Under the pieces are notes generated by a model. The model saw only the letters and a list, made by a program, of their open reading frames with translations, made no database searches and was not told where the DNA came from. A DNA stretch of 64,000 nt from an uncultured Verrucomicrobiae bacterium (GTDB lineage Bacteria; Verrucomicrobiota; Verrucomicrobiia; Chthoniobacterales; Chthoniobacteraceae), in the NCBI GenBank assembly GCA_963836755.1, contig CAWIKF010000002.1:1312001-1376000 (forward strand), read 5' to 3'. Both the position numbers and the translations under genes were made by a program. This document shows, in pieces, positions 1 to 64,000 of the stretch. Position 1 is the stretch's first letter, and each line of letters begins with the position of its first letter.

Positions 1-5
1 GCATT

Positions 6-2333
6 TCAGAGCGACGGGAGCCGTTTCAAGCGCCATCCGGGCTTCGCGAGCGTGCCGTCGGCGACGTATTCGAGAAGTTTGCTCACGGGGAAGAGGAGCA
101 CGCCTGGCAATCCCTGCGCGTTGAGCCGGATGTTGAAATCGATTTTATCCTCGAGGAAAAAGATCCGCCCGCCGCCGAGCATGCTGAAGCCGCTCCCCTG
201 CACGAGAAAGTTCTGCGTCGAAATCACGCCGTCGCCCACCTCGAAGTTCGCGCCGGCGCGCCGCGCGGTGTTGTAGCCCATGCCGGGGACGATGGAATTG
301 AGGATGCCGGAAAGCGGGCCGAGCACCGGGATGGCGAAGACGTTGCCATTGACCACGGCGACCTGGCCGCGGCCTTGCAGCGTGCGCGCATCGTCGCCGC
401 GCCCGCGGAAGTCGAATGCGCCGCTGAGCAGGCCGCGCGAGTTTTGGTAGTTGAAATAAAGTTTCGTCAGGCTCTCGAAGTCAACATTTTCGGCGCTGAT
501 CTTCGCCGCGTATCCGGGCGAATCGCGCTTCAGCGAAATATCGGCGTTGCCCCGCAGTCGGCCCGCGTAAAGGGTTCCTGCGAGATCGGAGATTTGCAGC
601 CGCCCCTCGGTGAAGAGCAGATTTCCGCTCAAGCGCGGGAACGGCAGCACTTTTTTCAAAAACGTGTAATCCATCCCGCCTGGCGCGTTGACGGCGACGT
701 TGAGCTTCGTCCGGTCGGCGCCGACGTGGCCATTGAGGACGACATCGGGCGCGCCGCGGAATCGATACGGCGCGAGGTTGCGCGGCAGGCCGAGCCCGAT
801 CCAAGTGGCGACGTCGCCGACGTTGAGATGCGTGCGAATCTGGTCGAGCGACGCCTCGTGCTGCGCAAAATCGTAGCGAAACGTCCCGGTGCCGGTGCCC
901 TCGTCGCGCACGACTTTGAAATCCTCGAAGCTCACGACTTTATTTTTGACGCGCATCGTCGCGCTTGCGGAATTCAGCGGCACGCCGCGCAGGCGCGTGC
1001 GGCCGAGCTTCACCGCGCCGAGCGCTTCGCATTTGTCGATGTCCGGCGTCGGTCCGCTCGCCGCGAGATCGAAGTGCGGCGATTGCACGAAATCCCAGTC
1101 GCCGAGCAGCGTCGCGGCCGGGCCGGATAAAAGCGGGAGCAGCGTGCGCGGATCGAGCGTGCTCTGCAGACGCGCGCGGAAACTGCCGGGGACTTGCAAG
1201 GCATTCAGCGCGACCGCGCCGGTGCGATTGCGCAGCGAGAAATCCCGCACATACCAGCGCGCGCCGTCGTAGGAAAAACTCGCGGACGCTCCATCGAAGA
1301 CGACCGATTTGACGGCGAACTTTTTCAGCGACGCGCGGCCTGTGAGCTGGACCTTCATCGGATCGCCGGGCAGCGCCTGCGCGGAAATTTCCAGCGCGGG
1401 CGGATCGTAAAAAACCGCCTCGTCGAGCACGTGCGGCACGCGCAGCGAATGCGCGAGCCCTTGCAAATCGAGCGTCGAGCGCAACTGGCCGTCGGCGCGC
1501 TTCGTTGCGAAATCATACGACGCGCTCGCCTCCAGCTTTCCGCGCGCATCCGTCACCGTGCAGCGCGTGAGGCTGCAGACTGCCTCGCGATAACGCAGCG
1601 TCGCCAAAATGTTTTCGATCTGATAACCGCCGCGCCGGATGTTCTGCCCGGCGATCGTCGCCTCGGCGAAAAGCGTTGCCGGCTCCGCGAGATCGCCGCT
1701 GAACTCGATCTCGATCCGCGGCGGCGTCCCGAGAAAGCTGACGGTGCGCAATTCACTGAGGATGTCCGACAGCGTTTGTTGCCGCTGCGCCGATTGTGCG
1801 TTTGGACCGCCGTCCGACCCGATTTTCCACGCCTGCGGATTCAGCAGCCGCCCACGCGCAGAAACTTGGATGCCATAGACGCGCGCCTCCGCCTCGCTCA
1901 AGTAAAGCTGCTCCGGCGGCAGCAAAAGCCGCGCGTTCAACCGCGAAATTTCCACGCGTTCGCTGTCGGGATCGCCCGGGTCGAGCGGAAGCGCGAGATT
2001 GGCATCCTGCAAATCGACTGCGTTCAAAAACGGCCCGCCGCGGATGAGATTCGAGTAGTTCAGGTCAAGCACTACGCGATTGATGACAGCGACCGCGCGT
2101 CCCGGCCGCCGCGGATCAATGATCCGCACCTCGCGCGCGACCAGTCCGTGCAGCGGATCGAGCGTCAACCGCTGCATCGAGACGTCGACGCCGCGCTTGC
2201 GAAATTCCTGCGTGACCAGCGTGCGCCATTTCCGGCTGAAGCCGTGACTCGATGCGTAAAAGCCGAGCCAGAGCACCGTCGCGAACACGAGCGCGTAGAT
2301 GCATTGGATGAGTCGATGCAGCAGACGTCGCAT
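6..2333 (-). CDS. AsmA-like family envelope protein
   Basis: Long ORF with N-terminal TM anchor and beta-rich body; C-terminus GGGRIFFLEDKIDFNIR...LLEYVADGTLAKPGW resembles AsmA-like C-terminal region; start placed at ATG 2333. Confidence 0.7.
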   Translation of the reverse strand: MRRLLHRLIQCIYALVFATVLWLGFYASSHGFSRKWRTLVTQEFRKRGVDVSMQRLTLDPLHGLVAREVRIIDPRRPGRAVAVINRVVLDLNYSNLIRGGPFLNAVDLQDANLALPLDPGDPDSERVEISRLNARLLLPPEQLYLSEAEARVYGIQVSARGRLLNPQAWKIGSDGGPNAQSAQRQQTLSDILSELRTVSFLGTPPRIEIEFSGDLAEPATLFAEATIAGQNIRRGGYQIENILATLRYREAVCSLTRCTVTDARGKLEASASYDFATKRADGQLRSTLDLQGLAHSLRVPHVLDEAVFYDPPALEISAQALPGDPMKVQLTGRASLKKFAVKSVVFDGASASFSYDGARWYVRDFSLRNRTGAVALNALQVPGSFRARLQSTLDPRTLLPLLSGPAATLLGDWDFVQSPHFDLAASGPTPDIDKCEALGAVKLGRTRLRGVPLNSASATMRVKNKVVSFEDFKVVRDEGTGTGTFRYDFAQHEASLDQIRTHLNVGDVATWIGLGLPRNLAPYRFRGAPDVVLNGHVGADRTKLNVAVNAPGGMDYTFLKKVLPFPRLSGNLLFTEGRLQISDLAGTLYAGRLRGNADISLKRDSPGYAAKISAENVDFESLTKLYFNYQNSRGLLSGAFDFRGRGDDARTLQGRGQVAVVNGNVFAIPVLGPLSGILNSIVPGMGYNTARRAGANFEVGDGVISTQNFLVQGSGFSMLGGGRIFFLEDKIDFNIRLNAQGLPGVLLFPVSKLLEYVADGTLAKPGWRLKRLPSL

Positions 2334-2566
2334 GAGTGCGGCGAGAGTAACCGCACGCATCGCGCGCGGGAAGTTTTTCCGTCAGCGTGGTTCGTCCAAG
2401 CGGTCAGCCGCCGCTGGCAGGCATGCCTACTTTCAATCCCCGGCAAAGGCGGCGGCGCCTGATAAGACTCCGCATAAAAGCGGATGCCACAACTCGGACA
2501 ATGCGGGTAAGGCTGGAGCACGAGTGGCCCGCGACAGGCGCATTACACAGTTAGCATCGGTTGAAG

Positions 2567-3046
2567 TCAAAGTGTAGCTATAATCCTAGCCCGCTGTTGC
2601 TGGTATTCTTGTTCTGTGATCGATGAAGAACGCTTCATCTCGTCGAGACGTTTGAGTCGCTCCTCAGCCGTTGTGCCAGTCGGCTGCTTCTCCGCGCGCA
2701 ATCCCTCGGCGATGGCTCCTGCAACCGTGCCAACTCCAGACCGTGTCTCGGCTGCGACGTAGTTAAAGCTATCCGCCGCCACAGGTGCAGTCTCGGCAGC
2801 GGAATACCGCGCCGCTGCTCCCATGTAGCCAACCATGCAACATACTGCACCGAAAAATAGGAATGGCATTCCGACAAAGATGCACCAGAAAAGGTGCGGT
2901 GATTGAAAGCTATTCGCCGCCGAAAAGAAGTCGCCCAAACCGATTACAATAAATAGCGCGCCTATCGCTAAAAGAAAAGGCCCAGCTACTCGTAATAGCG
3001 AGCGGAGTCGTCCATGGTAAGGAGCTGCGATGGAGTTTGATTTCAT
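2567..3046 (-). CDS. Two-TM membrane protein with C-terminal SHOCT domain (cassette-like)
   Basis: Two hydrophobic helices; C-terminal EERLKRLDEMKRSSSITEQEYQQQRARII matches SHOCT pattern; ATG 16 nt after an attC-like end. Confidence 0.7.
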   Translation of the reverse strand: MKSNSIAAPYHGRLRSLLRVAGPFLLAIGALFIVIGLGDFFSAANSFQSPHLFWCIFVGMPFLFFGAVCCMVGYMGAAARYSAAETAPVAADSFNYVAAETRSGVGTVAGAIAEGLRAEKQPTGTTAEERLKRLDEMKRSSSITEQEYQQQRARIIATL

Positions 3047-3061
3047 AGGGTGAGATGGATT

Positions 3062-3092
3062 GGATAACGAGAACAAGATGAGCTATAGGCGG
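3062..3092 (-). repeat. attC right-arm remnant of the same family as the 29-kb array
   Basis: Minus strand GCCTATAGCTCATCTTGTTCTCGTTATCC vs GCCTGTAGCTGATCTTGTTCTCGTTAGGC at 29559-29587 (25/29 identical). Confidence 0.75.
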
Positions 3093-3778
3093 CCAGGCAT
3101 TTGACTGGTTTGCGACTGGCGTTCTTCGCTGGGAACTCCTAGGATGCCCAGGCCCTTTAATCGCGCGAAGATACCTTCGGAAGCAGCAGGTAAAAGGTGT
3201 GCAGGTAGTTTCGCCAACTGCAGTGCAAGCTCTGGTCCCGATGCAGCGCCGGAAGCCTCCAAAGCCTTCATCGCATACAACAATGCTCCCATGCTGTGGT
3301 CGCCCATGTGCGCGGTGGCGACAGCCTGCCCGGCAGCGCGGGCCGCTGCGATCGCGGCCTTGTCGGTGGCTTCCCGCGCTGCTGCGTGAGCAGCCAATGA
3401 CGCCTTCATCGCCACGCCTGTCTTGACTTCGCCGTTCGCCCAGGCGCGGCATACTTCCAAGGCGTTCCTTGGCCGAATGTCGTCGCACTGACGGGTGAAA
3501 AGGTGCAACACGCGCTCGGCACAATCTGCTGCCCATCGCGCAAGAAAGCGGTGACTCTCGCGATCAAGCAAGCCGCCTCGATGAACGGCTACAAATCGTC
3601 GGTCTCGCGAGGGAGTGACGATGCGCGATTGGGCTGACACACCGATCCGGCCGGCTGGCATTGACCTACGCCTCGTAGTCCGTGTCGGCATAAGCGGTAG
3701 AATGGTTGGCGCATTTGCCCGGTCAAGAAGAAAGGGTTGCTGTGGAAACCGAACGGCGCCGGCTTCCATGCGCATCAC
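3083..3778 (-). CDS. Putative immunity protein (Imm5-like); true start probably near 3620-3660
   Basis: RFVAVHRGG...LARWAADCAERVL...DIRPRNALE...AARAAGQAVATAHMGDH is typical of this Ala-rich helical family. Confidence 0.7.
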   Translation of the reverse strand: MMRMEAGAVRFPQQPFLLDRANAPTILPLMPTRTTRRRSMPAGRIGVSAQSRIVTPSRDRRFVAVHRGGLLDRESHRFLARWAADCAERVLHLFTRQCDDIRPRNALEVCRAWANGEVKTGVAMKASLAAHAAAREATDKAAIAAARAAGQAVATAHMGDHSMGALLYAMKALEASGAASGPELALQLAKLPAHLLPAASEGIFARLKGLGILGVPSEERQSQTSQMPGRL

Positions 3779-3829
3779 GGCAACTTTCGGCTCCTAGTCG
3801 CGCGCGGAAGGAGCCTGAGACTGTAGCAA

Positions 3830-4132
3830 GGCATTTTGGCACTCCAGATGAGCGTTTTCAGCTGCAGAACGGCGTCTGGCCTCTCCAGATGAGAATTTGA
3901 AGCTTTAAAAAGGCGTCTGGCCTCTCCAGATGAGAATTTGAAGCTTCAAAATGGCGTCTGGCCGCTCCAGATGAGAATTTGTGGCTTCAAAAAGCCGTCT
4001 GGCCGCTCCAGATGAGAATTTGTGGCTTCAAAATGCCGTCTGGCCGCGCCAGATGAGAATTTGAAGCTTCAAAAAGCCGTCTGGCCGCGCCAGATGCTGT
4101 TTTGAAGTCCCGGATTGGCATCTGGACGCTCC
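3830..4132. repeat. 41-bp tandem repeat, about 7.4 copies, two hairpins per unit
   Basis: Units start at 3830, 3871, 3912, 3953, 3994, 4035, 4076, 4117; consensus G(G/C)CGTCTGGCC(T/G)CTCCAGATGAGAATTTGAAGCTTCAAAA(A/T). Confidence 0.95.
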
Positions 4133-4324
4133 GCGGACAATCGGGAAGGCTCAGACGAATGGCCACAGGGCCATCATCCAGAGCCTGCGCGCCGATAGTG
4201 TCTCCTTTAAATGCCAGAATCTGTCCCGACCCGAAGGCGGTTCGAGATGCTGATTCTTCCCCACTTTCCGGCAGAATATATTTCCTCCATCCGCTTCGGC
4301 AGCTAGATATGTGGCCGTGCGTCT

Positions 4325-5119
4325 ATGACTGAGTATCTCGATCTCCTCCGCCTGGTGCTGGAAAAGGGGCGGCCAAAAGGCGACCGCACCGGCACCGGAA
4401 CGCATTCGGTTTTTGGCGCGCAGGCGCGGTTCGATCTGCGGGAAAAGTTCCCGCTTTTGACCACGAAGAAGCTGCATCTCAAATCGATCATCCATGAGCT
4501 GCTCTGGTTTTTGCGCGGTGAAACAAATGTAAAATATCTGCGCGAGCGGGGCGTGACGATTTGGGACGAATGGGCGGACGCGAACGGCGACCTCGGCCCG
4601 GTGTATGGCGCGCAATGGCGCGGTTGGCGTGCCGCGGATGGGCGGGTGATCGATCAGATCGCGTGGGTGATCGGCGAGATTCGCAGGAATCCGGAGAGCC
4701 GCCGCTTGATCGTGAGCGCGTGGAATGTCGGCGAGCTCTCGCGGATGGCGCTGCCGCCGTGTCATCTGCTGTTCCAGTTTTTCGTGCAGGATGGCGAGCT
4801 CAGCTGCCAGCTTTACCAGCGGAGCGCGGATTTGTTTCTCGGCGTGCCGTTCAATCTCGCGAGCTACGCGCTGCTGACGATGATGGTGGCGCAGGTGTGC
4901 GGGCTGCGCGCTGGGGATTTCGTGCAGACGTTTGGCGATTTGCACTTGTATGACAATCATCGCGAACAGGCGCGGGAACAGCTTTCGCGAGCGCCGCGCC
5001 CGCTGCCGGTGATGCGGCTGAACCCGGCGGTGCGGGAGATCGATGATTTCAAATTCGAAGACTTCGAGCTGTGCGGCTACGATCCGCATCCGGCGATCAA
5101 GGCGCCGATCGCGGTTTGA
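4325..5119 (+). CDS. thyA: Thymidylate synthase
   Basis: [38 protein letters not shown] motifs; 264 aa. Confidence 0.98.
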
Positions 5120-5565
5120 AGGCGATCGCCGCGATGTCCCTCAATCGCGTGATCGGGCGCGGCGGCAAAATCCCGTGGCATCTGCCGGCGGATTTCCGCT
5201 TTTTTAAACAAACGACGCTGGGTTGCGTGGTGCTGATGGGGCGCAAAACTTTCGAGTCGCTGGGGCGCCCGCTGCCGGGTCGCACGAATGTGGTGCTCTC
5301 GCGAAGCGGCTCCATTGCTGGCGTGGAGACGATTCGCAGCCTGGCGGACTTTGATCCGGCGCGCTACGCGAGCGAGGTTTTCGTGATCGGCGGCGCGGAG
5401 GTCTACGCGCAACTTTTACCGCGGTGCTCGGAGCTTTTTCTCAGCGTCGTGCTGCGCGAAGTGGAGGGCGACGCGTTGTTCCCGCCGTTCGAGGAGCTGT
5501 TCGAGTTCGCCGGCGTGATCGAGGCGCACGCGGAGTTTGAGGTGCGCCGCTACTGCAGGCGATAA
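5116..5565 (+). CDS. folA: Dihydrofolate reductase
   Basis: [40 protein letters not shown] motifs; TTG start overlaps thyA stop. Confidence 0.95.
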
Positions 5566-7058
5566 ACGGCGAGGCCGGGGTGCAGGTAGATGACGGTGCC
5601 GCGCGGTCGGGACCAAAGTTTTTCGCCGCGCGCGAAGAGCTCATCGTAAAACGCGCGACGCTGCTCGTATTCGCCGCGATACTCGACGCGCGCTTTGCCG
5701 GCGCGGCGGAAGTAGCGGCCGTAGTCGCTCTCGGACGCGACGAAATAGTTGACGCCATCGCGCTTTAACTGACTGAAATCGTCGAAGTCCTTTTTGTTTT
5801 CGATCACGCGCTGCGGGATCGGCTGCTGCCACGGGAGTCGGCTCGGCCGCGCCGCGACGGGGAGGTCGGCATGGTCATCCTGCGCGATGAGCGCGTGCGC
5901 AGGAAGCTGCGCGAGAATCCACGCCGTCAGCTCGCGGCGGTCATCGTGCGCAAAGGCGACGGCGTATTTGACGAGGCTGAAAAGCTGGCACGCCGCGGCG
6001 ATGGCGAAACAGGTGGCGAGCGCGACCCGCGTGGAGATTTTCCTGCCGAAAAACTCTGCCGCCGCGACGAGGCCGAATGCAGCGTCGAGGGCAAAAAGTC
6101 CGGTCGCGGGGAGGAGGTAGCGGTCGTTCGATTTCGGCGAGCAGGCGAGCATGAGGAGATAGGCGAAGGGGAAAACAGCGACCGTCCATTCCATGAAATC
6201 GAGGCTGCGGCGGTCGCGCCAAACTTTGACGAGGAAGCACGCGAGGAAAAGCCAGAGCGCGACGTTCATGTTCTGCGCGAGGATGGAAAAGTATTCAGTG
6301 TTTGGGATGGTGTGCGTCATCCCGCGCTGCCCCTGCGCGGCGAGCGCGACCTCGCGATGAAACGATTGTTTAAACTCGGTGAAATTCGCGAAAAGTGGGT
6401 AATTCGCGCACGCTGCGACTAGCACGAAAGCCGCGAGAAAAATCGCGAAGACGCCACCGCGCGATCCGCGCGGAGCGCGCCACAACGCAGGCAGCGCGGG
6501 GATGAGGAGGACGGCGCCGATGTATTTCGCGGACAGGGCGAGCGCGCACGCGACGCCGAGAAATGCGGCAGCTGCCAGGGACTTTTTTGCGCAGAAAATC
6601 TGCAGCGCGAGAAACGTCAGCGCGACGCCCATGAAGAGCGCGGCGTCTTCCTTGAAATAATGCGCGAGCTCGAAGACTTGGTGATGCAGACCGACGAAAA
6701 GCGCGGCGGCGGCGAAGGCGAGGGGGCCACGCATCCGCCACGCGAGCAGCGCGAGCGCTGACGCGCCGGCTGCGCTGTAAATCGCGGAGAGCCAGCGGCC
6801 GGCGATGACGATGTGCTGCGGGTCGCGTGGCACGCGAAGGGCCGTCACCACTGCTTTCGCGGCCACTAGCATCATCGCGGGATGATGAAAATTCCATTTG
6901 TCCTGCAGGATTTGCGCGACTTTATCCGGCTCGTCCGGATGGTAAAAAAACGGGAAATCGTTGTGCCGCGTGTAGAGCCAAATGAGCGCGGCGAAAAGGA
7001 GCAGCGCGCACGGGACGCGGAATTTTTCCAGCGCGGCGCGCTCTGCCTGCGCGGCCAT
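5550..7058 (-). CDS. GT-C fold (ArnT/PMT-like, GT39-type) membrane glycosyltransferase
   Basis: HPDE motif after first TM, many TM helices, RYLLP motif. Confidence 0.8.
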   Translation of the reverse strand: MAAQAERAALEKFRVPCALLLFAALIWLYTRHNDFPFFYHPDEPDKVAQILQDKWNFHHPAMMLVAAKAVVTALRVPRDPQHIVIAGRWLSAIYSAAGASALALLAWRMRGPLAFAAAALFVGLHHQVFELAHYFKEDAALFMGVALTFLALQIFCAKKSLAAAAFLGVACALALSAKYIGAVLLIPALPALWRAPRGSRGGVFAIFLAAFVLVAACANYPLFANFTEFKQSFHREVALAAQGQRGMTHTIPNTEYFSILAQNMNVALWLFLACFLVKVWRDRRSLDFMEWTVAVFPFAYLLMLACSPKSNDRYLLPATGLFALDAAFGLVAAAEFFGRKISTRVALATCFAIAAACQLFSLVKYAVAFAHDDRRELTAWILAQLPAHALIAQDDHADLPVAARPSRLPWQQPIPQRVIENKKDFDDFSQLKRDGVNYFVASESDYGRYFRRAGKARVEYRGEYEQRRAFYDELFARGEKLWSRPRGTVIYLHPGLAVYRLQ

Positions 7059-7943
7059 TTACAGCTTCATGCGCTGGTCGATCAGGTCGGCGAGCAGCCC
7101 GATGAAAAGCATCTGAATTCCGGTCAGCACGAGCAGGATCGAGAGCAGGCCGAGACGGCCGCCAGTGCCGTGATGAAACAGATCCGCGTAGTCGATGATG
7201 CCTTTGAGAATGCCGAGAAACATCATCAGGATCGCGGGCGGGACGAAGACGTTGAGCGGCTTGAAATACGCGCAGATGCGGATGATGAGGATCGTGAAAT
7301 TCACCGTGTCGCGGATCGGGTGAATGGTCGAGGTGCCGACACGTCGATGGTAGTTGATCGACAAGAATTTCACGCGGTAATGGTTCGTCAGCATCGCGAG
7401 CGTGATCGTGGTGGTGAACGAAAAACCGTCGGGATAAAGGGAGAGAAAGCGGAGCGCGACGTCTTTGCGAAATACGCGCAGGCCGGAGTTCAGATCGGGA
7501 ATTTCCTGCTGGCTCAAATACTCCGCAAGCCGCGTGATTAGCCACTTCGCGGGCCGGCGCAGCAGCGGGATTTGCACGACCGCGCCGGTGCGCGCGCCGA
7601 CGACCATGTCGAAGTTTGGCGCGTCGGCCATGAGGCGCGGGATTTCCTCGAGCGGGTAAGTGCCGTCCGCGTCCGCGATTAAAATATAGTCGTGCTTCGC
7701 GCGCGCCATGCCGCTTTTCAAGCCGGCGCCGTAGCCGCGATTGACCGGATGCTCGATGAGTGTGACCGGCAGTGTGCGCGCGATTTCGCCAGTGCGATCT
7801 TTTGATCCGTCGTTGATGACGACGATCTCGAGATCCTTGAAATGCGAGCGCTGCTGCGCGATGAGCTCGACTGTGGACTTGATCGATTCCGCTTCGTTGT
7901 AAGCGGGGATGAGGATGCTGACGGAAAGCTCGGAAACGTCCAT
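7059..7943 (-). CDS. GT2 polyprenyl-phosphate glycosyltransferase (DPM1/GtrB-like)
   Basis: IPAYNE, NDGSKD, NRGYG, DADGTY motifs; two C-terminal TMs. Confidence 0.92.
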   Translation of the reverse strand: MDVSELSVSILIPAYNEAESIKSTVELIAQQRSHFKDLEIVVINDGSKDRTGEIARTLPVTLIEHPVNRGYGAGLKSGMARAKHDYILIADADGTYPLEEIPRLMADAPNFDMVVGARTGAVVQIPLLRRPAKWLITRLAEYLSQQEIPDLNSGLRVFRKDVALRFLSLYPDGFSFTTTITLAMLTNHYRVKFLSINYHRRVGTSTIHPIRDTVNFTILIIRICAYFKPLNVFVPPAILMMFLGILKGIIDYADLFHHGTGGRLGLLSILLVLTGIQMLFIGLLADLIDQRMKL

Positions 7944-7953
7944 GCGACGATGT

Positions 7954-9459
7954 TTAAACGGGCTGCGCGGGATTCACAGAATTTTCTGGCCAGCGCTTTT
8001 GGATCAGGCCGGCAAGCCAGAAGATGAAGGCGATGAGCGTGCTGGCAAGTGTCCAGAACATGATCGGCACCGCTGGCAGCAGGTAGCGGTCGAGGGGGCG
8101 GCCGACGGTCGAGAGAAGGATGAGCGTGAAATAAAACATTGCCGCGCAGCCGAGCCACCAGATCTGGCGCGTGCCCCGCGAAAAATAAATCCAAAATGGC
8201 AGGAAGAGCGCCGTCAAAAATACGGGCGCAATGTAGAAGAGCCACGCCTCGCGGACGCGATGCCGATAAAAGTCGAATTGATGTTTGTCGAGCCGCTGCT
8301 CCATGACCTCGATGACATGCGCGGGCTGCATGTAGGGATCAGCGTGCGTGTAACTTTTCATCGTCCTCTCCGTCGAAGCGACGTCCGAGACGGTCGGCGA
8401 TTGATGCGGGAATGCGCATTTGAAAAGGAGTTTGTGGAGATCGGAAAGCACCTGCTTCGTGTAAGCGAGCTTGTGCGCCATGATCCCCTCGATCGCGAGA
8501 TTGCGGCAGAGCCGGTTCAAGTCGGAGGGAGTTTTGCCGAGGTGTGAAATATACGTGTTGAGCTTCGGCACGATCGTGATTTTGAGGACGAGGTTGTTGT
8601 TCAACGCCGGCAGCTGCCGGTAATCAAGCACGTCCTGCGCGATCAGCGCCTTTGCCTCGGGTGCGATGCCGCCGTCGAGCACCGTGAACTGCGCGGTGCG
8701 GCCGTAAAGGAGGATGCCGCTTTGCGGAGCCGCCGGCCGATGCATGAACCAATGACGCGAAACTTTTTCAGCAGCGATCGGCAGCGCGAATGCGATGAGA
8801 AAAATTCCGATTTGCAGCGCGGCGATTTTCGGCTGCTTGCGAAAATACCACGCGTGCAGCGCGATCAGGACGAGCGGGAAGGGAGCAAAGACGGCCTTTG
8901 TCAGTTGCATCAATCCCGTCGCCAATCCCGTCAGCCAAAGCCAGTGCGGCTGCTCGCGATCGAGCGCTACAAACCACGAGGCGAGAATGATCGACGCGAA
9001 GAAAAAGAGCAGCGTCTCGTTTCGCACCAAATGCTCCAGCGAGAGCGGCAGCGAGTAGACCGCATAACCCCAGCCGCACAAGCCGACGAGCAGAATTGCG
9101 CGTCGCCCGTGCAACATGCGCAGCACGATTGCCGCGCAAAGAATCGCGACGCCGCCGAGGATGTGCTGCGTGATCATCAACGCGTCCATCGTGCCGAAGA
9201 TTTTCAAGCAGGCCGCGATCAGCAGCGAATAGACCGGGCCACGCCGCGGATCGGTTTCCCAGACGCCGGTGTGCATCCATTGAAAGGCGCTGCCGATATA
9301 CGATCCGGCGTCGCGCGACCAAAGAATCGTCGGCACCAAATGGATGAGATAGGCGCGGATGCCAAAGATGATCGCGAAAAGCAAAATCCAGACGACGATC
9401 TCCAGTGCGCGCGGCGGCGCGACGAGGAAGCGGCGGACTTTTTCTGCAGTGGCTTTCAT
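7954..9459 (-). CDS. Multi-TM GT-C-like protein, paralog 1
   Basis: Acidic residue after TM1 (SRDAGSY), QHILG, EHLVRNE, RYLLP; paralogous to ORFs at 10431 and 12096. Confidence 0.65.
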   Translation of the reverse strand: MKATAEKVRRFLVAPPRALEIVVWILLFAIIFGIRAYLIHLVPTILWSRDAGSYIGSAFQWMHTGVWETDPRRGPVYSLLIAACLKIFGTMDALMITQHILGGVAILCAAIVLRMLHGRRAILLVGLCGWGYAVYSLPLSLEHLVRNETLLFFFASIILASWFVALDREQPHWLWLTGLATGLMQLTKAVFAPFPLVLIALHAWYFRKQPKIAALQIGIFLIAFALPIAAEKVSRHWFMHRPAAPQSGILLYGRTAQFTVLDGGIAPEAKALIAQDVLDYRQLPALNNNLVLKITIVPKLNTYISHLGKTPSDLNRLCRNLAIEGIMAHKLAYTKQVLSDLHKLLFKCAFPHQSPTVSDVASTERTMKSYTHADPYMQPAHVIEVMEQRLDKHQFDFYRHRVREAWLFYIAPVFLTALFLPFWIYFSRGTRQIWWLGCAAMFYFTLILLSTVGRPLDRYLLPAVPIMFWTLASTLIAFIFWLAGLIQKRWPENSVNPAQPV

Positions 9460-10397
9460 GACCGCGACTCCCGCGGAGTGTCGTCAAAGTCCCGCATGCG
9501 CAAAAAGAATTGCTCGCGGTTATAGCGCACGATCGTGTCCAGGATGAACCCGCACACCACACTCAGCGCCGCCAGCAAATCAAGGCCGGTCGCGAGAATC
9601 GCGAGCGGCACGTGATAGACATAGCGATAGCGAAGATAGTCGGTGACTGGAAACAAGCCGACGAGGATCGAAAGCAGGAAGAGCAGAATCGCAATGACGC
9701 CAAAGAAACGGAGTGGCTTAAAATCTTTGACGACATTCACAATGACGCGCAGCACGCGAAAGCCATCCTGAAATGTGTTCAGCTTTGAAAAAGAACCTTC
9801 CGGCCGACTGCGGAAGTCAATGTCCACATCGCGCTGAACGAAGCCTTTGTCGATAGTCTGGATGGATAACTCGGTTTCTACTTCAAAGCCTGTCGCGAGC
9901 ATCGGAATGTTTTTATAGAAGGCGCGAGTAAATAAACGGTATCCCGAGAAGAGGTCGCCGCACGAAGCGTGAAAAATAGTCTCGATAAGTTTGGCGAGCG
10001 CATCGTTGGCCCAAGTATGAGTAGTCTTGAAAGCAGCCTGTTCACTGCTAACGCGCCGTCCCACCACCGTGTCTCCACCTTCTTTCTCAACGGCCGCGAC
10101 TAACTTTACTCCCTCTTCCGCCGGATAAGTGTCGTCGCCATCCACCATGATGAGATAGTCTGAATCGCACTCGCGAAAAAGTCGCTGGACTGCATAGCCT
10201 TTGCCTTTCCGGGACTCAGTGATCACCTCTGCTCCCGCCGCGCGAGCGATGGCGGATGTGGCATCTTTGCTTGCATTATCGATGACAAGGATTCGCGCAG
10301 CAGGAAATATGCGGCGGAAATCCTCGACGACTTTTTTGATCGTCAACTCTTCGTTGTAGCACGGGATCCCGATGGTAAGAGACTTGGAGGAACTCAT
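9456..10397 (-). CDS. GT2 polyprenyl-phosphate glycosyltransferase
   Basis: IPCYNEE, DNASKD, GKG, DGDDTYP, SGYR motifs; C-terminal TMs. Confidence 0.92.
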   Translation of the reverse strand: MSSSKSLTIGIPCYNEELTIKKVVEDFRRIFPAARILVIDNASKDATSAIARAAGAEVITESRKGKGYAVQRLFRECDSDYLIMVDGDDTYPAEEGVKLVAAVEKEGGDTVVGRRVSSEQAAFKTTHTWANDALAKLIETIFHASCGDLFSGYRLFTRAFYKNIPMLATGFEVETELSIQTIDKGFVQRDVDIDFRSRPEGSFSKLNTFQDGFRVLRVIVNVVKDFKPLRFFGVIAILLFLLSILVGLFPVTDYLRYRYVYHVPLAILATGLDLLAALSVVCGFILDTIVRYNREQFFLRMRDFDDTPRESRS

Positions 10398-10430
10398 GGT
10401 TCGGCGTCAAGGTTCTCGAGTAAACAACGA

Positions 10431-12014
10431 CTAGGTCTGCGAAGCCGCTGCCACTTTTCCACGCGTGCAGAGGAACTCGATGCCGCTCCAGATCGCATCG
10501 AAGACAAAGAGAGCATAAAGGACGCAGAATGGCTCAAAGACAAAGCGATAGCGCGGATTCACAACACCTGTCAGCAGCACCACGAACCAGACTCCGAGAA
10601 GGGTAATGATCCATGAGACATGAAACCGCCAGAGCGGGGTCGGCCAGAGCATTGCCGCGATCATTCCAAGGAATGCGAGCGCGAAGAAGTAGGAAAGACC
10701 TTGCACAGTGGCTGCGGGATACCTTTGATCGGGAAACCGCGCGTGTAGAGTCAGCTTGTTCCAGTTCCGCTGGAGCGGACTGAACCAGTCAGGTTCCAGC
10801 GGTGGAGAAGTGCGCTCGATGAATGCCTGCACCTCCTGCTTGGTTTTGAGGTCTTTCCCAGTGAGACCTTTGGTCAATCCATAGAGCCACACCTTTCTAG
10901 TATAAGCCGCGAGCTGCTTGTCTTGCACCCAATACTTCGTGTAACCGCCGCTGGTGGGTCCCTTGCAACTCATGAGGAACTTATTCATCGCGATCACCGG
11001 GAGAAGGAAAGGTCTATTCAACGCTGCTTCCACGGCGAGCTTTTGACAAAAGGCGCCGGTCTCGTCGGACCCATTCCCGTTGGCGCTGTAGTATTCACGC
11101 ACCTTGTTGTAGATAGCTTTTTCGGCAGTGGTTAGTTCGGTGCGAACCGTAGGACCCTGGTCAATGTATTGCTGGCGGAGCGGCGCGACCCATGGGCTAA
11201 AGTCAGGAAGAACCTTGGACGTCTCGGGAGCCAAAGGAAGAACCGTGGCATAAAGTAAAAGTCCGGCCTGCGAGCTGCGGCTGCTCAACCAGATCAAACC
11301 GCAAGCCAGCACGGTAATGCCCATCTTTATCGCCCATCTTCTGGTCTCTCCCCAGTAAACAAGCGCCACGAGCAGAATCGCGAAAAGGACGAAGAGCTTT
11401 CCTTCCGGTCGCGAACCGGCGGTGAAAAACAGCGCGACCAGTAATCCGGCAAGGCGGCCGTTCGTCGGCTTCAAAGTCAGCATGGTTCCAACCAGTGCGA
11501 GAGTTATCGCGCAAAAGATATAGTGCGACTCCGCGAGCAGCGCATGTTCATACCAAAGCACCGCCGGATTCAATGTAGTCAGAATCGTCGCTGGAATGAT
11601 GAAGACCTTCCAGTGCCGGAACCATTCGCGCGTCAAAGCTCCAGCCATCACTGTCGTGATCATTCCGAGCAAGTGCTGGAAAAGCGGGATGATCAGCAGT
11701 GCCGGAATTTTTAATAGAAACGGCAGCGTGAAAAGAATGGGCCCGAGAAAGGCCTTTTTGCCGTGCAAAACCAGCGAGTGGTGATGAGCTTGCAACAGCC
11801 GCTGCGTGGTCAGGAGAAAATCCGCAGTGTCGGCCTGCATGTAGCCGTAGGGAAAATGAATGATCAGCCACGCCCGTGCGATGCCGCCGAGGATCAAGGC
11901 CGGCAGGCACCACCAAAGCAATTGCCGAAAGCTGTCACCGCGGATGGCCGCGACCAACGCGGCCCATTGGGTGCGGCAGGTATTGCTTATCTTTTCTTTG
12001 TAAGGTTTAGCCAT
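10431..12014 (-). CDS. Multi-TM GT-C-like protein, paralog 2
   Basis: QADTADF, QHLLG, EHALLAES, RPEG, PRYRFVFEP. Confidence 0.65.
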   Translation of the reverse strand: MAKPYKEKISNTCRTQWAALVAAIRGDSFRQLLWWCLPALILGGIARAWLIIHFPYGYMQADTADFLLTTQRLLQAHHHSLVLHGKKAFLGPILFTLPFLLKIPALLIIPLFQHLLGMITTVMAGALTREWFRHWKVFIIPATILTTLNPAVLWYEHALLAESHYIFCAITLALVGTMLTLKPTNGRLAGLLVALFFTAGSRPEGKLFVLFAILLVALVYWGETRRWAIKMGITVLACGLIWLSSRSSQAGLLLYATVLPLAPETSKVLPDFSPWVAPLRQQYIDQGPTVRTELTTAEKAIYNKVREYYSANGNGSDETGAFCQKLAVEAALNRPFLLPVIAMNKFLMSCKGPTSGGYTKYWVQDKQLAAYTRKVWLYGLTKGLTGKDLKTKQEVQAFIERTSPPLEPDWFSPLQRNWNKLTLHARFPDQRYPAATVQGLSYFFALAFLGMIAAMLWPTPLWRFHVSWIITLLGVWFVVLLTGVVNPRYRFVFEPFCVLYALFVFDAIWSGIEFLCTRGKVAAASQT

Positions 12015-12095
12015 GATAAAGGGATGCGTGTGTGAAAGGGGCGAAGTCTTATCCGACTCCGCAAAAATTCCGGCGGCGCTTTTGAAGGTGGGGCG

Positions 12096-13631
12096 CTATT
12101 TGATTGCAGGTTGCCGGCGAAAAGTAACGATTTTTGTCGCGATAAAATCGCAAAGTATGCCGAGATACAGCAGCCAAAATGGCTCGAGAAAAAGTCGAAA
12201 GCGCGGCCGCACGTTTCCAGTCAGGAAGATCATCGCCGCGATCAGCGCCAGCGTGATTCCCATGCTAATATGCCACGTTTGGAACGGTGATTTGCGCACC
12301 GCTGCGATGCAAAATCCAACGAAGGCTATGGTGTAAATCTGCGGGATGGGCGGCCAGACGACGTGGTCGAACCGCCATTTCTTGCAAGGAAACGAGAACT
12401 TGCGAATCCCCTTTCTCCAATTGTCATGAAGCTTGTTGAACCAAGCCACTTCTGCGGGATAGTGACCCCTCGCGAAGGCGAGTGCCTCTGCCTCGCTGTG
12501 GAATTGACGATTGATGAGCAATTGAAAAATTGCCGGCGAGATTCTTTGGAACCGCGCAAAAAGGCGTAGTTCCTTGCCTCGCGCGACCTTCTTGTCGAGT
12601 TGCGAGCCCGGCAGGTAGTTGATCGGGCTGGCCGCTTTTTTAATGAGCACGCCCAGCGCGGCGACGGGATGCTGCAGGCATGTTTCGACGCCGATGCGAA
12701 AACAAAGTTTGCTTTCGAGCCGAAATTGTTCAGCCGCCGGCACGCCTTCCAGATGGAGATAGCTGCCGGTGACTTTTGCAAGCGCTTCACTCACGTGCAT
12801 CTGCCGCGTGGGAGGAATCTGCAGCCCATCGCTGTCATATTTTTCCCAATCTCGAACGGCCTGTGCTTTCATGGGAGCAATTACGGTTTCAAAACCGGGA
12901 GCGGTGCGAAGATGATCGGGGGTCAAATGAAGCACGGAGCTGTAAAGCAGCCTGCCACCTTCATCGCCGTGGCTCGTGAACATCACGATCAGCATCGCGA
13001 GGAAAATCGGCGTCAAAAATCCAGCCAATCGCAATGGCTGCCGCCATTCATTCAATGCGAGAAGCAGCACGGGAAACAAAATAAAGAAACGTCCCTCAGG
13101 CCGCGTCAGTGCCACGAAAAGGAACGCGACAGCCATGCAGATCGCGCTCGCACGCGTGCGAGCGGCGGCATACCAAACGCCCGTCGCCGCCAGAGCGATG
13201 ATGAAAAAAAGGTAGAACGCTTCCGCCCACATGAAGTGCTCGAAAAAAAGAAAACTGGGATTGATCGCGCAGAGGATCGTCAGCAGCGGAACGAAAACTT
13301 TCCAGAAACGAACCAGCGGCGCGATGATCAGGCCGTAGAGCAGCACCTGCGCGCAGCCGAGCAGATGCTGAACGATTGGAACGACGCCGAGAACGGGCAG
13401 ATGCAGCCCCGCGATCGCGGAGTAAAGAAGCGGCAGAAAAACCGTCTTCTTTTCGTGGATTTCAAACCCCGAATCCTTCTGCAGCGACAGCGCAGTTTTT
13501 AAAAAATCGTAAAGGTCTTCGTTGAAGCAGGCGAGCGGCGCGTCGTGCATCAGCCGGACGCGCACGAAGATCGCGACCAGCAGCGCGGGGACGCAAAAGC
13601 AGAGGACTTTTTTCGTTGGCGGGAAAGTCAT
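12096..13631 (-). CDS. Multi-TM GT-C-like protein, paralog 3
   Basis: NEDLYDF, QHLLG, EHFMWAE, RPEG, PRFRLFLEP. Confidence 0.65.
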   Translation of the reverse strand: MTFPPTKKVLCFCVPALLVAIFVRVRLMHDAPLACFNEDLYDFLKTALSLQKDSGFEIHEKKTVFLPLLYSAIAGLHLPVLGVVPIVQHLLGCAQVLLYGLIIAPLVRFWKVFVPLLTILCAINPSFLFFEHFMWAEAFYLFFIIALAATGVWYAAARTRASAICMAVAFLFVALTRPEGRFFILFPVLLLALNEWRQPLRLAGFLTPIFLAMLIVMFTSHGDEGGRLLYSSVLHLTPDHLRTAPGFETVIAPMKAQAVRDWEKYDSDGLQIPPTRQMHVSEALAKVTGSYLHLEGVPAAEQFRLESKLCFRIGVETCLQHPVAALGVLIKKAASPINYLPGSQLDKKVARGKELRLFARFQRISPAIFQLLINRQFHSEAEALAFARGHYPAEVAWFNKLHDNWRKGIRKFSFPCKKWRFDHVVWPPIPQIYTIAFVGFCIAAVRKSPFQTWHISMGITLALIAAMIFLTGNVRPRFRLFLEPFWLLYLGILCDFIATKIVTFRRQPAIK

Positions 13632-14602
13632 GCGCGCACCGGATCCTCAATCGAACTTTTACGCGAGCGGTGGAAATATTCGCCGGCGAAGGGCGCACCG
13701 CCGATCGCCGGCAAGAGATAGCGCGCCGTGCAAAGAAGACCGAGCGCCGCAGCCGTCACCGCTGGGAAAAACGGCTTGTAAAAAAACACGAGCGCTGCGT
13801 CGCGCGTGCCGACGCCGGCAAAGGTGAGCGGCAGCAAGCCCGCCAAAATCGCAAGCGGCGAAAGCGCGAGACTCGTCAGGAACGGCGTCCAGGCGCGCAG
13901 CGCGAGAATGAACATCCAGATTTGCAGCAAATGCAAAAACCAGATGAAGACTGACGTCGCCGCCACGCATATCAGTTGCACTTTGCTCTTCCAAAAATAG
14001 CCATGCATCTCGCGCCACGCTTCCTGCAGGCGCGCGAGTTTTGCTCCGACCTTTCGCGGCGCGAGGCGCACTCCGCTTTCAAAGAAGAAATGCGCGAACC
14101 GCTGCGAACCAATGAGCAAAAGTCCAAGCGCGAGCCCGCTGAAAATGCAAATCGTCATGGCCCAAAAAAGCCAGTCTTTGCGCGGATAAAGCAGCAGGCC
14201 GAAAACGCACCAGACCAGCAGCGAAAGCATGTCGCACGTCTTTTCAAAAACGACCAGCGCCAGCGAGAGTGAGCCGCTCATGTGCCCGCGCTCGCGCATG
14301 AACCAAGCCTTCGCGATGTCGCCCATTTTTGACGGAAGGATCAAATTCAGCACGCTCGCGACGAGGATCAATTTGTTCGCCTCGCCGAAGCCGAGCTGGC
14401 CTCGCGTCGGCATCAATTGCTGCAAGCGCCACGACGTGAAAAGCGTCAGCGGCACGACCATGCTAAGGCTCAGCGCCATCCACATCCGATCGCATTTCGC
14501 GAAGACCTGCCCGAGCTGCGCGAGCTGGCCGTGCTGGTTCAGCTTCCAATAAATCGCCGCGAGGATCGTGAGGCTGACGACGATGGAGATAATGCGTTTC
14601 AT
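13628..14602 (-). CDS. Lysylphosphatidylglycerol synthase TM / flippase-like (UPF0104) protein
   Basis: NLILPSKMGD and PLTFAGVGTRD signatures, multi-TM. Confidence 0.85.
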   Translation of the reverse strand: MKRIISIVVSLTILAAIYWKLNQHGQLAQLGQVFAKCDRMWMALSLSMVVPLTLFTSWRLQQLMPTRGQLGFGEANKLILVASVLNLILPSKMGDIAKAWFMRERGHMSGSLSLALVVFEKTCDMLSLLVWCVFGLLLYPRKDWLFWAMTICIFSGLALGLLLIGSQRFAHFFFESGVRLAPRKVGAKLARLQEAWREMHGYFWKSKVQLICVAATSVFIWFLHLLQIWMFILALRAWTPFLTSLALSPLAILAGLLPLTFAGVGTRDAALVFFYKPFFPAVTAAALGLLCTARYLLPAIGGAPFAGEYFHRSRKSSIEDPVRA

Positions 14603-14728
14603 TCAAAAATTCGTCAGCACGGATGAACGGACATTGGGATGAATGAAAGGAAAAATATTCATTCGTCTTGATCACTGCTCTCAAGCCTTTTGGCGTAAAA
14701 CCATCGCGGCGAGCACGCGCATTTGTCT

Positions 14729-16315
14729 TTAAAAAGTGCGCTCGACGCGCAAGGGCTCCGTTGCCGGTAGGCCCCGCACTTCTTCAGTCAGATCGAGCCA
14801 CGGCTGCATCTGCCCGGCTTGGAATGTGCGACTCATCACCACGTAGATCGACGTTTGCGCCGCGCCGATTCCGGCGGCTTCCACATGCTCCCATGTCTTG
14901 GCTTTCAACGTGTCGATGACGCGGAGCTGCGCGTCACCCCACGTAATTTTTCGCTCAAAGGAAAAAGGCGCGGATTTTTTGCCCGTGATCAAAATCCCCT
15001 GCAAAAGTTTGCGGACGAGGTTCGGAAAAAATCGCCCGCCGCAAAACATGATCAGCCGCAACACCATGAGGTTAAAGGTCGTCATCTGCTTCGTCTTGGC
15101 CCAGCCGAGTTTGCCGGAGATCGTGATTTCATCGGCCTCGGCGCGGATGTTGTATTTGCCGACGAGATGGCCGACGGCGTTGCGAAGTTTTTTCCCGTCC
15201 TTCACCAGCAGCGAAAGGTGCGTGTCGGATGCGACGAGTTTTTGATCGCGAAAAAACTTCAACGCTCCGCCTTTATTTAAAGCGAGATAAAGCTCGCGGC
15301 CTTTTCCGCGCTCGATCAAAAGCCCCGCGTTTTTGAAAATTTTCGAGTCGGCCGGACGTTTGATTGCAGCTCGCTGCGCGGCAAAATTTTTCCACGCGAG
15401 AAGGTAACTCCACGTGTGATGGCCGATGATGTGATCGTCCGCGAAACAAGGCGCAAGGCCGTTTTGCAGGCCTTTGAGGATTTGGTCATTGATCGCCGTG
15501 GCCGATGGAAGCCAGCGCGCAACCAACTCGAAACCGTGCGGGAAAAAGTTGTAGGTGTTGCGGCTCGTGTATTCGCCGCCGAACGAGCCGTCGGGATGCA
15601 CAAATTCCGCGGCGAACGCGACCGCTTTTTCCAGCGCGACTTTGATTTCATCCGATGGCAGCAGCTCATAAATCTGCGCGAGCAATCCGATCGTGAGCGT
15701 GTGATAGCCGGGATCGGCACCTTCGTATTCCTGAAACCAGCCTTCGTCGTCCTGCCATTTCAGAACGCGATTCAGGCGCTTCTCCTTCGCCTTATCCCAC
15801 ACGGTGGTGCTCAACAGTCGCCCCACTTTTTCAAGGCAAAGAACGATCAGCGCCTGGTGATTTGTCAGCCGGCCGCTCTCGTGATGCCGCGCGAGCCACG
15901 TCGCGCGCAGGTGAAAAAAGCGAAGCATCTCCTCGCTGCTCAACCCGAGCAGCGTGTAACTTTCCACGCACGCGAGCAGCGAAAACGCCGCGGCGCCGCC
16001 CGCTTTTTCAAACGGAAAATAATCGTCGCAAGCGCCATCCGGATGCGCGCTGCGGGCGGCGAAAAGAATGCCCGCCTCGATCCATTCGCGCAAAACTTGG
16101 CGCTGAAAAAATGGATTTTCCGGCGCGTCGCAAGTCAGCGCCAGCGCGAGCGGCCAGACAAATTCCTGCGACATGCCACTCGGGAAATCGATGATTTTGT
16201 AATGCCAGAAATTGCGGTCGAAGCAGCCATACGTCGGGCTGTGCGCGTTCCGATCGAGCAGCGTCAAAATCTTCGGAATCTGCGCCAGCGCCTCACGCGC
16301 GAACAAATCTTTCAT
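14729..16315 (-). CDS. Conserved hypothetical protein, probable alpha/alpha-toroid carbohydrate-modifying enzyme
   Basis: Start MKDLFARE at 16315 (ATGA overlap with upstream GT2); repeated Q/H-x-x-DG-x-F helical-toroid turns (HPDGACD, QDDEGWF, HPDGSFG). Confidence 0.6.
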   Translation of the reverse strand: MKDLFAREALAQIPKILTLLDRNAHSPTYGCFDRNFWHYKIIDFPSGMSQEFVWPLALALTCDAPENPFFQRQVLREWIEAGILFAARSAHPDGACDDYFPFEKAGGAAAFSLLACVESYTLLGLSSEEMLRFFHLRATWLARHHESGRLTNHQALIVLCLEKVGRLLSTTVWDKAKEKRLNRVLKWQDDEGWFQEYEGADPGYHTLTIGLLAQIYELLPSDEIKVALEKAVAFAAEFVHPDGSFGGEYTSRNTYNFFPHGFELVARWLPSATAINDQILKGLQNGLAPCFADDHIIGHHTWSYLLAWKNFAAQRAAIKRPADSKIFKNAGLLIERGKGRELYLALNKGGALKFFRDQKLVASDTHLSLLVKDGKKLRNAVGHLVGKYNIRAEADEITISGKLGWAKTKQMTTFNLMVLRLIMFCGGRFFPNLVRKLLQGILITGKKSAPFSFERKITWGDAQLRVIDTLKAKTWEHVEAAGIGAAQTSIYVVMSRTFQAGQMQPWLDLTEEVRGLPATEPLRVERTF

Positions 16316-17250
16316 CGCAGATCGAGACGCCGCACCCGCACTTGAATGTCCTCGAGCAGCTTGCGATTGAGCGCGATGATGTCCGCGATTACGCCAAAAA
16401 TCAGAAGCTGCACGCCGATCAAAATCAGGATCGCCGCGAGGATCAAACTCGGCACGTGCGCGCGCACCGGATCGCGCAGAAAAAGCATGATCCACCGCAC
16501 GCCAATCGCGACGCCCGCGACGAATGGCAGCGTGCCGCAGATCGTGAAAAACCGGAGCGGTTTGTAGCTGATGAAAATGCGCACGATCGTGAAAATCGAA
16601 CGCTTGATATAAGCGCCCATGCTTTTCATCAGGCGCGACGGGCGCAAAAATGGATTCGTCCGCACCGGCACCGACACGATGCGCATTCCTTTCTGCCCGG
16701 CCTGGATGATCGTCTCGAGCGTGTAGGTGTATGGGCTGAAAACATTCAGCCGCATCGCCGCGTCGCGACTCATCGCGCGGAAGCCGCTCGGCGCATCGGG
16801 AATGTCCGTGCTGCTCGCCACGCGCACGACCCAACTCCCAAGTTTTTGTAGCAATTTTTTGACCGGCGAAAAATGTTCGATCTCGCTGATCGGCCGCGCG
16901 CCGATGACGATCTCCGCCTCTCCGCGGAGAATCGGCGCGACCAACTTTGGGATGTCATCAGCGCAGTATTGATTGTCCGCGTCGGTGTTCACGATCACGT
17001 CCGCATCGGCCCGCAGAGCCGCTTCCAGCCCGGCGAGAAAACCTTTCGCGAGTCCGCGATGCCCGCCGAGATCGACCACGTGATCGACACCGTGCGCACG
17101 CGCGACGGACACGGTTTTGTCCGTGCTGCCGTCGTTGACGATCAGCCATTCCACCTTGTCAAAACCCTCGACCGCGCGCGGCAGCGCAGCGAGCGCTACG
17201 CCGAGCGTCTGCTCCTCGTTGTAGCAAGGTATTTGGATGATCAGCTTCAA
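16312..17250 (-). CDS. GT2 glycosyltransferase
   Basis: IPCYNEE, NDGSTD, DADNQY, PSGFRA motifs; C-terminal TMs. Confidence 0.92.
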   Translation of the reverse strand: MKLIIQIPCYNEEQTLGVALAALPRAVEGFDKVEWLIVNDGSTDKTVSVARAHGVDHVVDLGGHRGLAKGFLAGLEAALRADADVIVNTDADNQYCADDIPKLVAPILRGEAEIVIGARPISEIEHFSPVKKLLQKLGSWVVRVASSTDIPDAPSGFRAMSRDAAMRLNVFSPYTYTLETIIQAGQKGMRIVSVPVRTNPFLRPSRLMKSMGAYIKRSIFTIVRIFISYKPLRFFTICGTLPFVAGVAIGVRWIMLFLRDPVRAHVPSLILAAILILIGVQLLIFGVIADIIALNRKLLEDIQVRVRRLDLR

Positions 17251-17376
17251 ATGTCCCGAGGAAAATTGGGTCGCTGATTATTGTGAAATTGCACGGACCG
17301 CAAAGCTTTTTCCAAGCGGTAACGGAGCGTTAAAAACTTGCCGCAGCCGTGACGCGCGATTAGTCACGCCGCTGTC

Positions 17377-18900
17377 GTGAACCTTGCCCGCACTCAGTTT
17401 TCCCGATGGCTGCCGTTGCTCTCCGTCGCCTTTTGTGTCGCGACTTTCCCGCTCATTTTCGTGAAAGCGATGCTGGAGGGCATCAATCACGACGAGCACC
17501 AATTCATCGCGCCCGCGGTGCTGCTCGCGCGTCACGGATTGCAGCCGTATCGCGACTTTCCGCTCTTTCATCTGCCGGTGCTCACGTTCATTTTCGCCGC
17601 GCTCGACAAAGTTGGCAGCATGCCCTTTTTGCTCGCGCGATCGTTTAACGCTTTGTGCGCCGCGCTTGGTGTTTGCGCCGTCTTTCTTTACGCGAAAAAA
17701 TGTTTGGTCGCGCAAAATCCGGCGTTCCGATTTCTAATTTCACTCGGCTTCGCGCTCATCTTTCTGACGTCAAAACTTTTCGTTTCGACGAACGGTAAAG
17801 CATGGAATCACGACCTGCCGATGCTGCTGACAGTCTGTGCAGTTTGCTTGCACATTCATGCCGTCGTTTCGCGCGAACCCGCATGGATACTGGTCTTGAG
17901 CGGAATCTGCATCGGACTCGCGATTGGCGCGCGATTGACTTACGCGCCGCTGGTCGCGCCGTTCTTCCTGACAATTTTTCTGTTCCCGCAGACGTTGCGG
18001 CAGAGATTCATTTTCGCCGCATGGTTCAGCGCAGCCGTCGCGATCGCGCTGTTGCCGGTCTGGTGGTATTTCGCCACGGTTCGCGAGCAATTTCTTTTCG
18101 ATAACTTTCAATTTCCGCGTTTACGTCTTCTCGATCCGACGGACGAGCGAGCGCATAAAACCGTGAAGCTTTGGCGAAAATTTCGGTTCTTCGCGAAGGA
18201 AGTTGTCTGCAAAGATCCGGCCGTTTTTCTCGCATTCGCGCTCGGACTGCCCGGCCTCCTCCGCGGCGTTCGCTCGCGTGATTTTTCGAGTCTGCTGTTT
18301 GCGAGTTTACTGCCGTTCGTGCTCTATGGCTGCTTCGCGCCGACTCGCTATCAATACCAGCACTTTTACGTCATCGCACCGTTTTGCATCATGGCTGCGG
18401 CGCGCGGTTTTGCGCTCTGGCCATGGCCGCGAGTGCAAAATTGGGTCGCGGGAACTTTGCTTGCACTCGCAATTTGGTCGGTCTCGATGCACGCGCGCTA
18501 TCGCGAAGTCCTTTCAAAATTCGCACATCCGAATGAGTGGGTGACCGTGCAGACGCATCAACTCGGCGTGAAACTCCGCACGTTTGCTGGGGAGGGGAAA
18601 GTGATGACTTTTGCGGCAATCATTCCGCTCGAAGGCGGTCTCGACATTTATCCGGAATTCGCTACGGGGCCTTTCGCGATGCGGCTTGCGCACCTTGTCC
18701 CACCGGCGCGTCGGCTGCAAATGGACCTCGTGGCGCGCGACGACCTCACACGTTTTCTGGATGCGGATCCACCGGTCGCAATTCTGCTGGGGTTCGAGCC
18801 GGAGTTGGAACGGTCGCTAAAAACTTACGCGCGCCGTCACCATTTTCATCTCGCGTTTAAAGATCGCGGCCAGGAATTTTGGATCGCGCCGCCGCGCTGA
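17377..18900 (+). CDS. GT-C fold (ArnT-like) membrane glycosyltransferase
   Basis: NHDE motif, PYRDF..HLP, multiple TMs, C-terminal soluble domain. Confidence 0.8.
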   Translation: MNLARTQFSRWLPLLSVAFCVATFPLIFVKAMLEGINHDEHQFIAPAVLLARHGLQPYRDFPLFHLPVLTFIFAALDKVGSMPFLLARSFNALCAALGVCAVFLYAKKCLVAQNPAFRFLISLGFALIFLTSKLFVSTNGKAWNHDLPMLLTVCAVCLHIHAVVSREPAWILVLSGICIGLAIGARLTYAPLVAPFFLTIFLFPQTLRQRFIFAAWFSAAVAIALLPVWWYFATVREQFLFDNFQFPRLRLLDPTDERAHKTVKLWRKFRFFAKEVVCKDPAVFLAFALGLPGLLRGVRSRDFSSLLFASLLPFVLYGCFAPTRYQYQHFYVIAPFCIMAAARGFALWPWPRVQNWVAGTLLALAIWSVSMHARYREVLSKFAHPNEWVTVQTHQLGVKLRTFAGEGKVMTFAAIIPLEGGLDIYPEFATGPFAMRLAHLVPPARRLQMDLVARDDLTRFLDADPPVAILLGFEPELERSLKTYARRHHFHLAFKDRGQEFWIAPPR

Positions 18901-18903
18901 AAA

Positions 18904-19785
18904 TCAATATTCGCGGTTCAGCAAATGGTCGGCGAGCAGCAGCAGCGTCTCGCTTTTTTTCCCGAATATCTGCACGGATTCTCGCGCTTGATTCGTGAGC
19001 CGCTTCGCCTCGCTGCGAGATTTTTCCAAGCCGAACACCGCCGGGTAAGTCGCCTTTTGTGCGGTGACATCCTTGCCCGCGCTTTTGCCGAGCTTTGCGG
19101 AGGTTTGTGTGACGTCAAGGATGTCGTCGATGATTTGAAATGCGAGGCCGAGCGATTGGCCGAACGTCGTCAGCGCTGCGAGTTTCTTCTCGTTCGCGTT
19201 TGCGCTCATCGCGCCGAGCCGAATCGCCGTGGTCAAAAGCGCGGCGGTTTTTGACCGATGAATAAACTGGAGATCACGCGGTGCGATTTTTTTTCCTTCG
19301 CCTTCCAGGTCAAGAACCTGGCCGGCGATGAGCCAGCGGCTTCCGGCGGCAACGGAGAGCTCGCGGAGCAACGCGGGCATCCGATAGCGCGGCCAACCCT
19401 CCGCTTGCGCCAAAATTTCAAACGCAATCGTCAGCAGCGCGTCGCCGGCGAGCACTGCAATTCCTTCGCCGAAAACTTTGTGACAGGTCGGTCGACCGCG
19501 GCGCAAATCGTCGTCGTCCATGCACGGGAGATCGTCGTGGATCAGCGAATATGTGTGAACGCACTCGACCGCGCACGCGAGTGGCATCGCCTGCGAAGCC
19601 GCTCCACCACAAGCTTCGGCGGCGGCGAGACACAATATTGGGCGCAGCCGTTTCCCACCGGCAAAGAGGCTGTAGCGCATTGCCTCGTGCAAGGTCGCGG
19701 GCTTTGTTGAAGCCTTCGGCAAAAAGCGATGGAGCGCCTTGTCCACGAGCGCTGAGTTGTCCGCGAGATATTTTTCGAGGGGCAT
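18904..19785 (-). CDS. ispA: Polyprenyl (farnesyl/geranylgeranyl) diphosphate synthase
   Basis: GGKRLRP, HDDLPCMDDDDLRRG, FQIIDDILD, GKSAGKD motifs. Confidence 0.93.
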   Translation of the reverse strand: MPLEKYLADNSALVDKALHRFLPKASTKPATLHEAMRYSLFAGGKRLRPILCLAAAEACGGAASQAMPLACAVECVHTYSLIHDDLPCMDDDDLRRGRPTCHKVFGEGIAVLAGDALLTIAFEILAQAEGWPRYRMPALLRELSVAAGSRWLIAGQVLDLEGEGKKIAPRDLQFIHRSKTAALLTTAIRLGAMSANANEKKLAALTTFGQSLGLAFQIIDDILDVTQTSAKLGKSAGKDVTAQKATYPAVFGLEKSRSEAKRLTNQARESVQIFGKKSETLLLLADHLLNREY

Positions 19786-19876
19786 GAAGAGCGCGCACTT
19801 TGGAAATTCGCGCCTTCTTTTTCAACCGCAAAAAAGGTGAACGTCTGCGCAACGTGTTAACGGGCTGCTGAATCCA

Positions 19877-20314
19877 CTATTTCTTCGCCGAACTTTCAGC
19901 CGCGTTCGACTTTGACTCCAGAACCTCGATCCGCACGTTCATGCGGCCTTTTCCGATTAGGTGAATTTTCGCCGCGGCGTCATGACATAAATCGATCGTG
20001 TGCTTTCTGTGCACGCCCCTATCGGTGATGCGGACGACCACGCTGGTTCCGCTTTTCTCATCGGTCACGCGCACGAGCGCGTCGAGCGGTAGAGAGTCCG
20101 ATGCGGCGGTCAGCTCGCCCGGCGCGCGCTCGGCCGCAAGTGAATTTCGGGGAACGTCATACCAAGTCGCGATGGCCTTTTGACTGCGCGTCGGCTCATT
20201 TTCAGAACTCGGTTTGCCGCCCGCCGCGACCGTCGGATTCAAAATGATGGCAACGCTTCCGGCAAGGGCGACGAATGCAGTCAATGTTTTCCAGGCTCTA
20301 ATCAGCGATCGCAT
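19877..20314 (-). CDS. RlpA-family double-psi beta-barrel protein (septal ring lytic transglycosylase-like)
   Basis: ATWY, LTAA..SLP, VVVRITDRG, IDL..AA motifs; signal-like N-terminus. Confidence 0.8.
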   Translation of the reverse strand: MRSLIRAWKTLTAFVALAGSVAIILNPTVAAGGKPSSENEPTRSQKAIATWYDVPRNSLAAERAPGELTAASDSLPLDALVRVTDEKSGTSVVVRITDRGVHRKHTIDLCHDAAAKIHLIGKGRMNVRIEVLESKSNAAESSAKK

Positions 20315-22472
20315 AAGAAGGGCGCGAGGCGAGCAGGTCGCGCACCCGCTGCGCGAGCACGTGCGGCGCAAAAGGTTTTTGCAGAACCTCGATTTCGAAT
20401 TCCTTCGGCGCGTGTAATTCCTCCTCCGAGTAGCCGGAAACGTAGAGCACGCGCGTTTCTGGGCGCACCAGCGTCAAGCGCCGCGCCAGCTCGGGGCCGC
20501 TCATTTCCGGCATCACGACGTCGGTGATCAGGAGGTGAATCGGCCCGGCCGTTTCCGCGGCCATTCGCAAAGCTTCGCTGCCGCGCTCCGCGCACAAAAC
20601 GCGATAGCCATATTTTTCCAACACGTCGCAAACCAGCTTGCGCACGATTTCTTCGTCCTCGACGACGAGCAGCGTCTCGCACTTTTTCGTCGGAGCCACG
20701 GAGTCGACCGCGGCTCGTGGCGGGTCCACAGGCGCATGCTCGCGCGGCAGATAAATGCGAAAACTGGTGCCGTGTCCGACGGCGCTCTCGACGGAAATGC
20801 CGCCGCCGCTTTGTTTAACGATACCATACACAGTGGCAAGTCCGAGCCCCGTCCCCTTGCCGGGATTTTTCGTCGTGAAAAACGGCTCGAAGATGTGCTG
20901 CTGTGTCTCCTTGCTCATTCCTTCACCGGTGTCCGACACGGCGATCAGGACGTATTCGCCTTTCGACAATCCGGCCTGCACGCGACTGGAATCGTCGCCG
21001 AGATCCGCGAGCGCCGTGCGGATCGTCAGCACGCCGCCTTGGGGCATGGCGTCGCGCGCGTTGACGCCGAGATTGAGCAGCACCTGCTCCAGCTGACCCG
21101 GATCGGCTTTGATGCGCGCATCTTTGGCATCAATAATGGTCCGCAATTCAATGTGCTCGCCGATGAGCCGGCGCAGCAATTTCTCCATGTTCGTGACAAG
21201 TGCGCTGACCTCGAGCACACGCGGCTGCAGGATTTGCTTGCGGCTGAAAGCGAGCAATTGGCGCGTGAGCGACGCGGCCTGGTCGCCCGCCATGCGCACC
21301 ATTTCCGCGCACTGCAGGCTTACGCGATCGCCTCGCACGCGATCGAGAAGCAGATCGGAGTAGCCGATAATCGCGGTCAACAAATTGTTAAAATCGTGCG
21401 CGACGCCGCCTGCGAGTTGTCCGACCGCCTCCATTTTTTGCGACTGTCGCAATTGCTCCTCGCTCCGCTCCAGCGCTGCCTCCGCGCCGCGCCGTTCCTC
21501 CATTTCATTAATCAGCGCGGTGCGTTGCTCGAAAAAATGGTGGATCAATTGCGCGATCGTGCCGAACTCGCTCGACTCGTTTTTGAGGTGGCGAAGCGGC
21601 GCAACGTTTCGCTGGTTGAGCGAATCCGCGATCAACTTCAGCGGTAGGCTGACCCAGAAAAACAACGCTCCCGCCAGCAACGCGAGCAGCACGAGAGCGA
21701 ATCCGATGACCCACAGAAAAAGGCTCTCGGTGAAGCTATTCAGCTCCGCCACCGCAGGCGCGTCGTTTTTCACCGCGAGATACGCGAGCGGTCGGCCGTC
21801 CCAGCCATCGAGTTCGCGGGAAAACGAAACGGTGCCGGATGCCGCCGATCCCGCGGGCGGTGGCTCGCCGGTGAGACGCACATCGTTGCCGGTAAAAAGC
21901 GCCATCTCGCGGACGCTTTCATTGCTCCAAAGTTGGCCCGCAAAAAGATAGCCCCGAGCTGGCGTGGTGCGCGAGCTGTCTTGCGACGGATGGACGGTCG
22001 CGCCGCGGATTTCCATCAATCCCTGCGGCGTCCGCACAAAGAAATGGCAGAACTTTTGTGCGGCGAAAAGCGACGGAATCGCACTCCTCGGCATCGGCAC
22101 CTCGGTCAAGTTTGACGCGTAAAGATTGTTGTGCGCGTAGAAAGGCGAAAGGTCGGCGCGCAAGATCCAGAGCGCATTCGCGCCGTAAGTGTTCAGCGGC
22201 GTGTCGCCCAAATTATTCGCGACCCAGTCGCGATCCTGCGATGCGAGCGAGCGGACGAGATCGTCCCAATAGGTGAAATCCTTCGTCATCATTTCCAGCG
22301 GCGCGCCGCGATGCCGCATGAATCCGTCGAAGGAAGCGATTCGCTCCTTTGCGCGCACCGCGAGGATGCGATCAAAGTTTCTTTTTTCGACCTGCTTCGC
22401 GATCGAAAGCGCGGCGACGAAGATAACGACCGTCGCCGCGAGCAGCAGGAAGATGCGAGTTTGGACTTTCAT
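20298..22472 (-). CDS. Hybrid sensor histidine kinase (CHASE4-like sensor, HisKA, HATPase, receiver)
   Basis: DFTYWDD sensor motif, AHDFNNLL H-box, NARDAM, FEPFFTTK, GTGLGL, receiver DVVMP. Confidence 0.92.
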   Translation of the reverse strand: MKVQTRIFLLLAATVVIFVAALSIAKQVEKRNFDRILAVRAKERIASFDGFMRHRGAPLEMMTKDFTYWDDLVRSLASQDRDWVANNLGDTPLNTYGANALWILRADLSPFYAHNNLYASNLTEVPMPRSAIPSLFAAQKFCHFFVRTPQGLMEIRGATVHPSQDSSRTTPARGYLFAGQLWSNESVREMALFTGNDVRLTGEPPPAGSAASGTVSFSRELDGWDGRPLAYLAVKNDAPAVAELNSFTESLFLWVIGFALVLLALLAGALFFWVSLPLKLIADSLNQRNVAPLRHLKNESSEFGTIAQLIHHFFEQRTALINEMEERRGAEAALERSEEQLRQSQKMEAVGQLAGGVAHDFNNLLTAIIGYSDLLLDRVRGDRVSLQCAEMVRMAGDQAASLTRQLLAFSRKQILQPRVLEVSALVTNMEKLLRRLIGEHIELRTIIDAKDARIKADPGQLEQVLLNLGVNARDAMPQGGVLTIRTALADLGDDSSRVQAGLSKGEYVLIAVSDTGEGMSKETQQHIFEPFFTTKNPGKGTGLGLATVYGIVKQSGGGISVESAVGHGTSFRIYLPREHAPVDPPRAAVDSVAPTKKCETLLVVEDEEIVRKLVCDVLEKYGYRVLCAERGSEALRMAAETAGPIHLLITDVVMPEMSGPELARRLTLVRPETRVLYVSGYSEEELHAPKEFEIEVLQKPFAPHVLAQRVRDLLASRPSYAIAD

Positions 22473-22484
22473 GCGAACGCGCTG

Positions 22485-22501
22485 GTTAACAGCCTGTTAA
22501 C
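22485..22501. promoter_or_regulatory. Perfect inverted repeat upstream of the kinase gene
   Basis: GTTAACAG-C-CTGTTAAC, extended by flanking GAACGCG/CGCGTTC. Confidence 0.45.
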
Positions 22502-22529
22502 GTAATCGCGTTCCGGCCGAAAGGCAGTC

Positions 22530-23276
22530 TCATTTTACCGCACGCACGCGCTGCTCGCGCATGGAGACGATCTTAAAATTCGTGCCATCGGGTTTGAGCA
22601 TGAAAACATTGTCGGTCATTCCGCTGACGCTGTGTTCCGCGTTTTTGACCGAAAAGCGAATCCGGAACTTTGTCTCGATTTGCCCCGGATGCTTCTCGCT
22701 GGGCGCCGCGGCGAAGCTGGTTAATTCGTATTTCCGCGTCGGCCAGCGCTTGTAATAATTCTGCACATCGCGCTCGACAAAACGGAGATCGACGATCCCC
22801 TGGTCAAAGTAATCGACTGGCTCCGCGTAGTAGCTCATCTCGGTTTGCAAATGATTCGTCTCGGCATCGCGCAGATAGCTTTCGATGAAATCGCGCACGC
22901 TTTTTTCCGAGAATTGCGCCGGCGGCACGGGCTCTTCGGAGATTGGCGCCGGCGTCGATTCCGTCTTCGCTTCGCGCGCCCTGTCGCTTTTCAAAACCAT
23001 CACATCCGGCCAATCCGGCTCGGCTTTTTGCGGCCCCGGCGGACCGAGATCGAGCGAGTGCAAAGTCTCCGGATTCAGATCCCCATCGGCCTGGAAGCCC
23101 TTTCGTTCCTGATATTTGCGGATCGCCGCAGTCAGCTCCGGAGTTTGACGCCCGTCAATTTCGCCGAAGAAAAGATTCCGCTGCCGCAGTTCCTCCTGCA
23201 CCTGCCGCACTTGCTGGTCGGCCAGCAGCGAAGTCGCGCAAATCAGCCACGCGAGCAGGCACGCCAGTTTTTTCAT
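22530..23276 (-). CDS. Secreted peptidoglycan-binding-domain protein with NTF2-like C-terminus
   Basis: Signal peptide; VQEEL...GEIDG...AIRKYQ...ADG PG_binding_1 pattern. Confidence 0.8.
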   Translation of the reverse strand: MKKLACLLAWLICATSLLADQQVRQVQEELRQRNLFFGEIDGRQTPELTAAIRKYQERKGFQADGDLNPETLHSLDLGPPGPQKAEPDWPDVMVLKSDRAREAKTESTPAPISEEPVPPAQFSEKSVRDFIESYLRDAETNHLQTEMSYYAEPVDYFDQGIVDLRFVERDVQNYYKRWPTRKYELTSFAAAPSEKHPGQIETKFRIRFSVKNAEHSVSGMTDNVFMLKPDGTNFKIVSMREQRVRAVK

Positions 23277-23337
23277 CGGTATCTAATCGCACGGAGTTTT
23301 CCGTTTGGTTTCGTGCGGCGAAAAAAGACCGCCGCGG

Positions 23338-24591
23338 TCAGCCGTTGAATTCTTTCGCGACCAGCGTGGCGTTGTGGCCGCCGAACCCGAACGAGTTATT
23401 CACGGCCACGCGCACTTTTTTCTCGCGCGCGACTTGCGGCACAAAGTCGAGGTCGCACTCCTCATCGGGATTTTCGAGGTTGATCGTCGGCGGCACGATG
23501 CCATCGCGGATCGCCATGATGCACGCCGCCATCTCGACCGCGCCGGCCGCGCCGAGCAAATGCCCGGTCATCGATTTCGTGGAGCTGACGAGCATCCCGT
23601 TTCTCGCGTGATCTCCGAAAACCGCCTTGATCGCGCGGACTTCCGCCACGTCGCCGATCGGCGTGCTCGTGCCGTGCGCGTTGACGTAATCAACATCATC
23701 CAGCGCGACGCCCGCCTCGGCCACGGCGATTCTCATGCTCCGCTGCGCCTCCTCGTGGTTCGGCAGCGGCGCGCTCATGTGATACGCGTCCGCCGTCAAT
23801 CCGTAGCCAGCCAGCTCGCAATAAATCCGCGCGCCGCGCTTTTTCGCGTGCTCGAGTTCTTCCAAAACCAAAACGCCCGCGCCTTCGCCCATCACGAATC
23901 CGTCGCGATCCTTGTCCCACGGGCGCGACGCGCGCTGCGGCTCATCGTTGCGCGTGCTCATCGCTTTCATCGCTGCGAATCCGCCGATGCCGAGCGGCAC
24001 CACGGTCGCCTCCGCGCCACCTGCGAGAAACGCATCCGCTTCGTTGAAACGGATCATCCGCCATGCTTCGCCGATCGCGTGGCAAGCCGTCGCGCACGCG
24101 GAAACGGTGGCAAAGTTTGGCCCGCGCAATCCGAATTCCATCGAGACCAAACCGCTCGCCATGTTGGAAATCATCATTGGGATCATGAACGGCGAAATGC
24201 GTCCCGGCCCTTTGGTCATCAGGATCGTGTGCTGATCTTCGAGCGTCCGCAGTCCGCCGATGCCGCTGCCGATGATCACGCCGAAGCGCGTCGGATCTTC
24301 ATAGCTCGCGAGGTCCGCGCCCGCATCGGCCACCGCCATTTTCGCCGCGGCCATCGCGAATTGCGTGTAGCGATCGCTCCGCCGCACATCCTTCGGGTTT
24401 TTAAAAAAAGGCCCGGGCTGGAAATCCTTCACCTCGCCCGCGATCTGGCAGTCGTAGCCGGTCACGTCGAACGCCGTGATCCGATCCACGCCGCTCACGC
24501 CGTTTTTGCAGTTCTCCCAGAATGTCGGCAGATCCTTGCCGATGGGTGTGATGACTCCGATGCCGGTGATTACGACTCTGCGCTCGTTCAT
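23338..24591 (-). CDS. fabF: 3-oxoacyl-ACP synthase II
   Basis: RRVVITGIG, SACAT (Cys), NAHGTST, GHLLGAAG, NSFGFGG. Confidence 0.97.
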   Translation of the reverse strand: MNERRVVITGIGVITPIGKDLPTFWENCKNGVSGVDRITAFDVTGYDCQIAGEVKDFQPGPFFKNPKDVRRSDRYTQFAMAAAKMAVADAGADLASYEDPTRFGVIIGSGIGGLRTLEDQHTILMTKGPGRISPFMIPMMISNMASGLVSMEFGLRGPNFATVSACATACHAIGEAWRMIRFNEADAFLAGGAEATVVPLGIGGFAAMKAMSTRNDEPQRASRPWDKDRDGFVMGEGAGVLVLEELEHAKKRGARIYCELAGYGLTADAYHMSAPLPNHEEAQRSMRIAVAEAGVALDDVDYVNAHGTSTPIGDVAEVRAIKAVFGDHARNGMLVSSTKSMTGHLLGAAGAVEMAACIMAIRDGIVPPTINLENPDEECDLDFVPQVAREKKVRVAVNNSFGFGGHNATLVAKEFNG

Positions 24592-24730
24592 AAAGAGCCC
24601 TCCAAAACAGCGGGAAACGCGCGGAGGAGCAATGGGAAACTTCCGCATCCTCGCCGCCGCGCAAAGGAAAAAAATTGCCGCGGCGATTTTTCATCGCGGT
24701 CGCGCACGGCCCGGCGTATTTGCATGGGCC

Positions 24731-27700
24731 ATGCTTCAGCCCCTGCAGGACCAGCCGGCGCGCGACCGCTTTATTATAGAGCTCGGGCAAAACTTTTGCG
24801 TCTCGGCTGGTGCGGGCGTCGGCAAGACCACCGCAATCGTCCAGCGCATCGGGCAGATCGCGCTGGAGAAACCGGAGTGGCTCTCGCGGCTCGTCGTCGT
24901 CACTTATACAAAGGCCGCCGCCGAGGAATTGCGCGTCCGCGCGCGCTCGCTCGTGCTCGATGGACTCGGCGCCTCCGCGCATCGGCGTCAAAGTTTGATC
25001 TCGGAATTGCGCCGCGCATTCTTCGGGACGATCCACAGCTTTTGTTTAAAACTTGTGCGCGAGCAGGGGCGCCATCTCGGTCTGCCGCAAAGCTTCGATC
25101 TCCTCGAGGACGACGATCAGGCGGAACTTTGGGCGCGCTTTTGCGAAAGCACCGCACTCGATGCGATCCCGCTGCCGGCGCATGTGCTGCGCGCCGTCCT
25201 CCGCTTTTTGACTTTTGAAGATCTCCTCGGCCTCGCGCAGCAGATCAATCCGGGCGATGCGGAAAAAGTTCTCGCCGAAGAATTCTCGGCCGATCCGCCG
25301 CGCCTCACCTTTGCCGATGCGCTCGCAGCTTCGGGCAAGAACGCACCGCAGAGGACGTTGGAAAATCAAAAGAAGCTCCGCGAATGGCTCGCCGAGTTTG
25401 ATTCCGAATCGGACTTTCTCGAGCTGCCCGCATTCACGACCGGCAGCGGCGCATTCAAGGAAGCGTTCGCGCGCGAGCTCAATGAATTCACGGCCTGGCT
25501 CAGCGATGCAGCCGTGCGGATCGCCGCGCAGATCGCGCTCGGGTTCCGCGATTATCGTCGCGACGAATGCCTCATGACTTACGCGGATCAAATCGCGTGG
25601 GCGCGGCAATTGGTCGCCGATCCACACATCCTCGACCGGCTCCGCGCGCGCGATTTCATCATCATTCTCGACGAGGCGCAGGACACCGATGCCGACATGT
25701 TTTCCGTGCTCGCCGAGATCGTGCGCCCGCGCGGCGCGCTGGGTCGGCGAATGGCCGCGAAACAAGGCCGCAAGCGGGCCGGAGCCCGGTCGCTTCTGTT
25801 TCGTGGGCGATGAACAGCAGGCGATTTACGCGTCGCGCGCGAGCCTCGGCACGTATCGCGAATACGTCGATGCCTTCGCCGCGCACAGCGGCGGCGAGCC
25901 GCTGGAATTTTCTGTGACGATGCGCTGCCCGCGTCGCGTGATCGATGCCGTCAACGCCGTTTTCGCCAGCCCGCGCCTGCGCCAGACGCATCTCGATTTT
26001 CGCGAACTTTTACCCAAACCCGACGCGGCGGATGGCGGCGCGTGGCTGCAACCCATCGAGCCCCTCGCGGATGAGCAGCCGCTCGACGCGCTCTTCCGCG
26101 CCGAGTGCGCGCAGGTCGCGCGCGTGCTCAGCGACTTTGGTCCGCACGGGTTCGGCGTGCAGCGCTGGAGCGAAATCGCAATCCTTTGTCCGCGCCACAA
26201 CTGGCTCCGGCTTGCCGCGAGCACATTCATGCATGCGGGGCTCTCATGCCGGCTCGTCGTCGAGAAAAAGATTCAGCTCGAGCTGGCCGCATGCAGCTGG
26301 CCCTCGGCGCTGTTTTACCTGCTCGCGAATCCGTGGGATCGCTTCGAGATGATCGGCGTTTTGCGCGAGATTTTCGCCGTCTCGGATGTCGAGCTCGCGG
26401 ATGCGCAAGCCGTTAACAAACCGCTGGCACTTTGGTCGCGCGAGGGACTTTCACCGCGGCTCGACGCTGCGTTGACATTGTTGCGCAGGTTGCATGATGC
26501 GCGGCCGCGCGACGGCTCGGGAACTTTGAGCCGCTTCGTCGATCTGGTCTTCGAGGAAACGCGGCTCGGCGCGCGGCTGGAGGCCGTGGGCGAATCGGCC
26601 GCCGGGCTGCAATCCTTTCGCCATAAGGCTTTGCAGGCGGAGTGCGATGGCGCGGACTTCCGCGCGTGGGCGACCGATTGCTGCCGCTGCCTCGCGAAAA
26701 GCGCTGAGGGTTTCGCCGATTCCGCCGATGAATTGCAGGTGCTCACCTGCCATAAAGCGAAGGGGCTCGAATGGCCGGTCGTCATTCCGCTCGGGCTCGG
26801 CCGCGACATCCGCAAGTTCTCGCAGGCATTCCCGCGGCTCGTTCATGAGCAGGGAAAAATCCGCATTCATTTCTCCGCATCGGCGGGCGACGAGGCCTTC
26901 AAGGAAGAAGCGGCGCGGCAGACGGCGGAGGAGCATCAACGCTTGTTTTACGTTACTTTGACGCGCGCGAAATCGCTTCTCGTCCTGCCGGATAGCACGC
27001 CGCTTTACGCGAAGAAAGGAAGCTTTCTCGCGCTGTCGCGATGGAGCGAGCTCGACGCCGCGACTTTCCTGCAAAGCCCGTCCCGCCTTGTTCCGCAGGC
27101 GATGGAGGAAAAAGTTCCCGCTCCCGCGTTGCATGCCGCGCTCGACCCGGCGGTCGTGGCGCGCGCGGTGGAAAATTCCCGCAAAATCCCGCGGCGAACT
27201 TTGCCGAGCGAACTCGGCCACGACGTGAGCGGCGAATTGCCGGAGGGCGAACCGGTGACGGAAATCGGCGGCCGCGATTACGGCACCTGGTGGCACGCGA
27301 CGATGCAATATTTCCCGTGGCAGAAGAGTGCGGCGGTGCGCCGCGATTATCTGCGCGACAAAGTTTCTGCCGCCGCCGCGACTTTCCGGAAGCGCGCGGA
27401 AGCGGAGCTGCGCGCCTCCGCAAAGTTCCGCGACGAGCTTTGCGCGGATGGCGAAAAGTTCCTCGCCGAAGTCCCATTCAGCCATCCGCGCTCGGCGGAG
27501 GAATGGATGGACGGCGTCATCGATCTCGTGGTCGCGATGCGCGGCGGCGCGCTCTGGATCATCGATTGGAAGACCGACCGGCGATTCCTCGCGGAGAGCG
27601 CCGATGCTTTTGCGAAGCGGCTTCGCGACGCATACGGCGCGCAGCTCGCCGCTTATGCCGAGGTGCTCCAGCGCGGCATGGGGCGCGACGTGGAGCGGCT

Positions 27701-27740
27701 GATTTTGTATTCCACCGAGCTCGGCTCAGCGGTGGGCTGA
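24731..27740 (+). pseudogene. addA: AddA/RecB-like UvrD helicase with C-terminal PD-(D/E)xK nuclease, split by a +1 frameshift near 25741 (possibly a sequencing error)
   Basis: First ORF: AGAGVGKT, TYTKAAAEEL, GTIHSF, LDEAQDT. Second ORF: VGDEQQAIY, TCHKAKGLEW, YVTLTRAK, GVIDLV..IDWKTD. Confidence 0.8.
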
Positions 27741-28157
27741 CGCCGCGTGGCCGTCCGCGCGGTCGCACAACTTTTTCGTGAGCACCAGCTCCGTGCCGCG
27801 CTCTTTTAAAACATAATCGACCTCGTCAAAAACCGACTTGATCAAGTGCAGCCCGAGCCCGCCCGGCTGCACCTCATCGAGCGCGCGCCTCGGCAGCGGC
27901 GTCTCCGTCTGCTCGCCGTAATCGCGCACGCGGAAGCAGACGCCGCCCGTCACACACTCGCAGCTCAGCGCCATTAAATGCGTTTCCTCATGTTTATACA
28001 CGTGTCGAATGACGTTTGTGCACGCCTCATCCACGCCGAGCACCAGCAGATCGCTCTGCTTCGTCTCGAAGCCGCACTCCGCGGAAAATTTCCGCACGAG
28101 ATCGCGCACCAGCGAGAGATTCGCGGGATGGCTGGCAAACTCGATGTGATGCTTCAT
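27726..28157 (-). CDS. Anti-sigma factor/serine kinase (RsbW-like HATPase_c_2)
   Basis: DEACTNVIRH, VRDYG, GGLGLHLIKSVFDEV, GTEL; start placed at MKHHIEF. Confidence 0.88.
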   Translation of the reverse strand: MKHHIEFASHPANLSLVRDLVRKFSAECGFETKQSDLLVLGVDEACTNVIRHVYKHEETHLMALSCECVTGGVCFRVRDYGEQTETPLPRRALDEVQPGGLGLHLIKSVFDEVDYVLKERGTELVLTKKLCDRADGHAASAHR

Positions 28158-28884
28158 TAGGAAAAATAAAACGTAGCACGTTTGCCGCGGTGCGCGTATC
28201 GGGTTTTTGACGCGTGGTTGCATTCGTGGAAAAGCGACCGCCGAAGCGGGTGGGGGAGAGCCGAGCCGCAACAGCCGCCGCGCCCTTGCGCAAAAAAGAG
28301 CGGCAGCCCCTCCCAAAACGCTGCCGCTCCCACTCAACGCCAAAATTTTTACGCCGTTATTTGCGCGCGGGTTCGAGCTGATGCTCGGGTGGCCATTCGC
28401 ATGACCGTTGCTCGCGATTGCACGCGGCGTCAGCGCCGTTGGGTCAACAGCGGGCGACTCCGCCTTTGGCTCCAGCGCGGCAGCGGGCGGGATCGTCACC
28501 ACGATCGGCTCACTCGCCAGCCCCTGGCGACCCGCACTGCGTTTATTCCGCATGCACACAATGTGCGGCGGAGCTTGGGTGAAGTAGCAGCACCAGTGCC
28601 AGCCCTCGCAAAGTCGCAAAAATATTTGCTCGGCGAGCATCGATTTGAAAAAACGTGACCTCAAAAAAGATTTTCCTGCCCGGTTCTGAAAAAATCCGGC
28701 CTCAAATAAGTTCCGCGAGCCCCGATTTAAAAAAATCCCGCCTCCACGAGCTTCGGCGCCACCTACTTAGGACGCAGAGCTCATGATCGAGAGCGTTTAT
28801 GCTTGCCCCCGCACGCCGCAAGCGATAGCCAATCGGCCATGCCACGAGCACGGGCGGCAGCGTGGCGGAAAGCAAACATTTTCG

Positions 28885-28996
28885 GATTAGGCTCAATCGC
28901 GCAGATTTTACTCCGATGAAAAACAACCTCCGCCCGATTAGACTCAATAAATGCGCATTATATTACGCATTTTTGGGGCCTAATTCTCGTTAGGCC
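28885..28996 (+). other. attI-like site at head of the cassette array
   Basis: GGCCTAA-TTCTC-GTTAGGC simple site (28977-28995); direct repeats GATTAGRCTCAAT at 28885 and 28936; palindrome AAATGCG-N10-CGCATTT at 28949-28972. Confidence 0.55.
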
Positions 28997-29012
28997 TCAA
29001 AGCACGCGCTCT

Positions 29013-29468
29013 ATGAAACTCATCGCGTTTCTTTTCACATTCCTTGCAGCATCACTTTTCTGTCGCGGTGAGACGACCGTTTCAGGGACTCAGGATGGCC
29101 GTCCCTTGAGCGTCATCGGCAGTCAGGCACCGCAGGTTGAGAAGCTCGCTACAGCACTCCTCGTTTCATCTGACTACGAAGCGCCAGGTCGCATTGCCAC
29201 GGAAGCACGGTGGAAACAGGTATTGGGAGCATCTCACATTCACATCGTCTTTTCGGAGCCTCGCAAGTTCTCGTTTCGATTCAGCACGTCAGGGCCAGCG
29301 AGAGTCCAAGAGGTTTCTGCCGAAGAGGTTCTTATTCCCATTTCTCACGAGAATTCGCCGGATTATGTCTTTGTTAGATTCCACGATCATGTTCGTGCGT
29401 TCGCCAAGTTTAGTTGCGACGCTGGCACAGCTTTACAGAAGATGCTTCCACCACGTTCACATCAATGA
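29013..29468 (+). CDS. Cassette 1: secreted hypothetical protein
   Basis: Signal peptide MKLIAFLFTFLAASLFCRG; stop abuts attC1. Confidence 0.8.
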   Translation: MKLIAFLFTFLAASLFCRGETTVSGTQDGRPLSVIGSQAPQVEKLATALLVSSDYEAPGRIATEARWKQVLGASHIHIVFSEPRKFSFRFSTSGPARVQEVSAEEVLIPISHENSPDYVFVRFHDHVRAFAKFSCDAGTALQKMLPPRSHQ

Positions 29469-29469
29469 G

Positions 29470-29587
29470 GCCTAACCATGCGATGCAGCTAACGGCCTCC
29501 GTCTGTCACACTGGCTGCTCCCCGGAGATCCGCCACGGCAGCTACCGCGCCGCGGTCCGCCTGTAGCTGATCTTGTTCTCGTTAGGC
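29470..29587 (+). repeat. attC1 (118 bp)
   Basis: GCCTAAC-CATGCGATGCAGCTAAC...GTAGCTGATCTTGTTCTC-GTTAGGC. Confidence 0.95.
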
Positions 29588-29608
29588 GACTCAGACCACG
29601 TTTTCCCA

Positions 29609-30418
29609 ATGAACACCGAAGACCATACCAAACACACACACACCTCCCGCAGCATCGACCTCCGCCCCATCGGCGCCGTGGCTCTCGCCATCGCCATCGT
29701 CTGGTCCACGGCCATTGCTGCCGGTGCTTGGCGCGAAGTCCGCAAACGCCCGGAAAGGCACAACATCCGCGTCACGGGCTCGGCCAAGAAGCGGATCGTC
29801 TCCGACCTCATCCAATGGGAGGCAATCATTGAGGGTCGCGCACCTGAGCGCACTGCTGCTTACAGGACGCTGCGTGAGGGCCGTGACAAGGCAGTGGCGT
29901 TCCTTCTCGCCCAAGGCATCAAGCCCGACGAGATCCAGCCACAGTCCACCACCTTCCAGGAGGTGTTCGAGACGGTCACTGAAGACAAGGTGCTACCCGG
30001 AACCACCGTTCCCGTCCACACCGTAAAGAAGGTCTCCAACGGATTCTTGACCCGCGAGTCAATCGTAGTGCGCTCGACGGACGTGGCGCGCATCGAGAAG
30101 GCCTCGCGCGAGATCACTTCCCTGCTTGACGAAGGCGTGTCAGTGAACTCCGAGAACCCGAATTACTTCTACACGCGACTCGGAGAGCTAAAGCTCGAGA
30201 TGCTGGCATCGGCAGCCAAAGATGCCCGCGACCGCGCCGACAACATCCTTCGCTCCGCGGGCAATGCCGCCATCGGCAAGTTGGTTGTCGCCGACATGGG
30301 AATCATCAACATCAATCCCGCCAACTCCACCAGAACCTCCGAAGAAGGCAACAACGATACAACCTCTCTCGACAAAGACATCATTACTATTATTCACGCC
30401 GAGTTCGAGGTGAAGTGA
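29609..30418 (+). CDS. Cassette 2: SIMPL (DUF541) domain protein
   Basis: IRVTGSAKKRIVSD, LKLEMLASAAKDARDRA, NNDTTSLDKDI. Confidence 0.85.
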   Translation: MNTEDHTKHTHTSRSIDLRPIGAVALAIAIVWSTAIAAGAWREVRKRPERHNIRVTGSAKKRIVSDLIQWEAIIEGRAPERTAAYRTLREGRDKAVAFLLAQGIKPDEIQPQSTTFQEVFETVTEDKVLPGTTVPVHTVKKVSNGFLTRESIVVRSTDVARIEKASREITSLLDEGVSVNSENPNYFYTRLGELKLEMLASAAKDARDRADNILRSAGNAAIGKLVVADMGIININPANSTRTSEEGNNDTTSLDKDIITIIHAEFEVK

Positions 30419-30447
30419 TCCTATCCCATGCTACAAAACTCCAAGTC

Positions 30448-30629
30448 GCCTAACCATGCGATGCAGCTAACAGGCTCCGTCCGTCACGGTAGCTGCTCCC
30501 CGCAGACCTGGCTCGCAGCCACCGCGCCGCGTTGATGAGCATTGCCATGCTCACCCTTCCGGCTGGCTTTCAGCCAATCTATCTCGCTCCGCTCGGTTCC
30601 GCCTGTAGCTGATCTTGTTTTCGTTCGGT
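30448..30629 (+). repeat. attC2 (182 bp; R' = GTTCGGT)
   Basis: GCCTAACCATGCGATGCAGCTAACAGGC...GCCTGTAGCTGATCTTGTTTTCGTTCGGT. Confidence 0.92.
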
Positions 30630-30648
30630 CTATATGGGGCCTTGCCTT

Positions 30649-30907
30649 AATGTTTTTTCACTCACAACAGACACAAGCGTTTTCAGAAACCGACCAGTAT
30701 GAAGATCTCAAAAGCAACAACGTGCCGACGTTGATTATCCACGGTGACGCCGATCAGATCGTGCCGATCGAAAACTCGGGAAAGCTCCAGGCGAAATTGG
30801 TGAAGAACGCGCAATTGAAAATCTATGAAGGCGCTCCGCATGGCCTTTGCACGACTGACAAGGTCAAAGTAAATGACGACTTGCTTGAGTTTATCCAAAA
30901 GACCTAA
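30649..30907 (+). pseudogene. Cassette 3: C-terminal fragment of an alpha/beta hydrolase (non-heme haloperoxidase-like)
   Basis: [27 protein letters not shown] are present; the N-terminal two-thirds with the nucleophile is missing. Confidence 0.82.
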
Positions 30908-30961
30908 CCAAGCGATGCAGCTAACAGGCTTCGCCTGTAGCTGATCTTGTTCTCGTCAGGC
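30902..30961 (+). repeat. attC3 (60 bp minimal; R' = GTCAGGC)
   Basis: ACCTAACCAAGCGATGCAGCTAACAGGC-TTC-GCCTGTAGCTGATCTTGTTCTCGTCAGGC. Confidence 0.93.
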
Positions 30962-30999
30962 CACTCTGCCGCGCGCCCGCCAGCAAAAGCATTCAAGAT

Positions 31000-31536
31000 A
31001 TGACAGCCAAAGGAGATGACCGAATTCTCGACTTCGCTGCCACTGGTATGTGGTGGGAGATTACCAAGTCTACCGCCGACACCGGCGGAGACTATTTTGA
31101 GGCCATAAATGTCATTGCGCCGGGTTTTGCCGGCCCGCCGTTGCACATTCATCCGCACGCCGAAGAGAGCTATCATGTCATGGAGGGCACGCTGGACGTG
31201 TGTGTGGGTGGTGAGTGGCGAGAGTTAGGCCCGGGTGACTCGGCGACCGTTCCAACCGGAACGGCCCACACCCTGAAGAATCCACATCCGATCGAGGCGC
31301 GGCTACGCAACGTGCATAAGCCGGCGCTCGCCTTTGAGCGTTTCTTCCGGCGGATGCATACTTTGGTTGCAGACGGCAAGCTGACGCTCCCGCCGAAGAA
31401 CTTTGGTTCGCTCATCCGTATCTCGATGCTTTTTGTGGAGCACGAGAACGAGATCAAGTCGGCCGTGCCGCCTCACGCAGTGATGGTCGCGCTGGCTTTC
31501 ATTGGGAAGCTCCTTGGATACAAGTTGCCGTCATGA
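31000..31536 (+). CDS. Cassette 4: cupin domain protein
   Basis: PPLHIHPHAEESYHVMEG and PGD...VPTGTAH cupin motifs. Confidence 0.9.
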   Translation: MTAKGDDRILDFAATGMWWEITKSTADTGGDYFEAINVIAPGFAGPPLHIHPHAEESYHVMEGTLDVCVGGEWRELGPGDSATVPTGTAHTLKNPHPIEARLRNVHKPALAFERFFRRMHTLVADGKLTLPPKNFGSLIRISMLFVEHENEIKSAVPPHAVMVALAFIGKLLGYKLPS

Positions 31537-31558
31537 GCGCCGTCATAACATCCAAGTG

Positions 31559-31688
31559 GCCTAACCATGCGCTGCAGCGAACGGCTCCGTGCGTCACGAG
31601 CCATGCTCCGCCACCTTTCCCCCAGCCACCTTCGCCCGCGCGTGGCTCGCGCCGCGCTCCGGAGTCGCTGAGCTTGGGGTCGTTAGGC
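31559..31688 (+). repeat. attC4 (130 bp)
   Basis: GCCTAACCATGCGCTGCAGCGAAC...GTCGCTGAGCTTGGGGTCGTTAGGC. Confidence 0.95.
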
Positions 31689-31699
31689 CAGTTTCGCAT

Positions 31700-32161
31700 A
31701 TGTCGATTTCAACGCTTTTCATTCTGATCTTCGTGGTTGTCGGCCTGGGCATCGCGGCGTTTGGAGCACGCAGCCTGATTCACGCTCGCGCGAGTTCGAC
31801 ATGGCCTCACGTTCCCGGCGAGATTAAGCATTCGGAGATCAACCAAAGCTCTGACAGCGACGGCACTTCATATTCGCCACTGGTTCGCTACTCGTATTCT
31901 GTCAGCGGCCAGTCTTTCACCGGTGAACGGATCTGCTTCGGCCTCGCCAAGATGTCTGCCGGATACCAATTTGCGCAGGCCTACATCGAGCGTTATCGCG
32001 TCGGCTCAGCAGTGCTCGTTTACTACGACCCGACTCAGCCATCGTCATCCGTGCTGGAACCTGGCATCTCCAAGCGCGCCTTTATGCCCATCGCATTTGG
32101 GCTTGGATTTGCTATTTTCGGCGGGTGGTTTGCCTTACTTTTCTGGCTCTTTCAGCCATGA
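31700..32161 (+). CDS. Cassette 5: DUF3592-like membrane protein
   Basis: TM, W..VPGEI..S, VRYSYSVSG, VYYDP..P..SVL, TM. Confidence 0.85.
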   Translation: MSISTLFILIFVVVGLGIAAFGARSLIHARASSTWPHVPGEIKHSEINQSSDSDGTSYSPLVRYSYSVSGQSFTGERICFGLAKMSAGYQFAQAYIERYRVGSAVLVYYDPTQPSSSVLEPGISKRAFMPIAFGLGFAIFGGWFALLFWLFQP

Positions 32162-32168
32162 CCAAGTG

Positions 32169-32292
32169 GCCTGACCATGCGCTGCAGCGAACCGCTCCGT
32201 GCGTCACGGCACCTGCTTCCGCCGCCGCCGTGCGGACCACCATGCAGGTGCCGCGCCGCACTTCGCGGTCGCTGAGCTTGGGATCGTTAGAC
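32169..32292 (+). repeat. attC5 (124 bp; R'' = GCCTGAC)
   Basis: GCCTGACCATGCGCTGCAGCGAAC...GTCGCTGAGCTTGGGATCGTTAGAC. Confidence 0.92.
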
Positions 32293-32306
32293 TCAGAGCG
32301 TTTGCA

Positions 32307-32747
32307 ATGAACATCAGCGTTTCTATTTTGATCTGTGGCTTCATGGCATCGGCAGCTTTTGCGGGTGATTCCTCGCAGTCATCCGCCGAGATGAATGAAA
32401 ACCACCATTGCGACCGCCATAATTGTTACTTCTTTTTTCGCTGCATCTATCTGGCAACTGACGCTGAGGAGAAGGCGGCGAATGCTCCCGCAAACGAACC
32501 GGAGACCCCCGCTTCGCCCAAGGATAACTCCCTTGAGTTTCTGGCTGATGTTCCGTCGCTCAGCGCCGTCTCGGTGCGAATGACTGAAGCGGCATTTTTC
32601 GACATCGTAAAGCAGCAGAAACTCAGCTTCGAAAGGAAAGCTACCGATGATGAAACCGCCTACTACGTTCACCCAAAGGAGGGCGTTCTCGTGTATTTCG
32701 GTTTTCGACAATCTCGATGCACCGGCATCCAACGACTACGTGATTGA
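32307..32747 (+). CDS. Cassette 6: secreted hypothetical protein, probably a fusion of two cassette genes
   Basis: Signal peptide at 32307; a second signal peptide (MKTTIATAIIVTSFFAAS) in another frame at 32395. Confidence 0.55.
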   Translation: MNISVSILICGFMASAAFAGDSSQSSAEMNENHHCDRHNCYFFFRCIYLATDAEEKAANAPANEPETPASPKDNSLEFLADVPSLSAVSVRMTEAAFFDIVKQQKLSFERKATDDETAYYVHPKEGVLVYFGFRQSRCTGIQRLRD

Positions 32748-32766
32748 AAACCCCAAATGCCAAGTC

Positions 32767-32891
32767 GCCTAACCAAGCGCTGCAGCGAACTGCTCCGCGC
32801 GTCACGGCACCTGCTTCCGGCCTCCCCCCTTTCCCCCACCGCACAGGTGCCGCGCCAGCCTCCGCAGTCGCTGAGCTTCGGGTCGTTAGGC
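32767..32891 (+). repeat. attC6 (125 bp)
   Basis: GCCTAACCAAGCGCTGCAGCGAAC...GTCGCTGAGCTTCGGGTCGTTAGGC. Confidence 0.95.
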
Positions 32892-32912
32892 GTCATTCCA
32901 CTTTCCCCCAAC

Positions 32913-33335
32913 ATGAAGCTACCAATACAGATACTCACTTCAATTTTGATGCTCGCAAGCATCGCCACTGCCGCAACTCCAGAAGAAGAAGCTCGGTTCT
33001 TGAACGCTATTCGTGATGCCTACAGCAAAAAGGACAAAGAGGCGATTATCGCTTCTACCTGCTGGGATCGCGTCACGGAGCAGCACAAGAAACTGGCTCC
33101 GAAGGCTATTGATTATGCCATGAGCAACCCAATCAAGTCGGTTCAATATCGGGCACTTGATCCTTCCGAAGTCTACACTTACACCAAAGATGGAATTACC
33201 TACGGCCCCAATTTGCCGATCGTCAAGCAAATCGAGATCGAATACGCCGTTGCCCCAGGCAAGCTGACGTCAGAGTTGTTCCTCGGCGAGAAGGAAGGGA
33301 AGCTCATGATCGTCAATCTCGCTCCTCAACCGTGA
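32913..33335 (+). CDS. Cassette 7: secreted hypothetical protein
   Basis: Signal peptide MKLPIQILTSILMLASIATA; starts 21 nt after attC6. Confidence 0.8.
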   Translation: MKLPIQILTSILMLASIATAATPEEEARFLNAIRDAYSKKDKEAIIASTCWDRVTEQHKKLAPKAIDYAMSNPIKSVQYRALDPSEVYTYTKDGITYGPNLPIVKQIEIEYAVAPGKLTSELFLGEKEGKLMIVNLAPQP

Positions 33336-33735
33336 CGCCGGCGACTCCTACGCCCGTCACTTAACCATGCGAAGCCGCTACCGCTTCTCGGCTGTCTGTT
33401 GGAGTTCCTAGAGGAGATCGATTATACCGCCTCGGAGACGAGGAGTTTGCAGCAGTCCTCTCCGGCGAGTCATCGCGCACACAGAGCGCAGTCACCGGTT
33501 TTGTCTATCCTCGCTCATGGGCACCGTATCCCAAGACCCGAATGGTCGAAGAGCGGGATGGCAAGTGACCGCGTGGCGTATTGTCGATCCCTCATCGCCG
33601 AATGAGAATCGCAATTACACCTCGACTCGCTATGAGGCTGGCAGGTAGTCTCGGTAACGCTCGACATGCACTGCAAGATTATCTGCTACTTACCATGCGT
33701 TTTATGATTCCGTCCTTCTTGAGCAAGACCGCAAC

Positions 33736-33812
33736 GCCTAACTATGCGCTGCAGGCAAATCGATGAGTAACTCGCAAATAAGCGGCTCCGCCGGTAGCTG
33801 AGCTTGTTCTCG
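33736..33812 (+). repeat. Degenerate attC (R' truncated after G)
   Basis: GCCTAACTATGCGCTGCAG...GTAGCTGAGCTTGTTCTCG, with no TTAGG following. Confidence 0.8.
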
Positions 33813-33819
33813 AAATCAC

Positions 33820-34267
33820 ATGAAATCCTCCATTCAACCTCCTCGGATTGAAACGCCGTGTCCGAAGCGATGGGAGGCGATGTGTGGCGACTCGAAGCAG
33901 CGGTTTTGCGACCACTGCAAGCTTCACGTTCACAACCTTTCGGCGATGTCGGATACAGAGCGTGAAGGATTTTTACGCTAGGTCCGGTGGCCATGCTTGC
34001 ATTGTCTATGCGGTTCGTCCCGATGGCTCGATGGTTACTCCGTCTTACTGGTCCTGGCTGGTGCTACCGTTTCAGCGGCTTCATTGGTCTGTTGCCGCGC
34101 TGCTGGCCGCATTTCTCCCGTTCTTATTTTCATCTTGCGCCACACGCCGCACGATAGGAAGGGCATCTCCCACATGCGACGCGCCCGCGCCGCACATGAA
34201 CAACAGCAAGCAGTTCGCGCTTCCTGGCAGAGCATTAATTCCTCCTACGACCAAGCCGCAACAATGA
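33820..34267 (+). pseudogene. Frameshifted cassette gene with Cys-rich N-terminal domain and a TM/lipobox-like segment
   Basis: ATG 33820 gives MKSSIQPPRIETPCPKRWEAMCGDSKQRFCDHCKLHVHNLSAM, stop at 33981; continues in +1 frame ARSGGHACIVYAVRPDG. Confidence 0.7.
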
Positions 34268-34276
34268 ATTCGGGTG

Positions 34277-34312
34277 GCGTAACAAGCTTCGCCTGTAGTT
34301 GAGCTTGTTTTC
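34277..34312 (+). repeat. Collapsed attC remnant
   Basis: GCGTAACAAGCTTCGCCTGTAGTTGAGCTTGTTTTC. Confidence 0.65.
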
Positions 34313-34332
34313 CCTAAATCCTCTCAGTCCGC

Positions 34333-34821
34333 ATGACGTCGCGCCCAATCTCACATCAACTGCTTGGCCTGCTAGGCTGGCTTTTGGTCGTGTTCGCGGC
34401 TGCAGCAGTCGGAGCTGTGGCGTCTATACACGCGCCATCTTTCTATGCGCAGCTCATCAAGCCATCATGGGCTCCGCCTGCCAGCGTTTTCGGCCCAGTG
34501 TGGTCGGTGCTGTATGTGCTAATGGGCGCTTCTGCCTGGCTGGTGTGGCGGTCTTTACCGCCGCGGTGGGATGCGCTTGCTCTGTTTCTCGCCCAGCTCG
34601 CGGCGAACGCACTTTGGTCGTGGCTCTTTTTTGCGTGGCATCAAGGGGGACTTGCTACGGCGGAGGTGTTGCTGTTGTTAATGCTCATCGCGCTGACGAT
34701 GCGATCATTCTGGTCAGGTAGTCGGCTCGCCGTTCTATTGCTGTTACCCTATTTGTTTTGGGTAGGCTTCGCATCAATGCTGACCTGGTCGATTTGGCAG
34801 CGCAATCGGGGTCTCGTCTGA
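34333..34821 (+). CDS. tspO: Cassette: TspO/MBR tryptophan-rich sensory protein
   Basis: FYAQLIKPSWAPPASVFGPVWSVLY, QLAANALWSWLFF, LLPYLFWVGFA. Confidence 0.93.
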   Translation: MTSRPISHQLLGLLGWLLVVFAAAAVGAVASIHAPSFYAQLIKPSWAPPASVFGPVWSVLYVLMGASAWLVWRSLPPRWDALALFLAQLAANALWSWLFFAWHQGGLATAEVLLLLMLIALTMRSFWSGSRLAVLLLLPYLFWVGFASMLTWSIWQRNRGLV

Positions 34822-34835
34822 TGAGCGCCGAATTT

Positions 34836-34896
34836 CATCATGCGATGCAGCGAACTGCTCCGGGCGTTACGGGAGCTGAGCTTGTTCTCATTAGGC
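34836..34896 (+). repeat. Degenerate attC (R'' lost, R' = ATTAGGC)
   Basis: CATGCGATGCAGCGAAC...GAGCTGAGCTTGTTCTCATTAGGC. Confidence 0.8.
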
Positions 34897-34933
34897 GTCG
34901 CGCCGGCTTTTTACAAACGAAGTTAACACACCT

Positions 34934-35322
34934 ATGAACCAAAATCGCAATCCTGTAGGATGGGTCGAGCTCTACTTTCAAGACATGGAGCGAGCCAAGA
35001 CGTTTGTAAGATCTTATTCAGGTCACACTCGAACCTCTCGACAGTCTGGGTATGGAGTTGTTTGGGTTCCCGATGCAGCACGAGAGTCCCGGGATGCGCC
35101 GGAGCGCTGGTCAGGATGCCAGGCAAGGATTCCGGCGGAGGCGGAACCATTGTTTACCTTTCTTGCCGTGATTGTGCCGATGAGGCAGCCGGCGCCGTTC
35201 AGAATGGTGGCCGAATCCACAAAGAGAAGACTTCAATCGGCCAGTATGGCTTCATCGCGCTCATCTTCGATACTGAAGGCAACATGATCGGCCTTCATTC
35301 AATGCAACGACCGCAATGTTAA
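34934..35322 (+). pseudogene. Cassette: VOC/glyoxalase family gene with two frameshifts
   Basis: NPVGWVELYFQDMERAKTF in one frame, MELFGFPM in another, GALVRM...IGQYGFIALIFDTEGNMIGLHS in a third. Confidence 0.82.
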
Positions 35323-35367
35323 CAACGCAGCCCGGGGAACGGAGGCTTTCACTTTGACTCCAGTCCT

Positions 35368-36408
35368 ATGAAAAGCGTTCGACTCTCATGCTTCCTGATT
35401 CTGGCGCTGCTCCTCGCTTTCACGCCGTGCCGGCGAGCCACAGCGGACGCTGACCCACGCAAGCAACTCCCGCCGCAGATCAAACAGCTCACATGGTTTG
35501 GTGAGCGAGCCGACTTTCGGCACGACGGCCGGCGCTTTGTCTTTCTCAACCATGTCTACGGAGACGTGTATGAATACGATCTCGAGTCTGGGCGCATCAC
35601 TTGCTGCACCGGCCATTTCCTGCACTTCGGATTTGTGCGGGCGCTCTACCTCGCCAATGGCGACCTGCTTCTGAGCGGACCGAATGCTAACTTTGATCCG
35701 ACGAGCAAGAAGGATCGCCGACGCGCGCGCGATAGCAGCTATCTCTACGTGCTCGACAAAAGTATCACGAAGCCGCCGGTGCCGCTCGGCGTGCAGTGCA
35801 ATGAAGGGCCGGCCGTCTCGCGCACGCGCTTGCACATCGCGTGGACGCACGGCGAACAGGATAAGATGTCTACCGGCGACATCGTTTATGAAAACGGCAC
35901 GCCGAAGCTCGTGAACCAGCAACTCATCCTCCAAACGAGTGACTTCCCCGCTGGCGAGAGGCCGCGGAAATGGATCGAGACGCAGAATTTCATTCCACCC
36001 GATGAGACAAAGCTGACCGTCACGGCCTACGAGATCAACAACACCGATAACACGGAGACTTTCGTCTTCGACCTGAAAACCAAAACGCTCACGAACATGT
36101 CGCGCACGCCGGATCGTTACGAGGAATGCGAGGGTGTTTTCCCCGAAGGTAAATCGACGCTCGTAGAGAGCGCGGAAGTCAAGGGCCGCTGGCCGCTCGT
36201 GGACTTGTATCGACTGTGGCTCGACGGCAGCGGGCGCAAGGAGCGGCTGACGCATTTTACTGACTTCAAAAACTGGAAGGCCGCCGACGGTGTCATCAGT
36301 GACGACGGGAAGTTCATGCTCTTTCAGGAAGGACGCGGCGGCACGGAGGCCGGCCAAGGTTTCGGGATTTACCTTTACGATTTTTCCAAGGTCCGCAATC
36401 CGCAATGA
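35368..36408 (+). CDS. Secreted TolB/PD40-like beta-propeller protein
   Basis: Signal peptide; blade repeats GERADFRHDG, EGVFPEGK, RLTHF...ISDDGKFMLFQ. Confidence 0.75.
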   Translation: MKSVRLSCFLILALLLAFTPCRRATADADPRKQLPPQIKQLTWFGERADFRHDGRRFVFLNHVYGDVYEYDLESGRITCCTGHFLHFGFVRALYLANGDLLLSGPNANFDPTSKKDRRRARDSSYLYVLDKSITKPPVPLGVQCNEGPAVSRTRLHIAWTHGEQDKMSTGDIVYENGTPKLVNQQLILQTSDFPAGERPRKWIETQNFIPPDETKLTVTAYEINNTDNTETFVFDLKTKTLTNMSRTPDRYEECEGVFPEGKSTLVESAEVKGRWPLVDLYRLWLDGSGRKERLTHFTDFKNWKAADGVISDDGKFMLFQEGRGGTEAGQGFGIYLYDFSKVRNPQ

Positions 36409-36415
36409 ACCGAGT

Positions 36416-36451
36416 GCCGAACCATCGCGGCTGAGCTTGTTTCTGTTAGTG
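36416..36451 (+). repeat. Collapsed attC remnant (36 bp)
   Basis: GCCGAAC-CATCGCG-GCTGAGCTTGTTTCT-GTTAGTG. Confidence 0.7.
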
Positions 36452-36453
36452 AT

Positions 36454-36636
36454 ATGCGTGCTCGGACGAAAGCCAGACTCATTACTCTGCTGATAGTGAG
36501 CATCTTGTTCGCTGTGATGCTCTACCGGGCGAACCACCCTTACACGGTTTCGCGTAATGCGATGGGGAAAGAAGCTTACCTCCCATCCGAGGCGGGGGCT
36601 TCGACAGAATATTTGCGCAGCCTGAAAGGCACTTGA
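36454..36636 (+). CDS. Short membrane-anchored ORF, probably a truncated cassette gene
   Basis: ATG directly after attC remnant; one TM helix. Confidence 0.4.
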   Translation: MRARTKARLITLLIVSILFAVMLYRANHPYTVSRNAMGKEAYLPSEAGASTEYLRSLKGT

Positions 36637-36790
36637 CCTCTCCGCGGTTAGTCTTTGCCTGCGCTAGGATGGGTCTTGGGTGCGCAGCTTTTTCTATTGG
36701 CTTTTATGAGTTGCTCACTTTCACTATTTACAACGCAATCGGTCCCGGCAAAACTGAGGTGCATACACCATCTCAAAACACTCAAGTATC

Positions 36791-37126
36791 ATGAAGATCA
36801 CGCGGATATTCCTTCTTTTACTACTTTGTTCGTTTGTCACTGTTACTGCTGCACCTCCCGCGGTGCATTGGTATCAGGTTTTCATCAATGGTTCCTCATC
36901 GAAGACACTCACCGGCTCGTCGCATTTTGATCCTGAGCAACTGGCGGTGAAGCTTAACGGCGCCGACCCGATCGTGCTTGAAAACCTGCGAGATATTTTC
37001 GCGCGATCCAGTGACGAACCGATGAGATGGCATCCGGATGACTCGACGGTCAAGGCGGTCATCCCAACTAAGAGCATCCTTTACTTCACGGAGTTGCCCG
37101 GCGATCCGGCAGCGCCGAAGAAGTAG
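36791..37126 (+). CDS. Secreted hypothetical protein (cassette-like)
   Basis: Signal peptide MKITRIFLLLLLCSFVTVTA. Confidence 0.7.
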   Translation: MKITRIFLLLLLCSFVTVTAAPPAVHWYQVFINGSSSKTLTGSSHFDPEQLAVKLNGADPIVLENLRDIFARSSDEPMRWHPDDSTVKAVIPTKSILYFTELPGDPAAPKK

Positions 37127-37137
37127 CTTCAGCCGTC

Positions 37138-37749
37138 ATGAGCCACCGTGCTAAACTTTACTGCGCGGCTGGCATCGTCGTGGTGATCGCCTTTGCGGTT
37201 TGGCGCGATTATCGAGATGGATGCGGTCCTTTCCCGGACTGGCAGACTTCGGCTTATGTGCTGCCTTATCCAGTAGGTTCCTCGTATTTCGTGAGCCAGG
37301 CGAACTGCTCGACTGGCGGCCATCACGGCGCCTATCAGTATGCGTATGATTTCGCCATGCCTATCGGAACGACGGTGACTGCCGCTCGGGCGGGAGTGGT
37401 CGCCGAGATTCGCATGAGGTTTCGCGACGGCCAGCCGGGAGAAGGTGAGTCCAACTGGGTGAAGATTCGTCACGCGGACAATACCATCGCCGCTTACTCG
37501 CACCTGACGGCGAATGGTGCGCTCGTGAAGATTGGCGATCGGGTTGTGGCCGGGCAAGCGATTGGACGGAGCGGCAATAGCGGCAACACGGGAGGATTGC
37601 CGCACTTGCACTTTCACCTTTGTCCTTGTTCGGAGCCAGTCGATTGCGGCACTCTGCCAGTGACGTTTCGCAACACCGATGCGAATCCACATGGGCTACA
37701 GTCCAAACGCTATTACGTCGCGCTTCCCTATGCCAGGAACGGCTCCTGA
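37138..37749 (+). CDS. M23 family metallopeptidase (cassette)
   Basis: H-x-x-x-x-x-x-YDF (HHGAYQYAYDFAMPIGT), YSHL, SGNSG, PHLHF. Confidence 0.9.
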   Translation: MSHRAKLYCAAGIVVVIAFAVWRDYRDGCGPFPDWQTSAYVLPYPVGSSYFVSQANCSTGGHHGAYQYAYDFAMPIGTTVTAARAGVVAEIRMRFRDGQPGEGESNWVKIRHADNTIAAYSHLTANGALVKIGDRVVAGQAIGRSGNSGNTGGLPHLHFHLCPCSEPVDCGTLPVTFRNTDANPHGLQSKRYYVALPYARNGS

Positions 37750-37804
37750 TAATGCGATGCAAGTAACGCGCGGCGCGGCGCCTGTAGCTGACCTTGTTCT
37801 CGCC
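37744..37804 (+). repeat. Degenerate attC
   Basis: TCCTGATAATGCGATGCAAGTAAC...GCCTGTAGCTGACCTTGTTCTCG-CC (TTAGG deleted). Confidence 0.78.
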
Positions 37805-37818
37805 ATGTAGCATCGAAT

Positions 37819-38067
37819 ATGTCGCGTATTTTGATAGCACTTTTTTCAGTCGGCTGGATTTTTCCGATGTGGCTGGCAGCGCACACCTATCTCGAGTTTA
37901 TGCAGATCGAGGTATGGCCGCGATTGTCAGGGCAGCAGCCGATGAACAGTTTCCCGTTTATCCGGCTTAGCGAGCAGACACTTGCGATAGGCTGCATGTG
38001 GCTTGCCGCCGTTATTTTATTTTGGTCTTGGAGATCGACTGGCAAGAGAAAGGTTGACGATGCCTAA
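37819..38067 (+). CDS. Small two-TM hypothetical protein (cassette)
   Basis: Follows attC remnant; stop lies in GCCTAAG, an R''-like sequence. Confidence 0.65.
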   Translation: MSRILIALFSVGWIFPMWLAAHTYLEFMQIEVWPRLSGQQPMNSFPFIRLSEQTLAIGCMWLAAVILFWSWRSTGKRKVDDA

Positions 38068-38090
38068 GACATCGCTGTAGGGAACGGTTC

Positions 38091-38372
38091 ATGACAATGA
38101 ACGCGATTACCGATATGGTTCATCACCTTACTTTCACTGCACGTCTTCTCGGCGGCATTGTTCTTATTTTCATCGGAGGAGTATGGATGGCTTTCGCGGC
38201 TTATAGCGAAGACACGACTTTGGGGCGCTTGCTTACGTTCGTTCCCGGTCTTGCGCTATTTTTTTGCGCGGAGCATCCGAAGAAGGGGTTGCCTCCACTG
38301 ATCCTTCAACTGATCGGCATGGCGCTGTTTGCTTCGGCTGTTTTTTCTCGTTTTCCCGGAGGTAATCAGTAA
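38091..38372 (+). CDS. Small membrane hypothetical protein
   Basis: Three hydrophobic segments, co-oriented with the array. Confidence 0.55.
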   Translation: MTMNAITDMVHHLTFTARLLGGIVLIFIGGVWMAFAAYSEDTTLGRLLTFVPGLALFFCAEHPKKGLPPLILQLIGMALFASAVFSRFPGGNQ

Positions 38373-38445
38373 GTAATTGCCAACGGTGCAACGACACGCG
38401 CTTAGACCTTGAAGCTTTAAGTCAATCCCGCTACCGCTCAATGCC

Positions 38446-38811
38446 ATGAACACTTTCCCCTCGGCCATTAATTCGCAGTCCCGCCGTCAAACTTACATCG
38501 GCGCTGTTCTTCTTTCGCTGCCAGCCTTGTTCTTCTGGATCGCGGCGCGGGTGTTTCTCCTGCCGAGGCTGGAGTATGACTGGCAGCGTTCCGCCGTCGC
38601 GACTTCCCACGCGCAATGGGTCATGAGCATCGTGCAGGCGATCCTGCATCACGGCCCGATCCTTCTCCTCGCGCTTGCCGGCGCTTTGTTGGTGATGGAA
38701 TTGCGCTTCGCAATTAACCGGCGCATCACGATCGGAGCGACCGTTTTTGCCGTCAACTCCGCGGTGTTCCTCGGGCTGACTGCGATGTGTGTGGCGGCGC
38801 TCATCAAGTGA
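38446..38811 (+). CDS. Small three-TM hypothetical protein
   Basis: Hydrophobic helices, co-oriented with the array. Confidence 0.6.
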   Translation: MNTFPSAINSQSRRQTYIGAVLLSLPALFFWIAARVFLLPRLEYDWQRSAVATSHAQWVMSIVQAILHHGPILLLALAGALLVMELRFAINRRITIGATVFAVNSAVFLGLTAMCVAALIK

Positions 38812-38844
38812 ATTGAGCAAAAAGCCCTGACGAGGGAACAAAGT

Positions 38845-39081
38845 ATGACCCATCACAGCGCGAAGACCATTTGCACCACGGCGATCTGGATTGCGACGGC
38901 CGTGATTTTTACCTTTGGCGTTTTTCGCTTTACCTGGTCCGGCGCTCTTCCCGGCTTTCTCTGGTCAGCCGTCGCTTTGGCACTGGCCCTCGCTGCGCAA
39001 AAAGCGACGCAGTCAGTGTGGAAGGATCCCGCGCCCGACAAGAACAGCACGATTTCGCCAATCGAGCCGCCCACGGCGTGA
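38845..39081 (+). CDS. Small two-TM hypothetical protein
   Basis: GAGGGA RBS-like site upstream; two TMs. Confidence 0.6.
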   Translation: MTHHSAKTICTTAIWIATAVIFTFGVFRFTWSGALPGFLWSAVALALALAAQKATQSVWKDPAPDKNSTISPIEPPTA

Positions 39082-39162
39082 GCCTGATGCTAAAAGCTGG
39101 GAAGCTTAAAGGAAGTTCCCAAAGCTTCACTGCGCAAAGTGGTCGATAGCTCGCGTCCGACG

Positions 39163-39582
39163 ATGAAAGCACGAACGGCATCTCTCGCGGATTGCGCGCA
39201 GCTCGCAGAGATGAACCATCAACTCATTCGCGATGAGGGACACCACAACCCGATGACGCTCGCGGAGCTTGAGCAGCGAATGCACGGCTGGTTGACGAGC
39301 GGAGAATATCGCGCGGTCATCTTCGAGCGCGACTCCCAGTCGCTGGCTTACGCGCTCTATCGCATCGAGGCTGATGACAGCATTTTCCTTCGGCAGTTCT
39401 TTGTTTCGCGCGAGCATCGGAGACAAGGCCTTGGCAGAGCGGCCATTGATCTGCTTCTTCTCGACGTTCTGCCGTTGGGCTCCAGGATCAAAGTCGAGGT
39501 TCTCACGACGAACGAGGCTGCCCGGCGCTTTTGGTCAGCAGTCGGCTTTCGTGATTACTCGCTGACGCTGGAACGTTCATGA
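39163..39582 (+). CDS. GNAT family acetyltransferase
   Basis: FFVSREHRRQGLG motif A; N..A..FW..VGF motif B. Confidence 0.9.
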   Translation: MKARTASLADCAQLAEMNHQLIRDEGHHNPMTLAELEQRMHGWLTSGEYRAVIFERDSQSLAYALYRIEADDSIFLRQFFVSREHRRQGLGRAAIDLLLLDVLPLGSRIKVEVLTTNEAARRFWSAVGFRDYSLTLERS

Positions 39583-39823
39583 CGAGAAAGGTTTCGCCCG
39601 CGGTCCATTCGCGTGGCTTCGAGCGTTTCGGGCTCGAGCGCGATGCTTTGTCCATTGACCGCAAAATTTCGATGAGGAGCATCTTGTTCTTTGCTTCAAC
39701 CATGACGCCTGATACTGCGATGCAGTTGTTTGCTCGGTGCGTCATCCCAGCTCTCGCGAGCGACGACGTCTTGAAACATGAGACCTACTTTCTTGCGGTC
39801 GGGCAAATGAAGCGCGCGATTTC

Positions 39824-40939
39824 ATGACTACGACTTTTTCTTTTCCTACGCCGACAATCTTCGGCGCGGGTGCGCGGGAAGAATTGCATGCGAGGCTCGT
39901 CACGCTCGGCTCCGCGCGGCCGCTGGCGGTGACCGATGCGGGGCTGACGCGGACGAATGCGTTCGCGCTGCTCTCAGCGTCGCTCGATGGATTGAACGCC
40001 GCGGTTTTCTCCGGCGTGAATGCGAATCCCGGAGTGGAGGATGTGGAAGGTGCGTTAGACGCTTTTCGCGAAAACGGCTGCGATGCGGTGGTGGCGTTTG
40101 GCGGCGGCAGCGCGCTCGATGTTGGAAAGGCGGTGCGGCTTCTCATCCGGCGGCCGGAAACCTCGCTGGCAAACTTTGACGCCAATGCGGATTGGAGCGG
40201 CCTCGCGCCGCTGGTCGCGATACCGACGACGGCAGGGACGGGGAGCGAGGTGGGACGCAGCGCGGTGATCGTGATGGAGCAGCGGAAGCGCGTCATTTTT
40301 CATCCCGCGCTGCTCGCGAATCTCGTGGTGCTCGATCCCGAATTCACGCGCGAATTGCCGCCGAAGCTGACGGCCGCGACTGGCGCGGATGCGCTCACGC
40401 ATTGCATTGAGGCGTTCACATCGCCGGTTTTTCATCCGCTGTGCGATGGCATCGCGCTGGAGGGAATTCATCTGATCGCAAAGGCGCTGCCGCGCGCCGT
40501 GCGGGATGGTGGCGATCTCGAGGCGCGTGGCCTGATGCAGATCGCGGCGGCGATGGGCGGCATCGCTTTTCAAAAAGATCTCGGCGCGGTGCATTCGCTC
40601 GCGCATCCGCTCTCCGCCTTGTGCGGGCTGCATCACGGGCTTGCGAATGCGCTCTGCCTGCCGGTCGTGATGGAATTTAACGCGCGGCGAAAACCGGGGA
40701 TTTACCGTCGCATCGGCATTGCGCTCGAATTGCGTGAGCCGACTGATGCGCAGATCATCGCGGCAGTGCGTGGAATTTTTTCGGAGATTGGAATCGCGGC
40801 CGGTCTGCGCGCGCACGGCGTGGATGAGTCGAAGCTCGACGCGCTGTCCGAGCAGGCGTTCTCGGACAGTTGCCACGCGACGAATCCGGTGCCGGTCACG
40901 CGCGAGGATTTGCGCGAACTTTACAAACAGGCGTTGTGA
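39824..40939 (+). CDS. Iron-containing alcohol dehydrogenase
   Basis: GGGSALD, PTTAGTGSE, DALTHCIE, HSLAH, HHGLAN. Confidence 0.95.
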   Translation: MTTTFSFPTPTIFGAGAREELHARLVTLGSARPLAVTDAGLTRTNAFALLSASLDGLNAAVFSGVNANPGVEDVEGALDAFRENGCDAVVAFGGGSALDVGKAVRLLIRRPETSLANFDANADWSGLAPLVAIPTTAGTGSEVGRSAVIVMEQRKRVIFHPALLANLVVLDPEFTRELPPKLTAATGADALTHCIEAFTSPVFHPLCDGIALEGIHLIAKALPRAVRDGGDLEARGLMQIAAAMGGIAFQKDLGAVHSLAHPLSALCGLHHGLANALCLPVVMEFNARRKPGIYRRIGIALELREPTDAQIIAAVRGIFSEIGIAAGLRAHGVDESKLDALSEQAFSDSCHATNPVPVTREDLRELYKQAL

Positions 40940-42361
40940 ATTTTCCACGTGATCCATTCATCGGCGGCAAATCGCGCGCGCCTCGCGAAGAGCGCCGGAT
41001 GGAGCTGGTCGACCCGGCGAACGGGGAACCGTTCGCGGAAGTTTTTGCCGCCGGCGCGGGCGAAATCGACGACGCCGTCAATGGCGCGCAAGCCGCTCTT
41101 CAAAACGGCTGGCGCGATCTTGCGCCCGGAAAGCGCACGGAAATTCTTTTCGCGGTCGCGTCAAAATTACGCGAGCACGCGGAGCAAATTGCGATGCTCG
41201 ATGTGCGAAATGTCGGCAAGCCGATCAGCGACGCGCGCGATGAAGCGGCTCTCGGCGCGCGCGTTTTTGAATACTACGCCGGAGCGATTTCCAAGTTTTT
41301 CGGCGAAACAATTCCAGTCGCGCGCGGCGGTTTCGATTTCACGCTGCGTCAGCCGATGGGCGTCGTCGCGGCGATCGTGCCGTGGAATTTCCCGTTTCCC
41401 ATCGCCTGCTGGAAAGTCGCGCCCGCGCTCGCGGCGGGAAATTGCGTGGTGCTGAAACCGGCGTCGCTTTCGCCGTTGAGCGCGCTGCGCCTCGGCGAGC
41501 TCGCGCATGAGGCGGGACTGCCCGCGGGTGTTTTGCAAGTGCTTCCGGGCAGCGGCGGCGCGATCGGCGACGCGCTGGTGACCCATCCGCTCGTGCGCAA
41601 AATTTCTTTCACCGGCTCGACGGAAATCGGCGCGCGGATCATGGCGCTCGCGGCGCGCGGCATCAAACGCGTCTCGCTCGAGCTCGGCGGCAAATCGCCG
41701 AACATCGTTTTCGCCGATGCCGATGTCGAAAAAGCCGCGCGCACTTCGCCGATGAGTGTGTTCGGAAATGCGGGGCAGGACTGCTGCGCGCGCAGCCGCG
41801 TCTTTGTCGAGCGCGCGGCGTTCGAGCAGTTCGTGGAAACTTTTACCGCGGCGACGCGCGCGCTCAAGGTCGGCGATCCGGCAAAAACCGAGACCGAGAT
41901 CGGGCCGCTCGTTTCGCGAGCGCAGCGCGAGTCGGTGGAAAATTTTCTCGCGACGGCAAAACAGTGCGAAATCATCGGCGGCGATCGCATCGGCGAACGC
42001 GGATTTTTTTTGCAGCCCGCGATCGTGCTCGGCTGCGAGCCGCACGATCAAATTTGGCGCGAGGAAATTTTTGGCCCGGTGGTTTGCATTCGCCCATTCG
42101 ACAATGAAGCGGCGATGCTGCGCGAAGTGAACGACTCGCCCTACGGACTCAGCGGCTCGATCTGGACGAGCGACCTCAAGCGCGCGCTGCGCGCTGGTGC
42201 GGCGGGTCGAGAGCGGCGTGCTGAGCGTGAACTCGCACGCGAGCGTGCACGTCGAGGCGCCGTTCGGCGGATTCAAGCAAAGCGGGCTCGGCCGCGACCT
42301 CGGCATGAACGCACTCGAGGGTTACACTGAGTTAAAGAATGTTTATATTTCCGAGGAATGA
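40936..42361 (+). CDS. Aldehyde dehydrogenase with +1 frameshift near 42193 (probably an error or recent lesion)
   Basis: PWNFP, FTGST, LELGGK, GQDC, EEIFGP; C-terminus (APFGGFKQSGLGR...ELKNVYISEE) in shifted frame, stop overlaps next ATG. Confidence 0.9.
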
Positions 42362-43710
42362 CGGTGAAGCTCGAAGAACTGACGGCTCAAATTAAAAGCG
42401 GCGCGATCGACACGGTCATCGTCGCGTTTCCCGACGTGTTTGGGCGGCTCGCCGGCAAGCGTTTCACGGCCGATTTCTTTTTGAAAAGCGTGGCGGAGCA
42501 TGGGACGCACGGCTGCAATTATCTGCTCACGGTGAACATCGAGATGGAGCCGCTCGACGGATTCAAGCTGGCGAATTGGGATGCCGGTTTCGGCGATTTC
42601 GAATGGCGTCCGGATTTTTCCACGCTGCGTCCGGTGCCGTGGCTGCCGGCTTCCGCGCTGATTTTGTGCGGGCTGCATCATCACGACGGCCGCATCGTGG
42701 AGGAAGCGCCGCGCTCGGTTTTGCAAAAGCAGATCGAGCGGCTCGCGGCAAAAAGTTTGACCTGCAACGTCGCGAGCGAACTCGAATTTTTTCTTTTCAA
42801 CACGAGTTATCACGACGCATTCGTCGCCGATTACAAGGACCTCGCGGCGTCGAGCGATTACCGGATCGACTATCAGACGATGCAGCCGGCGCGCGACGAG
42901 GAAATGTTCCGGCGCGTGCGCAATCAAATGTGCGCGGCCGGCGTCGCGGTGGAATCGAGCAAAGGCGAGTGGGGACGCGGTCAGCACGAGATTAATTTCT
43001 CCTACGGCGAGGCGATGCCGATGGCTGACATGCACGTGGTGTTTAAACAAGGGTTGAAAGAAATTGTCGCGCAGGAAGGGCGCGCCGTTTCATTCATGCC
43101 CAAGGTTTCGATGACGGAGCCGGGGAACAGCTGCCATATCCACGCGAGCATCTGGCGCGATAGCGGGAATCTTTTTTGGGACGCGGAGCGCAAGGTCGGC
43201 TCCAGTTTTTTCCGGCAGTTTCTCGGCGGACTTCTGAAATATTCGCGCGAGCTTTGCTACTTTTTCGCGCCGACGATCAACGCCTACAAACGTTTCCAGG
43301 CCGCGAGCTGGGCGCCGACGAAGATCGCGTGGTCGACCGACAATCGGACGACAGGATTCCGCGTCGTCGGCCACGGAAGCTCATTGCGAATCGAGAATCG
43401 GATGCCCGGCGGCGATGCGAATCCGTATCTTGCTTTTGCCGCAACGATCGCGGCGGGGATGGCCGGCGTGGAGGAAAAGTTGGATTGCGGCGACTCGTAT
43501 GCGGGCAACGCTTACACCGATGCGAAGCTGCTCGCGCTGCCGCGGACTTTGCATGAAGCGGCCGATCTGCTCGCAGCGAGCGAGCTGGCGCGCACGGCGT
43601 TCGGCGACGCGGTCGTGGAGTTTTACCTCCACACGGCGCGACTGGAAATCGACGCCTTCGACAATGCCGTCACCGACTGGGAACGGCAGCGTTATTTTGA
43701 GCGAATTTGA
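42358..43710 (+). CDS. Glutamine synthetase-like gamma-glutamylamide synthetase
   Basis: GRLAGKR, ASELEF, KGEWGRGQHEIN, GNSCHIH, DNRT..FR, RIENRMPGGDANPY. Confidence 0.9.
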   Translation: MTVKLEELTAQIKSGAIDTVIVAFPDVFGRLAGKRFTADFFLKSVAEHGTHGCNYLLTVNIEMEPLDGFKLANWDAGFGDFEWRPDFSTLRPVPWLPASALILCGLHHHDGRIVEEAPRSVLQKQIERLAAKSLTCNVASELEFFLFNTSYHDAFVADYKDLAASSDYRIDYQTMQPARDEEMFRRVRNQMCAAGVAVESSKGEWGRGQHEINFSYGEAMPMADMHVVFKQGLKEIVAQEGRAVSFMPKVSMTEPGNSCHIHASIWRDSGNLFWDAERKVGSSFFRQFLGGLLKYSRELCYFFAPTINAYKRFQAASWAPTKIAWSTDNRTTGFRVVGHGSSLRIENRMPGGDANPYLAFAATIAAGMAGVEEKLDCGDSYAGNAYTDAKLLALPRTLHEAADLLAASELARTAFGDAVVEFYLHTARLEIDAFDNAVTDWERQRYFERI

Positions 43711-43806
43711 GCGGTTGTTGGCGCTCGACATTTTCGCGTTCCAGTGCAGTTTGCATCTCGGCTTTTCGTTGAAACTCATCGTCGGCCGCCGCCTCCGCCT
43801 TCGATC

Positions 43807-44715
43807 ATGAAAAATCTTCCTGCTTCCATTTTCATTTGGTTCGCGATGCTCGCGGGTGCGCGTGCGTGGGATTACACGGGGCACATGCTGGTGACGCAGA
43901 TCGCTTATGAAAATGTGTCGCCGAAGGTGCGCGAGCGCGTGGCCAAGCTGACGGCGATGCTCGAGAACAAATACAACGATCACAAGCCCTACAACTTCAT
44001 CACGGCCGGCGCGTGGATGGATGACATGCGCTCGCAGCCAAACAATCCATGGGGGCCGCTGCATTACGTTGATATTCCTTACACGGCGACGGGCACGCCT
44101 TTCGTCCCGCCGCCAGCGCCGAATCTCCTAACGGCGATTGCCGCAGACACGGCGACGTTGCAAAACAAAGCCGCTAGCGAAGCGCAAATCGCCGATGCGA
44201 CGGGCCAGCTTCTGCACTTTGTCGGCGACGTGCATCAGCCTTTGCATTGCGTGGATTGGAACGACAAAGGCGGCAACGGCTACTTCATCTATGGCGTAAC
44301 TTTTACCGACATCGGCAAAAGGTCGGTGCCAAACCTGCACACGTTTTGGGACAAGGCTTTTCGGTTCGATGCGGACAATGGCCACATCGTCGAGCTGTAT
44401 CACGCGCCGTTTACGAGTGATCGGCCCACTTCCGCAGCGAGCGGTATCGTGCATGACGAGGCGCTGAAGATCATTGCAAAATATCCGAAGTCATCGGTGG
44501 GACTTTTGAAAGAAAACGAACCGGTGGAATGGGCGCGCGAAAGTCATCTCATCGCGTGTCTTTTTTCCTATCCGGTGCGGCCTCATCCGACCGACGCGGA
44601 AGTGGTGACCTTGTCGCCGGACTACGCGCATCAAGCGCACGAAATCGCGTGCGAGCGAATCGCGCTCGCGGGGTATCGTCTCGCGGCGATGCTCGAAAGT
44701 TTTTTCGGCAAATAG
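43807..44715 (+). CDS. Secreted S1/P1 nuclease
   Basis: Signal then W...GH, WMDD, HYVD, HFVGDVHQPLH, NLHTFWD, AGYRLA. Confidence 0.93.
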   Translation: MKNLPASIFIWFAMLAGARAWDYTGHMLVTQIAYENVSPKVRERVAKLTAMLENKYNDHKPYNFITAGAWMDDMRSQPNNPWGPLHYVDIPYTATGTPFVPPPAPNLLTAIAADTATLQNKAASEAQIADATGQLLHFVGDVHQPLHCVDWNDKGGNGYFIYGVTFTDIGKRSVPNLHTFWDKAFRFDADNGHIVELYHAPFTSDRPTSAASGIVHDEALKIIAKYPKSSVGLLKENEPVEWARESHLIACLFSYPVRPHPTDAEVVTLSPDYAHQAHEIACERIALAGYRLAAMLESFFGK

Positions 44716-45009
44716 AGCATTGACGCGGTGTCGCGCGCGCGTCTTTTCGCGAGACGCGCTGACACTTTTGTTTTCGAAGAAGACACACGCGCGCCTCTTC
44801 TTCGCCTGATGCAGCGTTGGCACATTCGATGCTATTTCATCAGTTGCGAGTTATGAAGAAAGCCCATAGATGCCTGCTCCACGCGCGCTGCATCGTCGCA
44901 AAGGCAGCCCAAGGGCGCGACTTCGGCTGGCATTGGCAGCACATCCTGCGCGAGGTCGGTCGCGGACAATACTCCATGCAACGCCACACCGGCAGCGCCT
45001 TTCAAGCAC

Positions 45010-45507
45010 ATGCTCTACCTGAATAACTCCGCCGAGCAGCACGACATGGAATTGCACCGATCCTTGTCGGCGGCGGACGGTTACTTGTTTCTCGGATTGC
45101 CGGAGCTCGCGCTGGAAGAGCTCGACGAAATCCGCGATGCGCATAGCGACGACTCGTCGGTCTTGCGCGCGCGCATCCGCGCTCTTTTGCACATGAAGCG
45201 CTGGCGCGATGCGAATCACCTATCGGAAAAAGGGAACGAGTTTTACCCCGACGAAAATGAATTTGTCGTGCAGCGCGCGTTTGCTTTGCACCAGATGAAA
45301 AAGGGCGGCGAGGCCGTGCAGGTTTTGTTGAGCGCGCCGGAATGGCTGCGCCGCACGGGAATTTTGCATTACAATCTCGCGTGCTACGAAGCACAGCTCG
45401 GCGACGTCAATACCGCGCGGCAGTGCATTCACGCTGCGATCGAGATCAACTCCGCGTTCAAGAAAAACGCGCGCACCGATCCCGACTTGCAGCGGCTCTG
45501 GAACTGA
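45010..45507 (+). CDS. TPR-like protein (start may be 45046)
   Basis: GYLFLGL..LALEEL, HYNLACYEAQLG, ARTDPDL. Confidence 0.8.
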   Translation: MLYLNNSAEQHDMELHRSLSAADGYLFLGLPELALEELDEIRDAHSDDSSVLRARIRALLHMKRWRDANHLSEKGNEFYPDENEFVVQRAFALHQMKKGGEAVQVLLSAPEWLRRTGILHYNLACYEAQLGDVNTARQCIHAAIEINSAFKKNARTDPDLQRLWN

Positions 45508-45510
45508 CGG

Positions 45511-45894
45511 CTACGAAGCCTCGTCAATATTCTTCCGATGCGCGGCGACCATCTCGTCGTGCAGCGCTTCATCCATCCCGTTCTCCACGAGTTCGCTTGC
45601 GACATTTGCCTCATCTTGCGGACCGTAACTTTTCTTCTTGCTGCCCGCCATGCCCGGAACGTCGTCCCATTGCGTAACTTTCGCGGCGGCTGTGTTTGCA
45701 TCGGTCGCGGGCGTTTGGATGCCGAGCAATTCCGCACGGGCCTGTTCCAAATCGGTTTCGTTGTAATCGCTCGCGGCGCGTCCCGCGATCAGCGCCAATT
45801 CCTGAGCGCGTTTTTCGACATCGAGGGGCGATGGCACGCCGGCGCCGCGCGCGTGCTCGTTGATTTTTCCGGGAGCTTTGGATGATTCGTTCAT
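45511..45894 (-). CDS. Hypothetical acidic protein
   Basis: Host-like codon usage from MNESSK; VEKRAQELA...DLEQARAEL. Confidence 0.6.
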   Translation of the reverse strand: MNESSKAPGKINEHARGAGVPSPLDVEKRAQELALIAGRAASDYNETDLEQARAELLGIQTPATDANTAAAKVTQWDDVPGMAGSKKKSYGPQDEANVASELVENGMDEALHDEMVAAHRKNIDEAS

Positions 45895-46015
45895 ACAGAA
45901 AACAAATCGTGGTTCACTTCGCGCGTGTCCGTTTCTTTCGCGCCAGTTTTTGGTTTGCGGCAGTTGACGCTGCGGCGCGCCCCGCGTAATTTTCGGCGCA
46001 GTTTTCTTCAGCCCC

Positions 46016-46441
46016 ATGCAAAAAATCGGATTCGCGGAAGCTCTCGACGCCATTCTCACTCAAGACCCCCGCTACGATCGCGAGGCATACGGTTTCCTGC
46101 GCGACGCGCTTGATTTCACGATCAAGCAGCAGAAAAAAAATAAGGAGGAACCTTCGCGTCACGTGACGCCCGCGCAGTTGCTCGAAGGCGTGCGGCTCTT
46201 CGCGCTCAAGGAATTTGGACCAATGGTGACAACCGTTTTTGATTACTGGGGCGTGCGCAGTTGCAAGGACATTGGCGAGATTGTTTTCAATCTCATCAGC
46301 AGCGGCGTGTTCGGAAAAACCGAGAGCGATTCGATCGAGGAATTCAAAAACGGCTACAGTTTTCGCGAGGCTTTCATTGAACCTTTTCTGCCGGCGCCGG
46401 TCAAAACGCAGACCGATTTGTCCGCGCAGAAAACTCCATGA
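46016..46441 (+). CDS. Verrucomicrobia/Planctomycetes-restricted conserved protein (Minf_1886-like)
   Basis: DPRY..EAY.FL..AL, RHV...LLEG, FGPM...V...WGV...DIGEIVFNL. Confidence 0.8.
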   Translation: MQKIGFAEALDAILTQDPRYDREAYGFLRDALDFTIKQQKKNKEEPSRHVTPAQLLEGVRLFALKEFGPMVTTVFDYWGVRSCKDIGEIVFNLISSGVFGKTESDSIEEFKNGYSFREAFIEPFLPAPVKTQTDLSAQKTP

Positions 46442-49140
46442 AGTCCGCTTTCGCCTCGCTCCTTGTTTTATCTCTCATGCTGAGTCCCACCTTTGCCAAG
46501 ACTGGCAAAAACCTGGCTGAGTCGGCGTCCGGTTTGACGGTCACCATCGTCCCGCCGCCAAAGGAACACGCGCCGCCGCCTGAGATCAAAGTTCCGCCGG
46601 TGACGGCAAAAGTTTGGACGCTGCACGATGGGTTGACGGTGATCGTGCAGGAGGATCATTCCGCGCCCGTCGCCAGCGTGCAGGCATGGTGCGAGACCGG
46701 CAGCATCGATGAAGACAAGCATCTCGGCGCGGGCCTTTCGCACATCTTGGAGCACATGCTTTTCAAAGGAACGGCGACACGGACAACGAGCGAGTTCGCG
46801 CAAAAAATCCAGGATCAAGGCGGATACATCAACGCCTACACGTCGTATGACCGCACGGTTTTCTGGATCGACATTCCATCGAAAGGCGCGTCGGCCGCGG
46901 TCGATTTGCTGTCGGACGCGATGATGAATTCCACCCTGCCGCCGGCGGAATACACGAAGGAGCAGGAGGTCATCCGCCGCGAATTTGCGATGGGCTACGA
47001 CAATCCCGATCGGATGTCGGGGCTGAAGCTTTTCGAAACTGCGTATCGCGAGCATCCGTATCGCATCCCGGTCATCGGCCACATCGAAATTTACAACCAG
47101 CTCACGCGCGACGACGTGATGACTTATTACAAGGCGCGCTACGTGCCGAACAACATGTTCTTTGTCATCGTCGGCGACGTGGATGCGGAAAAAATCCACG
47201 AACAGCTCGAGACATTTTTCGCGAACTATCCGCGTAAAAGTTTGCCGCCGGTTTACATCCCGCAGGAGCCGCCGCAGATCGGGATGCGCGAATCAAACAC
47301 GGAATTCCCGACCGAGCTCACGCGCCTGAATCTCGCGTGGCACACGCCATCGATCACCGATCCCGACGTGCCCGCGCTCGATTTGCTGAGCACGATTCTC
47401 GGCGCCGGACGCAGCTCGCGTTTGAATCAAAAATTGCGCGAGCAACTCGGGCTCGTGCATTCGATTTCCGCCTATTCCTACACGCCCGGCGATCCCGGAT
47501 TGTTTGGCATCGAAGCGATTCTCGATCCCGACAAACGCGAAGCCGCGGTGAAGGCAGCGCTCGCGACGATCGACGAAGTGAAAGCGCAAGGCGTCTCCGG
47601 TGCCGAGCTCGAAAAGGCAAAACGCCAGACGCTCGACAGTCATCTCAACACGCTCACGACGATGCGCGGCAAAGCCTCGGATCTCGGCTCGAACTGGCTG
47701 CTCACCCGCAACCTGAATTTTTCCAACGAGTATCTCACCGCGATCCAGAAGGTCACGGTCGAGGACATTAAGCGCGTGCTCCACACCTACTTTGACGACA
47801 AAGATCTCAGCATCGTTTCGTTGAATCCCGAGGGCTCGCTCAAAACGACGAGCGAAAAAACGGCCGCGATTTCCGCGGGCGAAATCCAAAAATTCACGCT
47901 GCCGAATGGTCTGCGCCTGCTCGTCCGCGAAGATCCGCGATTGCCGCTCGTCTCGATGGTTGCTTGCTTCAAGGCCGGTTTGCTCGCTGAAACCAAAGCA
48001 GATAATGGCATCACGAAGCTGCTCTCGCGCGTGATTTTGAAAGGAACAAAAACGCGTTCGGCCGAGCAAATCGCGAACACGATCGAGAGCGTCGGCGGCG
48101 ACATCAGCAGCGACGCGGGCAACAATTCTTTCAGCGTCGCCGTCAAAGTCATGCAGCCGGACACGAAGCTCGGGCTCGAGATTTTGTCGGACGTCTTGCT
48201 GCACCCGACTTTTCCGCAGAACGAAATTGATCGCGAAAAAGAAGCGCAGCTCGCCGCGATCAAAGCCGAAGGCGAGGAAGTGACGACGGTCGCGCGCAAT
48301 CTTCTGCGCGAAAATCTTTTTCCCGATCATCCTTACGGTTTGCGCGGCTCTGGGACGCCGGAAAGCGTGAGCCAGCTCGACCAGAAAAAGCTCGTCGATT
48401 TTTACGAAAAATACGCGGTGGCGCAGAACGGCGTGCTCGCCATTTTCGGCGACGTGAAAGCTGCGGATGTGAAGGCGATGGTGGAAAAAAGTTTCGCTGA
48501 AATGCCCGCGGGAAAACCGGGTTTAACGGAAGCGCGGCCGGCGGAGCCGCTCACGCAGTCGAAGACCGTCGAGGCGCATGAACAGAAGGCTCAGGCGATT
48601 TTGATGGTCGGCTTTCGCGGCGTGGACATCTACAGCGAAGACCGCGAGGAGTTGAGCCTGATCGATGAAGCGTGCAGCGATCTCGGCTCGCGATTTTTCG
48701 TGCGCATCCGCGAAAAAATGGGGCTCGCGTATTTCGTCGGCACAAGCCAGGTGCCCGGTCTCGTGCCCGGCCCGTTCGTCTTCTATCTCGGCACTTCTCC
48801 CGCAAAAGTCGACAGCGTCGAGCCGGAGCTGCTCGATGAAATCAACAAGCTCGCGCACGACGGTTTGACCGCCGATGAATTGGCGCGCGCAAAGGAAAAA
48901 GTGATCGGACAGCAGGACATCCGCAATCAAAGCAACGACGCGTTTGCCTACAGCGCGGCACTTGATGAACTCTACGGGCTCGGCTTTGATTACTACAAAA
49001 TGCTGAAGCAGAAAGTAGCCGCGGTGACGCTTGACGATGTCAAACGTGTGGCAAACAAATACTTTCTCGACAAACCCGATGTGATCGCGATCGTCCGGCC
49101 CGCGCCGAAGCCGGTCGCGAGTCCGGCACCGGCAAAGTGA
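46438..49140 (+). CDS. M16 (pitrilysin) zinc peptidase, fused two-half type, secreted
   Basis: Inverted zinc motif HILEH, NAYTS, second inactive half, RIREKMGLAY. Confidence 0.93.
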   Translation: MKSAFASLLVLSLMLSPTFAKTGKNLAESASGLTVTIVPPPKEHAPPPEIKVPPVTAKVWTLHDGLTVIVQEDHSAPVASVQAWCETGSIDEDKHLGAGLSHILEHMLFKGTATRTTSEFAQKIQDQGGYINAYTSYDRTVFWIDIPSKGASAAVDLLSDAMMNSTLPPAEYTKEQEVIRREFAMGYDNPDRMSGLKLFETAYREHPYRIPVIGHIEIYNQLTRDDVMTYYKARYVPNNMFFVIVGDVDAEKIHEQLETFFANYPRKSLPPVYIPQEPPQIGMRESNTEFPTELTRLNLAWHTPSITDPDVPALDLLSTILGAGRSSRLNQKLREQLGLVHSISAYSYTPGDPGLFGIEAILDPDKREAAVKAALATIDEVKAQGVSGAELEKAKRQTLDSHLNTLTTMRGKASDLGSNWLLTRNLNFSNEYLTAIQKVTVEDIKRVLHTYFDDKDLSIVSLNPEGSLKTTSEKTAAISAGEIQKFTLPNGLRLLVREDPRLPLVSMVACFKAGLLAETKADNGITKLLSRVILKGTKTRSAEQIANTIESVGGDISSDAGNNSFSVAVKVMQPDTKLGLEILSDVLLHPTFPQNEIDREKEAQLAAIKAEGEEVTTVARNLLRENLFPDHPYGLRGSGTPESVSQLDQKKLVDFYEKYAVAQNGVLAIFGDVKAADVKAMVEKSFAEMPAGKPGLTEARPAEPLTQSKTVEAHEQKAQAILMVGFRGVDIYSEDREELSLIDEACSDLGSRFFVRIREKMGLAYFVGTSQVPGLVPGPFVFYLGTSPAKVDSVEPELLDEINKLAHDGLTADELARAKEKVIGQQDIRNQSNDAFAYSAALDELYGLGFDYYKMLKQKVAAVTLDDVKRVANKYFLDKPDVIAIVRPAPKPVASPAPAK

Positions 49141-49198
49141 GCCTGGCATTTTCGTAAGGCGACTTGCGCGGCGTGCGACGCAGACACTAGGTTCCGGC

Positions 49199-49633
49199 AT
49201 GGCAGAAGTTCAAAACACTGAGCAATCGGGCGAAACCGTCCAGCAGTTCATCGAGTTCGTGATGATGCAGGCGCAGCAGGCCGCGTTTTACCTTGGGCAA
49301 ATTCCCAATCCGCAAACTGGGCAGGCGGAGGTGCATCTCGATGCGGCGAAAATTTTCATCGATCAACTCACAATGATCCGCTCGAAAACGCGTGGGAACT
49401 TGACGAGCGAAGAGATGGGCGTGCTCAACAACGCGATTTCGAACTTGCAGATGGTCTTCGTGGAAACTTCGCAAGCAGGCAAGACTTCTGCGTCGGCTTC
49501 GGAAAAACTTGAGGAAAAATCTGCGGACGAAGCGCCGAAAATTGCGACGTCCGACGCGCCCGCGGCGGAAAAAAGTGCCGGCGAAGTCGAAGGCGAGTCG
49601 AAGAAAAAGTTTTCGAAAAGTTACGGCGCGTAA
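49199..49633 (+). CDS. DUF1844 domain protein
   Basis: LGQIPNP, AKIFIDQL, KTRGNL..EE. Confidence 0.85.
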   Translation: MAEVQNTEQSGETVQQFIEFVMMQAQQAAFYLGQIPNPQTGQAEVHLDAAKIFIDQLTMIRSKTRGNLTSEEMGVLNNAISNLQMVFVETSQAGKTSASASEKLEEKSADEAPKIATSDAPAAEKSAGEVEGESKKKFSKSYGA

Positions 49634-49636
49634 CTT

Positions 49637-51283
49637 TTATTCGCATTCGCAGACGAGGCGGAAGCCGACGTCATTTGCAAGATATTCCGGCACGTTCACG
49701 TTGCGCGTGCTCGCGCGCAGGCTCGTCGCGCGTGACTTCCAGCTTCCGCCGCGATACACGCGCCGACCGGTTTTCGCGATGCTGTGCGGGTTCGTCCGCT
49801 CGTGTCCTTTGTAGGGCTCGTAAAAATCGTGGCACCATTCCCAAACATTGCCGGCCATGTCCTCGATGCCGAAAGGGCTTGCGCCGCGCGGATAAGTTCC
49901 GACCGGCGCGGTTTCCGCATAGCCATCGTTGATCTCGACGTCGCGCCACGCGAACGTTGTGTTCGCATCCGCGAAATTTGCGAGCTCCCCGCAGTTCAAC
50001 TTTTCGCCCCACGGAAACGTGCGCCCTTCCATTCCGCGCGCCGCATATTCCCATTCGGCCTCGGTCGGCAGCCGATATTTTCGACGCTCGCGCGCACTCA
50101 GCCATGCGCAGAAATTCTGCGCATCGAGACTGCTGACATAAACCACCGGATGCGTCTCGTCGGCGCGCGGTGCACGTTTGGCGCGATGCGCTGGATCGAA
50201 AAATTCGTATTCGCGATTTGTGACCGTGAAGCGCGACATGTAAAAGCAGCTCACGTTTGTGCGAGCGGCGGGCTTCTCATTCGGCGGCGCATCCGGGTCA
50301 TCGCTGCCCATGATGAAAGTGCCGGACGGCACGAATAGCATTTCGCCGCCAAGCGCGTTTTTAAAATTCTGATGTTTTTGCCGCTCCTGGTCGCGGGCGA
50401 GGGGAGAAAAATGGATGGCACTCTCGACCGCGGGCGCAGCTACTTTTACAGCCTCGGTTTTCGGCGCAGCCGCGGGACGCGGGGGCGTCATCACACGCGC
50501 GGCCGGCGTGACCGGAGTCGGCGGCAGTCCGCTCACTTCATCGAGATATTGATCGATTAAATCTTCCGCCTGCCCGCCAGTGAGTCCGAGATTTTCGCCC
50601 ATGTTGCACAACGCATCGCGCTGGTCGTCAGTCAACTCGTCATCGCCGCCCAAGCCTGTCAAACGCAGCATCCGCGAGAATTCGGCAGCGGGATCGCTTG
50701 ACGCCGCGCCGGGTGCAATTTTCGGCGGCGCGCTGGCATTCGGATTGGCCGAAACAGGCTCTGCGATGGGCTGCGCGACAACTTTGACCCGCCTCTTCAC
50801 GCCACGTTTCTGCACCTCGGCTTCCACCATGATTTTCATCTCCTCGATGTTGAGGCCGGTGTTCGAGCCGAGGTTGTAGAGGTTTGTTTCGTCATCCTCC
50901 GCGAGCACTCCGCCCGCGAGCGCGAAGTCGAGAAATTTGTAAAATTCCGTCGCGGCATTTTCCTTCATCCGCGCGCGGATTTTTTCGTCGGCTTTCGCGC
51001 GGCTCGGCGGATGAAGCAGCAGCGTGCGCGCTTCGGCCAGATACTTCGGCGCTTCATCGAGACCGGATCGCAGCATCTGCGTCATCGGATTGCTTGGCTG
51101 ACTTTTCAGCGGCAATTTTTTTTGCCACCAAACAAGCAGCTGCCGGCAGTTATCCTCGATCTTCTGGTTGCTCGGATTGGTGTCAAAGGAAAGACAGAGC
51201 CGCTCGTAAAGATCCTCGGAGGAATAAGCCTTCCAGCCGGTCCATTTCGTCGGATTGTCCGGGAGAGGGTCGGGCAGCGACAT
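49637..51283 (-). CDS. J-like domain + helical repeats + FGE-sulfatase (SUMF1-like) domain protein
   Basis: C-terminal GTFIMGS, VTNREY, RLPTEAEWEYAAR, DMAGNVWEW, RGGSW, GFR; N-terminus resembles J-domain helices. Confidence 0.8.
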   Translation of the reverse strand: MSLPDPLPDNPTKWTGWKAYSSEDLYERLCLSFDTNPSNQKIEDNCRQLLVWWQKKLPLKSQPSNPMTQMLRSGLDEAPKYLAEARTLLLHPPSRAKADEKIRARMKENAATEFYKFLDFALAGGVLAEDDETNLYNLGSNTGLNIEEMKIMVEAEVQKRGVKRRVKVVAQPIAEPVSANPNASAPPKIAPGAASSDPAAEFSRMLRLTGLGGDDELTDDQRDALCNMGENLGLTGGQAEDLIDQYLDEVSGLPPTPVTPAARVMTPPRPAAAPKTEAVKVAAPAVESAIHFSPLARDQERQKHQNFKNALGGEMLFVPSGTFIMGSDDPDAPPNEKPAARTNVSCFYMSRFTVTNREYEFFDPAHRAKRAPRADETHPVVYVSSLDAQNFCAWLSARERRKYRLPTEAEWEYAARGMEGRTFPWGEKLNCGELANFADANTTFAWRDVEINDGYAETAPVGTYPRGASPFGIEDMAGNVWEWCHDFYEPYKGHERTNPHSIAKTGRRVYRGGSWKSRATSLRASTRNVNVPEYLANDVGFRLVCECE

Positions 51284-51303
51284 TGCGTTCCGTTAACGCT
51301 GCG

Positions 51304-52884
51304 TTACATCACTGCAACTTGCGACAAATCCGCTGTCGCCTCGGCGAGCTCGAGATCATTCAAGCCGACGTTGCGTGCAATCGAAACGCGGTTCTGCTTT
51401 CCAAAGGCGTCGACCGTCACTTCCAGCACTTGGTTCGCGTCGTAGCGATACGTCAACTCAACCGGAGAGCCTTTCGGCAAAAATGGCGGGAGCTCAATGT
51501 CGCACACGCCAAGCGGGGTGCACTCGCCCGGAACAGTGCTTTCGCCCTCGACCACGCGCACGATCGCGTTTTTCATATTCGCCTTTGCGGTGCCGAAGGA
51601 ATTTTTCATCTCGACCGGAATCGCGGTCATTTTCTTGATCATCGGGAAAACATATTCCTCAACTTTCGCGTCATCCCAAAGGACGACACCAAGCGTGTGC
51701 GTGGTGATATTCGTCACCTTCATCAATGCGCCGGATTTGTCGGAAAATTGCTCGCGCACCTCGATCGGCAGCACGCGCTCGCCGAGTTTCTCTTCCTCGT
51801 TGAGCAGCGCGAGAATGCCTTGCGCCGCCGCACCGATCGACACTGCTTCGTCCGGGCTGAGGTCCTCAGCGACCTCCGTGTTCGACAAATTTTTAATCAT
51901 CTCGCGCACGGATGGCATGCGTGACATGCCGCCCGTGAGCAGCACGCGATCGATTTTCGACCAGTCGAGCTTCGCTTCCTGCATCACGATCTCGCAGATC
52001 ATTTTGCATTTCTCGAGCAGATGGCTCGCGCGCTTTTCAAACTCGTCGCGCGTCAATTCCAGCTTGATGCTGTGGCCGTTGTAATTGTGCACGATCGTCG
52101 TGCTTGAGCGCGTGGAAAGCTGCACTTTCGCGGCGAGCGCGCGGTTGTAGAGATCTTGGTAGCTTTGCAAATCGAGCAGCGGATTTTCGCCATGCTGCCG
52201 GTCAAATTCGTCCGCGACCCAGTTCACGATGATGTCGTCCCAATCCTTGCCGCCAAGCCGATGATCGCCATTGCTCGCGAGCATCCGGATGTGGTGGCTC
52301 TCGATTCTCATGATCGTGACGTCGAACGTGCCGCCGCCGAGATCGAATACGAACGCGGTCTGCTGCGTATCGCGCTTGTTCAGCCCATACGCGAGCGCCG
52401 CGGCCGTCGGCTCGTTGATGATCTGTAAAACATTCAGCCCTGCGAGCTGGCCTGCATGCAAGGTCGCCGTGCGCTCGGCGTCGTTGAAATAAGCGGGCAC
52501 GGTGATCACTGCGTCGGTCACTCGAGTGGCGAGATATTTTTCCGCGTCGTTTTTGAGTTTCTTGATGATGAGCGCGGAGAGCTCTTCGGCTGTGTATAAC
52601 TTTCCGTTAAACTCGCGGTTAAACTCCGCGCGGCTCTTTCCCATTTCGCGTTTCACAAAATCAACGATCTTTTCCGGCTCCGCCACCGCGTTTTGTTTCG
52701 CCATCGTGCCTACGATCGCCTGACTGCCATCAAACAAAATCACTGACGGCGTGATACGCTCGTTTTCCGCATTCGGGATGATTTGCGGTTTGCCGTATTG
52801 GTCGATGTGCGCGATCGCCGAGAAAGTGGTGCCGAGGTCGATGCCGACTGCTTTGCGTGGAGGAGGTGTTCGATTATCGCTCAT
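51304..52884 (-). CDS. Hsp70 family protein lacking the helical lid
   Basis: GIDLGTT, TVPAYF, NEPTAAAL, DLGGGTFD, LTGGMSRMP; about 526 aa. Confidence 0.93.
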   Translation of the reverse strand: MSDNRTPPPRKAVGIDLGTTFSAIAHIDQYGKPQIIPNAENERITPSVILFDGSQAIVGTMAKQNAVAEPEKIVDFVKREMGKSRAEFNREFNGKLYTAEELSALIIKKLKNDAEKYLATRVTDAVITVPAYFNDAERTATLHAGQLAGLNVLQIINEPTAAALAYGLNKRDTQQTAFVFDLGGGTFDVTIMRIESHHIRMLASNGDHRLGGKDWDDIIVNWVADEFDRQHGENPLLDLQSYQDLYNRALAAKVQLSTRSSTTIVHNYNGHSIKLELTRDEFEKRASHLLEKCKMICEIVMQEAKLDWSKIDRVLLTGGMSRMPSVREMIKNLSNTEVAEDLSPDEAVSIGAAAQGILALLNEEEKLGERVLPIEVREQFSDKSGALMKVTNITTHTLGVVLWDDAKVEEYVFPMIKKMTAIPVEMKNSFGTAKANMKNAIVRVVEGESTVPGECTPLGVCDIELPPFLPKGSPVELTYRYDANQVLEVTVDAFGKQNRVSIARNVGLNDLELAEATADLSQVAVM

Positions 52885-52948
52885 GTGGTGTGGTTCCAAA
52901 AAATCCTTGTTTTGAGAAAGCGAATTGCATGCCACGGGCAGGCAATCC

Positions 52949-53707
52949 TCATTTTTGCGCCGGCGCCAGCTCGACCAGGCAACCTTCCTTCCATTTCCGA
53001 ATCACGACTTCCTCGGGGCGCAAAAGCCGCTCGCGCCACAAAAATCCGGGCTTCAAACTTGCCACGATCATTTGATCGTCCTCCTGCGTCTCAGCCATTT
53101 CCACGGACACCGCACGCTGATTTTGTTTGTCCAGCCGGCCCGTCGATGCCTCCACGCGATGCACTTCCATGCGCGCCAAAATTTCTAGCACCGAATGCAC
53201 CGCGTGATCGAGATTCGTGCTGAGCAGCCGCGTTTTTTGCAGAGCAGGAGAAAAATTTCCCGCCTGCTCCACGAGAAAGGCTGCGGTCTGCCGATGGAGC
53301 GCCGACAGGTCGTCGAAAAGCGTGATCAAATCGCGCACGATCGGCTTGTGAAAAACATCGAGCAGGAAATCGTCTTTGTAGCTGCGCAATTCATCGTGCA
53401 GCGCGTCAAACTGCTTCTGATTCAGCACCTCTTTTTGCTCCAGACTTGTCCGCAGCGCCGCGAGCACCTCCGGCAGCCCCGCCTGCGCAGCCACACTCGC
53501 TTCCAGCCGCTCCAGCGTCCGCGTGTTCTCCGACGTCACGCGCCCGAGCGCATCAATTCCCTGCACCAGCGGCTTCAAAATTTTCGCGAGATTCTCCATC
53601 TTCGGCGCCGCTTGCTCTTCGTGTGAAAGGTGGTCCGCTTCCTGCGAAAGCGACTTCATCTGCAACTCAAAATCGGCTGCGTCGTCAATGACATGCATGT
53701 CTGGCAT
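52949..53707 (-). CDS. GrpE-like nucleotide exchange factor
   Basis: Long coiled coil followed by SLKPGFLWRERLLRPEEVVI GrpE-type C-terminus. Confidence 0.82.
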   Translation of the reverse strand: MPDMHVIDDAADFELQMKSLSQEADHLSHEEQAAPKMENLAKILKPLVQGIDALGRVTSENTRTLERLEASVAAQAGLPEVLAALRTSLEQKEVLNQKQFDALHDELRSYKDDFLLDVFHKPIVRDLITLFDDLSALHRQTAAFLVEQAGNFSPALQKTRLLSTNLDHAVHSVLEILARMEVHRVEASTGRLDKQNQRAVSVEMAETQEDDQMIVASLKPGFLWRERLLRPEEVVIRKWKEGCLVELAPAQK

Positions 53708-53781
53708 GCACAAAACCAAAGCGAAATTCGCGCCACGCCCCGCGCCTGATTTTTACGCCCCGAAAATTTTTTCGTGACGAA

Positions 53782-54201
53782 CTATCCGCCGAGCACGCTC
53801 ACGATCAGCCGCCGGCGATGCGATGCACGCCGATGCTCGAAAACAAAAATTCCCTGCCACGTCCCGAGCTGCATCTGCGCGTGAGCGATCGGAATTGTCT
53901 CGCTCGTCCGCGTCAAAACCATGCGAATGTGCGACGTCGAATCGTCGGAACCCTCCGCCGTGTGCGTGAAATACTTCGAATTCTCCGGCACCAACTTTTC
54001 AAAATACGCCTCGAGATCCGTCCGCGCCGAGCGATCCGCATTTTCAAAAATAATCAGGCTCGCACTCGTGTGCTGCAGGAAAACCGTCACCGCGCCCGTC
54101 GTCACTCCGCTCTCGCGCACCGCGCGCTCGACGTCCTCCGTGATTTCGTAAGTCCCTTTCCCGCGCGTTACGATTTCGAATGTAGCGGTGTGCGCTTTCA
54201 A
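53782..54201 (-). CDS. yjbQ: YjbQ/UPF0047 family protein
   Basis: HTSASL..ENAD, H..EG.DD..SH, LGTWQGI..FEHR. Confidence 0.93.
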   Translation of the reverse strand: MKAHTATFEIVTRGKGTYEITEDVERAVRESGVTTGAVTVFLQHTSASLIIFENADRSARTDLEAYFEKLVPENSKYFTHTAEGSDDSTSHIRMVLTRTSETIPIAHAQMQLGTWQGIFVFEHRRASHRRRLIVSVLGG

Positions 54202-54204
54202 AGT

Positions 54205-55713
54205 TCAGGCAAAGTGCTGTCGGATCGCAGCGATCAAGCCCGGCACATCATGACGCTTCGCCTCGAGGTCAACTGAGAGCCCGAGCTCGCGCATCGCGTG
54301 CGAAGTGACCGGCCCGATGCTCGCCGTCCTCATCTCAGTTGAGCGCGGCAAATTTAACGCCATGAAATTCTGCGCAGTCGACGCGCTTGTGAAGGTAATC
54401 AAATCGGCGCCCTCATCTTTGAAGCGCTCCAGCGCGCCGCTCGCATCGTCCGTTTCCGGCACCGTGCGATACGCGATCGCTTCGTCCACGATCGCTCCCG
54501 CCTTTGTCAGAGCCGGCGCCAGCAATTTGCGCGTGACCTCGGCGCGCACCAAAAGAATGCGCTCATTTTCCAGCGAGCCCTGCGCTTGCAACGCGCGCAG
54601 CAACGATTCCGCGACAAATTCGTCGGGTTGAAGATCGACTTTCAAATGAAAATCTTTCACGCGCTGCGCCGTGGCCGGGCCGATCGCCGCGATACGCGCG
54701 CCGCCGATTTCGCGCGCGTCGTCGTAAAGCTTGAAGAACATTTCAAAGAACGCACTCGCGCCATTCGGGCTCGTGAAAATGATCCAATCGTAGCCGTGGG
54801 AATCCTGCACGAGCTGCCCAAACTCCATCCGATCGCGCGGCGGCTCGATGCGAATCGTCGGCAGTTCAAACACCTCCGCGCCGAGCGTGCGAAGCCCGGC
54901 CGAAAGCGCGCCTGCCTGTTTGCGCGTGCGCGTGACGACAATTCGTTTTCCGAAAAGCGGCCGCGATTCGAACCAGTTCAATGTGTCGCGCAAATTCACA
55001 ACTTCGCCAAAAATCGCGACAGCCGGCGCAGAAAATTCCGCCTCCGCGACAAGCGCCGCAATATTTTCCAATCGCCCGCGAATCGTTTGCTGGCGGGCAG
55101 TCGTGGCCCATCGCACCAGCGCGACCGGCAACTTTGGATCAGCTCCATTTGCAAGAAAAGCGTCCGCGATTTTCTCGATTCGCTCCACGCCCATCAGCAT
55201 CACTTTCGTTCCCGGCTGCCGCGCGAGTTGCGCATAGTCGAGAGCAGTTTCCGATTTTGCCGGATCCTCGTGACCGGTGAAAATCGTGAGCTGCGAATTG
55301 TGTCCGCGATGCGTGACCGGAATCCCCGCATAAGCCGGCCCAGCCAGCGCCGAGGAAACGCCCGGCACGATTTCAAACGCTAGCCCGGCGCGCGCGAGCG
55401 CTTCAGCCTCCTCGCCGCCGCGGCCAAACAGAAACGGATCGCCGCCTTTCAACCGCACCACTTTCTTTCCAGCCGCCGTTTTTTCCACGAGCAGCGCATT
55501 GATTTCATCCTGCGTGAGCGTGTGCGCGCCCGCTTTTTTCCCCGCGTAAATAATTTCCGCGACAGCTGGCGCCCATTGCAAAATCTCAGGATTGCAAAGG
55601 TAGTCGTAAACGATCACGTCGGCTTGCTCGACGCATTCCCGCGTCCGCAAAGTCACGAGTCCAAGAGCGCCGGGCCCAGCGCCGGCGAGATAACAGATTC
55701 CGTCGTTTTTCAT
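54205..55713 (-). CDS. cobA: Uroporphyrinogen-III C-methyltransferase/synthase fusion (CobA-HemD)
   Basis: GAGPG, RLKGGDPFLFGRGGEE, then VVTR, FTSPNG, AIGPAT, FTSAST. Confidence 0.95.
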   Translation of the reverse strand: MKNDGICYLAGAGPGALGLVTLRTRECVEQADVIVYDYLCNPEILQWAPAVAEIIYAGKKAGAHTLTQDEINALLVEKTAAGKKVVRLKGGDPFLFGRGGEEAEALARAGLAFEIVPGVSSALAGPAYAGIPVTHRGHNSQLTIFTGHEDPAKSETALDYAQLARQPGTKVMLMGVERIEKIADAFLANGADPKLPVALVRWATTARQQTIRGRLENIAALVAEAEFSAPAVAIFGEVVNLRDTLNWFESRPLFGKRIVVTRTRKQAGALSAGLRTLGAEVFELPTIRIEPPRDRMEFGQLVQDSHGYDWIIFTSPNGASAFFEMFFKLYDDAREIGGARIAAIGPATAQRVKDFHLKVDLQPDEFVAESLLRALQAQGSLENERILLVRAEVTRKLLAPALTKAGAIVDEAIAYRTVPETDDASGALERFKDEGADLITFTSASTAQNFMALNLPRSTEMRTASIGPVTSHAMRELGLSVDLEAKRHDVPGLIAAIRQHFA

Positions 55714-56636
55714 CGCGAAAAGTTTTCGAGTTGGGCGAAGACTTCTTGAGCAATCAGCTCCGGCGCATCCGTGTCGCCTTCCGCTTCTCCGGTGCGTGGC
55801 GCGTGATCTTCTTCGCCGAAAACAATTGTTTCCATGTGGAGTCGAGTGCCTGAAATTTTCGTTTTTGCACCGACCGGCAAAGTGCAATCACCGTTGAGCA
55901 GGCGCAGCAATTCGCGTTCGGCCCGCACGCATTGGAACGTTGGGAGATGGTTGATTTTCTCAAGCATTGAAACAGTGGATTCGTCGCTCGCGCGCGCTTC
56001 GAGCGCAATCGCTCCTTGCCCGATCGCCGGCAGCGTCGGCAGAATTTCGACGGCAAAGTTTATGCCGTCAAAGTTGAGCAATCCCTCGGCAACGCTGTAG
56101 CCAAGCCGCTCCAGGCCCGCCCGCGCGAGCACAATGGCATCGAGCGATGCGCTCTCGCGCAGCTTCCGCAAACGAGTCGGAACATTTCCGCGCATTTCCT
56201 CCACGCACAAATCGTCGCGCAAAAATTGCAGTTGCCGGCGTCGTCGAACGCTGTTCGTCGCGACTCGCGCGCCTTGCTTGAGCGCGACAAAAGACACGGA
56301 CGTTTTTGAAATCATAACGTCATCCGTCGCGCCGCGTTCGAGCACGGCTGCGACTGCACAATCGCGCGCGAGCTGGCCGGGCAAATCCTTGCAACTGTGC
56401 ACCGCCACATCGATTTCACGCGCAAGCAGCGACTCCTCGATTTCCTTGGTGAACATTCCCTTCAAGCCCGCGCCACTTTCAATCCACGCCCTTTCATTTT
56501 GCCGGCGATCGCCGGATGTCGTGATCTTTTTTACCTCGATTACCAGCGCAGGTTCGGCTTTCGCGAACGCTTGTTTTACAAGCTCCACTTGCGCAAGGGC
56601 GAGGGCGCTGCCACGCGATCCGAGCACGAGCCTCAC
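55710..56636 (-). CDS. hemC: Hydroxymethylbilane synthase
   Basis: GSRGSALALAQ, GMFTKE, VHSCKD, RGNVPTRL, GDCTLP. Confidence 0.96.
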   Translation of the reverse strand: MRLVLGSRGSALALAQVELVKQAFAKAEPALVIEVKKITTSGDRRQNERAWIESGAGLKGMFTKEIEESLLAREIDVAVHSCKDLPGQLARDCAVAAVLERGATDDVMISKTSVSFVALKQGARVATNSVRRRRQLQFLRDDLCVEEMRGNVPTRLRKLRESASLDAIVLARAGLERLGYSVAEGLLNFDGINFAVEILPTLPAIGQGAIALEARASDESTVSMLEKINHLPTFQCVRAERELLRLLNGDCTLPVGAKTKISGTRLHMETIVFGEEDHAPRTGEAEGDTDAPELIAQEVFAQLENFSR

Positions 56637-57709
56637 GATTCTGAAACGCGCGCGCCGGCCGGCAGTTCGTGCGTCTCCACCGGCTCAGCCGCGAGCGGAT
56701 GACCGAGCCATGCGGAAAATTCCGCGACGTGGCGCTCGATCATTTTTTCGCAAATCGCAAGATCTTGTCGACGGATCGCGAGCGATTGCTCGGAGAGCTG
56801 CCGCAGCGAATCGATGTCGTAAAGATAAACGCCGTCGAGTTCGTTGATGGCGGGATCAATGTCGCGCGGCACGGCGAGGTCGATGACGAAAAGCGGCCGC
56901 GCGCGACGCGTGTGCATGATCGGCGTAAGTTTTTCACGCGTGACGATGGCGTGCGGCGCGGCGGTCGAACTGATGAGGATATCGATTTCATCGAAGTGTT
57001 TGTCCCAATGGTCAAAATGAATTGCCGCGCCGCCCATTTCCGCCGCGAGCTGTGCGGCGCGTTCGTAGCTGCGGTTGGAGACGATGATGCTTTTCGCGCC
57101 GCGCGCGAGCAGGGCGCGCGCAGTTTGTTCGCTTGTTTCGCCTGCGCCGAGAATCATTACTTTACACGTGTTCAAACGTCCGAAAATCTTTTCCGAAAGA
57201 TCGACTGCGACGGAGCCGACGGAAACGGAGCCGCGCGTGATGTTCGTCCGGCTGCGGACTTCCTTCGCGACGTTGAACGCGCGTTGAAAAAGTTTGTTGA
57301 GATGCCGCGACGTCGAGCGATGCGTCGAGGCCTCAAGGTATGCTTTTTTGACCTGGCCCAAAATTTCCGTTTCGCCAAGAACCATGGATTCAAGCCCGCT
57401 CACGACGCGGAACAGATGGCGAATGCTGTGCGGCGCATCTATTTTATAAAACTCCGACAGCGCGGAAATGTCGGCCGCTGCGCGCTCGCTGACAAATTGC
57501 CGCAACGCTGCAAACCCGCGCGCCGGCTCGCTCGCGACGCCGTAAAATTCGACGCGATTGCACGTGGAGACGATGACGGCTTCGGCGAGGCCATCCATCG
57601 CACAAAGCCGACGAGCGGCTTCCCCGAGCTCATGCCCTGCCACGGCGAAACGCTCGCGCAGTGCGACGTCGGCGGTTTGATGGCTGAGGCCGAGGCAGAG
57701 AACGTTCAT
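56633..57709 (-). CDS. hemA: Glutamyl-tRNA reductase (short form)
   Basis: STCNRVE, SMVLGETEILGQVK, GAGE, DLAVPRDI. Confidence 0.96.
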   Translation of the reverse strand: MNVLCLGLSHQTADVALRERFAVAGHELGEAARRLCAMDGLAEAVIVSTCNRVEFYGVASEPARGFAALRQFVSERAAADISALSEFYKIDAPHSIRHLFRVVSGLESMVLGETEILGQVKKAYLEASTHRSTSRHLNKLFQRAFNVAKEVRSRTNITRGSVSVGSVAVDLSEKIFGRLNTCKVMILGAGETSEQTARALLARGAKSIIVSNRSYERAAQLAAEMGGAAIHFDHWDKHFDEIDILISSTAAPHAIVTREKLTPIMHTRRARPLFVIDLAVPRDIDPAINELDGVYLYDIDSLRQLSEQSLAIRRQDLAICEKMIERHVAEFSAWLGHPLAAEPVETHELPAGARVSES

Positions 57710-58494
57710 TTAAAAGGATGCGGCGGCGTGATGAAATTGAGTCCCCACAAAGTCGAGAGCGTGACTGCAAATGCGCCGACGGCCAACTGTGCGACGCGCC
57801 TCGGACTCACACGTTTCCATTTTTCCGCCTGCAAAATCGCGGCGTAAATCAGCCAGACGCCGAAGCCCCACGAAACTTTCAACCAATCGAGCCGCACCGC
57901 GAAACCGGCGAGAAGGCCGATGGTTAAAAGAACGAAGCCGGTCAGCAGCAGGCGATTGATCGCGGCGGCGAGATCGTGGAGCGGCGGCAGATGAAAAAAA
58001 ATCGAGCGCAGATGATGCGTCTTCAATTGACGCTCCTGCACGAGCAGCATCGCTCCCGCAACGCCCGCCAAAGCAAACGCGCCGTAAGCGACGATCGAAA
58101 TCGCCGCGTGCAATTCCAGCCACGGACTCGGCCGCGCGGTGATGATCGCGGGCAGATCGGGCAGCGCGAGCAATGCGAAAATTTGAAAAAGAAAAACCAG
58201 CGGCGACGTGAATGCGCCGAGCAGCGACAAGCGATAGACCGGGCCGACGAGCAGATAGAGCAGCACCATCGACCAGCTCAGAAAAATGAAGACCTCGAAA
58301 AGATTCGTGAGCGGGCAGCGACCGATCGCGTGGCCGCGCGAAAAAAGAAACCCGGTTTGCAGCGCGAAGCCGAGGGAGATCGCGGAAAAATTAAAACGCG
58401 ATGGGCGATAATGCCCCGCGCCCAGCGCAAACATCGTGTAGGCGAAGCCGAGCAAAAAACAAAATGTGGAAGCGACGAGCAAGGCGCGATCCAT
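57706..58494 (-). CDS. Cytochrome c assembly (CcsA/HemX-like) membrane protein
   Basis: About 8 TMs, conserved His (WLELHA), position directly upstream of hemA. Confidence 0.82.
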   Translation of the reverse strand: MDRALLVASTFCFLLGFAYTMFALGAGHYRPSRFNFSAISLGFALQTGFLFSRGHAIGRCPLTNLFEVFIFLSWSMVLLYLLVGPVYRLSLLGAFTSPLVFLFQIFALLALPDLPAIITARPSPWLELHAAISIVAYGAFALAGVAGAMLLVQERQLKTHHLRSIFFHLPPLHDLAAAINRLLLTGFVLLTIGLLAGFAVRLDWLKVSWGFGVWLIYAAILQAEKWKRVSPRRVAQLAVGAFAVTLSTLWGLNFITPPHPFK

Positions 58495-58581
58495 GGCGGA
58501 TGGCCACTTTACCGGCCGCGCGTGGCTTTTGCAACCGGCGCACACAGCGCGCGAAGCTTCGGCCACATGTGGCACTTATGT

Positions 58582-60255
58582 TTACAAAGCGGAAAGCTCG
58601 CGAACGACTTCGCGCGGCGATTTGTCCTCGCGCAGGCCCAGGAACGCCGGATGGCGCAGGCCGGCATCGCGCGTCCATTCCGTGAAGCGCACCTGGCAGA
58701 CGAGCGCAGGCTCGATCCAGGTGCAGCGCTTCATCTCGGCGCGCGTAATTCCCTGTCCCCATCGGCCTTTGCGCTGAGTCGGCAGATTCGCAAAGGGGCA
58801 ATCGTCGCGCTGCAACTTTTTCATCTTCGCGTGCAATTCGCGCAAAAGTTTTTCGCTGAAACCGGTGCCAACTTTTGCCGCAAAGATCAGTTTTTCCTTT
58901 TCGTAAAAACCGACGAGCAGCGCGCCGAAATGGCTGCGCGCGCCTTGCGGATCGGTGAAGCCGCCGATGACAAATTCCTGTTCGTTCGTCACTTTTAATT
59001 TCACCCACGCACCGCTTCGCCGGCCGGTTTCGTAAACGGAATCGCCGCGTTTGCCGACGATACCCTCGAGCCCGAGTTTTTTTACATTGTTTAAAAGTTC
59101 AGCGACGTCGCCTTCGAGATTTGCGGAAAAGCGGATTTCGTCCGGCGCATCTTCGAGCAACTTTTCCAAAACTTTTTTCCGTTCGGTCAAAGGCAATCCG
59201 CGCAAATCGCGGCCTTCGAGATTCAATAAATCGAACGCGTAATAACAGATCGGCGGATGCTCCTCGTTCATGTCGTGCGCCTGCAGGAGCTGAAAAGATG
59301 GGCGACCTTTTTCGTCGAGCGCGACAACTTCGCCATCGATCACCGCGCTTTTGCACGGAAGTTTTTTCAGCGCCGGAACCAGCTCCGGAAATTTTTGCGT
59401 CAAGGTTTTTTGGTTGCGCGAAATAAGTTCCGCATCCTTTTCGCGCTTGATGACGAGCGCGCGGAAGCCGTCGAATTTCAACTCGTAAATCCAGCCGGTT
59501 CCCGACGGTTTTTTTTCCACGGACTTTGCTTTCATCGGCTCGATGAATGCCGGTTTCGCCTCTGGAAGTTTTTTCAGTTCGGCGAGATCGAATGACGCGT
59601 TCTTTGCCGCGACTTCTTTTTCAACGACGGATTTTTCGCGAACTTTGGTCGCGAAACTTTTGCTTTTGTCGTCGCGGTTCGATTGCCATTCGGCGTCTTT
59701 GTCGGCAGCGATGCGCGCCATTGTCCGCTGCGTCAGGATCGATTCGTCGTCGTGCTTTTTGGAAATCGCGCGCATCGACTCGTCGCTTTTCAAAAGCAGC
59801 CACGCATTTTTTTCGTCAGAATTTTTGAGCGCGATCAGCGTCCATTCGCCGTCGAGTTTTTTTCCGTGGAGCGCAAAGTGCAGCTTCCCCTCGTCGAGGT
59901 CGCGCGCGGGCTCGTCGCTGCCGAGCGGCTCCCACGTGCCGATGTCCCACACCATCACGGTGCCGCCGCCGTATTGGCCTTTCGGGATGATGCCCTCGAA
60001 GCGCGCGTAATCGAGCGGATGATCCTCGACGTGCATCGCGAGACGCCTGTCGCCTTTTTTAAATGGGACGCCTTTCGGCACGGCCCACGATTTCAGGACG
60101 CCGTCGAGCTCGAGGCGGAAGTCGTAGTGCAGCCGCGAGGCGTCGTGTTTTTGAATGACGAAAAGCAGGCCTTTTTTGCGCCGCGCTTTTGTTTTTGGCG
60201 CAGGCTCCGCGGTTTTTTTGAAATCGCGTTTCGCCTTGTATTCGCGCAGTCCCAT
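58582..60255 (-). CDS. ligD: NHEJ DNA ligase D (phosphoesterase + ligase domains, no polymerase domain)
   Basis: QKHDASRLHYDFRLE PE domain; ELKFDGFR, DGE, EGIVGK, LRHP ligase motifs. Confidence 0.93.
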   Translation of the reverse strand: MGLREYKAKRDFKKTAEPAPKTKARRKKGLLFVIQKHDASRLHYDFRLELDGVLKSWAVPKGVPFKKGDRRLAMHVEDHPLDYARFEGIIPKGQYGGGTVMVWDIGTWEPLGSDEPARDLDEGKLHFALHGKKLDGEWTLIALKNSDEKNAWLLLKSDESMRAISKKHDDESILTQRTMARIAADKDAEWQSNRDDKSKSFATKVREKSVVEKEVAAKNASFDLAELKKLPEAKPAFIEPMKAKSVEKKPSGTGWIYELKFDGFRALVIKREKDAELISRNQKTLTQKFPELVPALKKLPCKSAVIDGEVVALDEKGRPSFQLLQAHDMNEEHPPICYYAFDLLNLEGRDLRGLPLTERKKVLEKLLEDAPDEIRFSANLEGDVAELLNNVKKLGLEGIVGKRGDSVYETGRRSGAWVKLKVTNEQEFVIGGFTDPQGARSHFGALLVGFYEKEKLIFAAKVGTGFSEKLLRELHAKMKKLQRDDCPFANLPTQRKGRWGQGITRAEMKRCTWIEPALVCQVRFTEWTRDAGLRHPAFLGLREDKSPREVVRELSAL

Positions 60256-60267
60256 TGGAACCGCGGC

Positions 60268-61086
60268 TCAGGCCGCTTTTTTGCGCTTCGCGGGCGCAGA
60301 AGTTTTCTTCGATTTTTTGCCGGAGTTTTGAAGGCTTTGCTGCAAGACGGAGACGAGATCGATGACGTTCGTGGCCTTGCGTTTCGGCGCGGGTTTGCCG
60401 GGCGCGGCTTCGGGATGCTCGATTTTTTCCTCGATGACTTTTTCCAATTTCGCGCGGTAGTCGTCCTTGTATTTTTCGGGCTCCCACTCGCCGCTCATGC
60501 TGTCAACGAGCGCCGTCGCCATATCGAGTTCCTTTTTGCCGACCTCATGTTTCGTGATTTTTAATTCGCTGGCGTTCACGAGTTCTTCGGCGAAATGCAT
60601 CAGCTCGAGCACGAGGCCGCGCTGGCTCGGTTTTACGCCTGCGAGATATTGGCGCGTTTTGATGACGACTTTTGCGATGCCAATCTTGCCGGTTTTTTCC
60701 AGCGCCTCGCGGAGCAGCGCGTAGGCTTTGTCGCCGCCTTTTTCCGGCTCCATATAATAAGGCTTGTAGAAAAACATCGGGTCCACTTCCTCGAGATCGA
60801 CGAAATCCGTGATATCCACCGTCTGCGTCGCCTCGACATCCACGCGGGCAAAATCTTCATCCTTTAGCACGATGAATTTTCCTTTTTCGTGCTCGTAGCC
60901 TTTCACGATCTGATCCCACGGAACCTCCTTGCCATCGGCCTCAGCGACGCGTTTGTAATTGACTGGGCTCAAATCGCTCGCGCGCAAAAGGCGGAATTTC
61001 AGCTCCTCTTTTCGCGTCGCCGGATAAAGCGCGATCGGAATGTTGACGAGGCCGAACGAAATGGCTCCCTTCCAAATGGCACGCAT
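60268..61086 (-). CDS. ku: Ku protein
   Basis: MRAIWKGAISFGLVNIP, IVKGYE, YKDDYR, VIDL...LQQSL, basic tail. Confidence 0.97.
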   Translation of the reverse strand: MRAIWKGAISFGLVNIPIALYPATRKEELKFRLLRASDLSPVNYKRVAEADGKEVPWDQIVKGYEHEKGKFIVLKDEDFARVDVEATQTVDITDFVDLEEVDPMFFYKPYYMEPEKGGDKAYALLREALEKTGKIGIAKVVIKTRQYLAGVKPSQRGLVLELMHFAEELVNASELKITKHEVGKKELDMATALVDSMSGEWEPEKYKDDYRAKLEKVIEEKIEHPEAAPGKPAPKRKATNVIDLVSVLQQSLQNSGKKSKKTSAPAKRKKAA

Positions 61087-61183
61087 ACATTTGTAAAACG
61101 GAGGACGGCGCCGCGGCGGACTTACACGCCGCGTTTGACGTGGTGCGGCATTGGCCTAGACTCTTCGGCATCCCAAATCGGGC

Positions 61184-61729
61184 ATGAACAGGGAAATCCG
61201 CAGCTTGTTTGGAAAAATTCTTTTTGCCGCCGCGCTTTTGCTCTGCGTCACACGCCACTCTTCCGCGCAAGGGGTGGAGATCCAGCCGCCGTTTGGGCTT
61301 TCGTGGGGTGAGTCTTCCGATCGAATCGAGAAGCTGCTGAAAGGCGCAAAGGCGACGATCGTCGATCGGCACGACGTCGAGGGACGGCAGGCGTGGACGG
61401 TTGAGGGCCTCGTGCAGGCGGGGCTTCGGCGGACGGTTTTTTATTTCAAAGACGGGATGCTGATGGAGGTCGAGCTGCAATATGAAGACCCGACGTGGGA
61501 CACCGCGAAATACAGCGATTTCATGTCGCAGGTGCGGCGGCGAATCGAACAAAAGTTTGGCGCCGGCCAGCTCATCGCGCGCTCAAAAGGTCCCGAGGGC
61601 AACGTGATACAGACGGTCGTCGGCTACAAATGGAATGAGAACAACACCGCGATCCAGTTGTTCTACTTTGCCGCCGAGACGGCGAAGAACGCATACCGGA
61701 CGGTGAGCGTTCATTACAAAACACTTTGA
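61184..61729 (+). CDS. Secreted hypothetical protein
   Basis: Signal peptide, PFGLSWG motif, host-like codon usage. Confidence 0.75.
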   Translation: MNREIRSLFGKILFAAALLLCVTRHSSAQGVEIQPPFGLSWGESSDRIEKLLKGAKATIVDRHDVEGRQAWTVEGLVQAGLRRTVFYFKDGMLMEVELQYEDPTWDTAKYSDFMSQVRRRIEQKFGAGQLIARSKGPEGNVIQTVVGYKWNENNTAIQLFYFAAETAKNAYRTVSVHYKTL

Positions 61730-61804
61730 CGCCGCGCGGTCTGCGGCGGTTGACAAGCGCGGCGCGGGATCACTAAACATGACTCCCTTTTTTCTCCCGC
61801 GCGC

Positions 61805-63022
61805 ATGAGCCTCATCGTCCAAAAATATGGCGGAACTTCCGTAGGCGATCCCGCCCGCATCGCAAACGTCGCGCGCCGCGTGATCGCGACACAGGAGCAG
61901 GGGAACCAAGTCGTAGTCGTCGTCTCCGCGATGTCCGGCGTCACCGACAATTTGATTAAACTCGCGCGTGAAATTTCCCAAAATCCGACCGAGCGCGAGA
62001 TGGATGTTTTGCTCGCGACCGGCGAGCAGACCACCATTGCGCTCACAGCAATCGCCATCAACGCGCTCGGAAAAAAAGCCGTCTCGCTGACCGGCGCGCA
62101 GGCCGGCATCATCACGGACGGCGTCCACACGAAAGCGAAAATCGCGAACATCACTCCGCGGCAAATTCACGATTTTCTCAACGACGACTGCATCGTGATC
62201 GTCGCCGGATTCCAAGGCCAGACGATGAGTGGTCAGATCACCACGCTCGGCCGCGGCGGCTCGGATTTGACGGCAATCGCGATCGCTGCGGCGGTGAAAG
62301 CGGATATTTGCCAGATTTACACCGACGTCGAAGGCGTCTTCACGTGTGACCCGCGCGTCGTGCCCGGCGCGCGCAAAATCCCGGAAATTTCCTACGATGA
62401 AATGCTCGAGATGGCGAGCAGCGGGGCGAAGGTGATGCAGTCGCGCTCGGTGGAATTTGCAAAAAAGTTCAAGGTGCCGTTTGAAGTGCGCAGCAGTTTC
62501 AACCAAAACCCCGGCACGATCGTGAAAGAAGAATCTATGAGCATGGAAAACGTTGTCATACGTGGCGTAAGCATCGAGCGGAACCAGGCGAAGGTCACTG
62601 TCACCAATGTCCCCGACAAACCGGGCACGGCCGCGAAGATTTTCAATGCCATCGCCGGCGCCGGCCTGATCATCGACATGATCGTCCAAAACATTTCCCT
62701 CAGCGGCACGACGGACATTTCCTTTACGCTCAACAAAGATGAACTGCCGAAGGCGAAGAGCGCGCTCGAGCCGCTCGTGCGCGAGATTGGCGCGAAGGAA
62801 TTGATCGCGCAGGATGGCATCGCGAAACTCAGCGTCGTCGGCATTGGGATGCGCTCGCACTCCGGTGTCGCGGCGAAACTTTTCGACGCATTGAGCGCCG
62901 GTGGAATCAATATCCAGATGATCTCGACGTCAGAGATCAAAATTGCCGTCATTTTAAATGAAGCGAAAATCGCCGAGGCCGCGCAGCTCGCGCACGACGC
63001 CTTCGGTCTCGGCGAAGGTTGA
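61805..63022 (+). CDS. lysC: Aspartate kinase
   Basis: QKYGGTSVG, VVSAM, TLGRGGSD, DPR, two ACT domains. Confidence 0.97.
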   Translation: MSLIVQKYGGTSVGDPARIANVARRVIATQEQGNQVVVVVSAMSGVTDNLIKLAREISQNPTEREMDVLLATGEQTTIALTAIAINALGKKAVSLTGAQAGIITDGVHTKAKIANITPRQIHDFLNDDCIVIVAGFQGQTMSGQITTLGRGGSDLTAIAIAAAVKADICQIYTDVEGVFTCDPRVVPGARKIPEISYDEMLEMASSGAKVMQSRSVEFAKKFKVPFEVRSSFNQNPGTIVKEESMSMENVVIRGVSIERNQAKVTVTNVPDKPGTAAKIFNAIAGAGLIIDMIVQNISLSGTTDISFTLNKDELPKAKSALEPLVREIGAKELIAQDGIAKLSVVGIGMRSHSGVAAKLFDALSAGGINIQMISTSEIKIAVILNEAKIAEAAQLAHDAFGLGEG

Positions 63023-63051
63023 GCGCGCCGAGGTGCGATGGCGCTGAAGCA

Positions 63052-63079
63052 TTGACAATCGAGGTGCCGCCGCTAAAGT
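63052..63079 (+). promoter_or_regulatory. Sigma70-type promoter of the rpmH operon
   Basis: TTGACA-16 bp-TAAAGT, 37 nt upstream of the rpmH ATG. Confidence 0.65.
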
Positions 63080-63116
63080 TGCGCCTCTTTTTGACCGGCC
63101 AACTTTTTAAAGCTTT

Positions 63117-63290
63117 ATGAAACGCACCTATCAGCCATCGAAGCGCACGCGCAAGCAGCAGTTTGGTTTCCGCGCGCGCATGAAGACCAAAAGCGGGCGC
63201 GCAATCCTCTCGCGCCGCCGTCAGCGCGGCCGCAAGCGCCTGCTGCCGAAGGGTGTCGAAATTCATTTCGCGCGGCACACCCAGGCCTAG
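63117..63290 (+). CDS. rpmH: 50S ribosomal protein L34 (not in ORF track)
   Basis: [42 protein letters not shown]. Confidence 0.97.
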
Positions 63291-63700
63291 TGGCGCGAGG
63301 CGAGGGCAGTGAGAACTGCGGGCCGTCCGGCGGTTCGCGCCCAGCTCATCCGCTCCGTTTTCCAAAGTCCGCGCGGTTGACGCGGACGACCGAGTTTCAA
63401 AAAATCAAACTTGAGGGCCGCACGTTTCACGGAAAACTTATGGTGCTTGGCGTCCTGAAAATTTCTGAAATCGAACCTGTGCGCGCAGGTTTCGTCACAT
63501 CCCGCCGCGTCGGCCAGGCCGTGCAGCGCAACCGCGTCCGCCGCCGATTGCGCGAGCTCGTGCGCCACGCGCGGCCGAATTTGCGGCACGGATTCTGGCT
63601 CGTGCTCATCGCGCGCGCCGCCGCCACGCGCGCGAGCTGGAGCGAGCTGTGTGACGAATGGGTTTTGCTCGCGCGCCGCGCGTCAATTTTAAACGCATGA
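63290..63700 (+). CDS. rnpA: Ribonuclease P protein component
   Basis: RL....[24 protein letters not shown]; synteny. Confidence 0.95.
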
Positions 63701-63939
63701 TCCGGATTTTGATTCGCGGCTATCAGGTTTTTCTTTCGCCGCTGCTCTCGGTTTTTTTCGGCCCGAATTCCGGCTGCCGTTATGAGCCGACCTGCTCGCA
63801 GTATTTTCTCGAGGCCGTGGAAATGCACGGCGCACTGCGCGGAAGCTGGCTCGGCGTCAAACGAATCGCGCGCTGCCATCCGTGGGGCGGCCAGGGCGCT
63901 GATCCCGTGCCGATGAAAAACGGAGGCTGCAAAGCGTAA
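63697..63939 (+). CDS. yidD: Membrane protein insertion efficiency factor
   Basis: [24 protein letters not shown]. Confidence 0.95.
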
Positions 63940-63943
63940 TTTC

Positions 63944-64000
63944 ATGGACAAAAAAGGAGCCATCGCCATTGCGCTCGCCATCATCGTGATGGTCGTGTGG
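63944..64000 (+). CDS. yidC: Probable YidC insertase, 5' end (truncated by window edge)
   Basis: MDKKGAIAIALAIIVMVVW, following rpmH-rnpA-yidD. Confidence 0.75.
   Translation, partial: MDKKGAIAIALAIIVMVVW

Follow-up and report, generated by a model that had tools for sequence, protein, structure and literature searches.

A row of short genes separated by repeats, with no integrase gene beside it, raises the question of what kind of element it forms and how it came to stand there. We analysed a stretch of 64,000 nucleotides (the window; contig C2, positions 1312001-1376000), in which six full-length attC sites and six remnants, all on the plus strand, bound co-oriented short genes between positions 28990 and 37808. 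The locus consists of integron gene cassettes in a row, headed by a docking site but lacking a recombinase gene alongside; by profile search, motif and covariance model it can be classed as a CALIN, an attC array without an integron integrase in the window. It probably represents a second, degraded copy of the one complete integron on the chromosome, and hence an element of a known kind rather than a new one.

A sequence-only reading of this DNA had drawn the array from 28885 to 39582, with about 19 co-oriented genes, six full-length attC hairpins of 60-182 bp and at least five remnants. All six hairpins were located by direct reading and pattern search, the remnants amount to six, and the ORF list of the window holds 19 co-oriented ORFs across the array region. 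The proposed extent stands up to 37808. In the last stretch (37819-39582; four small membrane proteins and a GNAT, plus strand) attC is undetectable, so that the array can be demonstrated no further than 37808 and its last five ORFs would be fossil cassettes. One of them, ORF 38446-38811, is 73% identical to a bona fide cassette with attC R' modules on either side in a relative (G015); fossil-cassette status of the other four is unsupported.

The full-length sites lie at 29470-29587 (118 bp), 30448-30629 (182 bp, the 118-bp type with an insertion of ~64 bp), 30902-30961 (60 bp), 31559-31688 (130 bp), 32169-32292 (124 bp) and 32767-32891 (125 bp); their spacer is unpaired, two bases bulge out and the stem covaries. 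Both cores, RYYYAAC (R'') and GTTRRRY (R'), are canonical in the first, fourth and sixth, while the remaining three carry one substitution each (R' = GTTCGGT, R' = GTCAGGC and R'' = GCCTGAC, respectively). The first site shares 73-91% identity with other attC sites of the genome. Further along the array, the remnants comprise a bare R''-L'' (33359-33378), a site with intact R'' and L arms and a lost R' (33736-33818, GAAATCA; model match 33773-33811, E 3.5e-4), a match at 34268-34319 (E 0.042), a near-complete 65-bp site with degenerate R'' and R' = ATTAGGC (34832-34896; 35.8 bits, E 1e-7), a 36-bp stump recognised by motif with no covariance-model match (36416-36451) and the last site at 37744-37808 (27.7 bits, E 2.6e-5).

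The covariance model was built from the 60-bp attC class elsewhere in the genome, was run with filters off and matches the window's sites partly by construction; the 60-bp site scores 82.9 bits. Across the 64 kb it returns eight matches at E <= 0.05, all on the plus strand and all inside 29470-37808. Relaxing the threshold to E <= 1 gives 13, of which a minus-strand match (E 0.84) and another within the TspO gene (E 0.72) are probably noise. An Rfam search of the window gave no match, and Rfam holds no attC family.

Folding offers a further level of detail. As the sequence-only reading had suggested checking, the bottom strands were folded, and they are more stable than the top strands in all six full sites, by 1.1-5.8 kcal/mol; for two sites the folding energy is unremarkable against shuffles (bottom-strand z -1.5 and -0.9). 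Unconstrained RNAalifold on 14 long sites, four of them from the window, pairs R'' with R' and shows, beyond an unpaired spacer, a doubly bulged L helix and a variable stem. In this structure 94.0% of cells pair, compared with 82.9 +/- 1.1 in shuffles (0/500 reach the observed value) and at most 47.7% in slid registers, and 14 pairs show changes on both sides (1/500 shuffles). The 60-bp class shows no covariation, its members being too alike. The bulged bases of the bottom strand are T and C; the canonical extrahelical pair of an attC bottom strand is T and G.

When the 5' end of a cassette complements the R'' flank of the same cassette, this indicates a circular intermediate that was cut at G/TT, and such complementarity is present here. 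We scored the six nucleotides past the core at each 5' end against the cassette's own R'' flank. Over 39 cassettes genome-wide the mean is 3.00 of 6, compared with 1.93 +/- 0.17 for permuted partners (0/5000 reach the observed value) and 2.16 for the in-situ neighbour; the scores of the seven cassettes in the window are 4, 4, 3, 4, 4, 1 and 2. Cassette 1 starts with TTAGGCCTCA and ends with TGAGGCCTAA, with a clean junction at G/TT. The four complementarities quoted earlier (GTTAGGCCTCA/TGAGGCCTAAC and others) are present as written, each with its mismatch marked in lower case.

The cargo, all on the plus strand, is diverse. The first six cassettes end in the six full-length sites in order. 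Cassette 1 (28990..29581) carries a signal-peptide-like 151-aa ORF with no family (29013-29468), cassette 2 (29582..30623) a SIMPL/DUF541 protein (29609-30418), cassette 3 (30624..30955) an alpha/beta hydrolase gene reduced to its C-terminal ~88 codons (30641-30907; its Pfam match spans only profile positions 97-208 of 213) and cassette 4 (30956..31682) a cupin (31000-31536). Cassette 5 (31683..32286) encodes a DUF3592 membrane protein (31700-32161) with a paralog in another array of the genome (C2:1772829-1773158), and cassettes 6 (32287..32885) and 7 (32886..33400, with the R''-L'' remnant) encode signal-peptide-like proteins of 146 aa (32307-32747) and 140 aa (32913-33335). The cassette 33819..34319, with the remnant at 34268-34319, holds a 53-aa Cys-rich ORF (33820-33981) overlapping a second frame (33848-34267) and is possibly frameshifted; in all, one cassette has a truncated gene and two have possibly frameshifted genes. 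A TspO/MBR gene (34333-34821, 135 bits) fills 34320..34896 with the near-complete 65-bp remnant. The segment 34897..36451 contains an ORF with no family overlapped by another frame (34934-35287), a signal-peptide-like ORF of 346 aa with no family (35368-36408) and the stump, and 36454..37808 a 60-aa membrane protein, a 111-aa secreted-like protein, an M23 peptidase (37138-37749) and the last remnant. The earlier description of the cargo as mostly secreted or membrane proteins agrees with a heuristic count of ~14 of the 19 products (simple hydropathy screen, N-termini by eye). No resistance, toxin or defence families were found among the cargo. The SIMPL gene of cassette 2 is the only one in the genome; its homologs in two relatives (G014 and G028) are non-cassette genes.

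The head of the array is most telling about its history. On the minus strand, 28250..28540 is the 3' remnant of a ~350-aa gene that is found behind intI in the complete integron (and behind intI in G028), with ~880 bp of its 5' part deleted. Positions 28389-28536 are 96.6% identical to C2:1470127-1470274 and 28292-28409 are 82% identical to C2:763425-763542, and the remnant matches its paralog at 92% over 50 aa (tblastn); no Pfam family was found for this gene. It is followed by a decayed leader of 41-bp repeats (28537..28770; 77% over 223 bp to C2:1471173-1471393), in which TRF no longer detects the repeat. At other heads, this leader sits between the flanking gene and attI (or intI).

The plus-strand stretch 28978..28995, GCCTAAT-TCTC-GTTAGGC, is a simple site of attI type, whose predicted crossover point falls between G28989 and T28990. 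Its 16-mer 28980-28995 is identical to C2:766123-766138, which adjoins intI, and the head aligns with the attI sites of the own genome (G000) and of the same-genus genome G002, sharing the segment ATTATATTACG with the latter. By homology, the site may be taken as the attI that heads the array. Two direct ATTAGRC boxes upstream (28886-28892 and 28937-28943, plus strand) are candidate accessory IntI-binding boxes; the intI-adjoining attI of both genomes contains a homologous ATTAGAC box. The class 1 attI1 consists of a simple site and two direct repeats. The head resembles it in its inverted core boxes, short spacer and two upstream direct boxes; the likeness is one of architecture, as sequence homology to attI1 is absent. 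A scan of 28200-29100 for the sigma-70 consensus, which does not cover the promoter type of this lineage, found no sigma-70-like promoter.

Except for intI, the head retains the arrangement flanking gene, repeats, [intI], attI, cassettes. Profile search and tblastn detected no intI pseudogene fragment between the repeats and attI, so that the proposed loss of intI is argued from synteny only. The attI-type head and the flanking-gene remnant together favour a copy of the platform from which intI was lost over a random CALIN. The sequence-only reading had offered a CALIN or a sedentary integron without intI; both labels fit, and the latter is the better supported.

The same reading had called the array integrase-less, which is correct locally and incorrect for the genome. 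None of the genome's eight TIGR02249 matches falls in the window, and a tblastn search of the window with IntI gives only noise (E <= 10). The genome-wide profile search it had recommended identifies one intact IntI on the same contig, 575 kb upstream (C2:765056-766015; 474.5 bits, cut-off 265). Its residues 20-336 align with VchIntIA (2a3v) at E 5.9e-93, a stretch that presumably includes the IntI-specific segment. By the IntegronFinder definition, a complete integron has an intI with this segment at most 4 kb from attC sites. Such an element spans C2:765056-768273, with IntI, attI and four cassettes; the window array has no intI within that distance.

The window array shares with the complete integrons of its own genome and G002 (contig C27) the attC family, in its 60-bp, ~118-bp and ~124-bp classes, the attI core, the orientation of cassettes away from attI and one homologous cassette: cassette 7 is 79.9% identical to the second cassette of the own genome's complete integron over 577 bp (84% over 140 aa). 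Unlike them, it lacks intI, is more decayed and is longer, with 13-19 cassettes as opposed to four in the own genome and at least eight in G002. With that number and three attC length classes, it differs from large SCIs of the Vibrio type, whose cassettes number from tens to hundreds and whose attC sites are highly homogeneous. The attC family recurs at ~13 further loci of the genome (~14 in all) against a single intI, and six further attI-like heads stand without intI. Cassettes of different arrays are at most 84% identical to one another, and no sign of present-day activity was found.

Several other explanations have to be weighed. That the repeats are another palindromic intergenic family, REP- or MITE-like, is extremely improbable: they are imperfect palindromes between genes with no Rfam family, but this identity is contradicted by their RYYYAAC/GTTRRRY cores in a single orientation, the cassette-specific flank complementarity, the covarying stem and the presence of the same family directly beside bona fide IntI in both G000 and G002. 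A chromosomal rearrangement could instead have split the array off the complete integron, so that it never had a platform of its own (mechanism iv of Cury et al. 2016). The common attC family, the homologous cassette and the location of both elements on one contig would fit; however, a split would bring distal cassettes without attI, whereas the array has its own attI-type core and flanking-gene copy, the complete integron retains its own copies of both, and the common cassette is just 80% identical. We consider this origin very unlikely.

Insertion of cassettes one by one by the distant IntI at a secondary, attI-resembling site (mechanism ii) is likewise unlikely. An IntI is reported to be able to insert cassettes outside att sites (bioRxiv 10.1101/2022.09.11.507474), and the junction at cassette 1 is clean, but the head offers the full 16-mer, the ATTAGAC box, the shared segment and the flanking-gene remnant, not merely GTT. 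A serious contender, to which we give somewhat less than even odds, is that the array is a completely dead relic with no recombinable site left, its genes now ordinary chromosomal ones. Core substitutions in half of the full sites, six sites worn to remnants, the truncated and possibly frameshifted genes and the lack of near-identical cassettes in common between arrays agree with this; on the other side, the sites at 29470-29587, 31559-31688 and 32767-32891 retain canonical cores and full structure, and the genome's IntI is intact.

Our preferred reading, with a probability of about 0.72, is a genuine attI-headed array without adjacent intI, likely a second platform copy that lost intI, whose cassettes could now be moved only by the distant IntI. 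A second copy of the integron platform would have arisen at this locus, with an intI at its head that was later deleted, and cassettes would have entered at the attI end. The distant IntI is predicted to act in trans, recombining folded attC bottom strands at G/TT. With age, the array would have kept its six proximal sites whole, three with core substitutions, as distal ones turned into stumps or vanished. The array looks old, given these substitutions, the eroded distal sites and the absence of near-identical cassettes between arrays; the erosion and substitutions suggest that most of the cargo is probably becoming fixed in the chromosome in the form of ordinary genes.

In Xanthomonas, inactivated intI genes are still recognisable at a fixed locus; in contrast, the window array shows no vestige of intI, and its genome contains many arrays of this kind besides one intact integron. 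The sedentary chromosomal integrons with degraded intI reported for Xanthomonas (bioRxiv 10.1101/2025.06.18.660453) resemble the window in that a chromosomal array outlasts integrase function. CALINs and verrucomicrobial integrons are already published (PMC4889954). According to that paper, about half of CALINs have a complete integron in the same replicon and only 15 of 279 have intI pseudogenes nearby. The window array is similar in its undetectable intI pseudogene, in its cargo of unknown function without a resistance gene and in the complete integron on the same replicon; unlike those CALINs, it retains an attI-type site and a platform flanking-gene remnant at its head. IntegronFinder skips attI assessment for most integrons because the attI sequence is unknown (PMC4889954).

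What is new is this attI-type head, with a 16-mer identical to an intI-adjoining attI and the flanking-gene remnant upstream. It makes the locus a well-resolved case of how CALINs arise, as the head displays the route: a platform copy with attI and flanking gene, minus intI. Such a history is usually invisible, since most environmental integrons lack a known attI sequence. Two leads follow, namely whether attI sites that lack intI can still acquire cassettes in trans and where the cassettes come from; the SIMPL gene of cassette 2 has an 82%-identical homolog in another genus that is an ordinary non-cassette gene. The genome also documents an integron-rich soil lineage, with IntI above cut-off in 18 of 41 related genomes (at least five copies in G015) and one intI for its ~14 attC-family loci. 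More tentatively, and on balance doubtfully, one IntI may serve at least seven attI docks on two contigs, each heading its own array, with the intI-less heads kept as working capture sites, an arrangement of which we found no description in the literature searched. If so, the window array would form one branch of a gene-capture system with several docks.

The repeats of the array are attC sites, a conclusion carried by four lines of evidence, namely core boxes, structure, strand asymmetry and cassette flanks. Direct reading of positions 28600-40200, together with pattern scans of the whole genome, places six full-length sites on the forward strand, at 29470-29587 (118 bp), 30448-30629 (182 bp), 30902-30961 (60 bp), 31559-31688 (130 bp), 32169-32292 (124 bp) and 32767-32891 (125 bp). 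Six remnants were also located (33359-33378, 33736-33818, 34268-34319, 34832-34896, 36416-36451 and 37744-37808), in agreement with the six sites and at least five remnants claimed in the sequence-only reading. Every full-length site opens with a box of the RYYYAAC type and closes with one of the GTTRRRY type, and these cores are canonical or one substitution away. R1 is a covariance model trained on 19 sites, all in the 60-bp class and all but one taken from outside the window array. It gives eight matches in the window at E <= 0.05 with filters off, all on the forward strand and within 29470-37808. At E <= 1 there are 13 matches, two of them probable noise; since R1 splits or under-scores long sites, its counts are lower bounds. 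A remnant candidate spotted by eye at 39650-39720 gained no support from R1 and was discarded. The Rfam scan of the window returned 0 matches, which is uninformative, as Rfam holds no attC family.

The consensus structure of the longer sites was computed with RNAalifold, without constraint, from 14 of the 20 sites above 90 bp, four of these 14 being from the window; the six left out comprise one duplicate of an included site and five sites of other length classes that MAFFT misaligned. In this structure R'' pairs with R' over 7 bp; next come a spacer that stays unpaired, an L helix carrying two bulges and a long variable stem. On this structure 94.0% of the cells pair, compared with 82.9 +/- 1.1% after shuffling (reached by 0 of 500 shuffles), and 14 of the 36 pairs show two-sided changes, a number reached by one shuffle in 500. 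Sliding the partner by 1-3 columns lowers the pairing to 22-48%. Within the 60-bp class alone no covariation was found, because its members are too alike in sequence. Folding with DNA parameters favours the bottom strand over the top strand by 1.1-5.8 kcal/mol at all six window sites, with modest folding-energy z-scores, relative to shuffles, at two of them.

The cassette flanks were compared over 39 cassettes genome-wide, by matching the six bases past the core at the 5' end of each cassette to the flank of its own R''. Mean complementarity is 3.00 of 6, against 1.93 +/- 0.17 for permuted partners (0 of 5000 permutations reach the observed value) and 2.16 for in-situ neighbours; the window cassettes score 4, 4, 3, 4, 4, 1 and 2. 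This cassette-specific complementarity is the footprint of circular cassettes recombined at G/TT that the sequence-only reading argued for.

The array starts not at an attC but at GCCTAAT-TCTC-GTTAGGC (28978-28995). The 16-mer at 28980-28995 is identical to the one adjoining intI at C2:766123-766138 on the same contig (C2, CAWIKF010000002.1). A genome-wide search allowing at most two mismatches locates this 16-mer, outside attC sites, seven times: at the true attI, the window site and five others; blastn reveals an eighth. The window head and the intI-adjoining attI of G002, a genome of the same genus, have an upstream ATTAGAC box and a ATTATATTACG segment in common. Cassette 1 has TTAGGCCTCA at its 5' end and TGAGGCCTAA at its 3' end, and thus entered by recombination at the 28978-28995 site. 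A sigma-70 promoter scan of the array head gave no match.

The sole IntI of the genome is encoded 575 kb upstream of the window array, at C2:765056-766015 (TIGR02249, 474.5 bits; cut-off 265). Hence the description of the array as integrase-less holds for the window, where neither the TIGR02249 profile nor tblastn finds an integrase within the 64 kb, and fails for the genome, as the genome-wide profile check shows. Residues 20-336 of this 338-aa protein align with Vibrio cholerae IntIA (PDB 2a3v, E 5.9e-93), spanning the region that we take to hold the integron-specific insertion of the IntIA structure. Among the closest named IntI contigs are Verrucomicrobiia, Chthoniobacterales and Udaeobacter MAGs (66-69% identity), but also Proteobacteria (65-70%), so that IntI does not settle the phylum. 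Adjoining intI are attI and four cassettes, bounded by the attC family of the window (complete integron, C2:765056-768273). Its cassette 2 and window cassette 7 are homologs, with 79.9% identity across 577 bp that take in the upstream attC and 84% across 140 aa. In the complete integron the ends of this cassette still match perfectly and its attC is 60 bp long; in the window the attC has shrunk to a stump.

The sequence ahead of the window attI resembles the surroundings of this complete integron. A ~350-aa gene at C2:1470103-1471170 has a 3' end that matches positions 28389-28536 at 96.6% identity. Positions 28292-28409 match, at 82%, the 3' end plus terminator of its paralog at C2:763492-764535, which in the complete integron sits directly behind intI. 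The window has lost about 880 bp of this platform-flanking gene by deletion. Between the remnant and attI lies a decayed leader of 41-bp repeats (77% over 223 bp), which elsewhere precedes the gene; TRF called no repeats at the window head, the copies being too decayed. Apart from the missing intI, the platform order (gene, repeats, [intI], attI, cassettes) is therefore preserved. The gene, which has no Pfam family, also follows intI in G028, from another family of the same order, and a further remnant abuts an array at C2:2000 kb. Preceded by 5-8 tandem repeats of 41/42 bp, it is present at four loci of the source genome, behind intI or ahead of orphan attI heads; the repeat-plus-gene module spans 489-2050 of extracted locus L009, 2600-4165 of locus L012 and 28250-28770 of the window. 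Together, the attI-type head, the flanking-gene remnant and the platform order support, with corrections, the earlier reading of a CALIN (an attC cluster without a neighbouring integrase) or a sedentary integron that lost intI. The window array would be a second copy of the platform that has since lost intI, a step that we infer, since no intI fragment remains at the window head.

The UvrD-like and RsbW-like genes left of the array are syntenic in G002, where synteny stops exactly at the array head and no array is present; the identical gene order in distant relatives that would speak against the earlier interpretation was thus not seen. With the query used, no ADH gene turned up in G001 or G002. 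The 312-aa ORF at 27726-28664 (reverse strand), previously called RsbW-like, deserves that name only for its last ~155 codons (HATPase_c_2, with homologs in relatives); the ORF is a chimera whose N-terminal half reads through the terminator and the flanking-gene remnant. Elsewhere in the window, at 58582-61086 (reverse strand), LigD with phosphoesterase and ligase domains lies beside Ku, forming a bacterial NHEJ pair.

The pattern scan of the genome, whose 44 rows include one nested site, yields 43 distinct full-length attC sites, spread over two contigs and 14 loci, and R1 gives 45 matches at E <= 0.01; intI is present only at the 766-kb locus. Within the order, and counting the source genome, IntI exceeds the cut-off in 18 of 41 genomes and R1 detects the window attC family in 13 of 41, with 16 sites in G002, 14 in G028, nine in G015 and five in G001. 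That multi-integron genomes exist in the family is shown by G015, where at least five IntI matches exceed the cut-off. Four are full-length (three on its contig C5, one on C7); the fifth is shorter and is split into two pieces on C5, where all four matches fall within 50 kb (G015:C5:173782-220999).

Three further features of the source genome were observed. The attC sites at L011 1301-1418 and L012 1324-1441, separated by 42 kb, agree at every one of their 118 bases, while their window equivalent has ~11 differing positions; the L011 and L012 arrays may be younger than the window array, or under gene conversion. Immediately upstream of an orphan attI head (C2:1426374) that still retains a few bases from the beginning of the intI start region, L011 100-260 (C2:1426100-1426260) carries short heptamer-like repeats in tandem, of the CAGTAGT and ACTGGAA types. 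A second small cassette cluster, on the reverse strand and thus opposite to the main array, covers window 1-3850 and locus L019 (C2:1309598-1310083), with an Imm5-like immunity-protein ORF (3083-3778), an attC R' remnant (3062-3083) and two attC modules just outside the window.

Decay of the window array grows with distance from attI, from six whole sites to stumps and then to none past 37808. In three of these whole sites one core box is substituted, and its intact partner reveals the original: GTTCGGT against ACCTAAC in cassette 3, GTCAGGC against GCCTAAC in cassette 4 and GTTAGGC against GCCTGAC in cassette 5. Of an alpha/beta hydrolase, cassette 3 retains just the final ~88 codons, and overlapping frames in two cassettes suggest frameshifts. 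Comparison between 15 array loci yields no pair of cassettes above 84% identity, and one pair of orphan heads at 95%. Decay, substituted cores, broken genes and the lack of closer pairs give no sign of recent traffic. Sites 1, 4 and 6 nevertheless look recombination-competent. In one public soil read run, probably from the source sample, 55% of sampled words are present, as low-depth contigs. Two joints in this run, 29496->29566 and 29588->32768, are not taken as excision events: each comes from a single contig whose one side is short, and each falls within or at attC repeats. The GC skew signal was too weak to place origin or terminus and so to orient the array relative to replication.

The element belongs to a known type, as both the CALIN definition and integrons of Verrucomicrobia are already published. 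Cury et al. 2016 (PMC4889954) define CALINs, report integrons in Verrucomicrobia, place about half of CALINs on IntI-encoding replicons, list intI loss among four possible CALIN origins and state that attI is not searchable for most integrons; in Ghaly et al. 2021 (PMC8618304), Verrucomicrobiota are among the integron-bearing phyla. The less usual features of the window array are its retained attI and platform synteny. A full-text literature search, weak as evidence of absence, returned no paper on intI-less attI-headed arrays as such. The array as first observed is confirmed, and its interpretation is supported with the corrections described.

We counted nineteen co-oriented ORFs in the array, matching the earlier estimate, and a simple hydropathy screen, which is heuristic, marks ~14 of the 19 products as secreted or membrane proteins, the class said to dominate the cargo. 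Named families are SIMPL/DUF541, cupin, DUF3592, TspO/MBR, M23 peptidase, GNAT and a hydrolase fragment; twelve products have no family, PADLOC matched 0 of the 19 proteins, and NCBIfam gave nothing over its curated cut-offs. The ORF at 38446-38811 has no attC in the window; a G015 array contains an ORF 73% identical to it and bounded by attC R' modules, which supports a cassette origin for at least that distal part. Cassette 2 (29609-30418) holds the only SIMPL/DUF541 gene of the genome, no second copy being found. Its homologs in G014 (82% aa, locus L109 2052-2849) and G028 (70% aa, locus L110 2202-2996) have ordinary genes as neighbours, and R1 with filters off detects no attC near them. 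A SIMPL gene that is carried in a cassette here and is an ordinary chromosomal gene in two other genera may bear on the origins of cassettes.
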